The notes beneath the pieces are model-generated. The model was given only the letters and a program-made list of their open reading frames with translations, was not told the origin of the DNA and did no database searches. The translations under genes and the position numbers were made by a program. A DNA stretch of 64,000 bases, from contig CM075993.1 of NCBI GenBank assembly GCA_038087875.1, positions 5,272,001 through 5,336,000 on the forward strand, read 5' to 3'. Source of the stretch: Malacoraja senta. Taxonomy: Eukaryota. Within the stretch, counting starts at the first letter, position 1; each line of letters begins with the position of its first letter. Shown here piece after piece: positions 1 to 64,000 of this stretch.

Positions 1-384
1 CGAGCATAACCTACTTCTGTTTGAGTTTTTCCTTGAAGGTGCAACTGCAGTTTAAAATGTAAATGAATTTTCCTTGAAGGATTGATGTTTGGAATTGAAT
101 AACTCCATGACACATTGGATTCATCAGTAAAGTACATGCCTGTGTTGAGATACTGAGGCGCTTTCCCCAGAAAGATCTCAGGGTTCGGTCCCAATCTGTT
201 CGGTTTGACCTTTAGTCTGTCTGGGCATAGAGTGAACGGATGATTAGTCATTGAGTGATTGAATCTTGGAATGTTTGCATTGTGGCCAGAAGCTTGTGGG
301 ATCCTTGCCAAAAGGCATGACACTCGCAGCTGAATAGTGTGCCAGCATTTGTTGCCTCGGCTCCCACAAGCAATGGGCTTTTAT

Positions 385-588
385 AGCTCAATGGGACAGG
401 CAGCTTCTCTGGAGAGAAGGAATGGTTGACGATTCGGTTCGAGACCCTTCTTCAGACACCTTCTGAAGAAGGTTCTCGACCCGAAACATCACCCATTTCT
501 TCTCTCCAGAGATGCTGCCTGTCCCGCTGAGTTACTCCAGCTGTTTGTGTCTTTTCGGTTAAAATCCGCATCTGCAGTTCCTTCTGAC
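385..588. mobile_element. Short foldback insertion of Penelope-like element terminal repeat (hammerhead-bearing)
   Basis: Inverted arms around CTTCTTCAGA/CTGAAGAAGG; flanked by direct repeat GCAATGGGCTTTTAT at 370-384 and 589-603. Confidence 0.75.
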
Positions 589-949
589 GCAATGGGCTTT
601 TATCCCAAGTACCAGGCAGTGCCCATGAAAGTGCACTGCAGGAATGTATCCATCTCTTGTTTGGAGTGAAGGAGAAAGTTAAATCAGTATTCCATTAAAT
701 CAAGTATTCTATTTCATTTTTAGGTTTATTTATTATAAGAGTCACGTGTACCGAGACAAGGTGAGAAGTTTTGTTTTGCATGGTATCCAAACAGGTCCAC
801 ATAATACTATACATAAATCCAATCACGTCATGAGTGTTTTACTGTCAAATGTCTCAGACAGAACAATGAAATTCTTACTTGCAGCAGCACAACAGAATAT
901 GTAAACATAGTACACTGTGAACAATATAATAATCAAGATAAAAAGGTCT

Positions 950-962
950 GTGTTTGTGTGTG

Positions 963-1017
<55 letters not shown>

Positions 1018-1085
1018 CACACACATAGACTCACACTCTCACTCACACTCACCCTCACACACACACACACACACCATATATACAT
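950..1085. repeat. Compound (TG)/(TA)n/(CA)n microsatellite
   Basis: Directly visible. Confidence 0.95.
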
Positions 1086-2717
1086 GTTTATAATGAGTAT
1101 AATAGACCATTGGGGAAGATACAGAATGCAGAATATAGTTCTCAGCATTGTACTGCATCGGTTCCACAGACAAAGTCCAATATCCTCAATGGGGTGAAGG
1201 TGAATCATACAATTGTATTCATTATGCATGCCTGTTATGTTCGACTGCGGTATTAAGGGACATTGCAAATGTAATTGGAGCCATCGTACTCCTAAAAAGG
1301 AAAATTAATTCTTTGAGCCAGCATTTTAGTTCTTCCAGTCTACAAGATTCCAGACTATATGGGTTGAGTCTCCAAATTTTTATAAAAGGATAAACTGGAA
1401 ATACTTATTTAGATGCCGGCTTAAGGTCCAACCATGTGTGCCACTGTGAAACTGTTTTAAACAAAGCCTCACTAATAGGTTTGTAAAGCATTTTTTGCGT
1501 TTTATGGCTTCTCCCAGACAACCAATGCATCCACTGTTCATAAAGAACAACAATTAGTTTGCACAAGCACTGCATTCACACTAGGGTCTCTGCAGCGTTA
1601 GTCATTCTGTGCAGTCAGCAGCACCCTGTAACCACCATGTGAAAGCAGCCCTGTCTCATTCACAAACCCTCCCAATCTTTGGTGGCAATTTGCAGTCAAG
1701 TAACTATCTTGAATCATTGCACGTTCCTTGAGATGATTTTATTTTTATCTATTTTTGCTTGTACTAGATTTTTTTCCCCCTCTTTTAAAAAAAAAAAGAC
1801 TGTGCTGGAATAACACAGCTTGTCTGGCAGCATCTCTGGAGAACATGGACAGATGACATTTCAGGTCAGGTCTCTTCTTACTGCAGTCTGAAGAAGGGTT
1901 CCAACCCGAATCGTCGGTCCATGTCGCTGTTGATGGTGACCACATGATCCATGATCACATTGACTGGCGGTGCTGGCTCGAAGGGCCAAATGGCCTACTC
2001 CTGCACCTATTGTCTATTGTCCATTGACCGGCTGAGTTGCTCCAGCACTGTTTTTTTTGTAAACCAACATCTGCAGTTCTTCTTTACTCTCCCTGTTGAC
2101 ACATTTCCACAGGGATTAATAAATAGCAAAGCTCTCGCTTTCTGCATTGAAATGGTGTGGCTGTTACTGGAGTCTGAAGTTCCAATAAGATTGCTGATCT
2201 AACTCTGATTCATTGAACCCACTCCTTCACTCAGACCTGCTTGTATCCATCACTTTCTGAAGCGACACCTCTACTTCAGTGCACTGTCCTTAAGATGCTT
2301 CACATTTGGGTTTAAAAACTCCTGTAAAAGGCTACCCTTTTGACAATGGCATTAATTTCTATCTTCTGCAGTTTAAATGTCAACTTAGTGGTTCTGTGTA
2401 GGCAGGAGTTGCAGATGCTGGTTTACACTGAAGATAGACACAAAATGCTGAATAACTCAGCAGGCAGGCAGCATCTCTAGCGAAAAGGAATGGGTGATGT
2501 TTAGGGTCTGAACCAGTGATAATGGTGATCAGTTCGGCCCAAAACGTTACCTATTTCCTTCGCTCCATAGATGCTGCTGCACCCGCTGAGTTTCTCCAGC
2601 ATTTTTGTGTACCACCTATAATGGTGATCAATGTTCTGCAGGGCATCAATGGGCTGAAGGGCCGGTTTCCATGCCGTATCTCTAAACTTATTATAGGTAT
2701 TGATCATAAGACACAGA

Positions 2718-3530
2718 TGCAGAAATAGACCATTCGGCCCATCGAGGCTGCTCTGCCATTCAATCATGGCATTCAATCTATCTTTCCCATTCCATCCCAT
2801 TCTCCTGCCTTCTCCCCATAATCTTTTACACCCTTACTAATCAAGAACCTACCAATCTACACTTTAAAAATATCCAATAACTTGATCTCCACAGCTGTCT
2901 ATGGCAATGAATTCTATACATTCACCCAACTCTGATTAAAGAAATTCCTCTTCATCTTCTTTGTAAAGGTGCATCCTTTTATTTTGAGACTGTGCCCTCT
3001 AGTCCTAAACTCACGAGTGAAACATCCCCTCTATATCCACTCAATGCAGCCCTTTCACTATTCGGTAAGTTTAAATGAGACCCCCCCGCCATCCTAAACT
3101 CCAACGAGTATAGGCCCAGAGCCATCCAATGTTCCGCATACATTAACCCAATTTTCCCTGGGATCATTCTCATAAACCTCCTTTGGATCCTCTTGAATGC
3201 CAGCACATCCTGCCTCAGATATGGCGCCCAAAACGGTTCACTCTTTTCCTAATGTGATCTCCATAAAGTCTCCACATTGCATCCTTGCTTCTACATTGTA
3301 TAGCAGATGCTGGTTTACACTGGAGATAGACACAAAAATGCTGGAGTAACTCAGTGGGATAGGCTGCCTTCCTTACTACCAACTCAAACTGCGAATTAAC
3401 CTTTAGGGAATCCTGCACCCGCACTTCCAAGTTCCTTTGCACCTCCAATTTCTGAATCCTCTCCCCATTGTGAAAATAGTCTGTGCCATTGTTCCTTCTA
3501 CCAAAATACATGACTTGCACGCATTGCTGC
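2718..3530 (-). mobile_element. CR1-clade LINE 3' fragment, decayed, interrupted by PLE repeat (~3300-3365)
   Basis: ORFs 2979-3206 (IQRRFMRMIPG..LGLYSLEFRM) and 3215-3550 resemble the CR1 RT C-terminus; CR1 3' tail near 2720-2830. Confidence 0.85.
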
Positions 3531-4167
3531 GCTGTCACCTGTATCTGCATCAGTCATGAGATGCTTGGAACAAAATTTAGAACCAAATGGCTAACAACAT
3601 CTTAGGATCTTTTGGTTGTTCTCAGTGCTACCATAGTATAACATCCCAGGATGCTGAACAGGAGAGTGAGCATGTTTCCAGGTGTGTCGAACAGCTGGAA
3701 ATCTGACATTGAGAAAATGATGGTGCATTTTCCTACGATACATCATTGTGCTTTGAATAGCTGAGAAAGCCAACTGCCGCTGGGAGTGAGGAGAACTGGG
3801 AAATGATTATGTTTGCTTATCCTTGCAGTGCAAGTTATTGTACTTTCCCATCTGTTTCCCTTTGCATTCATGATCTTAAAATTGCTTTTACCTTGTATTC
3901 GTCCATTGAACACAAGATGATATCAGTTGCTTCCCTGGGGGACTGCAATGAAGAGTTTTGTATTCTATATTTGAGCTGCAAAGCTAACATTTGGTTATTT
4001 TGTGCTTTGAGGAGTAAGGGTGCAGGAGTGTGACTGCTGGTGATGTGTTCAATTACTGACGCACAAATCGACAATGCACCTTGAGTGCTTTAATAACTTT
4101 GAAAACTTCTCGAGGCATCATTGACTGCAGATGCTGGAATCTTGAACAAAAGGACTGAGTGCTGTAG

Positions 4168-4447
4168 GAACGGCGCAGATGTCGAGTTGCTGCATCGGCT
4201 CCAGAGACCCGGGGTTGATCCTGACTATGGGTGCTGTATGTGCGGAGTTCGTACGTTCTCCCCGTGACTGCCTGGGTTTGCTCCAGGTGCTCTGGTTTCT
4301 TCCCAAATCCCAAAGGCGTACAGGTTGGTGAATCGGTTTCTGTAAATTGTCCCTAGTGTGTTGGTTGGGAACTAGTGTGATCACTGGTCGACGTGGATTC
4401 TGTGGGCCAAAGGCCCTGTATCCGCGCTCTATCCCCGAACTGAACTT
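4168..4447 (+). mobile_element. tRNA-derived V-SINE (HE1-like)
   Basis: Degenerate A/B boxes, V-domain GGAGTT..GTTCTCCCCGTG, CR1-type tail. Confidence 0.8.
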
Positions 4448-5138
4448 AGCTGTCAGGCGGCATCTGGGGAGGGGGGGGGGGAGATAGGCAGATGACTTTG
4501 CGGGTCAGGACCCTTCTTCAGATGGCAGCATCCATTTAACCACAGACACATCACCTGTCCAGAATGACCCCCTGCAACTCTGACCCAGTGCCGCCACCAG
4601 GGCAATGGGCCTTTACGCCCAAGTTAAGACTAACAACCTTTCAAAACTTTAGACTTGAAAGGTGCGAGATGGTTCCTGAAATGTGGCGACTCTTGTGCGC
4701 TGACTCAGTGTGGTCTACTGTCTCACACTCTGGTACTTAGTCTGATTGTACCCAATGTATAGTAGGATTGTCACTGAATTGTAAGCAGAAGAGAATTTCA
4801 CTGTGGCAATAAAGGGCCATTGATCTATTAATGTGGCTGCAGACACCACAACAGTTCAAAGATAGCTCGGTGGTTGTAAGACCATGAGGATGTTTCTGTG
4901 TGCCTTTAAAGCTGGCAGAGGTTAGTATCAGAACTTATAAATGCTTTGTTCCTCACTTAGGAAAATCAAACAGTGTTAGATTGATTCACATATCTGAAGA
5001 AGGATCTCGACCCAAAATATCACCCATTCCTTCTCTCCAGAGATGCTGCCTGTCCAGCTGAGTTACTCCAGCTTTTGGTGTCCATCTTCTCATTATAACC
5101 CGTTGCATTTTAAATGTCTGTTCTGTAATGGGGAAAAT

Positions 5139-5465
5139 GGGCAGCACGATGGTGCAGCGGTAGATTTGCTGCCTTACAGCGAATGCAGCGCCAGAGACCC
5201 GGGTTCGATCCTGACTACAGGTGCTGTCTGTACGGAGTTTGTACGTTCTCCCCGTGACCTGCGTGGGTTTCCTCCGAGATCTTCAGTTTCCTCCCACACT
5301 CCAAAGTCGTACAGGTATATAGGTTATTTGGCTTGGTAAATGTGAAAAGATTGTCCCTAGTGGGTATAGGATAGTGTTAATGTGCGGGGATCGCTGGTCG
5401 ACGCAGACCCAGTGGGCCGAAAGGGCCTGTTTCCGCGCTGTATCTCTAAACTAAACTAAACTAAA
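5139..5465 (+). mobile_element. Full-length tRNA-derived V-SINE (HE1-like)
   Basis: A box TGGTGCAGCGG, B box GGTTCGATCC, V-domain, tail GGGCCTGTTTCCGCGCTGTATCTC(TAAAC)n. Confidence 0.9.
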
Positions 5466-5874
5466 CATGGATGGATGGTTTTTTATCCGTGAGTCACTGC
5501 TGACTTTAAAAATCCAATCTAATTCATCAAATTCAATTTAGAAGAACAACATTTTGTTTAATTACTGAACTCCCTTTGGATGTCTTTTGGTTGAGAAAGA
5601 CACTATTATGCAAGTCTAACCTGATGGTTCGGATGCCTGGGAAGGAACTGCAGATGCTGGTTTACACCGAAGATAAACACAAAATGCTGGAGTAACTCAG
5701 TGAGTCGGGCAGGGTCTCTGGAGAGAAGGAATGGGTGATGTTTCAGGTCGAGGTCCTTCTTGAGACTCCGTAGGACCAGAGAACAGGAGGAATGACAGAG
5801 GAAGTGCAGCGAGAAAAGTCCAGCGTTCGTAATGAGGTAGGTTGGAAGATCTGGACCACACTCGACCGGGAGGA

Positions 5875-5975
5875 TTATTCCGTCATCTGATAACGGCCGG
5901 GGAAGAAACTGTTCCTGAATCTGGTGATACGTGTTTTCAATCTTTTCCCCGATGGGAGAGGGAATGAAGATCCTA
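5875..5975 (-). mobile_element. Rex1/Babar LINE ORF C-terminal fragment
   Basis: Translates FPLPSGKRLKTRITRFRNSFFP, like the Rex1 ends at ~44820 and ~62950. Confidence 0.65.
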
Positions 5976-6394
5976 GATTACGTTGGCTACTTTCCCGCGG
6001 CAGTATGAAGTGTAGATGGAGTCTGCCTTCCTTGCCTGTTCCGGCCCATATGCGGTTGTGGCTGAATCTCAGCCGCTCTCTGAAGTGACCCTCACACACT
6101 CACTACAAGGCACAGAGGTTCGTGCTGGTGAATACCAGTGACTCTCACATCCTGTCAACAGTAGCGGCATCAGGTTGATCTTGGAGTCAGCCCAAGATTG
6201 GGGTTGACTCGGGGAAATTCCTGTTGTGGAATTGTTTTGTGGAGTCTCCCATCTGAAGTTCGACACAAAATGCTGGAGTAACTCAGCGGGACAAGCAACA
6301 TCTCTGGAGAGAAGGAATGGGTCAATTTTGGGGTCGAGACCCTTCTGCAGTTCCCTCCCATACCTTCCGTCTGAAGTAATCCCTCGCAGTTGAT

Positions 6395-7060
6395 GAGATA
6401 CAGGCAACTGGAGCTTGTAGGACATGGAGCGCAGGAGGCTGATGTTTCTTATAGACATGTACAAAATCATGAGATTGGGTGAATGCACAGTCTTTAATCC
6501 AGCAGAGGGGAATCAAGAACCAGAGGACATAGGTTTCAGACAAGTGGGAAAGATTTGATCAGAACCTAAGGGGCAGCTTTTTCACCCTGAGGGTGGTGGG
6601 TACATGGAACAAGCTGCCAGAGGAGGTAGTTGAGGCAGGAACTATAACAACATTTAAAAGACATGTCAAGTCAAGTCACTTTTATTTATATATCACATTT
6701 AAAAAACAAAGTGCTTTACAATGGTGGAGGTACTAACGTTATACAACAGTGGTTCATAGATTAAATACAATCATAGATTAAATAACTACACACATATAGC
6801 CCTGTGTGTAGGACATGTGTGTAGGAAGGAACTGCAGATGCTGGTTTACACTGAAGGTAGACACAAAATGCTGGAGTAACTCAGCGGGACAGGCAGCACC
6901 TCTGGAGAGAAGGAATGGACGATGTTTCAGGTCGAGACCCTTCTTCGGACTCCTGAACAGGTGCATGGATAGGGAAGGTTTAGAAGGATATGGGACGAGC
7001 TTAGATAGGGCTTCTTGGTTGGCATCAATGAGGTGGGCTAAAGGCCTGTTTCCATGCCAT
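6395..7060 (+). mobile_element. CR1 (HER1-like) LINE 3' fragment interrupted by an L2-type tail and a PLE repeat
   Basis: GGTACATGGAACAAGCTGCCAGAGGAGGTAGTTGAGGCAGG motif; tail GGCCTGTTTCC; similar to 33070-33410. Confidence 0.7.
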
Positions 7061-9037
7061 TTGACACCCTGGGTCTGTGTAACAATATCCCCAGCAAAGC
7101 CAAAGAGCATGTTTGGGGGAAAATGGGTCAAGGTGTCGTCTACATTGGGTCAAGCATTGGACGGCTGCTATATCTCTCTTTGTTCCCAGCAATCTTGTCC
7201 TTGTATCTTAAGCTCATCACTGCTTCTTCCCCTATTCTTAGCTTCGAGGAAGTCTATAATTACGAGATGCTAATGAGTCCATAGGAGATGAGTTGATGCA
7301 GCTTGACAAAGTAATTAAAGGGGTTTTGTCATCTGGCAAATTACATTTCAAGGGAATTTATCAGGTGAGTGAATGGAAGGAGAAGACAAAGACACACTTA
7401 GCAATGCGATGTTATTACTGCATAAATAATGTTATGAATAAGCTTTCAGATAAATTCCCCAGTGAAGGGCTGGCCTCCTATTTTCTCCCTCGTCTTTGGG
7501 CTCCAGACTGTATTCCAGGTGGGTGAGGTGGTCAATTGATTTGGGTTAGAAAATCATAGAGATCAGCATAGAAACAGGCCCTTCTGCTCACTGAATCCAA
7601 GCACCCATTTAAACATGGGAACACACAGTAGTTTAACAGTACAGCATAGGAACAGGCCTTTCGGCCCATTATGACCGTACGATCAATCTGGAGACGGCTC
7701 TCGACCCGAAACGTCACCCATTCCTTCCCTCCAGAGATCCTGCCTGTCCCGCTGAGTTACTCCAGCATTTTGTGTCTATGACTGTGCTGAGCTTGAAAGA
7801 CACAAAAAGCTGGAATAACTCAGTGGGTTTGACAGAACCTATGGAGTGAAGGAATAGGTGACGTTTTGGGTCTCGATCTGAAACGTCACCCTATTCCTTT
7901 TCTCCAGAAATGCTGTCTGACCTGCTGAGTTACTCCAGCTTTTTGTGTGTATATGTGGTTTAAAACAGCATCTGCAGTTCTTTCCTAGACATACCGAACT
8001 TGGTGCCGAGGTAAACTATTCTCACCCTGCATGTGATCCCTATCCTTCCATTCCCTGCAGGTTCATGCGTTCATCTAAAAACCTTTAAATCACCTCTCTC
8101 AGTATCCTACCTTAATATGTTTAATTGCACCACATTCCCATCAACTCTATCTCCAGCTTCCACCACTCACCCACAAACGAGGGTAAGCCAGTTAACCCAC
8201 ACGTTTGTGAGATGCGGGAGGAATCTGGAGCACCTTGGGGGAGACCCACACGGTCACAGGGAGAACATGCAAACTCCACACAGACAGCACCCAAGGTCAA
8301 GATCGAACCAGGGGCTCTGGCGCTGTGAGGCAGCGGCTCTACCAGATTCCACCACCGCACTTCCCCTCTCAAGTTATGTTCTGCGATGAACAGTCAAGAA
8401 AAAAACAATCCATCTCCAGTGATTCTGTACAAGAACATCAAGATATTTGGTTTAGAAATAAGGAACTGCAGATGCTACTTTACAAAAAAAGACACAAAGT
8501 GCTGGAGTAACTCAGCGGGCCAGGCAGCATCTCTGGAGAACATGAGAGGTGACATCTCTTGTTGGGAAATTTGGTTTCTTTTGGTTTCCAGTTAACTCGG
8601 CTCTTCTCAATGTTATTGACCCGAAGGAATAGAAGTGTATCTCCCTCCATTGATGCCGCCTGACCTGTTGAGCTCTTCCAGCATTTTATCTCTTTTTGTG
8701 GTGGACAATGAAGCTGGTAGACCCGCTGCCTCACAGTGCAGAGACCTGGTTCCATCCCGATCACGGGTGCTGACTAAGTGGAGTTCGCACAGGGTCTCGA
8801 CCTCTGACTCTGTGGGTTTTCTACGGGTGCTCCGGTTTCCTCCCACATCCCAAATACATGCGGGGTTGTAGGTTAATTGGCCCCCTGTAAAAATTGCCCC
8901 AACTATGGGGAGCGGATGAGAAAGTAGGATAACATGGAATTATGGTGTTCAAGAAGGAACTGCAGATGCTGGAAAATTGAAGGTAGACAAAAATGCTGGA
9001 GAAACTCAGCGGGTGAGGCAGCATCTATGGAACAAAG

Positions 9038-9237
9038 NNNNNNNNNNNNNNNNNNNNNNNNNNNNNNNNNNNNNNNNNNNNNNNNNNNNNNNNNNNNNNN
9101 NNNNNNNNNNNNNNNNNNNNNNNNNNNNNNNNNNNNNNNNNNNNNNNNNNNNNNNNNNNNNNNNNNNNNNNNNNNNNNNNNNNNNNNNNNNNNNNNNNNN
9201 NNNNNNNNNNNNNNNNNNNNNNNNNNNNNNNNNNNNN
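9038..9237. other. Assembly gap (200 N)
   Basis: Run of N. Confidence 1.
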
Positions 9238-9384
9238 TCCCGACTACGGGTGCTGTCTGTATGGAGTTTGTACCTTCTCCCCGTGATCTGCGTGGGGTTT
9301 CTCCGAGATCTTCGGTTTCCTCCCACACTCCAAAGACGTACAGGTTTGTAGGTTAATTGGCTTGATAAAGATGTAAAATTGTCC
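9238..9384 (+). mobile_element. V-SINE fragment
   Basis: V-domain matches other copies. Confidence 0.85.
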
Positions 9385-9665
9385 AAGTTGGAGATATGCA
9401 GAGTACTGCCCTGTCGACTACAAAATTCAGAAGGTTCAGAAAGATGCTGGAAAATCTAAGGTAGACAAAAATGCTGGAGAAACTCAGCGGGTGAGGCAGC
9501 ATCTCAACCCGAAACGTTGCCTATTTCCTTCGTTCCATAGATGCTGCCTCACCCGCTGAGTTTCTCCAGCATTTTTGTCTACCTTAGATTTTCCAGCATC
9601 CTTCTGAACCTTCTGAATTTTGTAGTCGGCCGGGCAGTACTCTGCATATCGCCAACTTGGACAAA
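9379..9665. repeat. Foldback of ~125-bp arms (PLE repeat plus ~57 bp of non-PLE sequence)
   Basis: 9379-9506 is the reverse complement of 9538-9665 with few mismatches. Confidence 0.9.
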
Positions 9666-9675
9666 TTAACATTTT

Positions 9676-10156
9676 ATTCCTGGGATGGCAGGACTTTCAT
9701 ATGAAGAAAGACTGGATAGACTCGGCTTGTACTCGCTAGAATTTAGAAGATTGAGGGGGGATCTTATAGAAACTTACAAGATTCTTAAGGGGTTGGCCAG
9801 GCTAGATGCAGGAAGATTGTTCCCGATGTTGGGGAAGTCCAGGACAAGGGGGTCACAGTTTAAGGATAAAGGGGAAATCTTTTAGGACTGAAATGAGAAA
9901 ATCATTTTTCACACAGAGAGTGGTGAATCTGTGGAATTCTCTGCCACAGAAAGTAGTTGAGGCCAGTTCATTGGCTATATTTAAGAGGGAGTTAGATGTG
10001 GCCCTTGTGGCTAAAGGGATCAGGGGGTATGGAGAGAAGGCAGGTACAGGATACTGAGTTGGATAATCAGCCATGATCATATTGAATGTCGTTGCACGCT
10101 CGAAGGGCCGAATGGCCTCCTCCTGCACCTATTTTCTATGTTTCTATGTCTCTATG
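9676..10156 (+). mobile_element. CR1 LINE 3' end
   Basis: MAGLSYEERLDRLGLYSLEFRRLRGDLIETYKI...FFTQRVVNLWNSLP; (TTTCTATG)n tail. Confidence 0.95.
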
Positions 10157-11127
10157 AGTTTCTCCAGCATTTTTGTCTATATTCGAGGTTGAGGTGAATT
10201 GTGGATGGTGTGGGCTGGGCATTAAACTGTAATTAATTCCAAAGATCTGATTAACCAGATGAATGTTCCCAACCCAAAATGCCAACTATCCATTGATGCT
10301 GCCTGACCTGCTGAGTTCTTCCAGCACTTTGTTTCTTTTGGTTAAGATTCCTCCATCTGCAATCTCTTATTTCATCATCAGATGAGCCATGATGATACTG
10401 AACGGCACAACAAGCCTGTGGGGGGTTATTCAACCTTATACTCCATTCTTTTATCCCGTCTAATATGCCCTCTGTTTTCTCCAGCCCATCAATGTACTGA
10501 ACTCTGCTTGACTTTTTTCTGTGTCAATTTTCTGGGTCTTTCTCAGGAATACTTCTCAATAATGAGCTTGGGCACTGGATGAAATGAGGTTTGTGTGATT
10601 GCAGCGTTCTTGGGTCTCGGCCAAGGATTGGTATGTTGTGTCCAATCGACAAACAGTACAAGATATTCCCAGAAGAAAAGCCCTTTTCTCAAGGCCTCCC
10701 ATTTGGGCTTTGAGGCAATGAGTGATCCCGTCAGACTCTGCAGAACATCAATAGTCTGGAATGCTCGACCCTAAATCTGGGGAAAATTCCTCCAGCTTTA
10801 TTAATCTCATTAACTTTAATTGCAACGATATCTGAAGATTTTGTTCGGAACCTAGGACAACCAAAAACAGCAGTACAAATGTCAGCAAGGGAATTCATCA
10901 AATTATTTTTATTAACAATAAGGTTCCACCCTCTGCATAATAATAATAATAATAATAATGGATTAAAAGCCTGCATTGCACATCCCCTTTAAACGTTGCC
11001 CTTTTTAACTTAAAGCTATTCCCTCTGATCTTTGGACTATTACAGGGTTCCTCCCTATGGGGATATTTCTTGGAGGACTATGCACACTTTTGGTTAAACT
11101 GTTTTGGTTAAAAAGCAGGTACTAATT

Positions 11128-11580
11128 TGGGAAGCTGTCCAGGAAAGATTCACTTAGATTACAGGTAATTCCAGGAATGAGAAGGATGTCTTATCACGAT
11201 TTAAAAAAAAGATCTATGCTTTTTGGAGTTGAGAAGAGAGATCATCTTAATGAAAATATCAGATCATGAGGGCACAAGACAGGGTAAATGTCAAAATGTT
11301 TCCCCAAGTGGGAGAATCCTGAACAAGTGAACATATTTACAAATCAGGGGCAGTAATTTAAAATTAGGCACAGGAGATTCTCTGGAATTCTTTACCTGAG
11401 GCTTGTGGAAGTTGGATTATTGGAGGTTTGTAAAGAAGAGGTAGATACATTTTGGAGAGATCAGGGACTTGAGGGTCATGGAAATCTCCAGTATGATCTC
11501 CAAGACCTGGGGCAGATTTGCTGGGATCGTATGAATGGCAGGACTGGCTCGAGGGGCCGAGTGGCCTGCTCCTGAGTCCT
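11128..11580 (+). mobile_element. Old CR1 LINE 3' fragment
   Basis: Degenerate similarity to CR1 RT end and 3' UTR (GGCTCGAGGGGCCGAGTGGCCTGCTCCTG). Confidence 0.65.
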
Positions 11581-11924
11581 TGCTCTCGCGGGTCCGAGTC
11601 CGGGTCGGCGGAGCGGCTGACGGAGCCCACAGCTGGGGTCCGGGTCGACACCATGGAGGCGTGAAGCGGGGCGTCGGCAGCGGTGAGGCCTTGCGATGAT
11701 GGAGCCTCGCAGCCATGAGAGCGTGGAGGACCACCGTGAGGGGGGAGGGGAAGGACAATGGAGAACCCGGCGTGGGAGGACTTCTGAGGGGGAGAACAAA
11801 AGGAGGAGCCAGTGTGCTTTGTAACTTTGTCAGTGCCGTAGATGGCAGCTATTTGTATACAGGGTAGACAAAAATGCTGGAGAAACTCAGCGGGTGAGGC
11901 AGCATCTATGGAGCGAAGGAAATA

Positions 11925-11958
11925 GGCAACGTTTCGGGTCGAGACCCTTCTTCAGACC
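11925..11958 (-). ncRNA. Minimal type I hammerhead ribozyme motif in PLE terminal repeat (representative copy)
   Basis: Minus strand GGU-CUGAAGA-A-GGGU(CUCG)ACCC-GAAA-C-GUU-GCC: core motifs, stem II, palindromic ACGU stem III. Confidence 0.65.
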
Positions 11959-12548
11959 ACTTTATATTTGTATACATTGGGTACGCAGCAAAGAATGTCA
12001 CTGGGCTAGTCACATGGGACAATAAAGTATTCCATTCCATTCCAGTCCAACAACCTCAAATTGAAAATCCTCGACCTTGCATTCAAAACCATCACCCACT
12101 CTCTCTGTAAACATCCCACCTGCAAGGTCCTCCATTTTTTGCACTTTCTTTTCAATTTCAGTGTCCTGTGAATCTTGATTTAACTCGCACGACTTAAGGA
12201 GACTATATCTTCAACTCCTTACTCCCAAGAATCTGGGGTTCTTCCAACAAAGTTCCGAACATTCCTGTTAAGTTACTCCCTGAAAGACAACTCAAATATT
12301 GTTTGATGACATTCCACTGGAATTCCATTCCAAAACTGTTAGAATATACTTTACAATATTGGTTAAAAAGCCACTTTCAAGGTGCAATTTGTTACAAGAT
12401 GTGTCATTGGATTTCAGAAATGATAAAAGAGAATGGGATTGAACTTCCACCTGATCTAATCTATAAAATCTCAAAAGTGGTACTATGTCGAACTGCTGCA
12501 GAAACAGCTCCAGGGGAGTCAGCTCATTTCCGTCCTCCGTTCTCCCAG

Positions 12549-12795
12549 TTTGCACGTTCTCCCAGTGGCCATGTGGGGTTTCCTCCATGTGCTCCAGTTT
12601 CCTCTCTCATCCCAAGGACATGCGGGTTTACAGGTTAACTGGCCATCTGTAAATTGCCCTTTGTCTGTAGGGAGTGAATGATAAAGAGGGATAACATAGA
12701 ACTAGTGTGTATGGGTGATCGATGGTCGGTGTGGACTCGGGAGGCCAACGGGACTGTTTTCATGCTGCTTCTTTAAACCCTAAATTAAAACTAAA
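12549..12795 (+). mobile_element. V-SINE, 5'-truncated
   Basis: V-domain and CR1-type tail. Confidence 0.75.
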
Positions 12796-13095
12796 CACAG
12801 AAACCCTGTTCTCCCTGTGACCATGTGAGGTTCCTCTGGTTTCCATCGATACCCCAAAAGTGTGCACATCTTCAGGTTGGTTGACCACTGTAAATGACCC
12901 CGAGGGTGTAGGTGAGGGATAGAATCTGAGGGAACTTGATGGGAATGTGGGGAGAATAAAACGGGTTAGGGCAGGATTAGTGTAAATGGATGCTTGATGC
13001 TCAGCATGGATTCAATGGGCCGAATGGTCTGTTTCCATGCCTAACCCCTTCTCGGGCTCCACATTCCACACACAAGAAATGACATTGAAATTAAT

Positions 13096-13280
13096 GTTCA
13101 AGAATGAACTGCAGATGCTGGAAAATCGAAGGTAGACAAAAGTGCTGGAGAAACTCAGCGGGTGAGGCAGCATCTATGGAGCGAAGGAAATAGGCAACGT
13201 TTCGGCCCGAAACGTTGCCTATTTCCTTCGCTCCATAGATGCTGCCTCACCCGCTGAGTTTCTCCAGCATTTTGTCTACT
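13096..13280. mobile_element. PLE-derived foldback insertion
   Basis: Near-perfect palindrome centred at ~13205; direct repeat TTGAAATTAAT at 13085-13095 and 13281-13291. Confidence 0.8.
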
Positions 13281-13578
13281 TTGAAATTAATAGTGGGCAT
13301 AAATGTTTCCAGATGCCGTATCTTAACTAAACTAAACTAAATGCCATAAGGAGCGATTAATTAGTTATTCCCCAGATATTGTGGTAGAAATCCCTTCAAA
13401 TAGAATCTTTACCATCCAACTGAATACGTAAAGGGCCAGTGTTAAATCTCTCAATAAAGGAGAGCATCTTTAATGATCTGTAAGACCCAGACCTGAAATG
13501 TCAACCATCCAAGATAGACACAAAATGCTGGAGTATCTCAGCCGGGACAGGCAGCATCTCTGGAGAGAAGTTTCAAAC

Positions 13579-13967
13579 CAAAGATCCTATAGCGGAGCAA
13601 GATAGACCACTCCTTCTAAACGTGTAGTACGCAACGGAGCGGAACGTGGGCCTTTTTTTCATCCATTTCAACCAGACCCGACCCGACTCGCAGTGTAATC
13701 AACGTTGTGGGGGAACAGTTTGTGTTAATAAATTATGGTTCTGAAAATGAGGAGAAGATTTTTACCAAAGAACTTATATTTTTACGAGGATGTTTCCGTA
13801 ACCGGCTTCCATCTCCGCACTAGTTATCTTTGCTCCGCCACGGGATCTTTGGTGTGGAGACGGAAGCCGGTTACGGAAATGGGGCTGAAAATTACGCATG
13901 AATCTGCCCATGACCGTACTATGTCTTTTTCGTTGAGTGGTCTATCTTGCTCGCTATAGGATCTTTG
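13579..13967. mobile_element. Non-autonomous DNA transposon (MITE) with ~33-bp TIR and probable 8-bp TSD, inserted in a PLE remnant
   Basis: TIR CAAAGATCCTATAGCG(G)AGCAAGATAGACCACTC at both ends; TTTCAAAC / ATTCAAAC flanks. Confidence 0.85.
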
Positions 13968-14204
13968 ATTCAAACTGAGAGTCAGGGGAGATGGAGTCTA
14001 GAGATATGGAAGGGTAAGGTGTGAAAATGACAGATCAAAGCAAATGATGATAAGGCAATGTAGAATGGTTCATTGTTGGCTGAGGGGAAGGTGACAAGCA
14101 TACATACAAACAGTAAAATGAATCAGAAGGACAGTGAAACTAGTCGGAGAACGAGAGTGGGGGAGGGATAGAGAGAGAGGGAAAGCAAGGGTTAATTGAA
14201 GTAA

Positions 14205-14645
14205 ATTTAATTCTGATTAGGAAGGGCATCAAAGGTTATGGGAAGAAGGCAAGAGATAGGGTTGAGGGGTTTGGATAGAGTGGATGTGGTGAGGATGTTT
14301 CCACAAGTGGGAGAGTCTAGGACCAGAGGTCACAGCCTCAGAATAAAAGGACGTCCTTTTAGGAAGGGGATGAGGAGGAATTTCTTCAGACAGAGGGTGG
14401 TGAATCTGTGGAATTCTTTGCCACGGAAGGCTGTGGCCATCAATGAATCTTTTTAAGGCAGAGATAGATTAGTTCTTTATATTAGATTAGATGGACTAAT
14501 CATTCTTGATTAGTACGGGTGTCAGGGGTTATGGGGAGAAGGCAGGAGAATGGGGTAGAGGGGGAGAGATAGATCAGCCATGACTGAATGGCGGAGTAGA
14601 CTTGATGGGCTGAATGGCCTAGTTTCTATGTCATTGTCTATTGTC
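14205..14645 (+). mobile_element. CR1 LINE 3' fragment
   Basis: GESRTRGHSLRIKGRPF...QRVVNLWNSLP. Confidence 0.85.
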
Positions 14646-14727
14646 TTATGTGCTTATTCTTCTTATCGAGTCCACACACAAGATTAGAAGTTGTTCAGCC
14701 AGAGCTGAACACACCTTTCGGCATCTG

Positions 14728-15106
14728 ACAATAGACAATAGATAATAGGTGCAGGAGTAGGCCATTCGGCCCTTCGAGCCAGCACCGCCATTCAATGTGA
14801 TCATGGCTGATCATCCCCAGTCAGTACCCCGTTCCTGCCTTCTCCCTATATCCCCTGACTCCGCTATTTTTAAGAGCCCTATCTAGCTCTCTCTTGAAAG
14901 CATCCACAGAACCCGCCTCCACCGCCCTCTGAGGCAGAGAATTCCACAGACTCACCACTCTCTGGGAGAAAACGTGTTTCCTCGTGTCCGTTCTAAATGG
15001 CTTACTCCTTATTCTTAAACTGTGTGGCCCCTGGTTCTGGACTCCCCCAACATCGGGAACATGTTTCCTGCCTCTAGCGTGTCCAAACCCTTAACAATCT
15101 TATACA
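14728..15106 (-). mobile_element. CR1 LINE 3' end nested in the ribozyme-headed element
   Basis: YKIVKGLDTLEAGNMFPMLGESRTRG; (ATTGTCT)n tail; ATCTG duplicated on both sides. Confidence 0.9.
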
Positions 15107-15152
15107 ATCTGCATACAATGGTGTCTGTCTTGTGCTTTTCGTGCGTGGTGGT

Positions 15153-15205
15153 GGAAAGATTGGCGGAAACAGGGCCGCGACGTGAACGCTCTTTCCTTGA
15201 CCCCC
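15153..15205 (-). ncRNA. HDV-family (CPEB3-like) self-cleaving ribozyme, compact P4-less form
   Basis: GGGGGUC AA GGAAAGA GCG UUCACGU CGC GGCCCU GU UUCCG CCAA UCUUUCC: P1, P2 (7 bp), P3, L3 and J4/2 in HDV order. Confidence 0.8.
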
Positions 15206-15339
15206 GTCTTGCCTGCTGAAGCCTCATCCTAGTGCCGACCCAGTGGCAGAGGTCAGGATTGAACCTGGGTCGCTGGAGCTGTGAGGCAAGGGACTGACTG
15301 GCTGCACCATTGCGTTCGCTTGGTGAATTACTATCTAGA

Positions 15340-15540
15340 GGGTCTTTGGTGACCCTCGGACTATCTTTGATCGGGCTTTGCTGGCTTTACCTTGCAGTAA
15401 ACGTTATTCCCCTATCACGTATCTATACACTGCAAACGGCTCGATTGTAATCACGTGTGGCCTTTCCGCTGACTGGATAGCACGCAACAAAAGCTTTTCA
15501 CTGTACCTCGGTGCACGTGACAATAAACAAACTAACTAGC
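15340..15540 (+). mobile_element. Rex1/Babar-type 3' UTR and tail fragment
   Basis: AAAGCTTTTCACTGTACCTCGGTGCACGTGACAATAAAC tail; reverse copy at ~16600-16790. Confidence 0.6.
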
Positions 15541-16182
15541 CTTGAGGAAGGGTAAAACTATCTGCTTGGGATTCTGCAGCCCTTCAACCTTTGATCCTTC
15601 AAGTAAGACCCCATCTTCTGTCTGACGTGAACCTCTGCTTGTTTTCTGTGTTTAATGATTGCGGAGGGCTGATAATCAAATTTTTGTAAGAATGTTCCCT
15701 TGGAGAACAATTTGCTGAGCCTTGTGAAATAACACAGAAAAGTATGTGTATTCTATTGGACCCAGAAGGGAGATTATACGATCGGGAAACGGGAAAATAA
15801 CATTCCACTGCAAAGTAAACAATGATCACAGTCGAATTCCCAGCCGCATCGCTCTGTACATAAGCCTCTGACTGCATGCTATTGAGTTCATTTAAACAAA
15901 AATTCTGCGCATTCTTTCAAGAAGAGAATAATGATCAGATGTTCCCACAGGCCACAGCTCAATTAAAAAATTGCAAATGCTGCTCATTTTTGCAAATCAA
16001 TCCTTGAAGGCAAATGGGAGCCATTACCACTAAACACTGGTACAGTTTTAAACATGGGTGTGACATTGAATCGCCCAGGAAGACTCAGCCGGTCAGGCAG
16101 CATCTGTTGAGGGAAATGGATAGTCCACATTTTTTGGTCCTGACACCTTGTCTAGTCCAAGACCCAATATGAACTATGGATG

Positions 16183-16447
16183 CCGGCTGCCTGCCCCTTT
16201 TCCGGGGTTACGTCCGCGCCCGGGTTAGAAAGGGAACACGCCCTGTCCACGGGCACCCTGGGAGAGTTCCGGGACCGCAGGGTGTTGAATGCATCCTTGA
16301 CAAGGAATGTAAGATAGCTATATAGTAGCTTATTCAGGATATATGTTTGTATTGTATTGTGGTGATGGGTTCTGGTTTGTTTTTATCGTAGTGTAATATT
16401 ATTTTTTTAATAATTGAATAAATGTTTTGTAAAAAAAATTAAAAAAA
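16183..16447 (+). mobile_element. Tx1/L1-clade LINE 3' fragment with poly(A)
   Basis: Frameshifted GCLPLFRGYVRARV..REHALSTGTLGEFRDR, then AATAAA and A-rich tail. Confidence 0.6.
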
Positions 16448-17194
16448 TTAACTATCAAGACCCCAATATGTCTTCCGTCTGTTTCCCTCCGCAGATGCTG
16501 CCTGACCTGCTGAGTGTTTCCAGCATTTTTCTGTTTTTTTAAATTTCAGCTCTCCATCGTCTGCAGTAGTGTTTAGATTTTCTTTCATTTCTTTCATTTC
16601 CAGTTTATTGTCACGTGTACCGAGGAGGTGCAGTGAAAAGCTTTTGTTGCGTGCTAACCAGCCAGCGGAAAGACAACACATGATTACAATCAGGCCATTC
16701 ACAGTGGACAGATACATGATATGGGAATAATGTTTAGTGCAAGGTAAAGCACAGTGAAGGTAGTCCAAGGGTCCCCGATGAGGTAGATAGTTGGTCTGTT
16801 TACTAATTATTCTTATTTCCTCATGACATGGACGAAGGCCATTCTGCCCATCGAGTCCATACCATCTTTCGTAGCATTCCCACTAATCCCATTATCCCAC
16901 TTATTTCTCTGCAACCTATCCCCTCTCATGTACTCACCAACTCCCCTCAATTCTCCCCTACCCATCCATACCAGTTAACCGATCATCTGACCAGTACCAA
17001 TGCCAAAGTAACCATACTTGCCACTTACCTGTGTGCTAAATGAATTATTTTACTTGAGCCCATCTCTCATTGTGAGGTGGTAGTGGCACCGTGGCGCAGC
17101 GGGTAGAGCCGCAGTCTCACAGCCCCAGAGACGTTGGTTCAATCCTGACCTCCGGCACTGTCTGTGTGGAGTTTGCACGTTCTCCCGGGGTGAA

Positions 17195-17550
17195 GGGCTA
17201 GGATAGAGTGGACGTGGAGAGGATGTTTCCACTAGTAGGAGAGTCTAGGACTAGAGGTCATAGCCTCAGATTTAAAGAACGTTCCTTTAGGAAGTAGATG
17301 AGGAGGAATTTCTTTAGTCAGAGGGCGGTGAATCTGTGGAATTCTTTGCCACAGAAGGCTGTGGAGGCCAAGTCAATGGATATATTTAAGGCAGAGATAG
17401 ATAGAATCTTGATTAGTACGGATGTCAGGGGTTCTAGGAGAAGGCAGGAGAATGGGATTAAGAGGAAGAGATAGATCAGCCATGATTGAATGGCGGAGAA
17501 GACGATGGGCCGAATGGCCTAATTCTGCTTCTATCAGATGACCTTATGAC
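17195..17550 (+). mobile_element. CR1 3' end inserted in a V-SINE (SINE halves ~17086-17188 and ~17550-17620)
   Basis: CR1 RT end and 3' UTR between the two halves of the V-domain. Confidence 0.85.
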
Positions 17551-18519
17551 TCCGGTTTCCTTCCTCCTCAAAGAGGTGCAGGTTGGTGGGTTAATTGGTC
17601 ACTGTAAATTGATCCTGTGAGTGGTAGAATTTTTTTTGGGGGGGGGGGGGTGGGGAGTTGATGAGAGGGTGGGAGAGTAAAATGATAACCAAAGATTGTG
17701 CTTCCTCGGTAAAAAATTCTCTCCAGATTTTCCCCGGGAAACTAACTGGGTGAGGTTAAAGGTGATACGTCAGTGCAGGACTTCGTGAATGTGGACAAAT
17801 TTTGTAAAGATCAATTTCAAAAGAATGATTACAAATCACATTACCCGTGCAGATGAATATAAAAGTACTAAAATCCTCAGATATTTAACATTATAAAATT
17901 CTCAAGGACACATATTTATTGGATCTATGCAGTCATTTATTTGCATTTTATGTAGGTTGGTAACATCATGAATATTTAATATTTTCAAGTACAGGTTTTT
18001 CTTTTTGATGTGTTATATTGGTTGCCTTTCAAGATCTCCAGGGAGACAGAATTGTCTGAAACATTGCAAAATGGTGCGGAGGTGGAGGTAATCGGACTTA
18101 ACCCTTACACTGCCAGAGAAGGGGCAGAATCATCTATACATGGACTTGCTCAGGAGTCCCAGCAATTAAAGACAATGTCCTATAATATAAAAGACACTTG
18201 GACAGGTAGCTAGGTAGAAGGGGATTGGAAGGATATGGGCCAAGCACAGGCAAATGGCTGGACCCGCAATGTCACCCATTCCTTCTCTCCAGAGATGCTG
18301 TCTGCCCCGCTGAGTTACTCCAGCTTTTTTGTGTCTATCTTCCTAAATGGAACTAGCTTAGATGGGGCATCTTGGTTGGCATGGATGACTTGAGTCGAAG
18401 GGCCTGTGTGACCCTGCGACTCCATATCCTCTGGATTATCGCACCAGCCAATTCAATCCAATGTTGGGCACTTATAGTTATTTTGATTAATTTTTTTGAT
18501 ACATTTTTTTTTTTTCTCT

Positions 18520-18860
18520 GTGCAGCACGTAAATAGGAAGCACTTACAGTGCCACAGACCCGGGTTCGATCCCAACTACGGGTGCTGTCTGTACGGAGTT
18601 TGTACGTTCTCCCCGTGACCTGCTTGGGTTTTCTCCGAGATCTTCGGTTTCCTCCCACACTCCAAAGACGTACAGGGTTGTAGGTTAATTGGCTTGGTAT
18701 AAATAAATACATAATTTGGTGTAAATGTAAATTGTCCCTAGTCTGTGTCAGATTGTGGTAGTGTGCGGGGAAGCCTGGGAAGTGATTGCTGGTTGGCGCA
18801 GACTCGGTGGGCCGAAGGGCCTGTTTCTGCGCTGTATCTCTAAACTAAACTAAACTAAAC
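18520..18860 (+). mobile_element. V-SINE
   Basis: B box, V-domain, (TAAAC)n tail. Confidence 0.85.
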
Positions 18861-19329
18861 AAAACTCAACGGGTCAGGCGGTATCTGTGGAGGGAAAGGA
18901 CAAAGGGCGTTTCGGGTCGGGACTTTTCTTTAAACCGATGGAATAAGGGAGGGGGTGAAAGCTGGAAAAGATAGTGGTGGAACGAAGCCTGTGAAGTGAT
19001 AGGTGGATACAGTAAAGGAGGGGTGATTAGCAGAAGGGTGGAGGTAGTGAGAAGCCGAGAGGTGAAAAGGGGATAAAAGGGAGTTAGTGATTTGTGTACA
19101 AGCTTTGAACATCAGTGTTTTTATAACCTAGCTTAACAGTCCAATGTAGCACTGTTGGAGGTGATACATTTTATGTCAAATAACAATAATATCCTCAGAG
19201 GGTTCAACAGAGTAGATGAGACGAAAGTCCAGTATTAGAGGTCACAATTATGTAGGACTGAAATTAAGAGAACGTTCTTCAGACAGAGGGTGGTGGACCT
19301 TTGCAATTCTCAGCCTCTGAAGAGGAGAC

Positions 19330-19890
19330 TCGCCGGCCCGCAGCCTACAACATCTTGAAGCCGTGGACTGTGGAGCTTGTAGCTGCGGGCGGGGCGTCCG
19401 GAGCCTGGGATCCCTCGTTGGGGATCCCCGGAGGAGAAGAGCTCCAACCCGCCGGCCCGCGGACTTCAACATCTTGAAGCCGCGGTCGGCGGAGCTTCTA
19501 GCCGCAGGTGTGGCGGGGACTTACTTACCATCGCCGGGGATCCCTAGAGATGAGCTACGACCGCCGGCCCACGGCCTACGTCATCTTGAAGCCGCGGTCT
19601 CCGGTAGGGAAGCACCGATTCGGGACTTACCTTCCAGACGAGAGGGCCTGTACGTCTGGCCGCCCGCAGCGGCGACTGCGGAGGTTTATGTCCCCGACCA
19701 CGGGGGAAAATGGAGGAGGACTGACTGAACTTTGTTGCCTTCCACCACAGTGAAGAATGCTGTGGTGGATGTTTGTGTTAAATTTTTATTGTGTATTGTG
19801 TATTCTTTTTTGATTGTACCGCTGCTGGCAAATTCATTTCACTGCACTTTATTGTGTATGTGATGAATAAATCTGATTGATTGATTGATT
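19330..19890 (+). mobile_element. GC-rich short element with internal ~115-bp tandem units and Rex1-type tail
   Basis: CATCTTGAAGCCG repeated at ~19350, 19470 and 19582; TTTCACTG..GTGA..AATAAA(TGAT)n tail. Confidence 0.55.
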
Positions 19891-20151
19891 GTGTTCAAAG
19901 CAGAGGTCAATAAATCTCGAGCATTAAAGACTCAAGGGAGATGGGTAAGTCATATTCGAGGTAGATCACCTCTGATGTTATTGAGGTGTGAGGGGCTGAT
20001 CTATTGCTGCTGCTGTTTCTTAAGTTTCTATGTACACACTCTGTAAGGATTGTGACGTACCATTGAGAATGAAGAGACTGTTTCAACAATTGCTCCTGAT
20101 CTTTGGTGGCAGTTTGTACAGGCACCTTGCGTTTAACGCACGTTTAATTTA

Positions 20152-21195
20152 AGGGCCTGTCCCACTTTGGCGATTTTTTTAGGCAGCTGTGGCGACAGTC
20201 ACTGTCGGGGCGTGACGCCGGTAAAGGCACCCACCCTACGACAACGTCCATGGCAAGCTACCACCTAGTCAACGTCAAGCTACGTCAACCAGCAACACAA
20301 TTCCTCGCTACTCGGGCCGTCCGCCTACGTCAATAGACAATAGACAATAGGTGCAGGAGTAGGCCATTCGGCCCTTCGAGCCAGCACTGCCATTCAATGT
20401 GATCCTGGCTGATCATCCACAATCAGTACCCCGTTCCTGCCTTCTCCCCATATCCCCTGACTCCGCTATTTTTAAGAGCCCTATCTAGCTCTCTCTTGAA
20501 AGCATCCAGAGAACCTGCCTCCATCGCCCTCTGAGGCAGAGAATTCCACAGACTCGCCACTCTCTGTGAGAAAAAGTGTTTCCTCGTCTCCGTTCTAAAT
20601 GGCTTACTCCTTATTCTTAAACTGTGGCCCCTGGTTCTGGATTCACCCAATATCGGGGACATGTTTCCTGCCTCTAGCCTGTCCAAACCCTTGACAATCT
20701 TATATGTTTCAATGAGATCTCCTCTCATCCTTCTAAACTCCAGAGTGTACAAGCCCAGCACATGTGTACACGTGTACAGAGTGTAAACGACCACAACCTT
20801 CAACCACACAGGCGACAACCTACGACACCCGAAGTCAACCTACACCCACCAGCGACAAGTTATGACCCTGTCGGCGACAAATGAAGACAAATGAAGACTT
20901 CGATTGACTCCGGAACCGTCGCCGGTTGACGTAGGATGACGTAGGTCGTCGCCAATGGAATTCACCGCGGTCATGACCCGGCGACAACCCAACGTCACCT
21001 GGCGACAACCTACGACAGGAGAAGACAGGCAACGTCAGGCAACGTCAAGCCCACTGTCGCCGAGAGGTTTTGAACATTTCAAAATCCAGCTGCGACAAGA
21101 AATAAGTAACGACACTTGAGGAGACCGCTCACCACAATACAGGCGTCACCCCGCGACCATGTGGCCGAAAAAATCGCCCAAGTGGGACAGGCCCT
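20152..21195. mobile_element. PIF/Harbinger-like MITE with nested CR1 (20331-20759)
   Basis: TIR AGGGCCTGTCCCACTT; TTA TSD on both sides; internal CGACAACC repeats. Confidence 0.85.
20331..20759 (-). mobile_element. CR1 LINE 3' end
   Basis: LGLYTLEFRRMRGDLIETYKI...SLWNSLPQRAMEA. Confidence 0.95.
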
Positions 21196-21614
21196 TTATG
21201 CATTTTTTAAATAATACGCTTGCTGGTGACTAATACAAAAACCTAATTCACGTGCTGTAGTTTTGAAGTAATGCACTTTTTGAATTACGCGCTGCTTTCC
21301 AGGAACGTTACCTCTGGATAAAGCATCTAGAAATGTAAAGAGTGATTACTGGATGTGGGATAGTGAATCACTGGAATGGGGATTGATGGCATATCGGAGC
21401 GTTTATAACGTTGTTCACACAGTTCAAGGATATACCTCAGGCACTTTGCCAGAGGCAAAGTGATCATTTGGTGAATATTTATCTCCGTTTCAACTTGAAT
21501 TTCAGCAGACAAACTTCCCTGGATTCAATGCTGAGTATATTCCGCACTCTGTCTCTTTCCCCTTGCTCTATCTATTGTACTTGAATTTGATTGTGTTTGT
21601 GTGTTCTGCATGCA

Positions 21615-22030
21615 AAACATAGAAACATAGAAACATAGAAAATAGGTGCAGGAGTAGGCCATTCGGCCCTTCGAGCCTGCACTGCCATTCAATATGATCA
21701 TGGCTGATCATCCAACTCAGTATCCCGTACCTGCCTTCTCTCCATACCCCCTGATCCCTTTAGCCATAAGGGCCACATCTAACTCCCTCTTAAATATAGC
21801 CAATGAACTGGCCTCAACTACCTTCTGTGGCAGAGAATTCCAGAGATTCACCACTCTCTGTGTAAAAAATGTTTTTCTCATCTTAGTCCTAAAAGATTTC
21901 CCCTTTATCCTTAAACTGTGACCCCTTGTTCTGGACTTCCCCAACATCGGGAACAATCTTCCTGCATCTAGCCTGTCCAACCCCTGAAGAATTTTGTACG
22001 TTTCTATAAGATCCCCCCTCAATCTTCTAA
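21615..22030 (-). mobile_element. CR1 LINE 3' end
   Basis: ORF 21717-22067 resembles the CR1 C-terminus; CR1 tail. Confidence 0.95.
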
Positions 22031-22074
22031 AACAAAGCTTTGCACTGAACCTCAGTGCATGTGACAAATTTTTT

Positions 22075-22384
22075 TTGAGATTAGAGATACAGTGGAAACA
22101 GGCCCTTCAGCCCATCGAGTCACCACCGATCAGCGATCGCCGCACGCTAACACTATCCTACGTTGTCACTATTCTAGGGACAATTTACATTTACACCAAG
22201 CCAATTAACCTATAAATCTGCACGTCTTTGGAATATGGGATGGAACCGGAGATCCCAGAGAAACCCACGCAGGTCACGGGGAGAAGGTACAAACTCCGTA
22301 CAGACAAGCACCCGTGGTCAGGATCGCACCCGGGTATCTGGCGCCGTAAGGCAGCAACTCTACCGCTGCACCACCGTGCCGCCC
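22075..22384 (-). mobile_element. Full-length V-SINE
   Basis: tRNA head, V-domain and tail on minus strand. Confidence 0.85.
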
Positions 22385-23459
22385 TAATAATAATTGCCGA
22401 CAATAATAAACCTAAACCTAAAGGGCAGTTGGTAGAGCTGCTGCCTCACGGCGTCAGACACCCGAGTTTGATCCTGCCCTTTGGTGCTGTCTATGTGGAG
22501 TTTGCACGTTCTCCCTGTGACCGCATGGGTTTCCTCCGGGTGCGTCCCACGTCCCAAAGATATACAATTTTGAAGGTTTATGACACTCTGTAATTTGCCC
22601 CCTACTGTGTGGTGAGGATGTGAAAGTGGGACAACACAGAGCTAATGTGAACGGGTGGTCAATGGTCAGTATGGTTCCGATAACACGCAATGCTCCGAGT
22701 TGCTCAGGCAATTCCAGCACTGACAAAACTCGTATCATCTAAGCAAGATCTGAAGAAGGGCCTCAACCCGAAACGCCACCCGTTCCTTTTCTCCAGAGAT
22801 GCTGCCTGCCCCCGCTGAGTTACACCAGCATTTTGTGTCTATCTTCATCTAAGCAAGCATTGGTACCCACCATGGACAGACACAAAAAGCCGGAGACAGG
22901 CAGCATCTCTGGAGAGAAGGAATGGGTGACATTTCGGGTCGAGACCCTTCTTCAGACTGGTTAGGGATAAGGGAGACGAGAGATATATACAACGGACCTG
23001 TTTCTGAGCTATGGCCCCAAATGCAATGCAGACATCCAACCACGCATTGAAATGTGCGATTGGATATGTGTATTGCATTTTGTACCCACCATCTTTTGTA
23101 CGTGGAGCCAGGATTTTCTGACTCAAAGCTAACCTCTCCGGTTCTTGACCTAATAATCCGATAATGTGAACTAAAAGCCAGACTGTCTTTATTGCCAGTG
23201 GGTTATAAAAGGATTACATGCAAAGGGAACGAGAAGTCTTTTAACTTTTAATAAGTATTTGGCCTCCTACTGGCTCCAATCCAATTGCATGTCCCAAAGT
23301 CCAGTCTCTTGAAAGCCTCAGGAAATACAAATTACAGGATTTTCTTTTTCAGCGCCTCTGATGTAGGCAGAATCAGTGCCCCATCTACATTAAATTGCTT
23401 TGAAATTTTCTTTGAAAAGAGGTGAAGGTTATGCCACTGTACAGTTAGCGGAATGCTGT

Positions 23460-23952
23460 AGACACAAAATGCTGGAGTAACTCAGTGGGTGAGGCAGCAT
23501 CTCTGGAGAGAAAGAATGGGCGACGTTTCGGGTCGAGACCCTTCTTCAGACCGATGTCAGGAGAGGGGGCGGGACAAAGATAGAATGTAGGCAAACAGCA
23601 TCCCTCTTCCCATCAGAACTGCCCTCTCCATCGACTCCTTTAAGTCAAGACTAGAAACATCTGTACTCCCAAGCCTTTCTTGACGTCCTCTGAGCGAGGG
23701 CTATATGTATATATGTTTGTAGTTTGTTTGTTTATACTATTCTTATAACAAATGTAAAGCACTTTGGCCAACGAGAGTTGGTTTTTAAATGTGGTATATA
23801 AATAAATGTGACTTGTCTTGACAGTAAGACTAGTGGGAGAACTGGGAAGGGGAAGGGGATGGATAGAGAAAGCAATGGGCTATATGAAATTAGAGAAGTC
23901 AATGTTCATACCGCTGGGGTGTAAACCAGCATCTGCAGTTCTTTCTTACACC
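23460..23952 (-). mobile_element. PLE remnant with nested L2-clade 3' end (~23600-23820)
   Basis: Hammerhead core at 23519-23552; TAGCGGAATGCTGT / TAGCTGAATGCTGT flanks; L2-type GTAAAGCACTTTGG..ATAAATAAA tail. Confidence 0.7.
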
Positions 23953-24560
23953 TAGCTGAATGCTGTGTTGGGTGATACCGGTTCACAGAAACTCATCTCA
24001 GGCACTGCAAATGTTCAGAGATTATTATTGTCATCTATACTGAGGTTCAGATACAGTGAAAAGCAATGTTTTGCATCCTATCCAAACCAGATCTGATATA
24101 CTATATATAAATACAATCAAGTCAAACTCGAGAGAGAGCAAAGGGGAGGATACAGAATGCAGCATATAGCTCTCATATAGCCGCTGAGGAGTGTTCACCC
24201 GACGCCGGAGTTCCATCTTCCTGGCAAGAGGGCCTGAAAACATCAGACTGGCTGCGGAGGCCACAAATAGGCCCCGACCTCGGGTGATCACAGAGGAAGA
24301 CGACTAAACTTTCTGGTTCCTTTCCCCACAGAGGAAAATTTTGATTCTGTTGCGGGGGGAACGATCATGTTGAATTCTATAATGTGTTGGGCCATTTTAT
24401 CTTTTTTTTAAATTTTCTATGGATGTACGGAAACTTAATTATTTCTTCTATGTAAAGCACTTTGGTTTCAACGCGAGTTGATTTAAACGTGCTATATAAA
24501 TAAAATTTACTTACTTACTAACTTACTTACGAACTCCGCATTAGGTTTAGTTTAGAGATA

Positions 24561-24759
24561 CAGGTGCTCCCCGATGTACGATGCTTCGACTTGCGATATT
24601 TCGACTTTACAATCGGCAAACACTCGGCAACGGCAGCGAGCCGCAGGTCACTTCCGGTCACGTGATAGCGATGTATTAAATGCCTTTTCGACTTGCGATA
24701 TTTTCGGCTTACGATGGGTTTATCGGAATGTAACGCCATCGTAGGTCGAGGAGCAGCTG
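24561..24759. mobile_element. Tigger/pogo-like (Tc1-mariner) MITE
   Basis: TA-CAGGTGCTCCCCGA ... TCGAGGAGCAGCTG-TA; TA TSD. Confidence 0.8.
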
Positions 24760-25477
24760 TACTTTAGTTTAAACTTAGTTTAGAGATTAGATTAATTTAG
24801 AGATCCTTCGGCCCACCGAGTCCGCACTGACCAGTGATCGTCATACTCTTAACACTATCCTATACACACACTAGGGACAATTAACATACAAACTTGTACG
24901 TATTTGGAGGCATCTCTGGAGAAAAAAGTATGGGTGACGTTTTTGGTCGGGACACTTCTTCTGACTGAAAGTCTCCAGAGATGCTGCCTGACCCATTGAG
25001 TTACTCCAGCACTTTGCGTCTTTTTTGGAAACCAGCATCTGCAGTTCCTTGTGTCTTTATTAAACACTTTGCTAATGTGAAAAGTGTTTTTGTAGGTCAA
25101 ACCCTTGTGTGCAATCTGCCAGGAAATTGGAGATTGGTTTATTGGCGCTACCCAACTGCTTTCCCGATGTTTGCGACAAGGCTTCGCTGGTCTGAAATAT
25201 TCCTTTGAAGTGCCGCTCGCGTAACTCTGCTCCCCTCGTTCCAGAAGAGAACTTGTGATCTGTGAGTCATTTCAAAAATCCTGCACCAACACAGGCTCCT
25301 CTCATCACCTGCAGCATTCACGTTATCACAGCTGTCATCCAATGTCCACAACATGGGACTTGTACTGGACATGCTCCGGTAATTCCAACTGGAAAGGGAA
25401 GCAGCTGTCTTCTTACTCAGTGCAAGAAACATCTTTGCTAAGTGGATGGATTATAATACCAGAAGATCATAAGCCAT

Positions 25478-25792
25478 AGGACCATTTGGCCCATCGAGTC
25501 GCTCCGCCATTTGATCACAGCTGATCTATTTTTCCCTCTCAACTCCATTCTCCTACCTTCTCTCTGTATCCTTTGATGCCCTTCCTAATCAAGAACCTAG
25601 CAATCACTGTTTTATAAATACGCAAAGTCTTGGCCTTCACAGCCTTCTATGGCAATGAATTCCACAGATTCAACACCCTCCGCCTATAGAAATTCTTCCT
25701 TATTTCCATTCTAAATGTAAGTCCTTTGTGCTGAGGCTGTGCCCACTGGTTCTAGACTCTCCCACCAGTGGAAACATCCTCTCCACGTCCAC
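25478..25792 (-). mobile_element. CR1 3' fragment
   Basis: Reverse CR1 tail and RT end. Confidence 0.8.
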
Positions 25793-25815
25793 ATGTCTTT
25801 CCTCTGACTGGTTAA

Positions 25816-26127
25816 AGCCCTGTCCCACTGTACGAGTTCATTCCAAGAGTTCTCCCGAGTTTGCCCTGATTCAAACTCGGAGATTTACGGTAATGGCCAC
25901 TCGTCGGTACTCGGGGCTCTCGTGGACATTTTTCATCATGTTGAAAAATCTTCACGAGTCTTCCCGTGCTTACCTGCCGTTAGCGAGTCTTCAGGAGTAC
26001 CTGCCGTTAGCACTAAGAGACGTCCCCGAGCTCTGACGTACCCGCTAGGTTCATTCTCCGTGCTTACCACGAGTTTGATTTTTTTTAAACTCGGGAGAGC
26101 TCTTGGAATGAACTCGTACCGTGGGAC
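25816..26127. mobile_element. Harbinger-like MITE (same subfamily as 49707-50022), right end clipped
   Basis: TAA-AGCCCTGTCCCAC.. TIR; interior very similar to the 49707 copy. Confidence 0.8.
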
Positions 26128-27650
26128 GTGGGAGAAAACCGGAGCTCCCAGAAAAACCCCATATGGTTACAATGAAACAACCGCTAACTCTGCCCCCATA
26201 ATATAAGATGGAGGAGGACAGTATTTTTATCGGAAGAGGAGCCCAAATCTAGAAATGTTAAACGGGGAACTGAGGGGCAAGTATGTAATGCAGAGGATGG
26301 TCAGGTCGGGGGGAGTTCCTCCCGCCACAGGTACCATGTAACCCCGCGCTACCTGCTCCGTTGGAGACTAAACTGTCTCCCCCACCTGGTTGGACGCCCC
26401 AGCAGGACCAAAAACAAGACCTGTCAATGGGCAGATGAGCTCCTAGCGAGCCAACGGCCATCCACACTTTAGTAGAAGTTGCGATCACTGTCGTACATAG
26501 CATTGTAATGTGGTGGGTACATGGATTGAGCTGTCAGAGAAGTGGTGGATAGGGTACAATTACAACATTTAAAATATATCTGGACTGGATAGGAATGATT
26601 TAGAAAGGGTAGACGCAATATGCTGGGGAAACTCAGCGGTACAGGCAGAATCTCTGGAGAAAAGGAATGGGTGACGTTTCGGGTCGAGACCCTTCTTCAG
26701 ACTGAAGTCCTGACCCGAAACGTCACCCATTCCTTCTCTCCAGAGATGCTGCCTGTCCCGCTGAGTTACTCCAGCATTTTGTGTCTACCTTCGATTTAAA
26801 CCAGCATCTGCAGTTATTTCCTAAAGATTTTGAGAGGTGTGGGCCAAACACAGGCAAATGGGACTAACTCAGGTAGGCCAGGTTGGGCTGAAGGGCCTGT
26901 TTATGCGCTATGTAACTCTTTGACTCTATAACAAGAATAATTTGGGAAAATTGTTGTCTAATTTGTCCCTGTACAAACTCCATTTTCTCACTACAGATTT
27001 CTACCCCCCCCCCCACCCCCCACCCCCTGCCCAGTGTAAATGTTATCTCCGTGTTTCCATGGTGAGGTAACATTTGGCATTTGGCCAAGTGGCCATTAGT
27101 TATCTATGATCCTTGACACTAAATGTCAGCAGGTTAGTCAACTGCACAGGATCACAGCCAAAACCTGTCCTCTTGTCATTTGGCCGCCGCATGCATTTCC
27201 ATTAGGGGGTCAAGTTACTATTAAGGTGGTCTGATTATGTTTCTACACACTTGTTGCCAAGATCAAAGTACCATCCCACCCAATACCAACCGCTCATTTA
27301 GGTATCCCGACATTTGTCATCTGGCACCCCATGCTGCTCCACTCACTTTGAAGCGCTCAGGCCCTTATTCCCGTGCTGCCTTCACCCCTCTGTGCTCTAA
27401 TTCTGGCAGCCTCTTTAACACACTGGAGCTACTGAACTTCGGAACTTCCTTTAATACCCAAGGACTCCAGTTCCCACACATCAGGCCCCTTGTTTCCACA
27501 TTATCCTTACACTTCCACATACTTGGACCTCAGTTCCCACATTCCCTTCATCACACTGGGGGCCCTAGTCCTCATGTTGGCTGTCACACTGGTCCCCATT
27601 CTTCCTTTAACACACCATGCTCCCTTTAAACTTATCATTTTAGTTTATAG

Positions 27651-27903
27651 GTAGACAAAAATGCTGGAGAAACTCAGCGGGTGAGGCAGCATCTATGGAG
27701 CGAAGGAATAGGTGACGTTTCGGGTCGAGACCTTTCTTCAGTCTGAAGGAGGGTCTCGACCCGAAACGTGAGTCTGAAGAAGGGTCTGGACCCGAAACGT
27801 CACCTATTCCTTCGCTCCATAGATGCTGCCTCACCCGCTGAGTTTCTCCAGCATTTTTGTCTACCTTTGATTTTTCCAGCATCTGCAGTTCTTTCTTAAA
27901 CTC
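27651..27903. mobile_element. PLE-derived foldback with tandem hammerhead cores
   Basis: Inverted arms; two CTGAAG..GAAACGT units at 27741-27803; TTTATAG flanks. Confidence 0.8.
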
Positions 27904-29253
27904 TTTATAGATTCATCATGGAAACCGGCCCTTCGGCCCACCGAGTCCGCACCGACCAGCGATCCCCGCTCACTAGCACTATCCTACGCACACTAGGGAC
28001 AATTTGCAATTTTACAAAGCCAATTAGCTACAAACTTTTATGTCTTTGGGATGTGGGAGATGCTGCCTAACCCATTGAGTCACTCCAGTGCTTTGTGTCC
28101 TTTTGCGAACCTTAATCTTAAATGTTTAAGGTTTAATGACCTTCAATATTAACGCTATTTTCTCTTCCCACAGATGCCGCCTGACCTGTTGAGTATTTCC
28201 AGCATTTTCTATGTTCTCTCTTTTGTTTTAGATTTCCAGCATCTGCAGTTTTGATTTTGAGTGCCATAAGCAAAGGAATGGAGCCCATTACCGTCTAATG
28301 TAAGAGAACAAAGGCACAATGACTTTGGTCTTTATTTCCCACTGAGTTTGGACCTTAGGGGCAGATGAAAGGGTTGCTCAGTCGAGTCATTCCTTCGTGA
28401 CACAGTCAAAAGGAAATGGAAGGTTTTTCCTCACTGGGCTGGTTTGATTGAATTGTTGCTGTGAGTAGAATCTGCAAAGTTTCACTAACAAGCCTAATTG
28501 GCCTCATTTCTTTTCTGGCCATTCCATTAGTAAGGAGTTGAGTTTTCTGAAATTCATCGACACTCCTTGTGACCTTAAGACTGGGATAGGTGCAATTAGA
28601 ATCCTTTCGTCCCAGCTTCAAGCTTGACTTACCTGAGGGGCAATTACTGTGCGATTTAACGGGCTCCGCGGTCTAAGTGGGCTGTGAGCTGACTGCTGAG
28701 TGTCGTTTTGCCTTGTGGCTACTGTGCAGGGATGAGGGGAGAAAACTGGTGTCAGAAAACCACGATGACCCAAATGAGTCTGTGTGCTGGACTGGCCAAG
28801 TTCTGACAGTAATTCCTTTCATTCCCACCCCTTTGAAAATCCACATCCTTTCCTTTCATAACAGCACAGCAACCTTTGATTTTCTCCAGATGCTGAAGGC
28901 AAATGAGGCAAATATTTTCATCAGGAAAAAATGGATTGTTCTGTTCAAGGCATGCTGGAAATAACACTAAAAATAAAGTTTTATTTTTGAGTGATACAAT
29001 GAGGCACGGCTTCGCTGTAGAGCCAGACATTCTTTATCCTAAGATCACGACTTAAAAGGGTTTTCAGAAAGACCCAGTGAGTTTATCTGTTAGTGATTAG
29101 AGGCTGGTTTGAAGGCTTTTATGTCTGATCTTACCACCCTGGGGTGAGGGAGAAGATAATTGATTGACCCTTCTGGAGCTGAAAGTCAGATGAGGTTAAG
29201 CTTGCTGTACCAACTGTTGGCAACGACCATCACAGTAGTTATTGGTGTTTGAG

Positions 29254-29791
29254 AAGGAACTGCAGATGCTGGAAAATCGAAGGTAGACAGAAATGCTGGA
29301 GAAACTCAGCGGGTGCAGCAGCATCTATGGAGCGAAGGAAATAGGCAACGTATCGGGCCGAAACCCTTCTTCAGACTGATGGAAGGTGGGGGAGGGGGGG
29401 CGGGGAGAAGAAAGGAAAAAGGAAGAGGAGGAGCCCGAGGGCTGAAGGAGAGCTGAGAGGGGGAGGAGACTGCAAGGGCTACCGGAAATTGGAGAATTCA
29501 ATGTGCTAGGGTGCAGACTGCCCAAGCGGAATATGAGGTGCTGCTCCTCCAATTTCCGGTGGTGCTCACTCTGGCCATGGAGGAGACCCAGGACAGAGAG
29601 GTCGGATTCGGAATGGGAGGGGGAGTTGAAGTGCTGAGCCACCGGGAGGTCAGGTTGGTTAATGCGGACCGAGCGGAGGTGTTCGGCGAAATGATCGCCA
29701 AGCCTACGCTTGGTCTCACCGATGTAGATCAGCTGACATCTAGAGCAGCGGATGCAATAGATGAGGTTGGAGGAGGTGCAGGTGAACCTCT
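29254..29791 (-). mobile_element. Penelope-like element 3' part: GIY-YIG endonuclease plus terminal repeat
   Basis: QRFTCTSSNLIYCIRCSRCQLIYIGETKRRLGDHFAEHLRSVR...RKLEEQHLIFRLGSLHP, then pyrimidine-rich UTR and hammerhead-bearing repeat. Confidence 0.9.
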
Positions 29792-29796
29792 GGTAG

Positions 29797-30392
29797 TGTG
29801 TAGGAAAGAACTGCAAATGCTGGTTTACACTGAAGATAGACACAAAATGCCGGTATAACTCAGCGGGACAGGCAGCATCTCTGGAATGCGTGACGTTTCG
29901 GGTCGAGACCCTTCTTCAGATTGAGAGTCAGGGGAGGAGGGAGATACAGAGATAAGGAAGGGTAGGGTGTGAAAAGGAGACATCAAAGGGGATGTAGGTC
30001 AAGGAAAATGTAGAATAGATCACTGTTAGCGAGGGGAAGGTGACAACGAAGCATACAGAGATAACATTTAATCAGGTGGACAGTCAGACGGGATGGAGAA
30101 CTAGGAAGGGGAGGGATGGAGAGGGTGGGTAAACAAGGATTATTTGAAGTTAGAGAAGTCAATGTTCACACGGCTGGGGTGTAAGCTGCCCAAGCGAAAT
30201 ATGAGGTGCTGTTCCTCCAATTTGCGCTGGGCCTCACTCTGACAGTGGAGGAGGCCCAGAACAGAAAGGTCAGTGTGGGAATGGGAGGGGGAGTTGAAGT
30301 GTTAAGTCAATGTTCATACCGCTGGGGTGTTAAGCTATCCAAGAGAAATAAGTGGTGCTGTTCCCCCAATTTGCGCCGGGCCTCACTCTGAC
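29797..30392 (-). mobile_element. Second PLE subfamily 3' fragment (GIY-YIG C-terminus, UTR, terminal repeat)
   Basis: Reverse strand RKLEEQHLIFRLG motif at ~30190-30230; type-B repeat. Confidence 0.8.
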
Positions 30393-30895
30393 AAAGGCAG
30401 AAAGGTGACCTGCTGTAGAAGTTACAAGAGCAACTATCCCTGTAATGCGTGATCGCAGCATTTGAGTCTTAAAACAATTCAGCAAATTCTCACAGTCAAT
30501 ATATTCCGTGTTATTGAATTAAAGCAGGCAACATTTGCTGGCGGAATGTGAACCTGGGCCGCACACACCACCCTGTCTTGCCGTTGGCACTGTGAGATGA
30601 TCCAGTGCGTGCTGATAGGAAGCATGACCGGAGACCAAGATTGCAGGAAATGACATTGACTTTGCACAGGGCGTGGGAATATGCGGAATGCTGCTGAAAT
30701 GTGCGGAATGCAATTAATCCAAGCTGAACATCGCAGAACCCAAATGCCGATTGGTTTTCTGGAAGTTATTGCTCAATCCTCACCGTGGGGTCCTGGGGGA
30801 GCTCAGGGGAAAAAATTCCATTCCCTTAAGCCTCTCAGTGGCTATACAGCTCCCCTGAGAGGATTGAGGACAGTGCAAACACAATACGTGGTTTA

Positions 30896-31233
30896 AGGGC
30901 CTGTCCCACTGTACGAGGTAATTCAAGAGTTCTCCCGAGTTCTCCCCTGATTTGAACTCGTGTAATGTACGTAGCGGGTAGGTAGCCGCTCGTACGAGTA
31001 AAAAGTAACCATTTTTTTCATCACGAGTATTATTTTTACTCGTGGACAATTTTTGCAGTGTTGAAAAAAACGTCACGAGTTTACCGGATTTCCCGAGTAC
31101 CTACCGTTACTCGTACGAGCCGCTACGTGACATCCACGGGCTTCTACGTACCCGCTACGTACATTACACGAGCTCGAATCAGGGGAGAACTCGGGAGAAC
31201 TCTTGAATTACCTCGTACAGTGGGACAGGCCCT
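30896..31233. mobile_element. Harbinger-like MITE with ~85-bp TIR
   Basis: AGGGCCTGTCCCACTGTACGAGG...; TTA / TTG flanks. Confidence 0.85.
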
Positions 31234-31841
31234 TTGTTGGAAACGAGAGGTTTGATGTTCTAAAATATAAATCAGAAATGCTGGCAATACTCAGACCGTT
31301 TGAAGAGAATTAACTTATCGGGACAAAAATAGACACAAGATGCTGGAGTAACTCAGCGGGACAGGCAGCATCTCTGCAGAGAAGGAACGGGTGACGTTTT
31401 GGGATAAAAGTCTGTCTGAGAATGGTCTCGAACCGAAACGTCACCCAATCCATCTCTCCAGAGATGCTGCCTGTCCCTCTGAGTTACTCCAGCATTTTGT
31501 GTCTTTCTTTGGTTTAAACCAGCATATGCAGTTCCTCCAGACATATAACTTACCAGGCCAATGGCCGTCCATCAAAACTTGGCGACGTTCGGAGCCTTTA
31601 GGTTAAGGTCTCATGAAGATCCCGATTTCAATGCTGAACAGATCTACCTCCACCAGGTGCATCTTGCAGCAGCTTGCTAGGCTGCTTAAATGATAGTGCT
31701 ACAAAGCAATATGGTCCGCTTGCCTTCATGGTTGGGGCGTTGCGTATAAGAGTCGGGAAGTCATGAGATTGCATTTGAGGAATTGTGTGCCGTTCTGTAC
31801 GCCCCTATTACAGGAAGGATGTGGAGTTACTGGAGAGAATA

Positions 31842-32136
31842 CACGGTGGCGCAGCAGTAGAGTTGCTGCCTCACAGCGCCAGAGACCCGGGTTCGATCCT
31901 GACCATGGCTGCTGTCTGTACGAAGTTTGTACGTTCTCCCCGTGACCTGCGTGGGTTTACTCCCACACTCCAAAGACGTACAGGTTTGTAGGTTGATTTG
32001 CTTCGGTAAAATTGAAAATTATCCCTAATGTGTGAAGGATAGTGTTAGTGAATGGGGGTCGCGGGTCGGCGCGAACTCGGTGGGCCAAAGGGCCTGTTTC
32101 CACGCTGTATCTCTAAACTAAACTAAACTAAACTAA
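31842..32136 (+). mobile_element. Full-length V-SINE
   Basis: A/B boxes, V-domain, (TAAAC)n tail. Confidence 0.9.
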
Positions 32137-33069
32137 GAGGTGTACAAGAATGCTGTCTGGATTCGAGGGTATTAGCTATAAGGCGAGGTTGGTCCACGGT
32201 GGATTGTTTTCTCCAATGTTAGGTAACTTCTACAAACAACCCTTCCCCCCCACCTTACTCCTCCTCTTTCTCAACCACCCCACCCCCCTCTTTTGTTTCC
32301 TACTCCCACTCCCCTCCCCTGAATTCTGCCTGACCAAATTCTCCTCTGCTCCTCCACCTCCATCTACATTCCTTCCTCCAGCTTCACAATTCGCAACGTT
32401 TCTATCCTCCAGCTTCACAATTCGCAACTCTTTATCCTTTTGGCTCGCACCTGTTCTTTTCATCTCTGGCCTCTGTCCAAAAATCTGCCTATCAAGAAAT
32501 CCTCTCACCTGTGTTCACCTATTACTGGCCTTGCCCTCTCCTGCCCCTCCTGTCTTCTAACTTTCTTCCCCCTCCCCCCCCCCACCCCCCTCCAAGGGTT
32601 CCCGATCCAAAACGTCACCTATCCATGATCTCCAGAGACGCTGCCTGATCCGCTGAGTTACCTCAGTAGTCTGTGTCTTTCTTTGCTTGTATGTCTGCTA
32701 GGAAGATGCCTGCAAAGATCACACCTGCTGAGATACACCACGACAGCAGTGAAAGATGACAAAACGTCTAAAGGGAACGAACGCAGTGCTGAATCCGGTA
32801 ATCAGTGTGACGATACAGCAAGCAACCAGAGGTTTGAAGTCATGTCTCAAGTTCTGGCTTCTTATGTAGTTTTCGTGAACAGTATTAAATTGATCCATAA
32901 TACTGCTTGAATGTCAAAACCAAGGCAGGGGGCCATGGTTGGACCAGTGGACTGAAAAATCTCACTCCAGATGCATTTTGCATGTTGAGTTATGGTTGCC
33001 ATCATTTTTAGTCACAGAGTCATAGACTTGTCCAGCACGGAAATACTGTAGGTTCATCGACCCGTGAGG

Positions 33070-33822
33070 GGAATAGATAGGGTGAATACACAGAGTCTTC
33101 TTTACGCAGGGTATGAGAATCAGGAACCAGAGGGCACAGGTTTAAGGTGAGAGAAAGATTTAATAGGAACCTGAAGGGCAACTGTTTCACTCGGAGGGTG
33201 GTGGGTATATGGAACGAGCTGCCAGAGAAGGTAGTTGAGGCAGGGACTATAACCACATTTAAAATACATTTGGACAGGTACATGGATAGGAAAGGTTTAG
33301 GGGGATAAGGGCCAAACGTGGGCAGGTTGGTTAGTGTAGATGGGGCATCTTGGTAGGCATGGGCAAGTTGGGCCAAAGGGCCTGTTTCCACACTGTCTGA
33401 CTCTATAACTCGTCCATACCAACTGGTCCCACTCGCATGCTTCTGACCCATATTGCTCCAAACCTTTCCTATACATGTATCAGTCGAAGTGTCTATTAAA
33501 TGTTGTAACTGGCAGATTCCATATACCTATCATTCTCTGTGTGAAAAAGTTCCCTCTCAGCTCCCACCTGAATCTTCCCCCTCTCAGCTTAAACCTATGC
33601 CCTCCAATTTTAGACTCACCTACACTGGTGGAACGACTGTGGATGTTCACCTCATCTATGCCCCCCCCTCATGATTTTATATACCTCTATAAGGCCACCC
33701 CTCAACCTCCAGGGAAAAGGTCCCAGTAACATCTGACCCAAATGCAGCACCTCACGGTTATCTGAATTAAACTCCATCTGCCGTTCCTCGGCCCACTGGC
33801 CTAATTGATCAAGGCCTTGTAA
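33070..33822. mobile_element. Two HER1-like CR1 3' fragments in tail-to-tail orientation
   Basis: + copy 33070-33410 ending GGGCCTGTTTCCACACTG; reverse copy ~33410-33822. Confidence 0.75.
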
Positions 33823-33885
33823 TCATAAATTATCTTCTTCACTGTCCTCCATACTATGGATTTTAGAGTCAACTGCAAACATGCT

Positions 33886-34062
33886 TCTTCTTCTTGTCGA
33901 GTTCACACACAAGACCAGAGGTTGTTCAGCCAGAGCTGTACACACTTCTCGGCAGCTGCGTACAATGGTGTCTGTCTTGCGCTTCTTGTGCTTCTTGTGT
34001 GTGGTGGTGGAAAGATTGGTGGAAGCAGGGCCGCGACGTGAACGCTCTTTCCTTGACCCCCC
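33886..34062 (-). mobile_element. Short (AAG)n-tailed retroelement with HDV-like ribozyme head, copy 2 (uninterrupted, ~177 nt)
   Basis: TSD CAAACATGCT (33876-33885) / CAGACATGCT (34063-34072); starts at G-run, ends ACAAGAAGAAGA. Confidence 0.85.
34009..34061 (-). ncRNA. HDV-family (CPEB3-like) ribozyme, copy 2
   Basis: GGGGGUC AA GGAAAGA GCG UUCACGU CGC GGCCCU GC UUCCA CCAA UCUUUCC; all helices identical to copy 1. Confidence 0.75.
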
Positions 34063-34825
34063 CAGACATGCTAATATTTGGACAGGTACCTGGATAGGAA
34101 AGGTTGAGAAGAATATAGTCGGCAGAGACAAGTTGGGCCAAAGGGCCTGTTTCGTGATGTATGATTCCACGACTCTATGCCATGTACATCCACGTCCAGA
34201 TCATATATTATAAATAATGAACAACTGTGGACCCAGCACTGATTCCTGAGGCACACCATTTTGGATAGCATTATATCAGCAAATGAAAATCCTTCTGACA
34301 GTTGAGGGGACATGTCATGCACCAGGGACTGAGGCACCTGGAAATGTGTACACAATCGCTCGGTCTACAACTGTTTGTGTCTTTGGACAAACAGTTGTAC
34401 CACTTGTGTCGTTTTTTTTTTTTTTGCCGTATGTTTTTTAATATTCGAAGATTGAGCAGAAATAAATGGAGTGAGCTCTTGACCATGGAGGGGGAGGCGA
34501 TGTTGCAAGAACTAAGTCCATTAGAACCATTCCCGACAATTTGCAGCGAGTGGATTTGAAGAAGGGTCTCGACCCGAAAACGTCACCCATTCCTTCCCTC
34601 CAGAGACGCTGCCTGTCCCGCTGAGTTACTCCAGCTTTTTGTGTCTATCTTCGGTTTAAACCAGCATCTGCAGTTCCTTCTTGCACAAGTGGATTTGACT
34701 GTTTACTGCAAACAATAGGCAGCTGGAGGAACTCAATGGGTCTAAGGCCGCATCTAAGTTTGGTTTTTGTTTGTCATCGCCACATGTACCGAGGTACAGT
34801 GAAAAGCTTTGCTTTGCATGCTGTC

Positions 34826-35025
34826 NNNNNNNNNNNNNNNNNNNNNNNNNNNNNNNNNNNNNNNNNNNNNNNNNNNNNNNNNNNNNNNNNNNNNNNNNNN
34901 NNNNNNNNNNNNNNNNNNNNNNNNNNNNNNNNNNNNNNNNNNNNNNNNNNNNNNNNNNNNNNNNNNNNNNNNNNNNNNNNNNNNNNNNNNNNNNNNNNNN
35001 NNNNNNNNNNNNNNNNNNNNNNNNN
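34826..35025. other. Assembly gap (200 N)
   Basis: Run of N. Confidence 1.
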
Positions 35026-35769
35026 GAATTATGAGAGGCATAAATAGGGTAGACAGTCAGAGCCTTTTCCCCCCAGGGTGGGAAATGCCCAAACTAGAGG
35101 GCGTAGCATTAAGACCAGAAGGGGGAGGTTTAAAGGAGATGTGTGGGGCAGGTATGTTATAATACAGTGGTGGGTGCCTGGAACTCGCTGCCAGGGTGGT
35201 GGTGGAGGCAGGATAATGGTGTGTAAGAAGAGGCTTTTAGATGGGTTGAGGATAATATGTATGTGGGAATTTGGGATATGGATGGGGTGGCAGGCAGTGG
35301 AGGTTGGTTTAAACAGGCACCTTGTTCAGCACGGACATAGTGGGCCGAAGGGCCAGTTCCTGTGTTGTGCTATTCCACGTCCTCCGTTCAAGAACGGGTA
35401 AAGTGCTGGCTGTGTCCCCCACCCCCCCCTCTCCCCCCTAGAAGAAAGCACAAGTGGTTCAAAGGGTAACCAGCGGACAATGCCAGTGGGTCCAGAGCCA
35501 GCCGCCGGCTCTGGCAGTGAAGAGCGAGGAGGGGGGGATGGGGCAGAAGGCGGAAGTACGGGCAATCTCAGGGAAGTGGGTGCACGTCCCCCCCCCCTTC
35601 CCCCCCCCCCCAACTTGAAGCCCCCAGTCGGTGCAGAGATAAAGATGCTAATTCCATCAGACAGACCAGCCGCGCGCTCCCTTCCCCAGTCACGTGGATG
35701 CTATTCCTGGCAGCTCCTCGAGAAAGATTCTTCAGCAGCACCTTGCTAAATATAGCTTGCTGCAATTTA

Positions 35770-36930
<1,161 letters not shown>

Positions 36931-37209
36931 AGTGCCCGGTCTGGAGTATGGAGCCTCTACCCTGCAATGGCTGCTCTCTCTCCTTCTCTGGGCAGGGTAT
37001 CACCCCTACATCTACACGGACTGGTTCGACCTGTGCCCATCTATGCGAAGGAATAGGTGACGGTTCGGGTGGAGACCCTTCCTCAGTTTCTCCAGCAATT
37101 TAGTCTACATAAGATCGTAAGCGATGGGAGTAAAAGTAGGCCATTCGGCCCATCGAGGACTACTCCGCCATTCAATCGGGGCTGATCCATCTCTTCGGCC
37201 CACCGATTT

Positions 37210-37482
37210 TTCCCTTCGGCCCACTGAGTCCGTCCCCGACCAGCGATCCCCACACATTAACCCCACCCTACCACACCCACTAGGGACATTTTTTACATTT
37301 ACACCAAGCCAATTAACCTACAAGCCTGCACGCCTTTTGGAGTGCGGGAGGAAACCGAAGATCTCAAAGAAAACCCACGCAGGTCACGGGGACAACGTGC
37401 AAACCCCATACAGACAGCACCCGTAGTCAGGATCGAACCCGGGTCTCTGGCGCTGTGGGGCAGCAACTCTACCGCTGCGCCA
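37210..37482 (-). mobile_element. V-SINE
   Basis: Head and V-domain on minus strand. Confidence 0.85.
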
Positions 37483-37585
37483 GTTCCGTAAAGTGCACCT
37501 GTTGTGTAGGATAGAACTAGAGTACAGGTTGGTCGGCACAAACCCGATGGGCCGAAGGGCCTGTTCCCACGCTGTATGTCTAAGC

Positions 37586-38025
37586 CAAGGGCCGGCAACC
37601 TACGGCCCCCGGGCCGAATGCGGCCCGTAACCTGAAATCATCCGGCCCGCGGGCGGATTTTGTTTCCTGTATTCATCTGTCCCCGCCGAGCGCCGAGCTC
37701 CAGCCGTAACGCATCCTGCGCAAAGCCGCCGGCACGGCCCCGCACCTTCTGCGAACACGTTTAAGAAAGAGCTGCAGATGCTGGAAAAAACGTAGGCAGA
37801 CAAAAAATGCTGGAGAAACTCAGCGGGTGAGACATGCAAGGATTGCACGAGGCTGCCTCACCCGCTGGGTTTCTCCAGCATTTATTGTCTAACCTTCCGT
37901 GAACGCGTGGTTTGATGCCTGCCATCCGGGGCGCGATCCGTGTGTACACGGGGTAGATGTGGCCCGCCATCCACTCACAGACGTGCGTCCCGGCCCCTAG
38001 GCAGAACAAGGTTGCCCACCCCCTG
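37586..38025. mobile_element. hAT (Charlie-like) MITE with nested PLE foldback
   Basis: CAAGGGCCGGCAACC / GGTTGCCCACCCCCTG TIRs; perfect 8-bp TSD GTCTAAGC (37578-37585, 38026-38033). Confidence 0.9.
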
Positions 38026-39524
38026 GTCTAAGCTAAACTAATCACCTGACATGGAGGGGTAAATTAATCTGGTTTAATACTAATAACGCCTACTCGACCA
38101 GACGTACGCATGCCTTGTTTGATCAGCAATTCTCACCGGTGGTCAGATACTACTCCAACTCTTTAGTTAAAAACCTAGAAAGCAGAACTTTTAATACTTT
38201 GCTTTAAAAAAAGATATATTTTCTTTAGATCAGAACTGCTGGAAATGCAAAGGAAATTGTGGGAATTTTATTTCATCCTTAGACGCCTCTGGGACAACTC
38301 AATGAGTCTAGTTTTGGCACAGGTCGGTCTCAGAACATGTGGCAGGTGCTACAATCTGCCGCGGGTGTGTGTGGCTCCCAGGTCATCCATTCATGGATGG
38401 ATATTCGCTGCCACAGAGGGCAGTGGAGGGATTTAAGAGAGAGTTAGATAGAGCTCTAGGGGCTAGTGGAGTCAAGGGATATGGGGAGAAGGCAGGCACG
38501 GGTTACTGATTGGGGACGATCAGCCATGATCACAATGAATGGCTCGAAGGGCCGAATGGTCTCCTCCTGCACCTATTTTCTATGTTTCTATGATATGGAC
38601 CAAGCGCAGGCAGGTGGGACTAGTGTAGCTGGGGCAGGTTGGCCGGTTTGGGCAAGTTGGGCCGAAGGGCCTGTTTCCCCGCTGTACCATTCTACGACCT
38701 CTGACCCACCCAGCATGCCTTGGACTGTTCCGTCACAACTCTGCTCGTCCCACAAGATTTAGTTTGAACCCGAACAAGAGACAGCATCAGTCTAGTTTAG
38801 AGATACGTCCCACCGAATCCCACGCCGACCAGCGATCCCCGCACACTGTGGACATTTTACAATCTTTACCGGGCCAATCGATCGACAAACCTGCGCGTCT
38901 TCCGAGTGTGGGCGGAAACTGGAGCACCCGGAGAAAACCCACGAGGTCACGGGGAGGAACGTACAAACTCCGTGGTCGGAATTGAACCCGGGTCTCTGGC
39001 GCTGTGAGGCAGGTTTGTATTGATTGTAAAGACAGGAAGATTTTTGTAACAGTGCAACAGGGATGACTTCAGCTGCAGAGTCTGAGGGAAAACTGTGATG
39101 AGGCTCGTGGTATGGAAGCACAACACTGCGGTTATGTCCCTGGATGACGATTCCAGATCCCTGCCCTAATGAGCCATGGGCGCGAGCTCAAAACTAACCA
39201 CAGCAACTTGGGAATTCCAACTGTCAACAAAATTAATCTGTATTTTTAAAAAGAATATCAGTTGTGAAGATCGCATAATGGTCGACTTGGAATTAACACG
39301 CGCTAGACTCTGGAAATCCTTACTTACCGAGTCTGCCCTCCATGTAATTCCTGACCCATAGCCCTCCGTGTGGTATCCTGGGAGAGCCTTGCAGCTGGGC
39401 CGCGCGAGGTGGAGAGGTACCCTGAACCCACGTCTTCAAGGCCGGTTCTCTGGATACTTTCATGAGAGAGCTAGATAGGGCTCTTAAAGAGAGCGGAGTC
39501 AGGGGATATGGGGAGAAGGCAGGA

Positions 39525-39795
39525 AACATAGAAACATAGAAAATAGGTGCAGGAGGAGGCCATTCGGCCCTTCGAGCCTGCACCGCCATTCAATATGATC
39601 ATGGCTGATCATCCAACTCAGTATCCCGTACCTGCCTTCTCTCCATAACCCCCTGATCCCTTTAGCCACAAGGGCCACATCTAACTCCCTCTTAAATATA
39701 GCCAATGAACTGGCCTCAACTACCTTCTGTGGCAGAGAGTTCCAGAGATTCACCACTCTCTGTGTGAAAAATGTTTTTCTCATCTCCGTCCTAAA
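39525..39795 (-). mobile_element. CR1 3' end between + strand CR1 tail pieces
   Basis: RKTFFTQRVVNLWNSLPQKVVEA. Confidence 0.9.
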
Positions 39796-40941
39796 ACGGG
39801 ATGATCAGCCATGATCACATTGAATGGCGGTGCTGGCTCGAAGGGCCGAATGGCCTACTCCTGCACCTATTGTCTATTGTCTAAAGGGCCTGTTTCCGCG
39901 TTGTATCTCTGAAGTTCGGCAACTTGGTCAGCATGGATTAGTTGGGCCGAAGGGCCTGTTTCTATGCTGTGGCTTTAAATCCAAAGTTGGTTGTTGGCTT
40001 GAAACTAAAGTTTGAGATGTTCATATTTCAAAGCCCTTTGACTAAAATGAACAGCAGCTCTCCAGAAGTAAATGGTTCGAGCGCATTGGATCTGCACACA
40101 CTGTTCCAATGACTTAGATGAGATACAGTAGCTTTCACGTTTAACAAGCTATTCGGAAAAAAAATCATCGAGCGTCTTAAACATGTCTCGGCGACCATCA
40201 AAACGTACCACAGAAAAGCTAAATCACATCTCAAGCTGGAGACTGGAGACGAATTCCTAATGAACTGAATCAAAGCATCCGCAAGTTTAAGCAATGGAAG
40301 ATGTGCGTTTGAAGAAGGGTCTCGACCCAAAACGTCAGCCATTCATTCCTTCTCTATCGGGATGGGAAAGGGGGGGGCTGTCCAGCGTTTGGGTCTATCT
40401 TCAATGCAAACCAGCATCTGCAGTAGCTTTCTTTGAGCGATGGAAGATGTGTATGGGTGAGGTACAGAACATACTCTGGGTTAACGGAGCCCTCTGATGT
40501 AGGCTCAGGGCTTCATTCCAACGCACCAGCCCGTAGTCTAAACACTCGAGTGCAGTATCGAACATGCCGTCCGTTGGATCAGGCAGTGGAGCCAGGCGGG
40601 CGGTGTCTGCTGCTCGGTGACTCAGGTGGAGGCCTGGATGTCTGAGAAGCGGAGGAAGTTGGCACCGTGTCCTTTGGCCAGGCCCACTGCCCTCGCCCGA
40701 GAACAGCGCAAACCAACACAGACCACGCGGCCATGTATATCACTGCCGACTGCTCAGCGCAATCATCTCCACGCCCCCCCCCCCCCCCCCCAGCGGGTAG
40801 AGACGCTGCCTCACAGCGCTGGAGACCCGGCTTCAAATCCCACCTCAGGCACTGTCTGTGTGGAGTTTGCATGTTGTGCATGGGTTTCCTCCCACATCCC
40901 AGGTGACTGTGAAGAAGGGGAGACTCAAAATGCTGGAGTCA

Positions 40942-41132
40942 AGGGCCTGTCCCACCTGGGCGTCATTTGCGCGTCACGCAGATGGCGCGCGAAGAATTTG
41001 TACATCCGAAAATCCTGGGGCGCCGCGCGTCACCACTGCCTACGTCACCGCGCACCATGCGCTCGTCGTGCGTGGTGACAAGCAAATGATGCCGCGTAAA
41101 TGAGGTGCAAATGACGCCCAAGTGGGACAGGG
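40942..41132. mobile_element. Harbinger-like MITE (short subfamily)
   Basis: Shared TIR; homologous to 41805-42000. Confidence 0.75.
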
Positions 41133-41135
41133 GAT

Positions 41136-41405
41136 CAATAGACAATAGACAATAGGTGCAGGAGTAGAGGCCATTCGGCCCCTCGAGCCAGCACCGCCAT
41201 TCAATGTGATCATGGCTGATCATCCCCAATCAGTACCCCGTTCCTGCCTTCTCCCCATATCCCCGGACTCCGCTATCTTTAAGAGCCCTATCTAGCTCTC
41301 TCTTGAAAACATCCAGAGAACCTGCCTCCACCGCCCTCTGAGGCAGAGAATTCCACAGACTCACCACTCTCTGTGAGAAAAAGTGTTTCCTCGTCTCCGT
41401 TCTAA
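41136..41405 (-). mobile_element. CR1 3' end
   Basis: Near-identical to 20331-20600. Confidence 0.9.
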
Positions 41406-41804
41406 AGACGGAGATCGCTGGTCGGTGCGGGCGGACTCGGCGAGGGCCGAGGAGCCTGTTTTCGCGCTGTTTCTCTAAACTAAACTAAATTACAAATAGC
41501 TCATTCTTCTTCTTCTGCTGGCATTGAGGGTGATAGCCAGGGAGGAGAGGTCTGACTTGGAGAGTCGCAAAGGGGTCTGTAATATTGGCGGTGGATTCGT
41601 GTCTTATTGGGAGGGGGTTACCTTCGGTGGATGGGGCTTGTCCCTTGCTACTGCACGGGGATATGTGCAGGATATCCTGACCTCGGGTACTGTCTGCGTG
41701 GAGTTTGCACGTTCTCCCCGTGTTTAGATTCAGTTAAGTCACAGCGCGGAAACAAACCCTTCGGCCCAGTGAGTCCGCGCCGACCAGCAATCCCCGCACA
41801 CTAA

Positions 41805-42000
41805 AGGGCCTGTCCCACTTGGGACTTATTTGCGCCTCACGGACGTGGCGCGCGAATGTTTTGTGAATCCCAAAATCCTGGGGCTCCGCGCGCGTCACTG
41901 CCCTCCGTCACCGCACACCATGCGCGCGTAATGCACGCCATGCCCGCATCACGACGCGCAAATGATGTCGCGTAAATGACGCCCAAGTGGGACAGGCCCT
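41805..42000. mobile_element. Harbinger-like MITE inserted in a minus-strand V-SINE (~41722-42230)
   Basis: TIRs; TAA / GAA flanks; SINE sequence resumes on both sides. Confidence 0.85.
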
Positions 42001-42750
42001 GAACACTATCCTACACACCCTTGGGACAATTTATAATTTTAACAAAAGCCAAATAACCTACAAACCTGAAGGTCTTTGGAGTGTGGAAGGAAACCGGAGC
42101 ACCAGGAGAAAACCCACACCATCACGAAAGGAACGTACAGACTCTGTGCAGACAGCAGCCACAGTCAGGATCAAACCCGGGTCTCTGGCGCCGTGAGACA
42201 GCAACTCTACCGCTGCGCCTCCGTGCTGCCCAAAATTGTGGGATCTTGCTGTGTACAGAGTGGGAGCAGCGTCTCCTGTGTCACCCTCTGACCTTATGAC
42301 CGTGTGGGTTCCTCCGGGTGCTCCGGCTTCCTCCCAGAAAGTGGGATAGCGTGGAACTAGTGCGAATGAGTGATCGGTGGTCGGTGTGGAGTCAGTGGGC
42401 CGAAGGGCCTGTTCCACGCTGTATGTCTAGACTAAAGGGCTGTGTTTGTAGACGAGGGTCTCCGGCGCACAGCTGACCAGCGCCACACTCAGCCTCGGTG
42501 TTCGGACCAGGGGGCAAGTGGACGCCAATGAACAAAATGCTGGAGTGACTCAGCGGGACAGGCAGCATCTCTGGAGAGAAGGAATGGGTGACGTTTCGGG
42601 TCGAGACCGTTCAGTCTGAAGATGGGGCTCGACCAATAGGGTCACGACCTATTCCTTCCCTCCGGGGATGCTGCCTGACCCGCTGAGTTACTCCAGCATT
42701 TTGTGTCTATCTTCGGTGGTGACCAGCATCTGCCGATCCTTCCCACACAA

Positions 42751-43275
42751 TAGGGTCGCCAACGTTCCCACCCCCAAATACGGGACAAAAGGTCAAAATA
42801 CGGGACAAATTCCCGACGGCAATTCGTTGACCGACTGGGCCGTGGCTGGGTGGGTGAACGATGAGTTGGCCCCGGGTGCTGGACTGCACACAAAACCCAG
42901 CCGGCGGGCCAGCTGAGGAATTTTGGCCCGGGCGACATCGCGCGCAAAGTCCAGCGCCCCGCCCAACTCGTGAACCGATGATCGTCCGTGAGAAGGAGGG
43001 GTGGTGGTGGTGTCGGGGGTAAGCGAAGGTCCGAAGGTCGGGACAGCTGGCCGGGCTGCCGACCAACCGACGGGGCCACGGGCGAGGAGCTGCTGCTGCA
43101 CTCCATGGGCTGCACTACGTCGGGGACGGGTGAGGCGGGGGCCGGACGCGGCACTCCGACCCGACAGCCCCCTCGACCCGAGTAGCAGCAGTCAAATACG
43201 GGACAAGGGCGGTCCCGTACGGGACAAACCAATATACGGGATGTCCCGGCTAATACGGGACAGTTGACGACCCTA
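42751..43275. mobile_element. hAT (Blackjack-like) non-autonomous element
   Basis: TAGGGTCGCCAAC / GTTGACGACCCTA TIRs; subterminal TACGGGAC repeats; truncated second copy at 52267-52562. Confidence 0.75.
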
Positions 43276-43872
43276 GTGCACAACGGACGGAACGCATGCT
43301 GCAGAAGGGAACGATACTGGGGGTGAAATGTCCACAGCTCTGTGGCGGGTGGAAGCAGCTTAAAAACAAGTTGGAGAGGGCTGCGATCTTCTAATCGCTT
43401 GCATCTTATCCTGGTGACATCACATCTTGAAGTGAACCTTCTTAATGGGTTGTAAAACTGGCCGGGACTGGTCTAGCGCTACCACTTGGGTAAACAAAGA
43501 ACAGCCTTCTCAGGAGGAAGTAAAAGGGCCTACACCAGGCATTCACTTCCATAAATAATTGAAATAGGATGCGGTCGCTTTCCCCAAACAAACAATGGCA
43601 CGATTGTCAAATGTTTTTTGCCACGAACACAAAGGCCTGCATTGAGGGCGGCCAGAGCGATGCCCCATAAGAGGCCCAGTGGCGGGGCGCTCGCCTCCCC
43701 TCCCCTCCCCCTCCTCCTCCTTGACTTGCGAGAGTTTTAATTTGGACAAGGGAAGCGTGGCGTTCGCAGTTTAACATGCACCTTTTGTTTCTGTCTGCTG
43801 GTCAACTGGGTTCCAGACCTCCCACCTCCTCCGTGCCCACCCACCCGCCCGACCGGGGAGGGGTGTGGGGGT

Positions 43873-44385
43873 CTTGCCATAGAGGGAGTACAGAGAAGGT
43901 TCACCAGACTGATTCCTGGGATGGCAGGACTTTCATATGAAGAAAGACTGGATAGACTCGGCTTGTACTCGCTGGAATTTAGAAGATTGAGAGGGGATCT
44001 TATAGAAACGTACAAAATTCTTAAGGGGTTGGACAGGCTGGATGCAGGAAGATTGTTCCCGATGTTGGGGAAGTCCAGAACAAGGGGTCACAGTTTGAGA
44101 ATAAGGGGGAAATCTTTCAGGACCAAGATGAGATTTTTTTTTTTCACGCAGAGAGTGGTGAATCTGTGGAACTCTCTGCCACAGAAGGTAGTTGAGGCCA
44201 GTTCATTGGCTATATTTAAGAGGGAGTTAGATGTGGCCCTTGTGGCTAAAGGGATCAGGGGGTATGGAGAGAAGGCAGGTACGGGATACTGAGTTGGATG
44301 ATCAGCCATGATCATATTGAATGGCGGTGCAGGCTCGAAGGGCCGAATGGCCTACTCCTGCACCTATTTTCTATGTTTCTATGTC
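43873..44385 (+). mobile_element. CR1 LINE 3' end
   Basis: ORF 43921-44292 resembles the CR1 C-terminus; CR1 tail. Confidence 0.95.
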
Positions 44386-44816
44386 TTGGTGGCACTTCTC
44401 GGCTCTACCCCCCCTCCCCCCACCTCCACTTCTCCCTTCCCCTCCCCTCCCGCCCGCTCAATCCTCCCCGCGGGCAGGGAAAAGGCCGTGTCTGCTTGTG
44501 GACGTTACCTGGTCAGGAGGCCCTGTTGCTGGCCAACAGACTGTGGGGGTCTCGCGTCCTCAGGATGTCCCGAAACACCTTTACAACCGTCGGGGGTACT
44601 TTCTCAATATGTCGCTAATGGCGTGACGCAGGGCGGCAGCATCTGAGGCGCTCCCTTGGGATCCTGGATGACTCCGGGCCTACGTCACCTGAGGAGGCTG
44701 AGCAGGCCGGTGCAGTAACTGTAGGCTCTTCCACACGTGGTGGTGGGGTGCCCCTCGTGTGCCTTCAAGCTTCTCAAAAGAGTAACCCCAGATTAACTCA
44801 GCAGGTCAGACGCAAG

Positions 44817-45617
44817 CACCTTCTTCCCGATGGCAGGGGTGAGATGAGTGTGTGGCCAGGATGGTGTGGGTCTCTGATGATGCCGGCTGCCTGTTTGAGG
44901 CAGCGACTGTGATAGATCCCTTCGATGGTGGGGAGGTCAGAGCCGGTGATGGACTGGGCAGTGGTCACAACTTTCTGCATTATTTTCCACTCCCGGACGT
45001 TCAAGTTGCCGAACCAAGCCACGAAGCAACCGGTCAGCATGCTCTCTACTGTGCACCTGTACAAGTTCGACAGAGTCCTCCTTGACAAACCGACTCTCCA
45101 TAATCTTCTCAGGAAGTAGAGGCACTGATGTGCTTTCTTTATGATTGCATCAGTGTTCTGGGACCAGGAAAGATCGTCGGAAATATGCACGCCCAGGAAT
45201 TTGAAGTTCTTGACCCTTTCCACCATCGACCCGTTGATATAAACGGGACTGTGGGTCCCCATCCTACTCCTTCCGAAGTCCACAATCAGTTCCTTGGTTT
45301 TGCTGGTGTTGAGAGCCAGGTTATTGTGCTGGCACCATTTGGTCAGTCGGTCAATCTCACTTCTATACTCTGACTCGTCCCCATCAGTGATACGTCCCAC
45401 AACAGTGGTGTCGTCGGCGAACTTGATGATGGAGTTCGCACTATGTCCGGCTACGCAGTCATGAGTATAGAGTGAGTACAGCAGGGGGCTGAGCACGCAG
45501 CCTTGAGGTGCTCCCGTGCTGATTGTCATCGAGGATGACACATTTCCACCAATACGGACAGACTGTGGTCTGTGAATGAGGAAGTCGAGGATCCAATTGC
45601 AGAGGGATGCGCAGAGA
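44817..45617 (-). mobile_element. Rex1/Babar-clade LINE reverse transcriptase fragment (open frame)
   Basis: [68 protein letters not shown]. Confidence 0.9.
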
Positions 45618-45699
45618 TATCGCAGGATAACGTGCAACTCCCGCCATCGCCCGCAACACTCTGCAGCCCCTTCCACGGTGGGATGAAGGGCCTGATCAT

Positions 45700-46037
45700 G
45701 TCCCCTACAACTCTCACCAACTTCTACAGATGCGCTGCGGAAAGCATTTAATCGGGATGCGTCAATGCACGGTTTGGGAACGACTCCATCCAAGGCCGGA
45801 AACAAACCGCAGCGAATTGTGGACGCAGCCCAGACCGTCACACACAAACCATCCTCCCTTCTATATGGCTCCACTTATACCTCACGCTGCCCCGGCAAGG
45901 CCAGCAGCAGAATCAAGGACCAGTCGCGCCCTGGCCACTCCCTCTCCTCCCCTCTACGATCGTGCTAACGGTACAGAAGTTTGAAAACGCACGCCTCCAG
46001 ATTCAGGGACAGTTTATTCCCAGCTGTTATCAGGCAA
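45700..46037 (+). mobile_element. Rex1/Babar C-terminal fragment, decayed
   Basis: [12 protein letters not shown].., SRCPGKASSRIKDQSRPGHSL, RFRDS motifs across frameshifts. Confidence 0.7.
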
Positions 46038-46577
46038 CCAGAGGGCATAGCCTTAGAATTAAAGGGCGCTCTTTTAGAAAGGAGGTGAGGAGGAACTTCT
46101 TTCGTCAGAGGGTGGTGAATCTGTGGAACTCATTGCCACAGACAGAGGGCTGTGGAGGACAAGTCAGTCGATATTTTTAAGGCAGAGGCAGACAAATTCT
46201 TGATTAAAACGGGTGTCAAGGGTTATGGGGAGAAGGCAGGAGAATGGATCTAGGTTAGGTCAGCAATGATAGAATGGCGGAGTAGACTTGATGGGGCCGA
46301 ATGGCCTAATTCTTCTCCTATAACTGCTTGGAGCTGCCTGTAATACAAGTCTTCTGCTTCCCATCTGCTCCGTGAGAGTGTGGGAGGTGAAGCCTTGAAG
46401 AGTGGGCTGAACCAAATCCTGCCGGCTTCCATTCCGCAACAGATTGTGAAGAGGGGGCGGGGGAGTTCTCTCGGTTTCCCCATCCAACACCCCTCCCCCA
46501 GCCACCCGGCAAAGAGCAAATGGGTTGGTGGCTGAGACCTTATTACCAGTGTTGAACTGGAGGAGGGAGAAGGGTCT

Positions 46578-46880
46578 CAGGGGCCACTGTCTTAGAATAA
46601 AGGGGAGGTCATTTAAGACTGAGGTGAGAAAAAACGTTTTCACCCAGAGAGTTGTGAATTTGCGGAATTCCCTGCCACAGAGGGCAGTGGAGGCCAAATC
46701 ACTGGATGGATTTAAGAGAGAGTTAGATAGAGCTCTAGGGGCTGGTGGAGTCAAGGGGTATGGGGAGAAGGCAGGCACGGGTTATTGATTGGGGACGATC
46801 AGCCATGATCACAATGAATGGCGGTGATGGCTCGAAGGGCCGAATGGCCTCATCCTGCACCGATTTTCTATGTTTCTACG
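46578..46880 (+). mobile_element. CR1 3' end (another at ~46037-46325)
   Basis: RGHCLRIKGRSFKTEVRKNVFTQRVVN. Confidence 0.9.
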
Positions 46881-47327
46881 TTTCTACGACCCCGAAACGT
46901 CACCCATTCCTTCTCTCCGGAGATGCTGAGTTACTCCAGCATTTTGTGTCCGCCCTCCCCTCATTACCATCTGTGGGAGGGTGTTGTGTGTGTGTGTGTG
47001 GGAAGGCCGTCTACCCACTGGCTGCTCAAAGACACAACACCGCGTCTGATTTCAGGGGAAGTCATAAAGATAAAATATATTTACTCCTCCGTGTTGCCGA
47101 CGTCCGACGCAGCGAGCACTGACCTCCGGGTGAAGAGTCACAAGAGAAAATGCCAGCACAGAAAAAATGGCCGACCATTCGGCCACAGAGCACGCCTCCT
47201 GGACTCTTCCATTCAAAGGAGAAGGACGTGGTCTCCCCTGGTCGTGCCCAGTGTTACACTTACACTTGTTTAACTTACACTTAAGCAGGTATCATGGGCT
47301 ATGGGGACAAGGCAGGGGAAAGGGGTT

Positions 47328-47995
47328 ACATAGATACATAGAAAATAGGTGCAGGAGTAGGCCATTCGGCCCTTCGAGCCTGCACCGCCATTCAATATGA
47401 CCATGGCTGATCATCCATCTCAGTATCCCATCCCTGCCTTCTCTCCATACCCCCTGATCCCTTTAGCCACACGGGCCACATCTAACTCCCTCTTAAATAT
47501 AGCCAATGAACTGCCCTCAACTACCCTCTGTGGCAGAGAATTCCAGAGATTCACCACTCTCTGTGTGAAAACGTTTTTCCTCATCTCGGTCTTAAAGGAT
47601 TTCCCCCTTACCCTTAAGCTGTGACCCCTTGTCCTGGACTTCCCCAACATCGGGAACAATCTTCCTGCATCTAGCCTGTCCAACCCCATAAGAATTTTGT
47701 ACGTTTCTATAAGATCCCCTCTCAATCTCCTAAATTCTAGCGAGTATAAGCCAAGTCTATCCAGTCTTTCTCCATATGAAAGTCCTGACATCCCAGGAAT
47801 CAGTCTGGTGAACCTTCTCTGCACTCCCTCTATGGCTATAATGTCCTTCCTCAGATTTGGAGACCAAAACTGTACGCAATACTCCAGGTGTGGTCTCACC
47901 AAGACCCTGTACAACTGCAGTAGAACCTCCCTGCTCCTATACTCAAATCCTTTTGCTATGAAAGCTAACATACCATTCGCTTTCTTCACTGCCTG
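47328..47995 (-). mobile_element. CR1 LINE 3' end
   Basis: KKANGMLAFIAKGFEYRSREVLLQLYRVLVRPHLEYCVQFWSP... (189 aa). Confidence 0.95.
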
Positions 47996-48076
47996 AGAGA
48001 GAGAGATACGTCAGCCACGGTTTGAATGGTTTGACGGGCCGAATGGCCTGATTCTGTTCCCATCGCTTATGACCTC

Positions 48077-48360
48077 ACGGCACGGTGGCGCAGCGGTAGA
48101 GTCGCTGCCCCCCGGGGTTCGATCCTGACCGCGGATGCTGTCCGTACGGAGTTCGCACGTTCTCCCCGTGACCCACGTGGGTTTTCTCCGGGTGCTTCAG
48201 ATTCCTCCCACACATCCCCCACACGGACGTAGCGGTTTGTTGGTTAATTGTCCCTCCGGTAAAGTTGAAAATTGTCCCTGGTGTGTAGGGTGGTGCTAGT
48301 GCGCGGATTCGGTGGGACGAAGGGCCTGTTTCCGCGCGGTGTCTTTAAAGTCTTTAGAGA
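48077..48360 (+). mobile_element. V-SINE
   Basis: A/B boxes, V-domain, tail. Confidence 0.85.
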
Positions 48361-49706
48361 CTAAAAGCCCATTCCTAGGGGGGGCTGGGGGAGGGGGGAG
48401 GGGGGTGGATGCCCATTCTCAGGCAAGACTTCCAGAAATCCCAAACCATGTTGTTCAGTGGCATCAGAAATAGTCCACATCTCCTCACAACAATCCACGC
48501 ACACCTCAACTACACAAACTCCTGGCTTGGTGCGGTATCTTCAACGTGGTGCTTTGGGTGGACTTCAAACTACTGCATGGTTACATGCGGCTGGCTCCAC
48601 GACACAGCTTCAGGAGGACCAGCATGCAGACGTTTACAGCTCTCAAGGTGCGGCCGGCCACAGCTTGATAAGGTGGACAAGACAGCCTTTGGCTTTCATC
48701 GTTTCTTCTGAAGACAGGTCCTGCACATTTCCCCCTTCACATTTTCCCCTCAGACTCCACCCTCACCTCCACTGCCCCCCGACGTCCCCCTGCATCCTGG
48801 CCCTTCAGCTTGCATCAACAGCAGCATCAGCGGGCGTTTCCTGTTGTGAAAACGTTGCCTCGCTGATCGCTCTCCAAGCCAAAGGCCCATGTGTTGCCAT
48901 TGACGTCTCTCCAATCTTGATGTAGATAAACACGTTAAGCCCTCACTTTGTAGTTTTTGTCTTCTATGGAGCCCTTTGTGTTGTGGCCAGCGCAGGGGTT
49001 CGGAACTGAATTGAAAATCCAGGGCTGTAAATGTTTACACCGACGCTTAGATTATTACCAGCGCCAGTTTATTGGCTAACTTGGGTTTTAATGGATAGCT
49101 GCCCTAACTATTTTTAACTATTTCGCTCCTCAAATATGGCTCACCTGAAACAATGGTCTGAGAAGAAAGATTGGGATGAAAGGACGTCCATTTGCAATGC
49201 AGACACAAAATGCTGGAGTAACTCAGCGGGTCAGGCAGCATCTCTGGAGGAAAGGAATAGGTGACGTATTGGGTCGACCCGAAATGTTGCCTTCTTACTC
49301 CAGAGATTCGCCTGACCTGCTGAGTTACTCCAGCATTTTGTGTCTATCTTCGTTCCCTCACCCCCTCCCCAGTCTTCTCCCACCCCCCCCTGGTCTCCCA
49401 CTGAAAAAAGACAAAAGATCAGACCCAAACTATGCTCACTGAATCCACAGCGATTCGTTCGATTTTTATTTCGACCTTTGATTCCTTGCGTTTTACGGAA
49501 TACCGAACTCGCTTATTCTCTGGATACTTTCAAGAGAGAGTTAGATAGAACTCTTAAAGATAGCGGAGTCAGGGGATCTGGGGAGAAGGCAGGAACGGGG
49601 TACTGATTGGGGATGATCAGCCATGATCACATTGAATGGCGGTGCTGGCTAGAAGGGCCGAATGGCCTACTCCTGCACTTATTGTCTATTGTCTATTGTA
49701 CACTTA

Positions 49707-50022
49707 AGGGCCTGTCCCACTCTACGAGCTAATTCAAGAGTTCTCCCGAGTTTCCCCCGATTCGAACTCGGAGAATTACGGTAATAGCCGCTCGTAGGTA
49801 CTCGGGGCTCTCGTGGACATTTTTCAACATGTTGAAAAATCTTCACGAGTCTTCACCAGCTTACCGCGTTTCCCGAGCACCTGCCGTTAGTGTTACGAGC
49901 CGCTAAGAGACGTCCCCGAGCTCCGACGTACCCGCTACGTTCATTCTCCGTGCTTACCACGAGTTTGGTTTTTTTAAAACTCGGGAGAGCTCTTCAATTA
50001 CCTCGTACAGTGGGACAGGGCT
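49707..50022. mobile_element. Harbinger-like MITE
   Basis: TTA-AGGGCCTGTCCCAC ... GTGGGACAGGGCT. Confidence 0.8.
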
Positions 50023-51309
50023 ATTACCCATTTCTCTCACCCAGAGATGCTGCTTGTCCCGCTGAGTTACTCCAGCACTTTGTGTCTATCTTCGGTGTAA
50101 ACCAGCATCTGCAGTTCCTTCCTACGCAGAAGTATCTCTGGCCGTGACCTCCAATCACTCACCACTCTCGGGGTGAAAACATTCCCTTTCAAGTTCCCTC
50201 TACCCCCTCGACCCCTTACCCTAAATCCGTGACCTCTGATCCTATCTCTGCGGAATGATTATGTGTGGAGTATGCCAGCCACCGTTCACACAGAGGGCGG
50301 TGGGTGTATGGACCAAGCTGCCAGAGGAGGTGGTCAAAAGTGCTGGAGAAACTCAGCGGGTGCAGCGGCATCTATGGAGCGAAGGAAATAGGCAACGTTT
50401 CAGGCCGAAACCCTTCTTCAAACCTTCTTCAGAGGTAGTTGGGTAGTTGAGGCTGGGACTATCCCAACATTTAAGAAACAGTTGGACAGGTACATGGATC
50501 AGGACAGGTTTGGAGGGATATGGACCAAACGCGGGCAGGTGGGACTAGTGTAGCTGGGACATGTTGGTCGGTGTGGGCAAGTTGGGCCGAAGGGCCTGTT
50601 TCCTCGCTAACTGGAAATGCAGATGCCTGTGTAAGCTCACAAGGGGACTGGGGTGGGGGAGGCTTGGCAAAGGCAAAGCTGTGGGTTACAGGGGTGGGGG
50701 TGAGGGTGGGGGGGGACACGGAATGTGACGGAGGAGGGAGGGTGGGAGCTGGGCACGGCTGGGCGGAGAGTGCCCGTCGATAGTCAATGGATTCCACAGT
50801 GCAGACAGGGAGCAAGACAAAAGGGCAGCATTGAGTGGCTTATTAATGGGGAAAGATGCGTGCATGCCAAGTCCTGTGTGGTATGCTGCGGAGGAATTCC
50901 AACTATTTGTCGTACGCCTGAGTTGATTCTCCTCCTTCCTCTGTCACCGCCCCCCCTCCCCTCCGGCCCCCACCCAGTGGTGAGATAGCAACCAACACCA
51001 TCTTCACCGGGAAACCCATCTCAGTCTTACACACATCCCCACCGCCTGCAGGTCAAACGACACGCCCCGGCTCCCAGCCCGCTCCTTCTCCCGTCCGCGC
51101 ACCCCCCCCACATGCCCGACGTTTAGACAGGCGCATCCCGCAACTCAGGAAGGGGCAGCTGGGCGCATGCGACCCCGATTCGCTCCTGACTGTACGGAGT
51201 TTGCACGTTCTGCCCCCGTGACCTGCGTGGGATTTTCTCCGGGAGTCGCTCCGGTTTTTCATCCCACATCCCAAAGACCCGTGGGTTAGTCGGTTAATTC
51301 CCTTTAGTG

Positions 51310-51626
51310 TTTAGTTTAGTTTAGAGATACAGCACGGAAACAGGCCCTTCGGCCCCACCGGGTCCGTGCCGACTGCCGATCCCCGCACACTAACGCCATC
51401 CTACACCCACTAGGGACAATTTGTACACTTACACCGAGCCAATTCACCTACAAACCTGCACGTCTTTGTGGAGTGTGGGAGGGAACTGAAGATCACGGAG
51501 AAAACCCACGCAGGTCACGGGGAGAACGTGCAAACTCCGTAGAGACAGCACCCGTGGTCGGGATTGAACCGGGGTCTTGAACCGGCTGTAAGGCAGCAAC
51601 TCTACCGCTGCGCCACCGTGCCGCCC
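51310..51626 (-). mobile_element. Full-length V-SINE
   Basis: Head, V-domain and tail on minus strand. Confidence 0.85.
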
Positions 51627-52266
51627 AGTTGAGGCAGGGACCATTGCAACGTTTAAGACCGCCTGGGTCTGGCTCCGGGGAATGCCAGGCCGGTTGCTTG
51701 GGATACCAGTGTCCGCGCTGGTGCGTGTGGTGTGGAGTGTTGGCACAAACGCTGGGCCCGCCCTCGCAGACCAGCGAGGCGGAACTGGCACCGTGAAGTA
51801 GGCGCGGGCACTGCCAGTCGGAATGCGGCGTGCGGAGGCTTGGATCACCTCCAGCAGCCGGCCGGCCAGCCGACCCAACCCCAACCCCAACCCGGCACAC
51901 CCCTTGGAAGGGAGATCTGACGGTGGTAACACAGGCCCAAAGCCAGAGGGTTCTGGAGCAAGGGCGCAGGCTGGAATTTCGGGCACCAGCGCCAACTGCA
52001 CCACCAAAGACGCTGGATGCGATGTGCAGCTTCCCGCAGTGCCGGCCCGTGGCCGACAGATCCTTGTCCAGCCACCGGCACCAGAAGCTCGTGGTGATAC
52101 TTATGTGGGGCCTCCACACACACACACGAGTCTCCAGCCCCACAGTGCAAGGTTCACACAGAAAGACTTAGAGATACAGCATGGAAACAGGCCCTTCTGC
52201 CCATCTTGCCCATGCCGACTATGTTGGTAGGCTGGGCTAGTCTCACACGCCCACATCACCTCAACC

Positions 52267-52562
52267 TAGGGTTGCCGACTTTCCCACTCCCAAATAAGGG
52301 ACAAAAGTTCAAAATACGGGACAAATTCCCGACGGCAATTGGTTGCCCGACTGGGCCGTGGCTGGGTGGGTGAATGATGAGTTGGGCCCGGGTGCTGGAC
52401 TACACACAAGGCCCAGCCGGCGGGCCAGCTGAGGAGTTTTGGCCCGAGCGACATCGCGCGCAAAGTCCGGCGCACCGTCCAACTCATGAACCGATGATCG
52501 GCCGCGAGAAGGAGGGGTGGTGGTGACGGCGGTAAGCGAAGGTCCGAAGGTCAGACAGCTGG
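52267..52562 (+). mobile_element. Truncated copy of the hAT Blackjack-like element
   Basis: Colinear with 42751-43050. Confidence 0.8.
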
Positions 52563-52964
52563 TAGTCGGCATTGAACCCGGGCCTCTGGCGCTGTGAGGT
52601 AACGGCGCACTGTGCCTCGCGGGTACAGTTTACACGGGCTTCCTCCGGGGGTCTCCACCAGTTCCCTTCCGCATCCCGAATAGACCGCTGTGAATGTGGG
52701 AGAGAGGGGGAGGATCTGGGACGGACATTGGGATAGTATAACAGGATCACTGTGGATAGGTGTTGGTCAGCACGATCTCGGTTGGCCAAAGGGCCTGTTT
52801 CCGTGCTGGGTGATTCTACCATTAGTCAGGGCAGAGCTTCACTTGTCGGGGGGAATTGGGGTTTGGGAGGGAATTCTCCATCCTGAGATTGGTACCAATG
52901 TCAGACTTGCTCTCAGGGGAGAAGTTGAGGTGCATGGCACCGTGAAGTTAGTGGGAAGCTGGAT

Positions 52965-52991
52965 AAAATGGGAGAGGGAGAGGGAAGGGAG

Positions 52992-53053
<62 letters not shown>

Positions 53054-53400
53054 GAAGGGAACTAGAGAGGTGGAGAGAGAGAGAGACGGAGGGAGTGAGA
53101 GAGAGAGACGGAGGGGGTCAGAGAGAGAGAAAGACAGGGAGAAGGAGTGAGAGAGAGAGAGGCAGGGAGAGGAAGGGAACTAGAGAGGGGGGGAGAGAGA
53201 GGGAGAGACGGAGGGAGTGAGAGAGATAGCGAGAGGGAGAGAAAGAGTCAGGGAGAGGAAGGGAATTAGAGAGGGGGGGAGAGAGAGAGGGAGAGACGGA
53301 GGGAGAGAGAGACGGAGGGAGTGAGAGAGAGAGAGACGGAGGGAGTGAGAGAGACAGGGAACTAGTGAGGCGGAGAGAGGGAGAGAGAGTGAGAGGAAGA

Positions 53401-53441
<41 letters not shown>

Positions 53442-53600
53442 TGAGAGAGAGACGGAGAGGGAGACAGGGAGAGGGAAGAGCGAGAAAAACGGGGACAGGA
53501 AGGGAGGGATAAAGACGGGGAGAGGGATAGAGAGAGGGATGCGTGGGGAATGGGAGAGATGGGGGTGAGGGAGAGAAGATTGGAGGGGAGAGGAGGCTGC
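52965..53600 (+). repeat. (GA)-rich polypurine tract
   Basis: Directly visible. Confidence 0.95.
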
Positions 53601-54299
53601 ACTGAAGGAGATGGGGGAGACATCAAACTGGTCAACCATCAGTCTGCCAGTGAGCAACCCTGCCCCAATTGATCCGGACTCCCTGGGCTCCCCTCTCCAT
53701 CCCGGTGCGGCCTCCTGCTCTTCCCACCCTCCCTGGGCCTGGCTGGAGCTGGAGCTGGAGCCTGGCCTTGGCGAAGACGTGACCTTGAATCACCTCCCCC
53801 GGTTCGCATTGAGCGCTAGGCCGCAGCCTAACTGTGACCCTGGTGGCGAGACTCCAGCCACATTCCCCCACTGCACCGCAGCTCATTAATACAAAGCTTT
53901 TAAAAATCAAAATGAAATTTAAAAAATCGCCTTGTTTTCTTTGGAGATTCTATCTGTATAATTAACATTCTTGAGTGGAGAGAGCAGAAGGCCTTGGCTG
54001 CTGAGTTGAAGGTGTGTGCGCTCTCTGGTCGAAGGTAGACGCAAAATGCTGGAGTAACTCAGCGGGACCCGCTGAGTTACTCCAGCATTTTGTGTCTACC
54101 TTCGATTTTAAACCAGCGCCTGCAGTTCTTTCCGACGCATTTTGCGCACTTCTGGTTGGCAGGAAACTCGTGCCCCTTCACCCCACCCTGTCACCACGCC
54201 AGTGGTTTAGACAAGGTCGTAGCCCAGTCGTCGTTTCAACCATCCACAGGCACGGTCTCTTACAATGCCATGTACGACAGCGATCGCAACTTCCCACTG

Positions 54300-55035
54300 C
54301 CTTTCCAGGTGCGGCAGTGGTTCACCTGCACCTCCTCCTAACCTCATCTATTGCATCCATCCGCTGCTCCAGGTGTCAGCTGCTCTAGCTCGGCGAGACC
54401 GAGCGCAGGCTCGGCGATCGCTTCGCCCAACACCTCCGCTCGGTTCGCAATCACCAACCTGATCTCCCGGTGGGCCCAGCACTTCAACTTCCCCCCTCCC
54501 CATTCCGAATCCGGCCTTTCTGTCCTGGGGCCTCCTCCGTGGCCAGAGTGAGTCCCAACGCAAATTGGAGGAGCAGCACCTCATATTTCGCTTGGGTAGT
54601 TTACACCCCAGCGGTATGAACATTGACTTCTCCAATTTCAGGTAGTCCCTGCTTTCTCCCTCCTTCCCCTCCCCTTCCCAGCTCTCCCACAAGCCCACCG
54701 TCTCCGCCTCTACCTCTCTTCTTCCCCCCCCCCCCCACATCAGTCTGAAGAAGGGTCTCGGCCTGATACGTCACCTATTCCTTCGCTCCATAGATGCTGC
54801 CTCACCCGCTGGGTTTCTCCAGCATCCATGGAGCGAAGGAATAGGTAACGTTTCGGGTCGAGACCCTTCCGGGTCTCGACCCGAAACGTCACCTATTCCT
54901 TCATCAGTCAGAAGAAGGGTCTCGACCTGAAACGTCACCTATTCCTTCGCTCCACAGATGCTGCCTCACCCGCTGAGTTTCTCCAGCATTTTTGTCCACC
55001 TTCGATTTTTCCAGCATCTGCAGTTCCTTCTTAAA
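54300..55035 (+). mobile_element. Penelope-like element GIY-YIG remnant plus rearranged terminal repeats
   Basis: FQVRQWFTCTSS / NLIYCI / RCSRCQLL / QHFN / RKLEEQHLIFRLGSLHP across frameshifts; several hammerhead units at 54742-54945. Confidence 0.85.
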
Positions 55036-56669
55036 CGCTACTTCTACTGAAGGTGTTTACAGAGTACTATGTTTACATGTTGGTTGTGCTGCTGCAGGTA
55101 AGAATTTCACGGTTCCATTCCATTTTGGGGCAAGTGACAATAAAACACACTTGAAATCCTCTCGGGGGGGGGGCGCAGGGAGGCTTTGATCTAACGTCGC
55201 ACCTTAAAAAAGACTGCACGCCCTCTGACGCTGCAGCACTCCCTCTCTTCCGCCCGGATTTCTGAGCGCCCAGAGCGGGTCTCGAACGTCTCGAGAACAC
55301 CAACAACCCGGCCCATCGCAGCGAGCGGGGCCTCCTGGAGAGCAACGGAGAGTCGACCCCGACCCTAACTCTGAGGCACTGACAGGGTAATCCCTTCTTC
55401 TCCCCCCCGCCTTCCCGAGGCGGCTGTTTTTCCCGAGCGCAGCCACATTTTTCCGAAAGATTCTATTTCTGCAGAATATTGGGTTACAGTAAAGAGGAAA
55501 CAGTTACCCCTCTCCTGCTGCAGCTCTCCTCTACTTATTATACCGGGTCTAGTCTTACGAGAACACTGTGGTTTGGCAACAACAAGCCAGACAGTCATCA
55601 TTTTTTTTCTGGCAATCAGAGATAATATTAAAAGGGGCCATTGTCACCATTTACGAGCGAGAGGAAGCCGGTGAATAAATGATTATGTTAACTGTTTACT
55701 GATGTGCATTGTATACAGCTACCAATTGGAACATCACCATCCATCATTGTATCACGCTTAGAGCGATCCATTGTGATACTCCCAATAACTTGTTTTCTTC
55801 ACGGGATGGTTCGTTACGGAAGTTCAAAGCGACACGGAGTTGTTGGACATGCTGGTGTCAAAACTTGCCTCAACACCAGCCTTAAGAGTCGGACAGCACG
55901 GAATTAGGCCCATGGGTCCAATTGCCCATGTCAACCATGGTGTCCCAACTACACTAGTCCCACCTGCCTGCGTTTGCCCCATGGCCCTCTAAACTTCGGC
56001 AGCATGAGGTTTGAACTCGGGGCAATGTTAAATCAGGTACGGGGTTAACTCAGCAACTCAGGTGGGGGGGGAAGTGTTCCCACCTGACCACGTGATCGAT
56101 TGGCCCGGATCACGGTCCGGCCCACGCAAGAGTTCGAGCCCGACCGACGACAGCTCGGTACCAAAATGGCTCCGACCCCCACACTCTCTCCTTTCACCTT
56201 AAAGCCCGCGCCCTCTAGTTTTAGAATCGTCCATCCAGTGAGCGCTCGCTGTATCCATACTCCTCATGGACCTTGCACACCCCAATAAAGTTCACTCCTC
56301 GGCCTCCTACGCCCCAAGGAAAGACGTCCCGGCCTATCAAACTTCAGTCCACTTTATCCAAGCCTCTCATTTGATATTTTTCTTTCCGACTGGATTATTC
56401 TATCCCTTATTCTGCGGGTGAGGCAGCATCTATGGAGCGAAGGAAATAGGCAACGTTTCGGCCCGAAACCCTTCTGGAAATAGGCAACGTTTCGGCCCGA
56501 AACCCCTCTGGAAATAGGCAAACGTTTCGGGCCGAAACCCGCAAGGGTTTCGTCCCGAAACGTTGCCTATTTCCTTCGCTCCATAGATGCTGCTGCACCC
56601 GCTGAGCTTCTCCAGCACTTCGGATTTTCCAGCATCTGCAGTTCCTTCCTGCTTCTGGTACATTTGACA

Positions 56670-56985
56670 TTTTTAGTTTAGTTTGGAGATACAGCGCGGA
56701 AACACGCCCTTCGGCCCACCGGGCCCAGCGATCCCCGCACATTAACACCGTCCCTACACACACCAGGGACAACTTTTTACATTTACACCAAGCCAATTAA
56801 CCTACAAACCTGCACGTCTTTGTGGAGCGCGGGAGGACACCCGAAGATCTCGGAGAAAAACCCGCCGCGGGTCACGGGGAGGACGTGCAAACTCCGCACA
56901 GACAGCGCCCGTAGTCGGGATCAAACCCGGGTCTCCGGCGCTGCATTCGCTGTAAGGCAGCAACTCTACCGCTGCGCCAACGCGA
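56670..56985 (-). mobile_element. Full-length V-SINE
   Basis: Head with GAATGCAGC insert, V-domain, tail. Confidence 0.85.
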
Positions 56986-57512
56986 CCGCCATTAAAGATA
57001 AAATAAATGTATTTTCATATCTCGCAATGGCTCAACTTTCACAAGACTCCACACAGATTTCTTTCCGTGTGATTATTTTCGCGGGACGGCGTGGCTCTAC
57101 GACCAGCGTGCGTTCGCGGAGGGGGGGGTGGGGGGGGGAGAGGAAAGCGAAACGGTCGCTGAGAAATCCGAGCCGATCCAACTCTCTCGTCGTGGCCGCC
57201 GCCGAGTAAATCTCCCGGGAGATTCTTTCCACATTGGCGGGCTGCGTGGCCAACGCTGACTTATCCCGCAGCGGGGAACTCCCGCCAACCTTTACACCGC
57301 TGGGCATCGCAGGGCAAGAGCGCCGCGAGGAATGGGGCGCAGTTCATCACAAACACCAGCGTTAGTATCGGTTAAAGATGGTATCAAAGGTTCCAAGGTT
57401 CTTTATTAGTCACATACACCCATTGGTGTAGTGAAATGCGGGTTGCCATTGCTCCGTTGGTTTTCGAAACAACCCCCCACCCCACACGGGCTGACGGAAT
57501 CACGGGATTACG

Positions 57513-58160
57513 TAGATACATAGATACATAGAAAATAGGTGCAGGAGTAGGCCATTCGGCCCTTTGAGCCTGCACCGCCATTCAATATGATCATGGCTGA
57601 TCATCCAACTCAGTATCCCGTACCTGCCTTCTCTCCATACCCCCTGATCCCTTTAGCCACAAGGGCCACATCTAACTCCCTCTTAAATATAGCCAATGAA
57701 CTGGCCTCAACTACCCTCTGTGGCAGAGAGTTCCAGAGATTCACCACTCTCTGTGTGAAAAAGTTTTTCCTCATCTCGGTTTTAAAGGATTTCCCCCTTA
57801 TCCTTAAACTGTGACCCCTTGTCCTGGACTTCCCCAACATCGGGAACAATCTTCCTGCATCTAGCCTGTCCAACCCCATAAGAATTTTGTACGTTTCTAT
57901 AAGATCCCCTCTTAATCTCCTAAATTCTGGCGAGTACAAGCCGAGTCTATCCAGTCTTTCTTCATATGAAAGTCCTGACATCCCAGGAATCAGTCTGGTG
58001 AACCTTCTCTGCATTCCCTCTATGGCTATAATGTCCTTCCTCAGATTTGGAGACCAAAACTGTACGCAATACTCCAGGTGTGGTCTCACCAAGACCCTGT
58101 ACAACTGCAGTAGAACCTCCCTGCTCCTATACTCAAATCCTCTTGCTATGAAGGCCAACA
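57513..58160 (-). mobile_element. CR1 LINE 3' end
   Basis: ORF 57610-58188 resembles the CR1 C-terminus. Confidence 0.95.
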
Positions 58161-58690
58161 TTTGGTCTCCAAATTTGAGGAAGGACATTCTTGCTATTGA
58201 GGGACCCCAGCCGTAGGTTTACAAGGTTATTTCCCGGGATGGCAGGACAGTCGTATGGTGAGAGAATGGAGCGACTGAACTTGTACACTCTGGAGTTTAG
58301 AAGGATGAGGGGGAATCTTATTGAAACATATAAGATTATTAAGGGTTTGGGACACTCTAGAGGCAGGAAACATGTTCCCGATGTTGGGGGAGTCCAGAAC
58401 CAGGGGCCACACAGTTTAAGAATAAGGGGTTGGCTATTTAGAAGGGGGACGAGGAAAAACGTTTTCACCCAGAGAGTGGTGAATCTGTGGAATTCTCTGC
58501 CTCAGAGGGCAGTGGAGGCCAATTCTCTGGATGCTTTCAAGAGAGTTAGATGGAGCTCTTAAAGATAGCGGAGTCAGGGGAGATATGGGGAAAAGGCAGG
58601 AACGGGGTACTGATTGTGGATGATCAGCCATGATCACAGTGAATGGCGGTGCTGGCTCGAAGTGCCGAATGGCCTCTACTCCTGCACCTA
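58161..58690 (+). mobile_element. CR1 LINE 3' end (second subfamily), head-to-head with the previous one
   Basis: RRFTRLFPGMAGQSYGERMERLNLYTLEFRRMRG. Confidence 0.9.
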
Positions 58691-59406
58691 TTGCGTAAAC
58701 CAGCATCTGCGGTTCCTTCCTACGCATCCTATTGTATTGTATATATGTTGGGCTCGGTGACTGCAGTGGCAGTGAAGCAAGACTTGCTCGGGCCGAAGGG
58801 CCAGATACCGTGTGGTCGGACTGCAACAGGCTGGATTGATAACTGGATTGATCCCCTCCAGTTAGTTTCTCCCCGTGCCACTTCAGTAGCAAGACAGTAG
58901 CAGCGCGCAAAGTTATACAATTCTTCATTAGCATTTCACAAAGTGGCCGTTTTACTGACAAATACAAACGAGGCCTGCAGAACCACCAGCGTAGCCATGG
59001 CAACCAACCACAAGCCATTCGCCGTGGCTCCACCACTTCTATCTCCTTGATGAATAATAGTGATGTTTTTAACACAAATAAAAAAAACTCAAGTTAAATG
59101 GAAGAATGGAAAAACACTTTGTACAATCCAAGGCCAAGAACATCCAAAAAGTCTGGATTCTGGCTGCAAATGCAATACTACACAAAACCCTTGCCAGCAA
59201 CACGCATGCAAAAGACCGTCTCGTCAACTTCAAGCAGCTACCTTGCACAACGACTCCCACTGAGGTGTTTGGTTCACATTTCAAAAGCTCAAAGGAAAAG
59301 GAAAGCCCACTCACTTTTCAGGCAAATGAGCAGAACAACATATTGTTGGTGGGTTCCCTGTTCAAGGCTGAGCCAAGGCCTGTGTCAAACAGGCCTCAGT
59401 GTTACA

Positions 59407-60038
59407 CAGAGAGAGAGGGGCAGAGAGAGAGAGAGAGAGGGGGAGAGAGAGAGAGAGAGACAGAGAGAGGTACACAGAGAGAGAGAGAGGGAGACAGAGA
59501 GAGAGAGAGACAGAGAGAGGGGCAGAGAGAGAGAGAGAGACAGAGAGAGGTACACAGAGAGAGAGAGAGGGAGACAGAGAGAGAGAGAGACAGAGAGAGA
59601 GAGAGACAGAGAGAGAGAGAGGGGGACAGAGAGAGACAGAGAGAGAGGGAGACACAGAGAGGAGGGGGACGGAGAGAGAAGGGGAGAGAGAGAGAATGAG
59701 GGAGAGAGAGTCGGAGAGAGACAGTGAGAGAATGAGGGAGAGAGAGTCGGAGAGAGAGGGAGGGAGAGAGAGAGAGAGGGGATGAGGGACAGAGAGAGAC
59801 AGAGAGAGACAGAGACAGAATGAGGGAGAGAGAGTCGGAGAGAGAGGGAGAGGGAGAGAGAGAGAGAGAGAGAGACAGAGAGAGAGGGAGACAGAGAGAG
59901 AATGAGGGAGAGAGAGTCGGAGAAAGAGGGAGGGAGAGAGAGAGAGAGAGACAGAGAGAGAGAGACAGAGGGAGGAGGGGGACGGAGAGAGAGAGAGAGA
60001 CGAGAGAGGGGGACAGAGAGAGAGGGAGAGAGAGAGAA

Positions 60039-60084
<46 letters not shown>

Positions 60085-60258
60085 GGAGAGAGAGGGGGAT
60101 AGAGAGAGAATGAGGGAGAGAGAGAGAGAGAGATGGAGAGAGAGGGGGACGGAGGGAGAGGGGGATGGAGAGGGAGACAGAGAGAGAATGAGGGAGAGAG
60201 TTGGAGAGAGAGGGACGGAGAGAGAGGGGGACAGAGAGAGTGGGAGACAGAGAGAGAA

Positions 60259-60295
<37 letters not shown>

Positions 60296-60430
60296 AAAAG
60301 GGAGGAGACATAAAGAGCCAAGAGGGGAGACAGAATAAAAATAGGGAGACACAGGGGCAAAAAGGGAGAGAGAGAGAAAAAAACGGGGAGGGAGACAGGG
60401 GTTGAGGGAGAGAGAAATGGGAGACAGAGA
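59407..60430 (+). repeat. (GA)-rich polypurine tract with higher-order AATGAGGGAGAGAG units
   Basis: Directly visible. Confidence 0.95.
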
Positions 60431-60715
60431 AAATGGCTGACCATCCATTTCAATAACATTTCCTACTTTCTCCATGTATTTAAGGATGCGTTGGTGGTGG
60501 GAAATTCCACCGCTCCACCCGGTCGGTCTGAGTGAAGAGGTTTCTCCTGCTCCCTGCTCCCTGCTCCAATTCTCTACACGATGAGGTTCTGGCCCCCCCC
60601 GCGCGAGCGGCCTTGCTGGCCAAGAATATCTAGCCCTGCATGTTAGCTTCCACAAGATGCCCGCTCCTTCCTCAGAACCAGCGGAATTATGGACGTCAGT
60701 CGTGCCGTCCCAGGT

Positions 60716-61000
60716 ATGCAGCGCCGGAGACCCGGGTTCGATCCCCGACTACGGGTGCTGTCTGTACGGAGTTTGCACGTTCTCCCCGTGACCTGCGTGG
60801 GTTTTGTCCGTTTCCCTCCCGCACTCCAAAGACGTACAGGTTTGTAGGTTAATTGGCCTTGGTACCAATGTTAAAAAAAACCCTCTAGTGGGCGTAGGAT
60901 AGTGTTAATGTTCGGGGGATCGCTGGTCGGCACGCGGACCCGGTGGGCTGAAGGGCCTGTTTCCGCGCTGTATCTCCGAACTAAACTGAACTAAACTAAA
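60716..61000 (+). mobile_element. V-SINE, 5'-clipped
   Basis: B box, V-domain, tail. Confidence 0.85.
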
Positions 61001-61309
61001 AAATGTCAAATGTACCAGAAGCAGCAAGTATTTTCAAGAAGGAACTGCAGATGCTGGAAAATCGAAGTGCTGGAGGAACTCAGCGGGTGAGGCAGCATCT
61101 ATGGAGCGAAGGAAATAGGCGACGTTTCGGGACGAAACCCTTCCGGGTTTCGGCCCGAAACGTTGCCTATTTCCAGAAGGGTTTCGGGAAAGGGTTTGGT
61201 GAAGATGGATTCAAGCTGAATGATACAGCTATACCTTCCAGCTTTTTGTCTTAGTTGTCTAACCGAGGTCTTCGGTTTCCTCCCACACTCCAAAGACGTG
61301 CAGGTTTGT

Positions 61310-61642
61310 GTGGAGTGTGAAAGGTATACATCTTCTAGATGCGCTGGGACGCATCCTCACTGATGTGATCTGGGGTCAGCGGGTGTTTCGGGTCTCGCAA
61401 CATCAGACACCCTCGCCCAGGCGACTCCAGCCGGGGTTGATCAGGCCCCGACTCGCGTCCCAGCAGCAACCGCCCACGGAGCAGCCATCTTAATCCAAAG
61501 CCACCTGGTGGCTTTCTCTGCGGCTTCGCTTGCGGATTGAACGGCCCCCTTCTTTGCCAGCCCCGTAATCCCCAACTGGTTGAGGACTCTGCAGAGTGAG
61601 CGTCCTGCAAAGCATCTACAGCCCGCCTCATAGTATGTGTTC
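61310..61642 (-). mobile_element. HERO-like (R2/NeSL group, restriction-like endonuclease) non-LTR 3' end inserted in a V-SINE
   Basis: Minus frame EAGCRCFAGRSLCRVLNQLGITGLAKKGAVQSASEAAEKATRWLWIK; TTTGT duplicated on both sides. Confidence 0.75.
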
Positions 61643-61771
61643 TTTGTAGGTTAATTGGCTTGGTAAATGTTTTTTTTTTTTAATTGTCCCTAGTGGGTGT
61701 AAGATAGTGTGTGCGGGGTTTGTAGGCAAAATGGTAAATTGACCCTAGTGTGTGTGTAGGATAGTGTTAGA

Positions 61772-62150
61772 ATAGACACTAGACAATAGGTGCAGGAGTA
61801 GGCCATTTGGCCCTTCGAGCCAGCACCGCCATTCAATGTGATCATGGCTGATCATCCCCAATCAGTACCCGTTCCTGCCTTCTCCCCATATCCCCTGGAC
61901 TCCGCTATCTTTAAGAGCCCTATCTAGCTCTCTCTTGAAAGCATCCAGAGAATTGGCCTCCACCGCCTTCTGAGGCAGAGAATCCCACAGACTCACAACT
62001 CTCTGGGTGAAAACGTTTTCCCTCACCTCCGTTGTAAATGGCCCACCCCTTATTCTTGAACTGTGGCCCCTGGTTCTGGACTCCCCCAACATCGGGAACA
62101 TGTTTCCTGCCTCTAGCATGTCCAAACCCTTAATAATCTTATATGTTTCA
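61772..62150 (-). mobile_element. CR1 3' end
   Basis: FETYKIIKGLDMLEAGNMFPMLGESRTRG. Confidence 0.9.
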
Positions 62151-62704
62151 AACACTAATACCACCACAGACTCACAACTCTCTGGGTGAAAAAATGTTTC
62201 CTCGTCTCTGTTCAAAAGGGCCCACCCCCTATTCTTGTCCAGGGACAAGAACCAGGGACAATGTCCAGGGACCGCTGGTTGGCACGGACCCGGTGGGCCG
62301 AAGGGCCTGTTTCCGCGCTGTATCTCTAAACTAAAACTCAAGCGCCTTATCTACAGGCTGATGGGGAACTGACCATGGTGAAGGGAGTGGCCATTTTCTG
62401 GGGTAAAAGTGTTTGCTTGGCAGGTTACCGTGTATGTACTCCACTGCCCTTTACAACGTCTGGCATGGTTCCACCCATGTAGAAACAAAGAACTGCAGAT
62501 GCTGGATTATGCCAAAGATAGGCACAAAGTGCTGGAGTAAGCCAGTGGGTGAGGCAGCATCTCTGGAGGAAAAGGAGGGGGAGGGGGGGAAGCATCTCTA
62601 GAAATGCGGCCTTTGTGTCTATCACGGTTCCACCAACACGGCTTCTATCGTCGTGTCGCCACCATATTGTCCAGGGTGGCCAGTGGAGGTGGCGAGATGC
62701 CACA

Positions 62705-63715
62705 CAAAGTCAAAGTCAAGTCAAGTTTATTCGTCACCTACACATACGTGATGTGCAATGAAATGAAAAGTGGCAAATGCTCGCGGAATGTGCAAAAAAA
62801 CCACAAACAGAATGGAACAGAATCACATATTCATATATTTGTGGGAGGAGAAAAAGAGAAAAAACCCAGCAATTTTAAAAAGATACAACAGTAGATTGGT
62901 TCAGTAAAGTTAGTCCCTGGTGGGGTAGGAGTTTACAGTCCGAATGGCCTCTGGGAAGAAACTCCTTCTCATCCTCTCTGTTCTCACAGCATGGCGACGG
63001 AGGCGTTTGCCCGACCGTAGCAGCTGGAACAGTCCGTTGTTGGGGTGGAAGGGGTCCCCCATGATCTGAAGAAGGGTTTCGGCCCCGGATTACGGGGCTG
63101 GCAAAGAAGCCGCAATCCGCAAGCGAAGCCGCAGAGAAAGCCACCAGGTGGCTTTGGATTAAGATGGCTGATCCGTGGGCGGTTGCTGCTGGGACGCGAG
63201 TCGGGGCCTGATCAACCCCGGCTGGAGTCGCCTGGGCGAGGGTGTCTGATGTTGCGAGACCCGAAACACCCGATGACCCCAGATCACATCAGTGAGGATG
63301 CGTTCCAGCGCATCTAGAAGATGTATAACTTTCACACTCCACACAAACCTGCACGTCTTTGGAGTGTGGGAGGAAACCGAAGACCTCGGTTAGACAACTA
63401 AGACAAAAAGCTCGAAGGTATAGCTGTATCATTCAGCTTGAATCCATCTTCACCAAACCCTTTCCCGAATCCCTTCTGGAAATAGGCAACGTTTCCTTCG
63501 CTCCATAGATGCTGCTGCGCCCGCTGAGTTTCTCCAGCATTTTTGTGTATCTCCCATGATCTTGTTGGCTCTGGATCGGCACCTCCTGGTGTATAGTTCC
63601 TGCAGGGGGGGCGAGTGTAGTTCCCACTCTCTGCAGAGCCTTCCTGTCCCGGGCAGAGCAGTTCCCAAACCAGATCGTGATGTTTCCGGACAAGATGCTT
63701 TCCACTGCTCCACAA
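62705..63715 (-). mobile_element. Rex1/Babar 3' end interrupted by a 485-bp composite insertion (63068-63552)
   Basis: FCGAVESILSGNITIWFGNC..RANKIMGD | PFHPNNGLFQLLRSGKRLR..RSFFP; AATAAAC(TTGAC)n tail. Confidence 0.85.
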
Positions 63716-64000
63716 AAATGCTGGATGGAGTAACTCAACAGGACAGGCGGCATCTCGGGCGAAAAGGAATAGGCAACGTTTCGTGTCGGGGGGCCCTTCA
63801 TCGGTGGAGATGGTGAGGCTGGTGACGGTCGGAGGAGGTGGAGTTTTAGTCCAGCACTCAGAAGAGCAAGAAATAATCGGAGAGCGTTCTAAACCTCCAA
63901 AATACAGCGGAGCATCTCAAGGATGCATTGTGCCGTGGAGGTCAGGACCTTCATCCCCCTGAGGGCCCGTGGCTCATGTCTACCAGACAAAGTTAACTGA

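What the first reader, a model, noticed from the sequence alone, without database searches (positions are those of the whole stretch)
15153..15205. CPEB3-like HDV-family ribozyme at the 5' end of a short retroelement
Seen: the minus strand reads GGGGGUC-AA-GGAAAGA-GCG-UUCACGU-CGC-GGCCCU-GU-UUCCG-CCAA-UCUUUCC. This gives P1 GGGGUC/GGCCCU with a G.U first pair and P2 GGAAAGA/UCUUUCC (7 Watson-Crick pairs). P3 GCG/CGC closes L3 UUCACGU, a one-pair P1.1 is possible, and a C-N-A-A J4/2 carries the candidate catalytic C. All parts are in nested double-pseudoknot order. Established (from memory): the mammalian CPEB3 ribozyme has GGGGGCC...AGCGUUCACGUCGC(G/A)GCCCCUGU...CGAA, and HDV-like ribozymes process the 5' ends of R2, RTE and Ingi/L1Tc retrotransposons. 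The ~22-nt core here differs from the G-form of that core by one C, while P2 has a different sequence but still pairs. Inference: a mobile relative of the CPEB3 ribozyme in a cartilaginous fish, relevant to a retrotransposon origin of that intronic ribozyme.
Basis: partly seen in the sequence, partly recalled or inferred. Interest (0 to 1): 0.92.

Follow-up and report, generated by a model that had tools for sequence, protein, structure and literature searches.

The report
CPEB3-type ribozyme heading a mobile SINE
A 52-base self-cutting RNA motif, very like the one in the mammalian CPEB3 gene, forms the front end of a 163-base jumping element present about 1,800 times in this genome, which suggests that the mammalian ribozyme descends from a mobile element.

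Summary
Window 15153-15204 (minus strand) reads as described, and a second copy lies at 34009-34060. Both match only Rfam CPEB3_ribozyme, at 31.6 and 28.5 bits. That is just under the cut-off of 35, because helix P4 is missing.

The motif is the first 52 nt of a ~163-nt non-coding retroelement with an (AAG)n tail and 9-13-bp target-site duplications. The genome holds 1,847 matches to the ribozyme core and 1,924 to the 3' end. Element copies begin at the G that the fold predicts as the cleavage site.

The same genome holds P4-bearing relatives that pass the CPEB3 cut-off (39 of 60 listed matches, up to 64 bits). They include the 5' end of a 3.15-kb endonuclease/reverse-transcriptase LINE with the same tail, and an old low-copy family almost identical to the mammalian consensus. 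Across five families, P1-P4 stay paired through compensatory changes.

Best reading (0.8): an active minimal HDV-family ribozyme cuts the element out of read-through transcripts and so sets its 5' end. Cleavage itself is untested, no RNA data were available, and the host taxon was not checked. This is a new variant of a known kind. I found no report of CPEB3-type ribozymes outside mammals in the papers I could search.

The parts
15153..15204 (-). P4-less CPEB3-type HDV-family ribozyme, copy 1 (52 nt). P1 5' strand 15199-15204; J1/2 15197-15198; P2 5' 15190-15196; P3 5' 15187-15189; L3 15180-15186; P3 3' 15177-15179; P1 3' 15171-15176; J1/4 (GU) 15169-15170; 5-nt linker in place of P4 15164-15168; J4/2 (CCAA, candidate catalytic C) 15160-15163; P2 3' 15153-15159. 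The predicted cut lies between 15205 and 15204.
15107..15204 (-). 5' piece of SINE-like element copy 1 (element positions 1-98).
   Evidence: L001 aligns to other copies over positions 1-98 and again over 478-547
14728..15106 (-). A later 379-nt insertion of another repeat. It interrupts copy 1, ends in a (CTATTGT)n-like tail and is flanked by a 5-bp duplication, CAGAT. It belongs to a family with 5 copies in the window.
   Evidence: (family D5)
14657..14727 (-). 3' piece of copy 1 (element positions ~94-163). It holds the hairpin GUUCAGC/GCUGAAC and the end GGACUCGAUAAGAAGAA.
   Evidence: fold -22.3 kcal/mol, z -2.97
33884..34060 (-). SINE-like element copy 2, uninterrupted (177 nt, with an extra CACAAGAAG repeat unit). 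Its ribozyme is 34009-34060 and G1 is 34060. Three extra G lie at 34061-34063. It has an (AAG)n tail and the flanking repeat AGCATGT(C/T)T.

Best explanation
The flagged stretch is the ribozyme head of a ~163-nt non-autonomous non-LTR retroelement. I call this element family A. The element has no promoter of its own that I could see, so it is most likely transcribed as part of longer host or neighbouring transcripts (inferred). Its first 52 nt then fold into a minimal HDV-type double pseudoknot: a 6-bp P1, a 7-bp P2, a 3-bp P3 with the CPEB3 loop UUCACGU, a weak P1.1, no P4, and a J4/2 of C-C-A-A. This fold cuts the RNA immediately 5' of G1 (inferred from the fold and from the element boundaries). 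The released RNA keeps the whole ribozyme. A LINE reverse transcriptase that recognises its structured 3' module and (AAG)n tail copies it into new sites by target-primed reverse transcription. That step is inferred from the target-site duplications, the tail and the tail-sharing LINEs in the genome. Every new copy therefore carries a ribozyme and starts at G1. The ribozyme belongs to the same sequence lineage as the mammalian CPEB3 ribozyme. P4-bearing forms head a 3.15-kb APE+RT LINE and several older short families in this genome.
For: Fold and family match. All helices are present in the right order. RF00622 is the only Rfam ribozyme model matched at E<=10.

Mobility. A DNA search of the host genome gave 540 candidates. 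Forty were scored, and the 39 that were not the query itself were 91-97% identical, with homology starting at query positions 5-15. Upstream flanks are unrelated between copies. The 37-nt ribozyme core has 1,847 matches at up to 2 mismatches (reversed-pattern control 0). The 34-nt 3' end has 1,924 (control 0), so most copies are full length.

5' end at the predicted cut. Of 29 copies with a recognisable 3' end, 20 have a direct repeat of at least 9 nt (up to 1 mismatch). The upstream copy of that repeat ends 0 nt (11 copies), 1 nt (5) or 2 nt (4) before G1. In each of 4 public runs, 169-316 contigs match up to window 34060 (G1 of copy 2) and then continue into dissimilar sequence. LINE family B copies likewise start at G1 of their 7-bp P1, with the duplication flush against it in L061 and L064.

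Covariation. On 41 sequences from five families, 90.9% of cells pair, against 38.6-51.8% when the partners are slid. There are 104 cells with a change on both sides, against 5-12 when slid and 43.3+-6.0 in shuffles (0 of 500 reach the observed value). P2 has 4 pairs with double changes and P4 has 7. The first C of J4/2 is conserved in at least 90% of sequences, the two A are invariant or nearly so, and the second position varies (G, C or U; A in a metagenome relative).

Relatives. Of 60 listed RF00622 matches, 39 pass the cut-off, the best at 64.2 bits. Family B is a 3.15-kb element whose 940-residue open frame carries RVT_1 (E 3e-32) and Exo_endo_phos domains.

Loss of P4 is tolerated in known minimal HDV-like ribozymes (PMC10879173, Introduction passage).
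Against: No cleavage assay was done and no RNA data were available: no RNA run was listed, and the runs I laid were contigs only. A constant 5' end could in principle be a transcription start. The ~1,850 copies are young and nearly identical, so they say nothing about selection after P4 was lost. The covariation comes from comparing about five related families, which means few independent events. One covariation measure did not support the fold: the count of further pair types was 32, against 35.6 in shuffles (496 of 500 shuffles reach it). The window copies fall below the Rfam cut-off (31.6 and 28.5 against 35). A 6-bp P1 together with no P4 is an unusual combination. Nested-only folding does not recover P1 and gives z +0.60; that method cannot model pseudoknots. 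The partner LINE is not identified. The body of family A shows no similarity to LINE B. Its similarity to a second LINE is limited to the terminal GGACTCGA..AAGAAG (score 36 against 21.4+-4.3 in shuffles, maximum 41).
Confidence: 0.8

Rival explanations
1. The ribozyme is a relic. Family A inherited the sequence from a ribozyme-bearing LINE but lost activity with P4. Its constant 5' end would then be the transcription start of a few master copies.
For: P4 is absent and P1 has only 6 bp. The score is below the Rfam cut-off. Copies are too alike to show purifying selection. No RNA evidence was available.
Against: The boundary falls exactly on the predicted cut site in families with different P1 helices: A with 6 bp, A2 with a G-C first pair, and B with 7 bp. 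P2 differs from that of the P4-bearing relatives at three pairs and is compensated at every one. No tRNA-like head was found that could serve as a Pol III promoter. P4-less HDV-like ribozymes are known (PMC10879173).
Confidence: 0.1
2. The likeness to the mammalian CPEB3 ribozyme is convergence within the HDV fold and not common descent.
For: The fold constrains some positions. The Rfam model is built from very similar mammalian sequences. I could make no phylogeny linking the two.
Against: The identity extends to positions the fold does not fix. These include the L3 sequence, the J1/2 region, the P2 sequence (GCAGGA/UCCUGC, and GCAGAA/UUCUGC in a metagenome relative) and the P4 stem CAGAUUCU/GAAUCUG. 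A review cites Webb et al. 2009 for only six invariant nucleotides in the whole class (PMC8256844 passage). No other HDV-family model matched.
Confidence: 0.12
3. A chance match, or a structured RNA of another kind.
For: None beyond the sub-threshold Rfam score.
Against: Zero matches are expected by chance. There are 1,847 copies against 0 for the control. Covariation supports the fold.
Confidence: 0.01

Closest known systems
Mammalian CPEB3 intronic ribozyme (Rfam RF00622)
   Same: It shares the P3/L3 core (GCG-UUCACGU-CGC), the GU after P1, the C-N-A-A form of J4/2 and the double-pseudoknot order. Relatives in the same genome also share the P4 and P2 sequences and score 38-64 bits.
   Different: The window form lacks P4, has a 6-bp P1 and a different (compensated) P2, and scores 31.6 bits, below the cut-off of 35. 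It is a dispersed repeat of about 1,850 copies with target-site duplications, whereas the CPEB3 ribozyme is a single conserved intronic locus.
HDV-like ribozymes at the 5' ends of non-LTR retrotransposons (R2, RTE, Baggins, L1Tc). Eickbush 2010, Ruminski 2011 and Sanchez-Luque 2011 are known to me only as summarised in passages of PMC6765202 and PMC8256844; the originals by Ruminski and by Webb were not held.
   Same: The ribozyme is the first module of the element, the element starts at the cut site, there is no promoter of its own, and processing is from co-transcripts. LINE family B here fits this pattern.
   Different: The core has the CPEB3 sequence type, which I did not see reported for those elements in what I could read.
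Non-autonomous ribozyme-bearing elements: NARTc of Trypanosoma cruzi and the R2 SIDEs of Drosophila (abstracts of PMC3383444 and PMC3414825, seen in search listings)
   Same: A short non-coding element that keeps the LINE-type 5' ribozyme and a LINE-type 3' end.
   Different: Here the body shows no similarity to the ribozyme-bearing LINE, the ribozyme has lost P4, and the copy number is about 140 times that of full-length LINE B 5' ends (1,847 against 13).
Minimal HDV-like ribozymes without P4 (drz-Mtgn type and theta ribozymes; PMC10879173, Introduction passage)
   Same: P4 is replaced by a short linker while P1, P1.1, P2, P3 and J4/2 are kept.
   Different: Those come from metagenomes and phages and are linked to tRNAs. 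This one heads a eukaryotic retroelement and has a CPEB3-type core.

Membership tests
HDV-like self-cleaving ribozymes | Nested double pseudoknot in the order P1-P2-P3-L3-P3'-P1'-(P4)-J4/2-P2' | tested here: met
   Read directly from the sequence. The columns align with those of the P4-bearing relatives.
HDV-like self-cleaving ribozymes | Helices maintained by compensatory change | tested here: met
   90.9% of cells paired against 39-52% when slid, and 104 double-change cells against 5-12. Caveat: about five related families, and one measure (further pair types) was not above the shuffles.
HDV-like self-cleaving ribozymes | A G at +1 forming the first pair of P1 (G.U, or G-C) | tested here: met
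   G1.U34 in the window copy. It is G-C in subfamily A2 and G.U in family B.
HDV-like self-cleaving ribozymes | A cytosine at the start of J4/2, followed by adenines, before the P2 3' strand | tested here: met
   CCAA in the window. Across the alignment the C is conserved in at least 90% of sequences and the AA is invariant or conserved in at least 90%.
HDV-like self-cleaving ribozymes | P1.1 between L3 and the bases after P1 | tested here: met
   The L3 and the following GU are the same as in the CPEB3 consensus. In CPEB3 these are modelled as one G-C pair plus a U-U pair (bioRxiv 10.1101/2022.09.22.508989 passages). The helix is weak, and its pairing was not tested by covariation.
HDV-like self-cleaving ribozymes | P4 helix | tested here: not met
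   A 5-nt linker (UUCCG, or UUCCA in other copies) stands in its place. P4 is not essential in the class (PMC10879173).
HDV-like self-cleaving ribozymes | Site-specific self-scission 5' of G1 that depends on the J4/2 cytosine | not testable with these tools
   The only evidence is indirect: element 5' ends fall at G1.
Rfam RF00622 CPEB3_ribozyme | Score at or above the gathering cut-off of 35 bits | tested here: not met
   The window copies score 31.6 and 28.5 bits. Relatives in the same genome meet the cut-off: 39 of 60 listed matches.
Rfam RF00622 CPEB3_ribozyme | A single conserved locus in the second intron of CPEB3 | tested here: not met
   A dispersed repeat with 1,847 matches and target-site duplications.
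SINE (canonical) | An internal Pol III promoter head (tRNA, 7SL or 5S) | tested here: not met
   ARAGORN found no tRNA, and Rfam gave no such match.
Non-autonomous non-LTR retroelement | Short and non-coding, with target-site duplications and a simple-repeat 3' tail shared with a LINE | tested here: met
   Copies are ~163 nt with duplications of 9-13 nt. They end in an (AAG)n tail, as do LINE B and a second LINE.
RTE-type LINE (for family B) | A single ORF with an APE endonuclease and a reverse transcriptase, ~3.2 kb, with very short UTRs | tested here: inconclusive
   The length (3.15 kb) and the domains fit. Homologues at 50-63% identity occur on ~3.1-3.3-kb contigs from many animals. No clade phylogeny was made, so the RTE label is inferred from size and layout.

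The most novel reading that the evidence does not exclude
The mammalian CPEB3 intronic ribozyme is an exapted insertion from this retroelement ribozyme lineage. On this reading, CPEB3-type ribozymes predate mammals and travelled as the 5' heads of RTE-like LINEs and of tiny derivatives. Families D and E in this genome share only about 95-115 nt, which is the ribozyme plus 25-40 nt. Elements of that kind could deliver a bare ribozyme into an intron. These sequences would also supply the missing outgroup for the evolution of the CPEB3 ribozyme.
Probability: 0.55. Interest if true: 0.9.

Novelty: new variant of a known kind. Interest (0 to 1): 0.8.

Why it matters
Bendixsen et al. [quoted passage not shown] The same passage cites earlier work that found no HDV-like ribozymes outside the CPEB3 gene in mammals. 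Here a genome carries about 1,850 mobile copies of a stripped-down CPEB3-type ribozyme, together with LINE-borne and older forms that pass the CPEB3 model's own cut-off.

If this holds, three things follow:
- The origin of the CPEB3 ribozyme, and the old idea linking it to HDV, becomes testable by ordinary comparative genomics.
- Natural covariation data become available for a ribozyme that is almost invariant in mammals.
- A 6-bp-P1, P4-less natural minimal version becomes available for enzymology.

It would also mean that thousands of potential self-cleavage sites are scattered through this host's transcription units.

Tried and rejected
RNA evidence. The look-up of sequencing runs listed no holder on record as RNA. 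The four runs I laid were contigs of unknown library type, so neither expression nor RNA ends could be read.

Nested folding of the 52-nt motif gave z +0.60 and did not form P1. The method cannot model pseudoknots, so this is uninformative.

Looking for the parent or partner LINE:
- The family A body against LINE B gave only a 14-nt match.
- A second LINE (contig C4794, ~50% identical to P0002) shares the terminal GGACTCGA..AAGAAG. The overall alignment score, 36, lies within the shuffle range (maximum 41).
- The 5' region of that second LINE has no Rfam ribozyme match at E<=1.

Only 1.1 kb could then be fetched, so other copies of the second LINE were not examined.

The family E 36-mer found only 4 matches at up to 3 mismatches, so that family is old and rare. 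Its element boundaries and duplications could not be established.

The metagenome records behind L074-L079 are not held as whole records, so neither their organisms nor their surroundings are known. A scan of viral contigs gave 0 matches. Earlier findings of this scan held nothing on this sequence, and its word matches were all phage, archaeal-virus or fungal cases.

Papers not held: Ruminski 2011, Webb and Luptak 2011 and Webb 2009. They may mention CPEB3-like sequences in non-mammals. [quoted passage not shown] I read this as referring to HDV-like folds in general. The phrase 'CPEB3-like ribozyme' occurs in 0 papers. Searches listed no paper describing CPEB3-type ribozymes in fish or in retroelements.

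The host taxon ('cartilaginous fish') was not tested.

Full report
**Observation.**
- Counting from the G at 15204, the helices are P1 (positions 1-6 with 29-34: GGGGUC/GGCCCU, first pair G.U), P2 (9-15 with 46-52: GGAAAGA/UCUUUCC) and P3 (16-18 with 26-28), which closes the loop UUCACGU.
- A GU follows P1, and a C-C-A-A junction precedes the 3' strand of P2.
- The 22-nt core occurs twice in the window (15169-15190, and 34025-34046 with one mismatch). None is expected in 100 shuffles.
- At Rfam's gathering thresholds the window has no hit.
- With permissive thresholds on 271 nt, the only ribozyme model of 4,227 that matches is CPEB3_ribozyme, at 31.6 bits and E 7.6e-7 against a cut-off of 35.
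- The second copy scores 28.5 bits.
- A permissive scan of the whole window finds these two and no other ribozyme.
- The shortfall in score is the missing P4: the alignment replaces the 21 P4 positions with 7 bases.

**What it belongs to.** The window's genome is held: 1.94 Gb in 6,182 contigs.
- A DNA search with 127 nt around the motif gave 540 candidates. Forty were scored, and the 39 that were not the query itself were 91-97% identical, with homology starting at query positions 5-15, mostly 12-14.
- In the fetched loci the upstream flanks are unrelated from copy to copy, and homology begins at GGGGTC.
- Pairwise BLAST shows the unit is ~163 nt. It consists of the 52-nt ribozyme, a ~45-nt A/C-rich stretch, and a 3' module with the hairpin GUUCAGC/GCUGAAC that ends in GGACUCGAUAAG(AAG)n.
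- The 3' module folds at -22.3 kcal/mol with z -2.97.
- The window's first copy is broken after element position 98 by a 379-nt insertion of another repeat, flanked by a 5-bp duplication. It resumes at 14727.
- The second copy (33884-34060) is uninterrupted.
- The 37-nt ribozyme core has 1,847 matches in the genome at up to 2 mismatches. The 34-nt 3' end has 1,924. The reversed-pattern control gave 0 for both. So nearly all copies are full length and carry the ribozyme.
- No tRNA-like head is present.

**The 5' end coincides with the predicted cut.** A script examined 33 family A copies. Four lacked a recognisable 3' end.
- Of the other 29, 20 had a direct repeat of at least 9 nt (up to 1 mismatch) flanking the element.
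- The upstream copy of that repeat ended 0 nt (11 copies), 1 nt (5) or 2 nt (4) before G1.
- Nine gave no convincing repeat.
- Independently, contigs of four public runs under two coded organism labels were laid on copy 2. In each run, 169-316 contigs match up to window 34060 (its G1) and then continue into sequence with only 0.37-0.39 agreement.
- The library type of these runs is not on record, and contigs cannot show RNA ends. This is therefore evidence for the DNA boundary only.

**Relatives in the same genome.** Searching the genome with RF00622 gave 60 listed matches from 59 scored candidates. Thirty-nine reach the cut-off, the best at 64.2 bits. Reading them gives five groups, which I label as follows.
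- **Family A** is the P4-less form. An older subfamily, A2, has GGCCCCU in P1, which makes the first pair G-C. Its duplications are also flush with GGGGTC (L051, L059, L060).
- **Family B** has P1 GGGGAUC/GAUCCCU, P2 GGUAGAA/UUCUACC, an 8-bp P4 and a J4/2 of CGAA. It heads a 3.15-kb element whose copies are 97-98% alike.
  - One natural copy has a 940-residue open frame with RVT_1 (E 3e-32) and endonuclease domains.
  - Homologues at 50-63% identity occur on ~3.1-3.3-kb contigs from many animals.
  - The element ends in ...GACACGAAAAG(AAG)n. Its duplications abut G1 in L061 and L064.
  - Only 13 such 5' ends exist at up to 3 mismatches.
- **Family C** has a compensated P3 (GCA/UGC) and a J4/2 of CUAA.
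- **Families D and E** are old and rare.
  - Family E's 36-mer has 4 matches at up to 3 mismatches.
  - Family E is close to the mammalian consensus along its whole length, including P4 CAGAUUCU/GAAUCUG, and P2 GCAGGA/UCCUGC where the consensus has GCAGAA/UUCUGC.
  - Copies within D and within E share only the ribozyme plus a short ACCAC-rich tail.

**Covariation.** extracted 56 ribozyme segments. I aligned 41 of them, dropping near-identical family A copies and two truncated ones, and counted pairs for the pseudoknotted structure.
- 90.9% of 856 cells pair. Shuffles give 81.8+-0.8% (0 of 500 reach the observed value), and slid partners give 38.6-51.8%.
- 104 cells have changes on both sides. 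Shuffles give 43.3+-6.0 (0 of 500), and slid partners give 5-12.
- 15 of 25 pairs show a double change (41 of 500 shuffles reach this).
- The count of further pair types (32) is not above the shuffles (35.6; 496 of 500 reach it).
- P2 has four pairs with double changes and P4 has seven.
- The rows come from about five related families, so the number of independent events is small.
- In J4/2, the first C is conserved in at least 90% of sequences and the two A are invariant or nearly so. The second position is G, C or U, and A in a metagenome relative. That pattern fits a catalytic C followed by structural adenines. In CPEB3, the first J4/2 residue, C57, is the catalytic one (bioRxiv 10.1101/2022.09.22.508989 passages).

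**Mechanism.**
- Shown: the fold elements, their conservation through compensation, the retroelement nature of the unit, its copy number, and the coincidence of the DNA 5' boundary with the predicted scissile bond in families with different P1 helices.
- Inferred: the element is transcribed inside longer transcripts; the ribozyme cuts 5' of G1; and a LINE enzyme reverse-transcribes the product from the (AAG)n end.
- Which LINE does this is open. LINE B shares the ribozyme type and the tail but not the body. A second APE+RT LINE shares the terminal GGACTCGA..AAGAAG and has no ribozyme, but the wider alignment is not significant.
- Loss of P4 is compatible with activity in the class (PMC10879173 passage).
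- A G-C first pair is compatible with activity in CPEB3. This rests on a passage in PMC10919898 about a faster human variant at the cleavage site. The identity of that variant as U-to-C is my recollection.

**Comparison with what is known.** HDV-like ribozymes at the 5' ends of R2, RTE, Baggins and L1Tc elements are established, as are non-autonomous derivatives and SINEs with ribozymes (PMC6765202 and PMC8256844 passages; abstracts of PMC3383444 and PMC3414825 in the listing). The kind of system is therefore known. Three things differ here:
- the CPEB3 sequence type;
- the minimal form, with a 6-bp P1 and no P4, on a eukaryotic retroelement;
- the scale, about 1,850 copies.

For membership, the window copies do not reach the RF00622 cut-off and are not an intronic single-copy locus, so they are not 'the CPEB3 ribozyme'. 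They do meet every sequence-level criterion of the HDV-like class except P4. Cleavage remains untested.

**Novelty.** Bendixsen et al. [quoted passage not shown] The phrase 'CPEB3-like ribozyme' is in no held paper. Five other searches listed nothing on CPEB3-type ribozymes in fish or in retroelements. [quoted passage not shown] Prior notice therefore cannot be excluded. A pattern scan of JGI metagenomes found two further non-mammalian-type CPEB3-class ribozymes at 51-66 bits in eukaryote-like DNA of unknown origin. The lineage is therefore not confined to this genome. The host taxon was not tested.

**Verdict.** It is a new variant of a known kind and of high interest, because it makes the origin of the mammalian CPEB3 ribozyme testable.

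Noticed in passing
L061-L065 (G000 C1, C5, C7); also G000:C4:35486633-35489512 and C8:934632-937511: LINE family B is 3.15 kb. Its first 76 nt are a CPEB3-type ribozyme with an 8-bp P4 (57-64 bits). It has a single APE+RT frame, a ~30-nt 3' UTR and an (AAG)n tail. Only 13 ribozyme-bearing 5' ends exist at up to 3 mismatches. Two places show uninterrupted frames of about 1,010 aa.
   Followed up: partly
L042, L044, L046, L052, L055 (family E); L045, L048, L054, L056 (family D); L035, L039, L043 (family C): These are older, low-copy CPEB3-type ribozyme families. Family E is close to the mammalian consensus throughout, including P4 CAGAUUCU/GAAUCUG and P2 GCAGGA/UCCUGC. Family C has a compensated P3 (GCA/UGC) and a J4/2 of CUAA. 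Copies within D and E share only about 95-115 nt, which is the ribozyme plus a short ACCAC-rich tail.
   Followed up: partly
L076/L078 and L074/L079 (JGI metagenome contigs): Two distinct AT-rich, eukaryote-like loci, each seen in two records, hold CPEB3-type ribozymes that are not the mammalian sequence. One scores 66.5 bits, with P2 GCAGAA/UUCUGC, a longer P4 and a J4/2 of CAAA. The other scores 51-52 bits, is family-D-like and is followed by an ACCAC tail. The organisms are unknown. The other 3 of the 7 pattern matches are GC-rich, bacterial-looking DNA: two have no Rfam match and one has a weak one at 25 bits.
   Followed up: partly
L041 (G000:C8:936115-939198), just upstream of its ribozyme: Several tandem partial repeats of the ribozyme's 5' half (the P2-P3-L3 segment) precede a complete family B ribozyme. 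This may be a trace of template jumping at the 5' junction.
   Followed up: no
L072/L073 (G000:C4794:29050-32900): A second APE+RT LINE family, ~50% identical to P0002, with a 986-aa open frame. It ends in GGACTCGAAGAAG, the same terminal motif as family A. It has a 12-bp target-site duplication and no recognisable ribozyme at its 5' end. It is a candidate partner for family A.
   Followed up: partly
window 35710-37000: More than 1 kb of (GA)n, (GGGA)n and (GATA)n microsatellite.
   Followed up: no
window 944-1036, 13153-13259, 9477-9566, 54045-54089: Perfect-palindrome hairpin repeats that give sub-threshold matches to many miRNA models on both strands. They look like inverted-repeat transposon remnants and not like miRNA genes.
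   Followed up: no
window 34065-34157 and 33662-33816: Other high-copy repeats flank copy 2, with very high summed contig depth in all four runs. Copy 2 is nested among LINE reverse-transcriptase-like fragments.
   Followed up: no
runs X1/X5 (organism A) and X2/X6 (organism B): The family A element is present at high copy under two different coded organism labels, with the same 5' boundary in both.
   Followed up: no
window about 9215-9237: A run of N, i.e. an assembly gap, inside a repeat copy (family D16).
   Followed up: no

What the first reader, a model, noticed from the sequence alone, without database searches (positions are those of the whole stretch)
63058..63562. TSD-flanked PLE-type insertion carrying an inverted copy of DNA from ~2 kb away
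Seen: a Rex1 reading frame is interrupted between two CCCATGATCT repeats (63058-63067, 63553-63562). The insert consists of a hammerhead 5' half, then 63087-63495, then a PLE repeat arm. Segment 63087-63495 is the reverse complement of 61157-61571, a locus-specific mosaic of PLE end, unique spacer, V-SINE piece and HERO fragment. The copied segment starts at the GAAACGTT hammerhead site of the source locus. The copies differ by several substitutions and a small indel. Inference: local transduction or templated capture during PLE-type insertion, a route to local inverted duplications.
Basis: partly seen in the sequence, partly recalled or inferred. Interest (0 to 1): 0.7.

Follow-up and report, generated by a model that had tools for sequence, protein, structure and literature searches.

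The report
Retroelement scar holding copied neighbour DNA
A short Penelope-type retroelement insertion carries, in its middle, a reversed 409-base copy of DNA from 1.5 kb away; it is a real and well-preserved example of known copy-and-patch repair at a mobile element, not a new kind of element.

Summary
The structure is present as described. A Rex1-like frame is split by a 485-nt insert flanked by a 10-nt (12 of 13 nt) duplication. 63087-63495 is a 97% reverse complement of 61157-61571, the best long self-match in the window. The two outer arms are the ends of an ordinary short Penelope-type insertion; the 17 nt that normally join them are replaced by the copy. The source is the older locus, since its nested repeats continue past the copy, and both copies carry their own mutations, which argues against an assembly error. 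Transduction is unlikely: the copy is antisense to the arms, the right arm lacks a deletion fixed at the source, and the left arm has no counterpart there. The junctions show 4-nt microhomology, a short slip-copy and a possible snap-back, as in microhomology-driven templated repair. Whether this happened during insertion (about 0.45) or in later break repair (about 0.33) is unresolved. No read spanning the junctions was seen and no genome was available. A second inverted sibling pair (56.5 kb / 61 kb) hints at recurrence. Precedents exist for Penelope, L1 and MMBIR: a new variant of a known kind.

The parts
62870..63057 (-). Rex1-like non-LTR retrotransposon fragment, 3' part (left flank); family name recalled
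   Evidence: Frame continues across the site; aligns to residues 332-355 of the RT copy at 44801-45874, E 6e-5, which carries RVT_1 and ALKBH8_N
63058..63067 (+). Left copy of the target-site duplication (10 nt exact; 63055-63067 gives 12 of 13); its last 3 nt overlap the element start
63065..63085 (+). Arm A: start of a short PLE pLTR fragment, with the hammerhead-type CTGAnGA box and stem II
   Evidence: 21 of 21 identical to the PLE copy at 29375-29355, which follows a GIY-YIG-like frame; alignment
63082..63098 (+). Left inner junction: one extra base at 63086; 6-bp stem with 5-nt loop across the junction (possible snap-back)
   Evidence: 29 of 440 alternative end points would also give such a stem, so suggestive only
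63087..63495 (-). Inverted templated copy of 61157-61571 (17-nt part B, partial hammerhead unit, unique spacer, SINE piece, RT C-terminus and 3' UTR)
63106..63114 (+). Slip-copy: a 9-mer duplicated from 63125 replaces 6 nt more of source sequence, 20 nt from the end of the copied tract
   Evidence: source is in register with homologous proteins; a single-copy-depth contig of run X2 has the longer form (table 4)
63492..63549 (+). Arm C of the short PLE insertion; first 4 nt (TTTC) are shared with the end of the copied tract
   Evidence: 1 difference in 58 nt from the TSD-flanked copy at 2554-2611; 6 mismatches plus 6 gap columns from the source arm
63553..63562 (+). Right copy of the target-site duplication
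63563..63715 (-). Rex1-like fragment, 5' part (right flank), with an older frameshift
   Evidence: 43% identity over 37 aa to the RT copy at 44801-45874, E 2e-8; no Pfam hit on its own
61033..61174 (.). Source locus: head-to-head PLE end forming a 30-bp-arm hairpin at 61111-61174; arm C carries an 11-nt deletion
   Evidence: I12; -36.7 kcal/mol, z -9.2
61157..61571 (+). Template of the copy
61190..61262 (.). Spacer found only here and in the insert
61263..61309 (+). SINE piece (V-SINE by recall), continuing at 61643 beyond the RT fragment
   Evidence: 61263-61309 matches 9303-9349 and 61643-61667 matches 9345-9369: contiguous with a 5-nt overlap
61310..61642 (-). C-terminus and 3' UTR of a non-LTR RT element (HERO by recall) that split the SINE; only part of it is copied
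   Evidence: 32 homologues at 62-76% identity, several with PF00078
56496..56722 (-). Inverted sibling of 60939-61189 (SINE tail, unique linker, PLE hairpin, same deletion), 4.2 kb away, no TSD found by eye
   Evidence: 96.0% and 93.8% by segment; linker 17-mer present twice in the window

Best explanation
A young, short Penelope-type pLTR fragment (arm A, 17-nt part B, arm C) inserted into a Rex1-like element with a roughly 13-nt target duplication, and its integration was completed by copying nearby genomic DNA. The strand growing from the arm C end, which is the first-strand cDNA side, stalled at the 4-nt inverted repeat that bounds part B. It moved to the related PLE end 1.9 kb away (4-nt microhomology, with 24 nt of identity 45 nt upstream and an identical part B), copied 409 nt of that locus in the opposite orientation, slipped once near the end, and joined arm A by microhomology-type end joining. 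Shown: the three-part anatomy, the direction source to insert, the independent origin of the arms, the junction features. Inferred: DNA rather than RNA template, direction of synthesis, timing at insertion, the enzymes.
For: Outer ends match ordinary short copies: 3 of 28 other PLE clusters tested have 12-13-nt flanking repeats, and arms A and C are joined by about 11-13 letters in 47, 43, 39 and 57 contigs of the four runs (tables 5, 5c). Arm C differs by 1 of 58 nt from a sister insertion, an age not distinguishable from the 6 of 409 in the copied tract. The source keeps the nested SINE and RT element whole while the insert stops inside them. The microhomology lies at the arm C junction and the slip-copy and possible snap-back at the arm A junction, which fits synthesis starting from arm C. 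Head-to-head PLE copies with strand switches in the A/B region are common in the window. L1 makes such products: three insertions with sequence templated from DNA near the site (PMC11702581, passages).
Against: Nothing dates the copy to the insertion itself; 75 nt of arm give little power. The snap-back stem has a chance level of 29 of 440. The 56.5-kb / 61-kb sibling pair has no evident TSD, so local copying here may not need an insertion. The path needs two or three template switches. No read spanning the junctions was shown.
Confidence: 0.45

Rival explanations
1. The short PLE copy inserted normally. Later a double-strand break inside part B was repaired by one-sided invasion of the nearest related repeat, copying 409 nt, and was closed by microhomology-mediated end joining (MMBIR or SD-MMEJ type). 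The PLE supplied only homology and perhaps the break.
For: Same anatomy and junctions as the best explanation. Inverted templated insertions flanked by 2-12-nt microhomology are the MMBIR signature (PMC8421209, passages); snap-back creation of microhomology is the SD-MMEJ model (PMC5728401, abstract). A PLE protein can nick its own pLTR (PMC11167929, parts 1-2 of 4). The 56.5-kb / 61-kb pair looks like repeat-primed local copying without a TSD.
Against: The MMBIR events in the passages read were sought within 100 bp of the insertion and are short; this one is 409 nt from 1.5 kb. Both arms survive with only the 17-nt part B affected, and arm C is nearly unmutated, so the host copy cannot be much older than the capture.
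Confidence: 0.33
2. RNA-level transduction or template jump: the reverse transcriptase left the PLE RNA, copied a minus-strand read-through transcript of the source locus, and returned.
For: PLEs may use antisense templates and template jumps, and capture host sequence between pLTRs with TSDs (PMC3846280, sections 9 and 11). The source's minus strand reads through the copied tract into a PLE end.
Against: A plain transduction would carry the source's own arm C, which it does not, and would not supply arm A. An RNA template gives no reason for the source to lie 1.5 kb away. The copy is antisense to the arms.
Confidence: 0.1
3. The mosaic is a dispersed composite family, and two members lie close by chance.
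For: Every part but the spacer is a high-copy repeat. No genome could be searched.
Against: The spacer and its junctions occur twice in 64 kb, 1.5 kb apart. The two copies have different outer arms. In run X2 the only contig laid over 63110-63112 has depth 3.59, like nearby single-copy contigs at 2-3.8 (tables 4, 8). Loose ends at the SINE piece continue as SINE, not as the mosaic (table 7).
Confidence: 0.07
4. Assembly artefact.
For: The region is almost wholly repeats, 2.6 kb from a 1-kb (GA)n tract, in a window with two 200-N gaps. No spanning read was seen.
Against: Both copies have derived changes: the source at 61481 (31 of 31 homologue rows shown have D or E where the insert has D and the source A), the insert at 63304, at 63470 and at the slip-copy. 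The insert sits exactly between a target duplication with intact PLE ends.
Confidence: 0.05

Closest known systems
Penelope pLTR-framed capture of host DNA in Adineta vaga (PMC3846280; passages and sections 9, 11 read)
   Same: Unrelated host sequence between PLE terminal sequences, flanked by an 8-10-bp TSD; non-coding cases are mentioned.
   Different: There the capture lies between whole pLTRs and is read as transposition in trans; no nearby source is given in the sections read. Here one pLTR fragment is split and the template lies 1.5 kb away, inverted.
L1 insertions with locally templated genomic sequence (PMC11702581; passages read, Fig. S10 not seen)
   Same: Retrotransposon insertion carrying extra sequence copied from DNA near the integration site, attributed to processing of break ends.
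   Different: Human L1, de novo in cells, attributed to the reciprocal DNA end. Here the copy is internal, between two arms of a PLE, in a germline-type assembly.
MMBIR templated insertions and SD-MMEJ (PMC8421209, passages; PMC5728401, abstract)
   Same: Inverted copy of a nearby template, short microhomology, several template switches, hairpin-made microhomology.
   Different: Those searched events are tens of bases from templates within 100 bp. This one is 409 nt from 1.5 kb and both ends lie in a mobile element.
Poseidon/Penelope-clade PLE with minimal hammerhead in the pLTR (PMC4209133, passages; PMC11167929, parts 1-2 of 4; PMC8557442, passages)
   Same: Hammerhead-type core in the terminal repeat, GIY-YIG-like frame upstream in longer copies, head-to-head copies, optional tail, variable internal start of reverse transcription.
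   Different: The insert holds no ORF and its hammerhead is broken; clade assignment was not tested.
L1 3' transduction and twin priming (recalled)
   Same: A retroelement insertion that carries flanking or inverted sequence.
   Different: No poly(A); the captured tract is antisense and internal, not downstream of the element and not next to the 5' TSD.

Membership tests
Penelope-like element (arms) | Terminal repeat follows a GIY-YIG endonuclease frame | tested here: inconclusive
   Copies at 29.3-29.9 kb and 54.3-54.8 kb have such a frame upstream; Pfam GIY-YIG E 0.0038, 17.9 bits, below the 22.6 cut-off
Penelope-like element (arms) | Minimal type I hammerhead core in the pLTR | tested here: inconclusive
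   Core boxes and stem II found by pattern in 8 copies, matching the description in PMC4209133; no Rfam hit at gathering score; folding did not single out the ribozyme fold; cleavage untested
Penelope-like element (arms) | Direct and head-to-head inverted arrangements, optional tail, short TSD | tested here: met
   47 clusters with such forms; arms end with or without a tail; 12-13-nt flanking repeats in 3 of 28 other clusters
Penelope-like element (arms) | Telomerase-related RT of the PLE clade | not tested
   No PLE RT frame was identified among the 30 longest open stretches of the window
Retrotransposon transduction | Captured tract is co-oriented with, and contiguous at the source with, the element that carried it | tested here: not met
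   Tract is antisense to the arms; arm C and arm A do not come from the source
Templated insertion (MMBIR / SD-MMEJ type) | Inverted copy of a nearby template | tested here: met
Templated insertion (MMBIR / SD-MMEJ type) | Microhomology or synthesis-made microhomology at both junctions | tested here: inconclusive
   4 nt at the arm C junction; at the arm A junction only through a possible snap-back, chance 29 of 440
Templated insertion (MMBIR / SD-MMEJ type) | Dependence on repair polymerases rather than RT | not testable with these tools
   Needs experiment
Rex1/Babar (target) | Non-LTR RT followed by the ALKBH8_N-like domain | tested here: inconclusive
   Indirect: flanks align to a window RT copy with RVT_1 and ALKBH8_N; no direct Pfam hit; the name and the hallmark are recalled
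HERO and V-SINE (parts of the mosaic) | Match to the family consensus | not testable with these tools
   No repeat library is held. The RT piece matches the C-termini of fish RT proteins; the SINE piece has about 20 relatives in the window; both names are recalled

The most novel reading that the evidence does not exclude
The hammerhead segment of this very abundant PLE repeat is a recurrent switch point at which new or broken copies jump to a related copy a few kb away and duplicate neighbouring DNA in inverted form. The 56.5-kb, 61-kb and 63-kb loci would be a chain of such events, and the process would be a genome-wide source of short local inverted duplications in these fishes.
Probability: 0.15. 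Interest if true: 0.6.

Novelty: new variant of a known kind. Interest (0 to 1): 0.3.

Why it matters
How Penelope-like elements finish integration is still open (PMC11167929, PMC8557442). A case with the template in view and readable junctions suggests a simple test: collect PLE insertions with foreign interiors and ask how far away, and in which orientation, their templates lie. If local capture is common, a repeat present about 47 times in this 64-kb window would be a steady source of short inverted duplications. As a single event among repeats, with no gene touched, it has little biological consequence.

Tried and rejected
Whole-genome search: no genome held, so copy number outside the window is untested. 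Sequencing runs: no listed run holds more than 0.35 of the words; no RNA holder listed. Laying four contig sets was swamped by repeats; 685,500 pieces and 2,769 joints were not shown, so neither the insert's junctions nor an empty site could be read. Run X1 shows no depth at 63110-63112 and all four show none at 62382-62462; these holes prove nothing. Rfam: 0 hits. RNA folds of three hammerhead-type stretches were not better than shuffles. Ribozyme cleavage as the cause of the copy's start: rejected as unnecessary, since the start is 8 nt from the expected cut. Clean hairpin bypass at the source: rejected, as the 45 nt skipped are not symmetric about the hairpin. Substitution spectrum (5 transversions of 6) as a sign of error-prone copying: not supported, since at least one, and by the per-run counts of A>C rows probably two, of the three A/C sites are derived in the source. 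SINE bodies at 56.7-56.9 kb and 60.7-60.9 kb as part of the sibling duplication: not supported, 79% by blastn against 80-85% for the best other copies. The inverted pair 15384-15528 / 16603-16750 (86%) looks like two dispersed element ends. Earlier scan notes: three look-ups returned nothing. Literature: nine searches gave no report of a PLE insertion with an identified nearby inverted template; the library lacks most subscription papers, and supplements were not read.

Full report
Observation. The coordinates hold. CCCATGATCT occurs only at 63058 and 63553, on either strand, and the match extends to 12 of 13 nt. Counting the repeat once, the minus-strand frame of the flanks runs through the site, and both flanks align to a second reverse-transcriptase copy in the window that has RVT_1 and ALKBH8_N domains (a 20-aa piece at the junction gave no alignment). 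The name Rex1 is recalled. 63087-63495 is the reverse complement of 61157-61571 at 97.1% over 415 columns, the highest identity among self-matches of 100 nt or more. The six substitutions are at 63171, 63273, 63304, 63328, 63413 and 63470. The spacer 61190-61262 and the RT fragment have one partner only in 64 kb.

The arms. The window holds 47 clusters of a repeat of about 95 nt. It reads as arm A (CTGAnGA box and stem II), a 17-nt part B that begins GAAA and ends TTTC, and arm C. Two longer copies are preceded by a GIY-YIG-like frame (Pfam E 0.0038, below cut-off), and eight copies show the full hammerhead-type core by pattern. This fits a Penelope pLTR with a minimal hammerhead (PMC4209133, passages), though Rfam finds nothing. 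Three of 28 other clusters tested have 12-13-nt flanking repeats; random window pairs reach 10 nt in 3.2% of trials. In four public runs from three organisms, 47, 43, 39 and 57 contigs join 63085 to 63492. The insert is therefore an ordinary short copy whose part B has been replaced by an inverted tract that itself ends in an inverted part B.

Direction of copying. At the source a SINE is split by an RT fragment: its two halves match 9303-9349 and 9345-9369 of another copy. The RT fragment matches 32 proteins at 62-76% identity and continues past 61571. The insert stops inside it, so 61 kb is the template. Both copies have since changed. At 63171 the insert codes D and the source A; 31 of the 32 homologues could be read at this place and show 26 D, 5 E and no A, so the source is derived. 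At 63304 nearly all laid depth has the source base, at 63470 the source agrees with its sibling, and the source stays in register with the homologues where the insert is 6 nt shorter, so the insert is derived there. Changes on both sides argue against an assembly artefact.

The arms are not from the source. Arm C differs from the source arm at 5 of 51 nt against 6 of 409 in the tract (Fisher p=0.004). It keeps 11 nt that are deleted in the source arm and in its older sibling at 56.6 kb, and it differs at 1 of 58 nt from a TSD-flanked copy at 2554-2611. Arm A has its only 21-nt match at 29.4 kb. The tract is antisense to the arms. Simple transduction is therefore unlikely.

Junctions. At arm C the tract and the arm share TTTC; the first 24 nt of arm C are also identical to the source arm, 45 nt upstream across a strong hairpin. 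Near the other end, the apparent 4+2-nt deletion creates a second copy of a 9-mer found 19 nt away, which one slip back and forward explains. At arm A there is one extra base, and a 6-bp stem spans the junction; 29 of 440 other end points would also allow such a stem, so this is only suggestive. Together these point to synthesis that began at arm C and ended with unstable, microhomology-seeking steps at arm A. That direction is inferred.

Mechanism. The most likely account (0.45) is capture while the insertion was being completed: arm C is the side where first-strand cDNA would start, and arm and tract are of similar age. Later repair of a break in part B (0.33) predicts the same anatomy, and PLE protein can nick its own pLTR (PMC11167929, parts 1-2 of 4). 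An RNA template (0.10), a dispersed family (0.07) and an artefact (0.05) remain.

Outside evidence. No genome is held. The best run holds 0.35 of the words. Organism A is close to the window at unique flanks: 0 differences in 124 nt, 1 plus a gap in about 195 nt, 3 plus a gap in 275 nt (table 8). In run X2 the only contig over 63110-63112 has the longer, source-like form at depth 3.59, the level of nearby single-copy contigs. This weakly supports a low copy number. It does not show whether the insert exists in that organism. No listed piece spans the insert's junctions, and most pieces were not shown.

A second case. 60939-61189 is an inverted sibling of 56496-56722, 4.2 kb away: 96.0% over the linker and PLE part, 93.8% over the SINE tail, with a linker found only at these two places and the same deletion in arm C. 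The SINE bodies upstream are no closer than other copies. I saw no TSD. It may be an older repeat-primed local copy, which would favour repair, or a small dispersed composite. Of seven two-copy-only matches in the window, two lie under 2 kb apart: this finding and an 86% pair that looks like dispersed element ends.

Comparison with what is known. Penelope elements frame captured host DNA with TSDs in a rotifer, including non-coding cases (PMC3846280, passages and sections 9, 11). L1 gave three insertions with sequence templated near the site (PMC11702581, passages; its Fig. S10 was not seen and may show closer parallels). Inverted templated insertions with microhomology define MMBIR (PMC8421209, passages), and hairpin-made microhomology defines SD-MMEJ (PMC5728401, abstract). 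PLE integration is described as not yet understood (PMC8557442, passages). Nine searches found no PLE case with an identified nearby inverted template, within an open-access library. The labels HERO, V-SINE, Rex1 and the guess of a cartilaginous fish are recalled, not tool results.

Verdict. The feature is real in the sequence and well preserved. It works like a templated insertion at a retroelement and is a new variant of a known kind. It is one event among repeats, with timing unresolved and no independent read support. Interest 0.3; 0.6 if a genome-wide count showed local capture at this hammerhead segment to be recurrent (probability about 0.15).

Noticed in passing
window 56496-56722 and 60939-61189: Inverted sibling pair 4.2 kb apart sharing a SINE tail, a unique linker, a PLE hairpin and a deletion; no TSD seen; each copy has its own small deletions.
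   Followed up: partly
window 56411-56620: PLE end with two to three head-to-tail units of 32-33 nt, each a hammerhead-type core, next to a head-to-head hairpin; its two arms belong to different sequence subtypes.
   Followed up: partly
window 2534-2613, 11862-11958, 22749-22841: Short PLE insertions of 80-97 nt with 12-13-nt flanking direct repeats, ending at nearly the same point of arm C.
   Followed up: yes
window 9460-9583, 13131-13279, 26606-26789, 27650-27865, 42534-42709, 49201-49346, 54034-54100: Head-to-head PLE palindromes with different strand-switch points, mostly in the A/B region.
   Followed up: no
window 29328-29915 (-) and 54320-54640 (+): GIY-YIG-like endonuclease remnants directly upstream of the PLE repeat; the first is a 196-codon open stretch.
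   Followed up: partly
window 37795-37895: Two opposed PLE arm pieces with about 15-19 nt of non-PLE sequence between them; origin not traced.
   Followed up: no
window 44801-45874 (-): 358-codon open stretch of a non-LTR RT with RVT_1 and ALKBH8_N domains.
   Followed up: partly
window 47327-47971 and 57517-58161; also 9676-10156, 21617-22031, 39523-39796, 43876-44386: Young LINE 3' fragments, 92-97% alike, in both orientations; a related subfamily lies at 58321-58693 and 61771-62151.
   Followed up: no
window 15384-15528 and 16603-16750: Inverted pair at 86%, 1.1 kb apart; looks like two dispersed element ends.
   Followed up: partly
window 9038-9237, 34826-35025, about 59300-60420, about 35700-37000: Two 200-N gaps and two GA-rich tracts of about 1 kb; the first gap cuts a PLE arm.
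   Followed up: no
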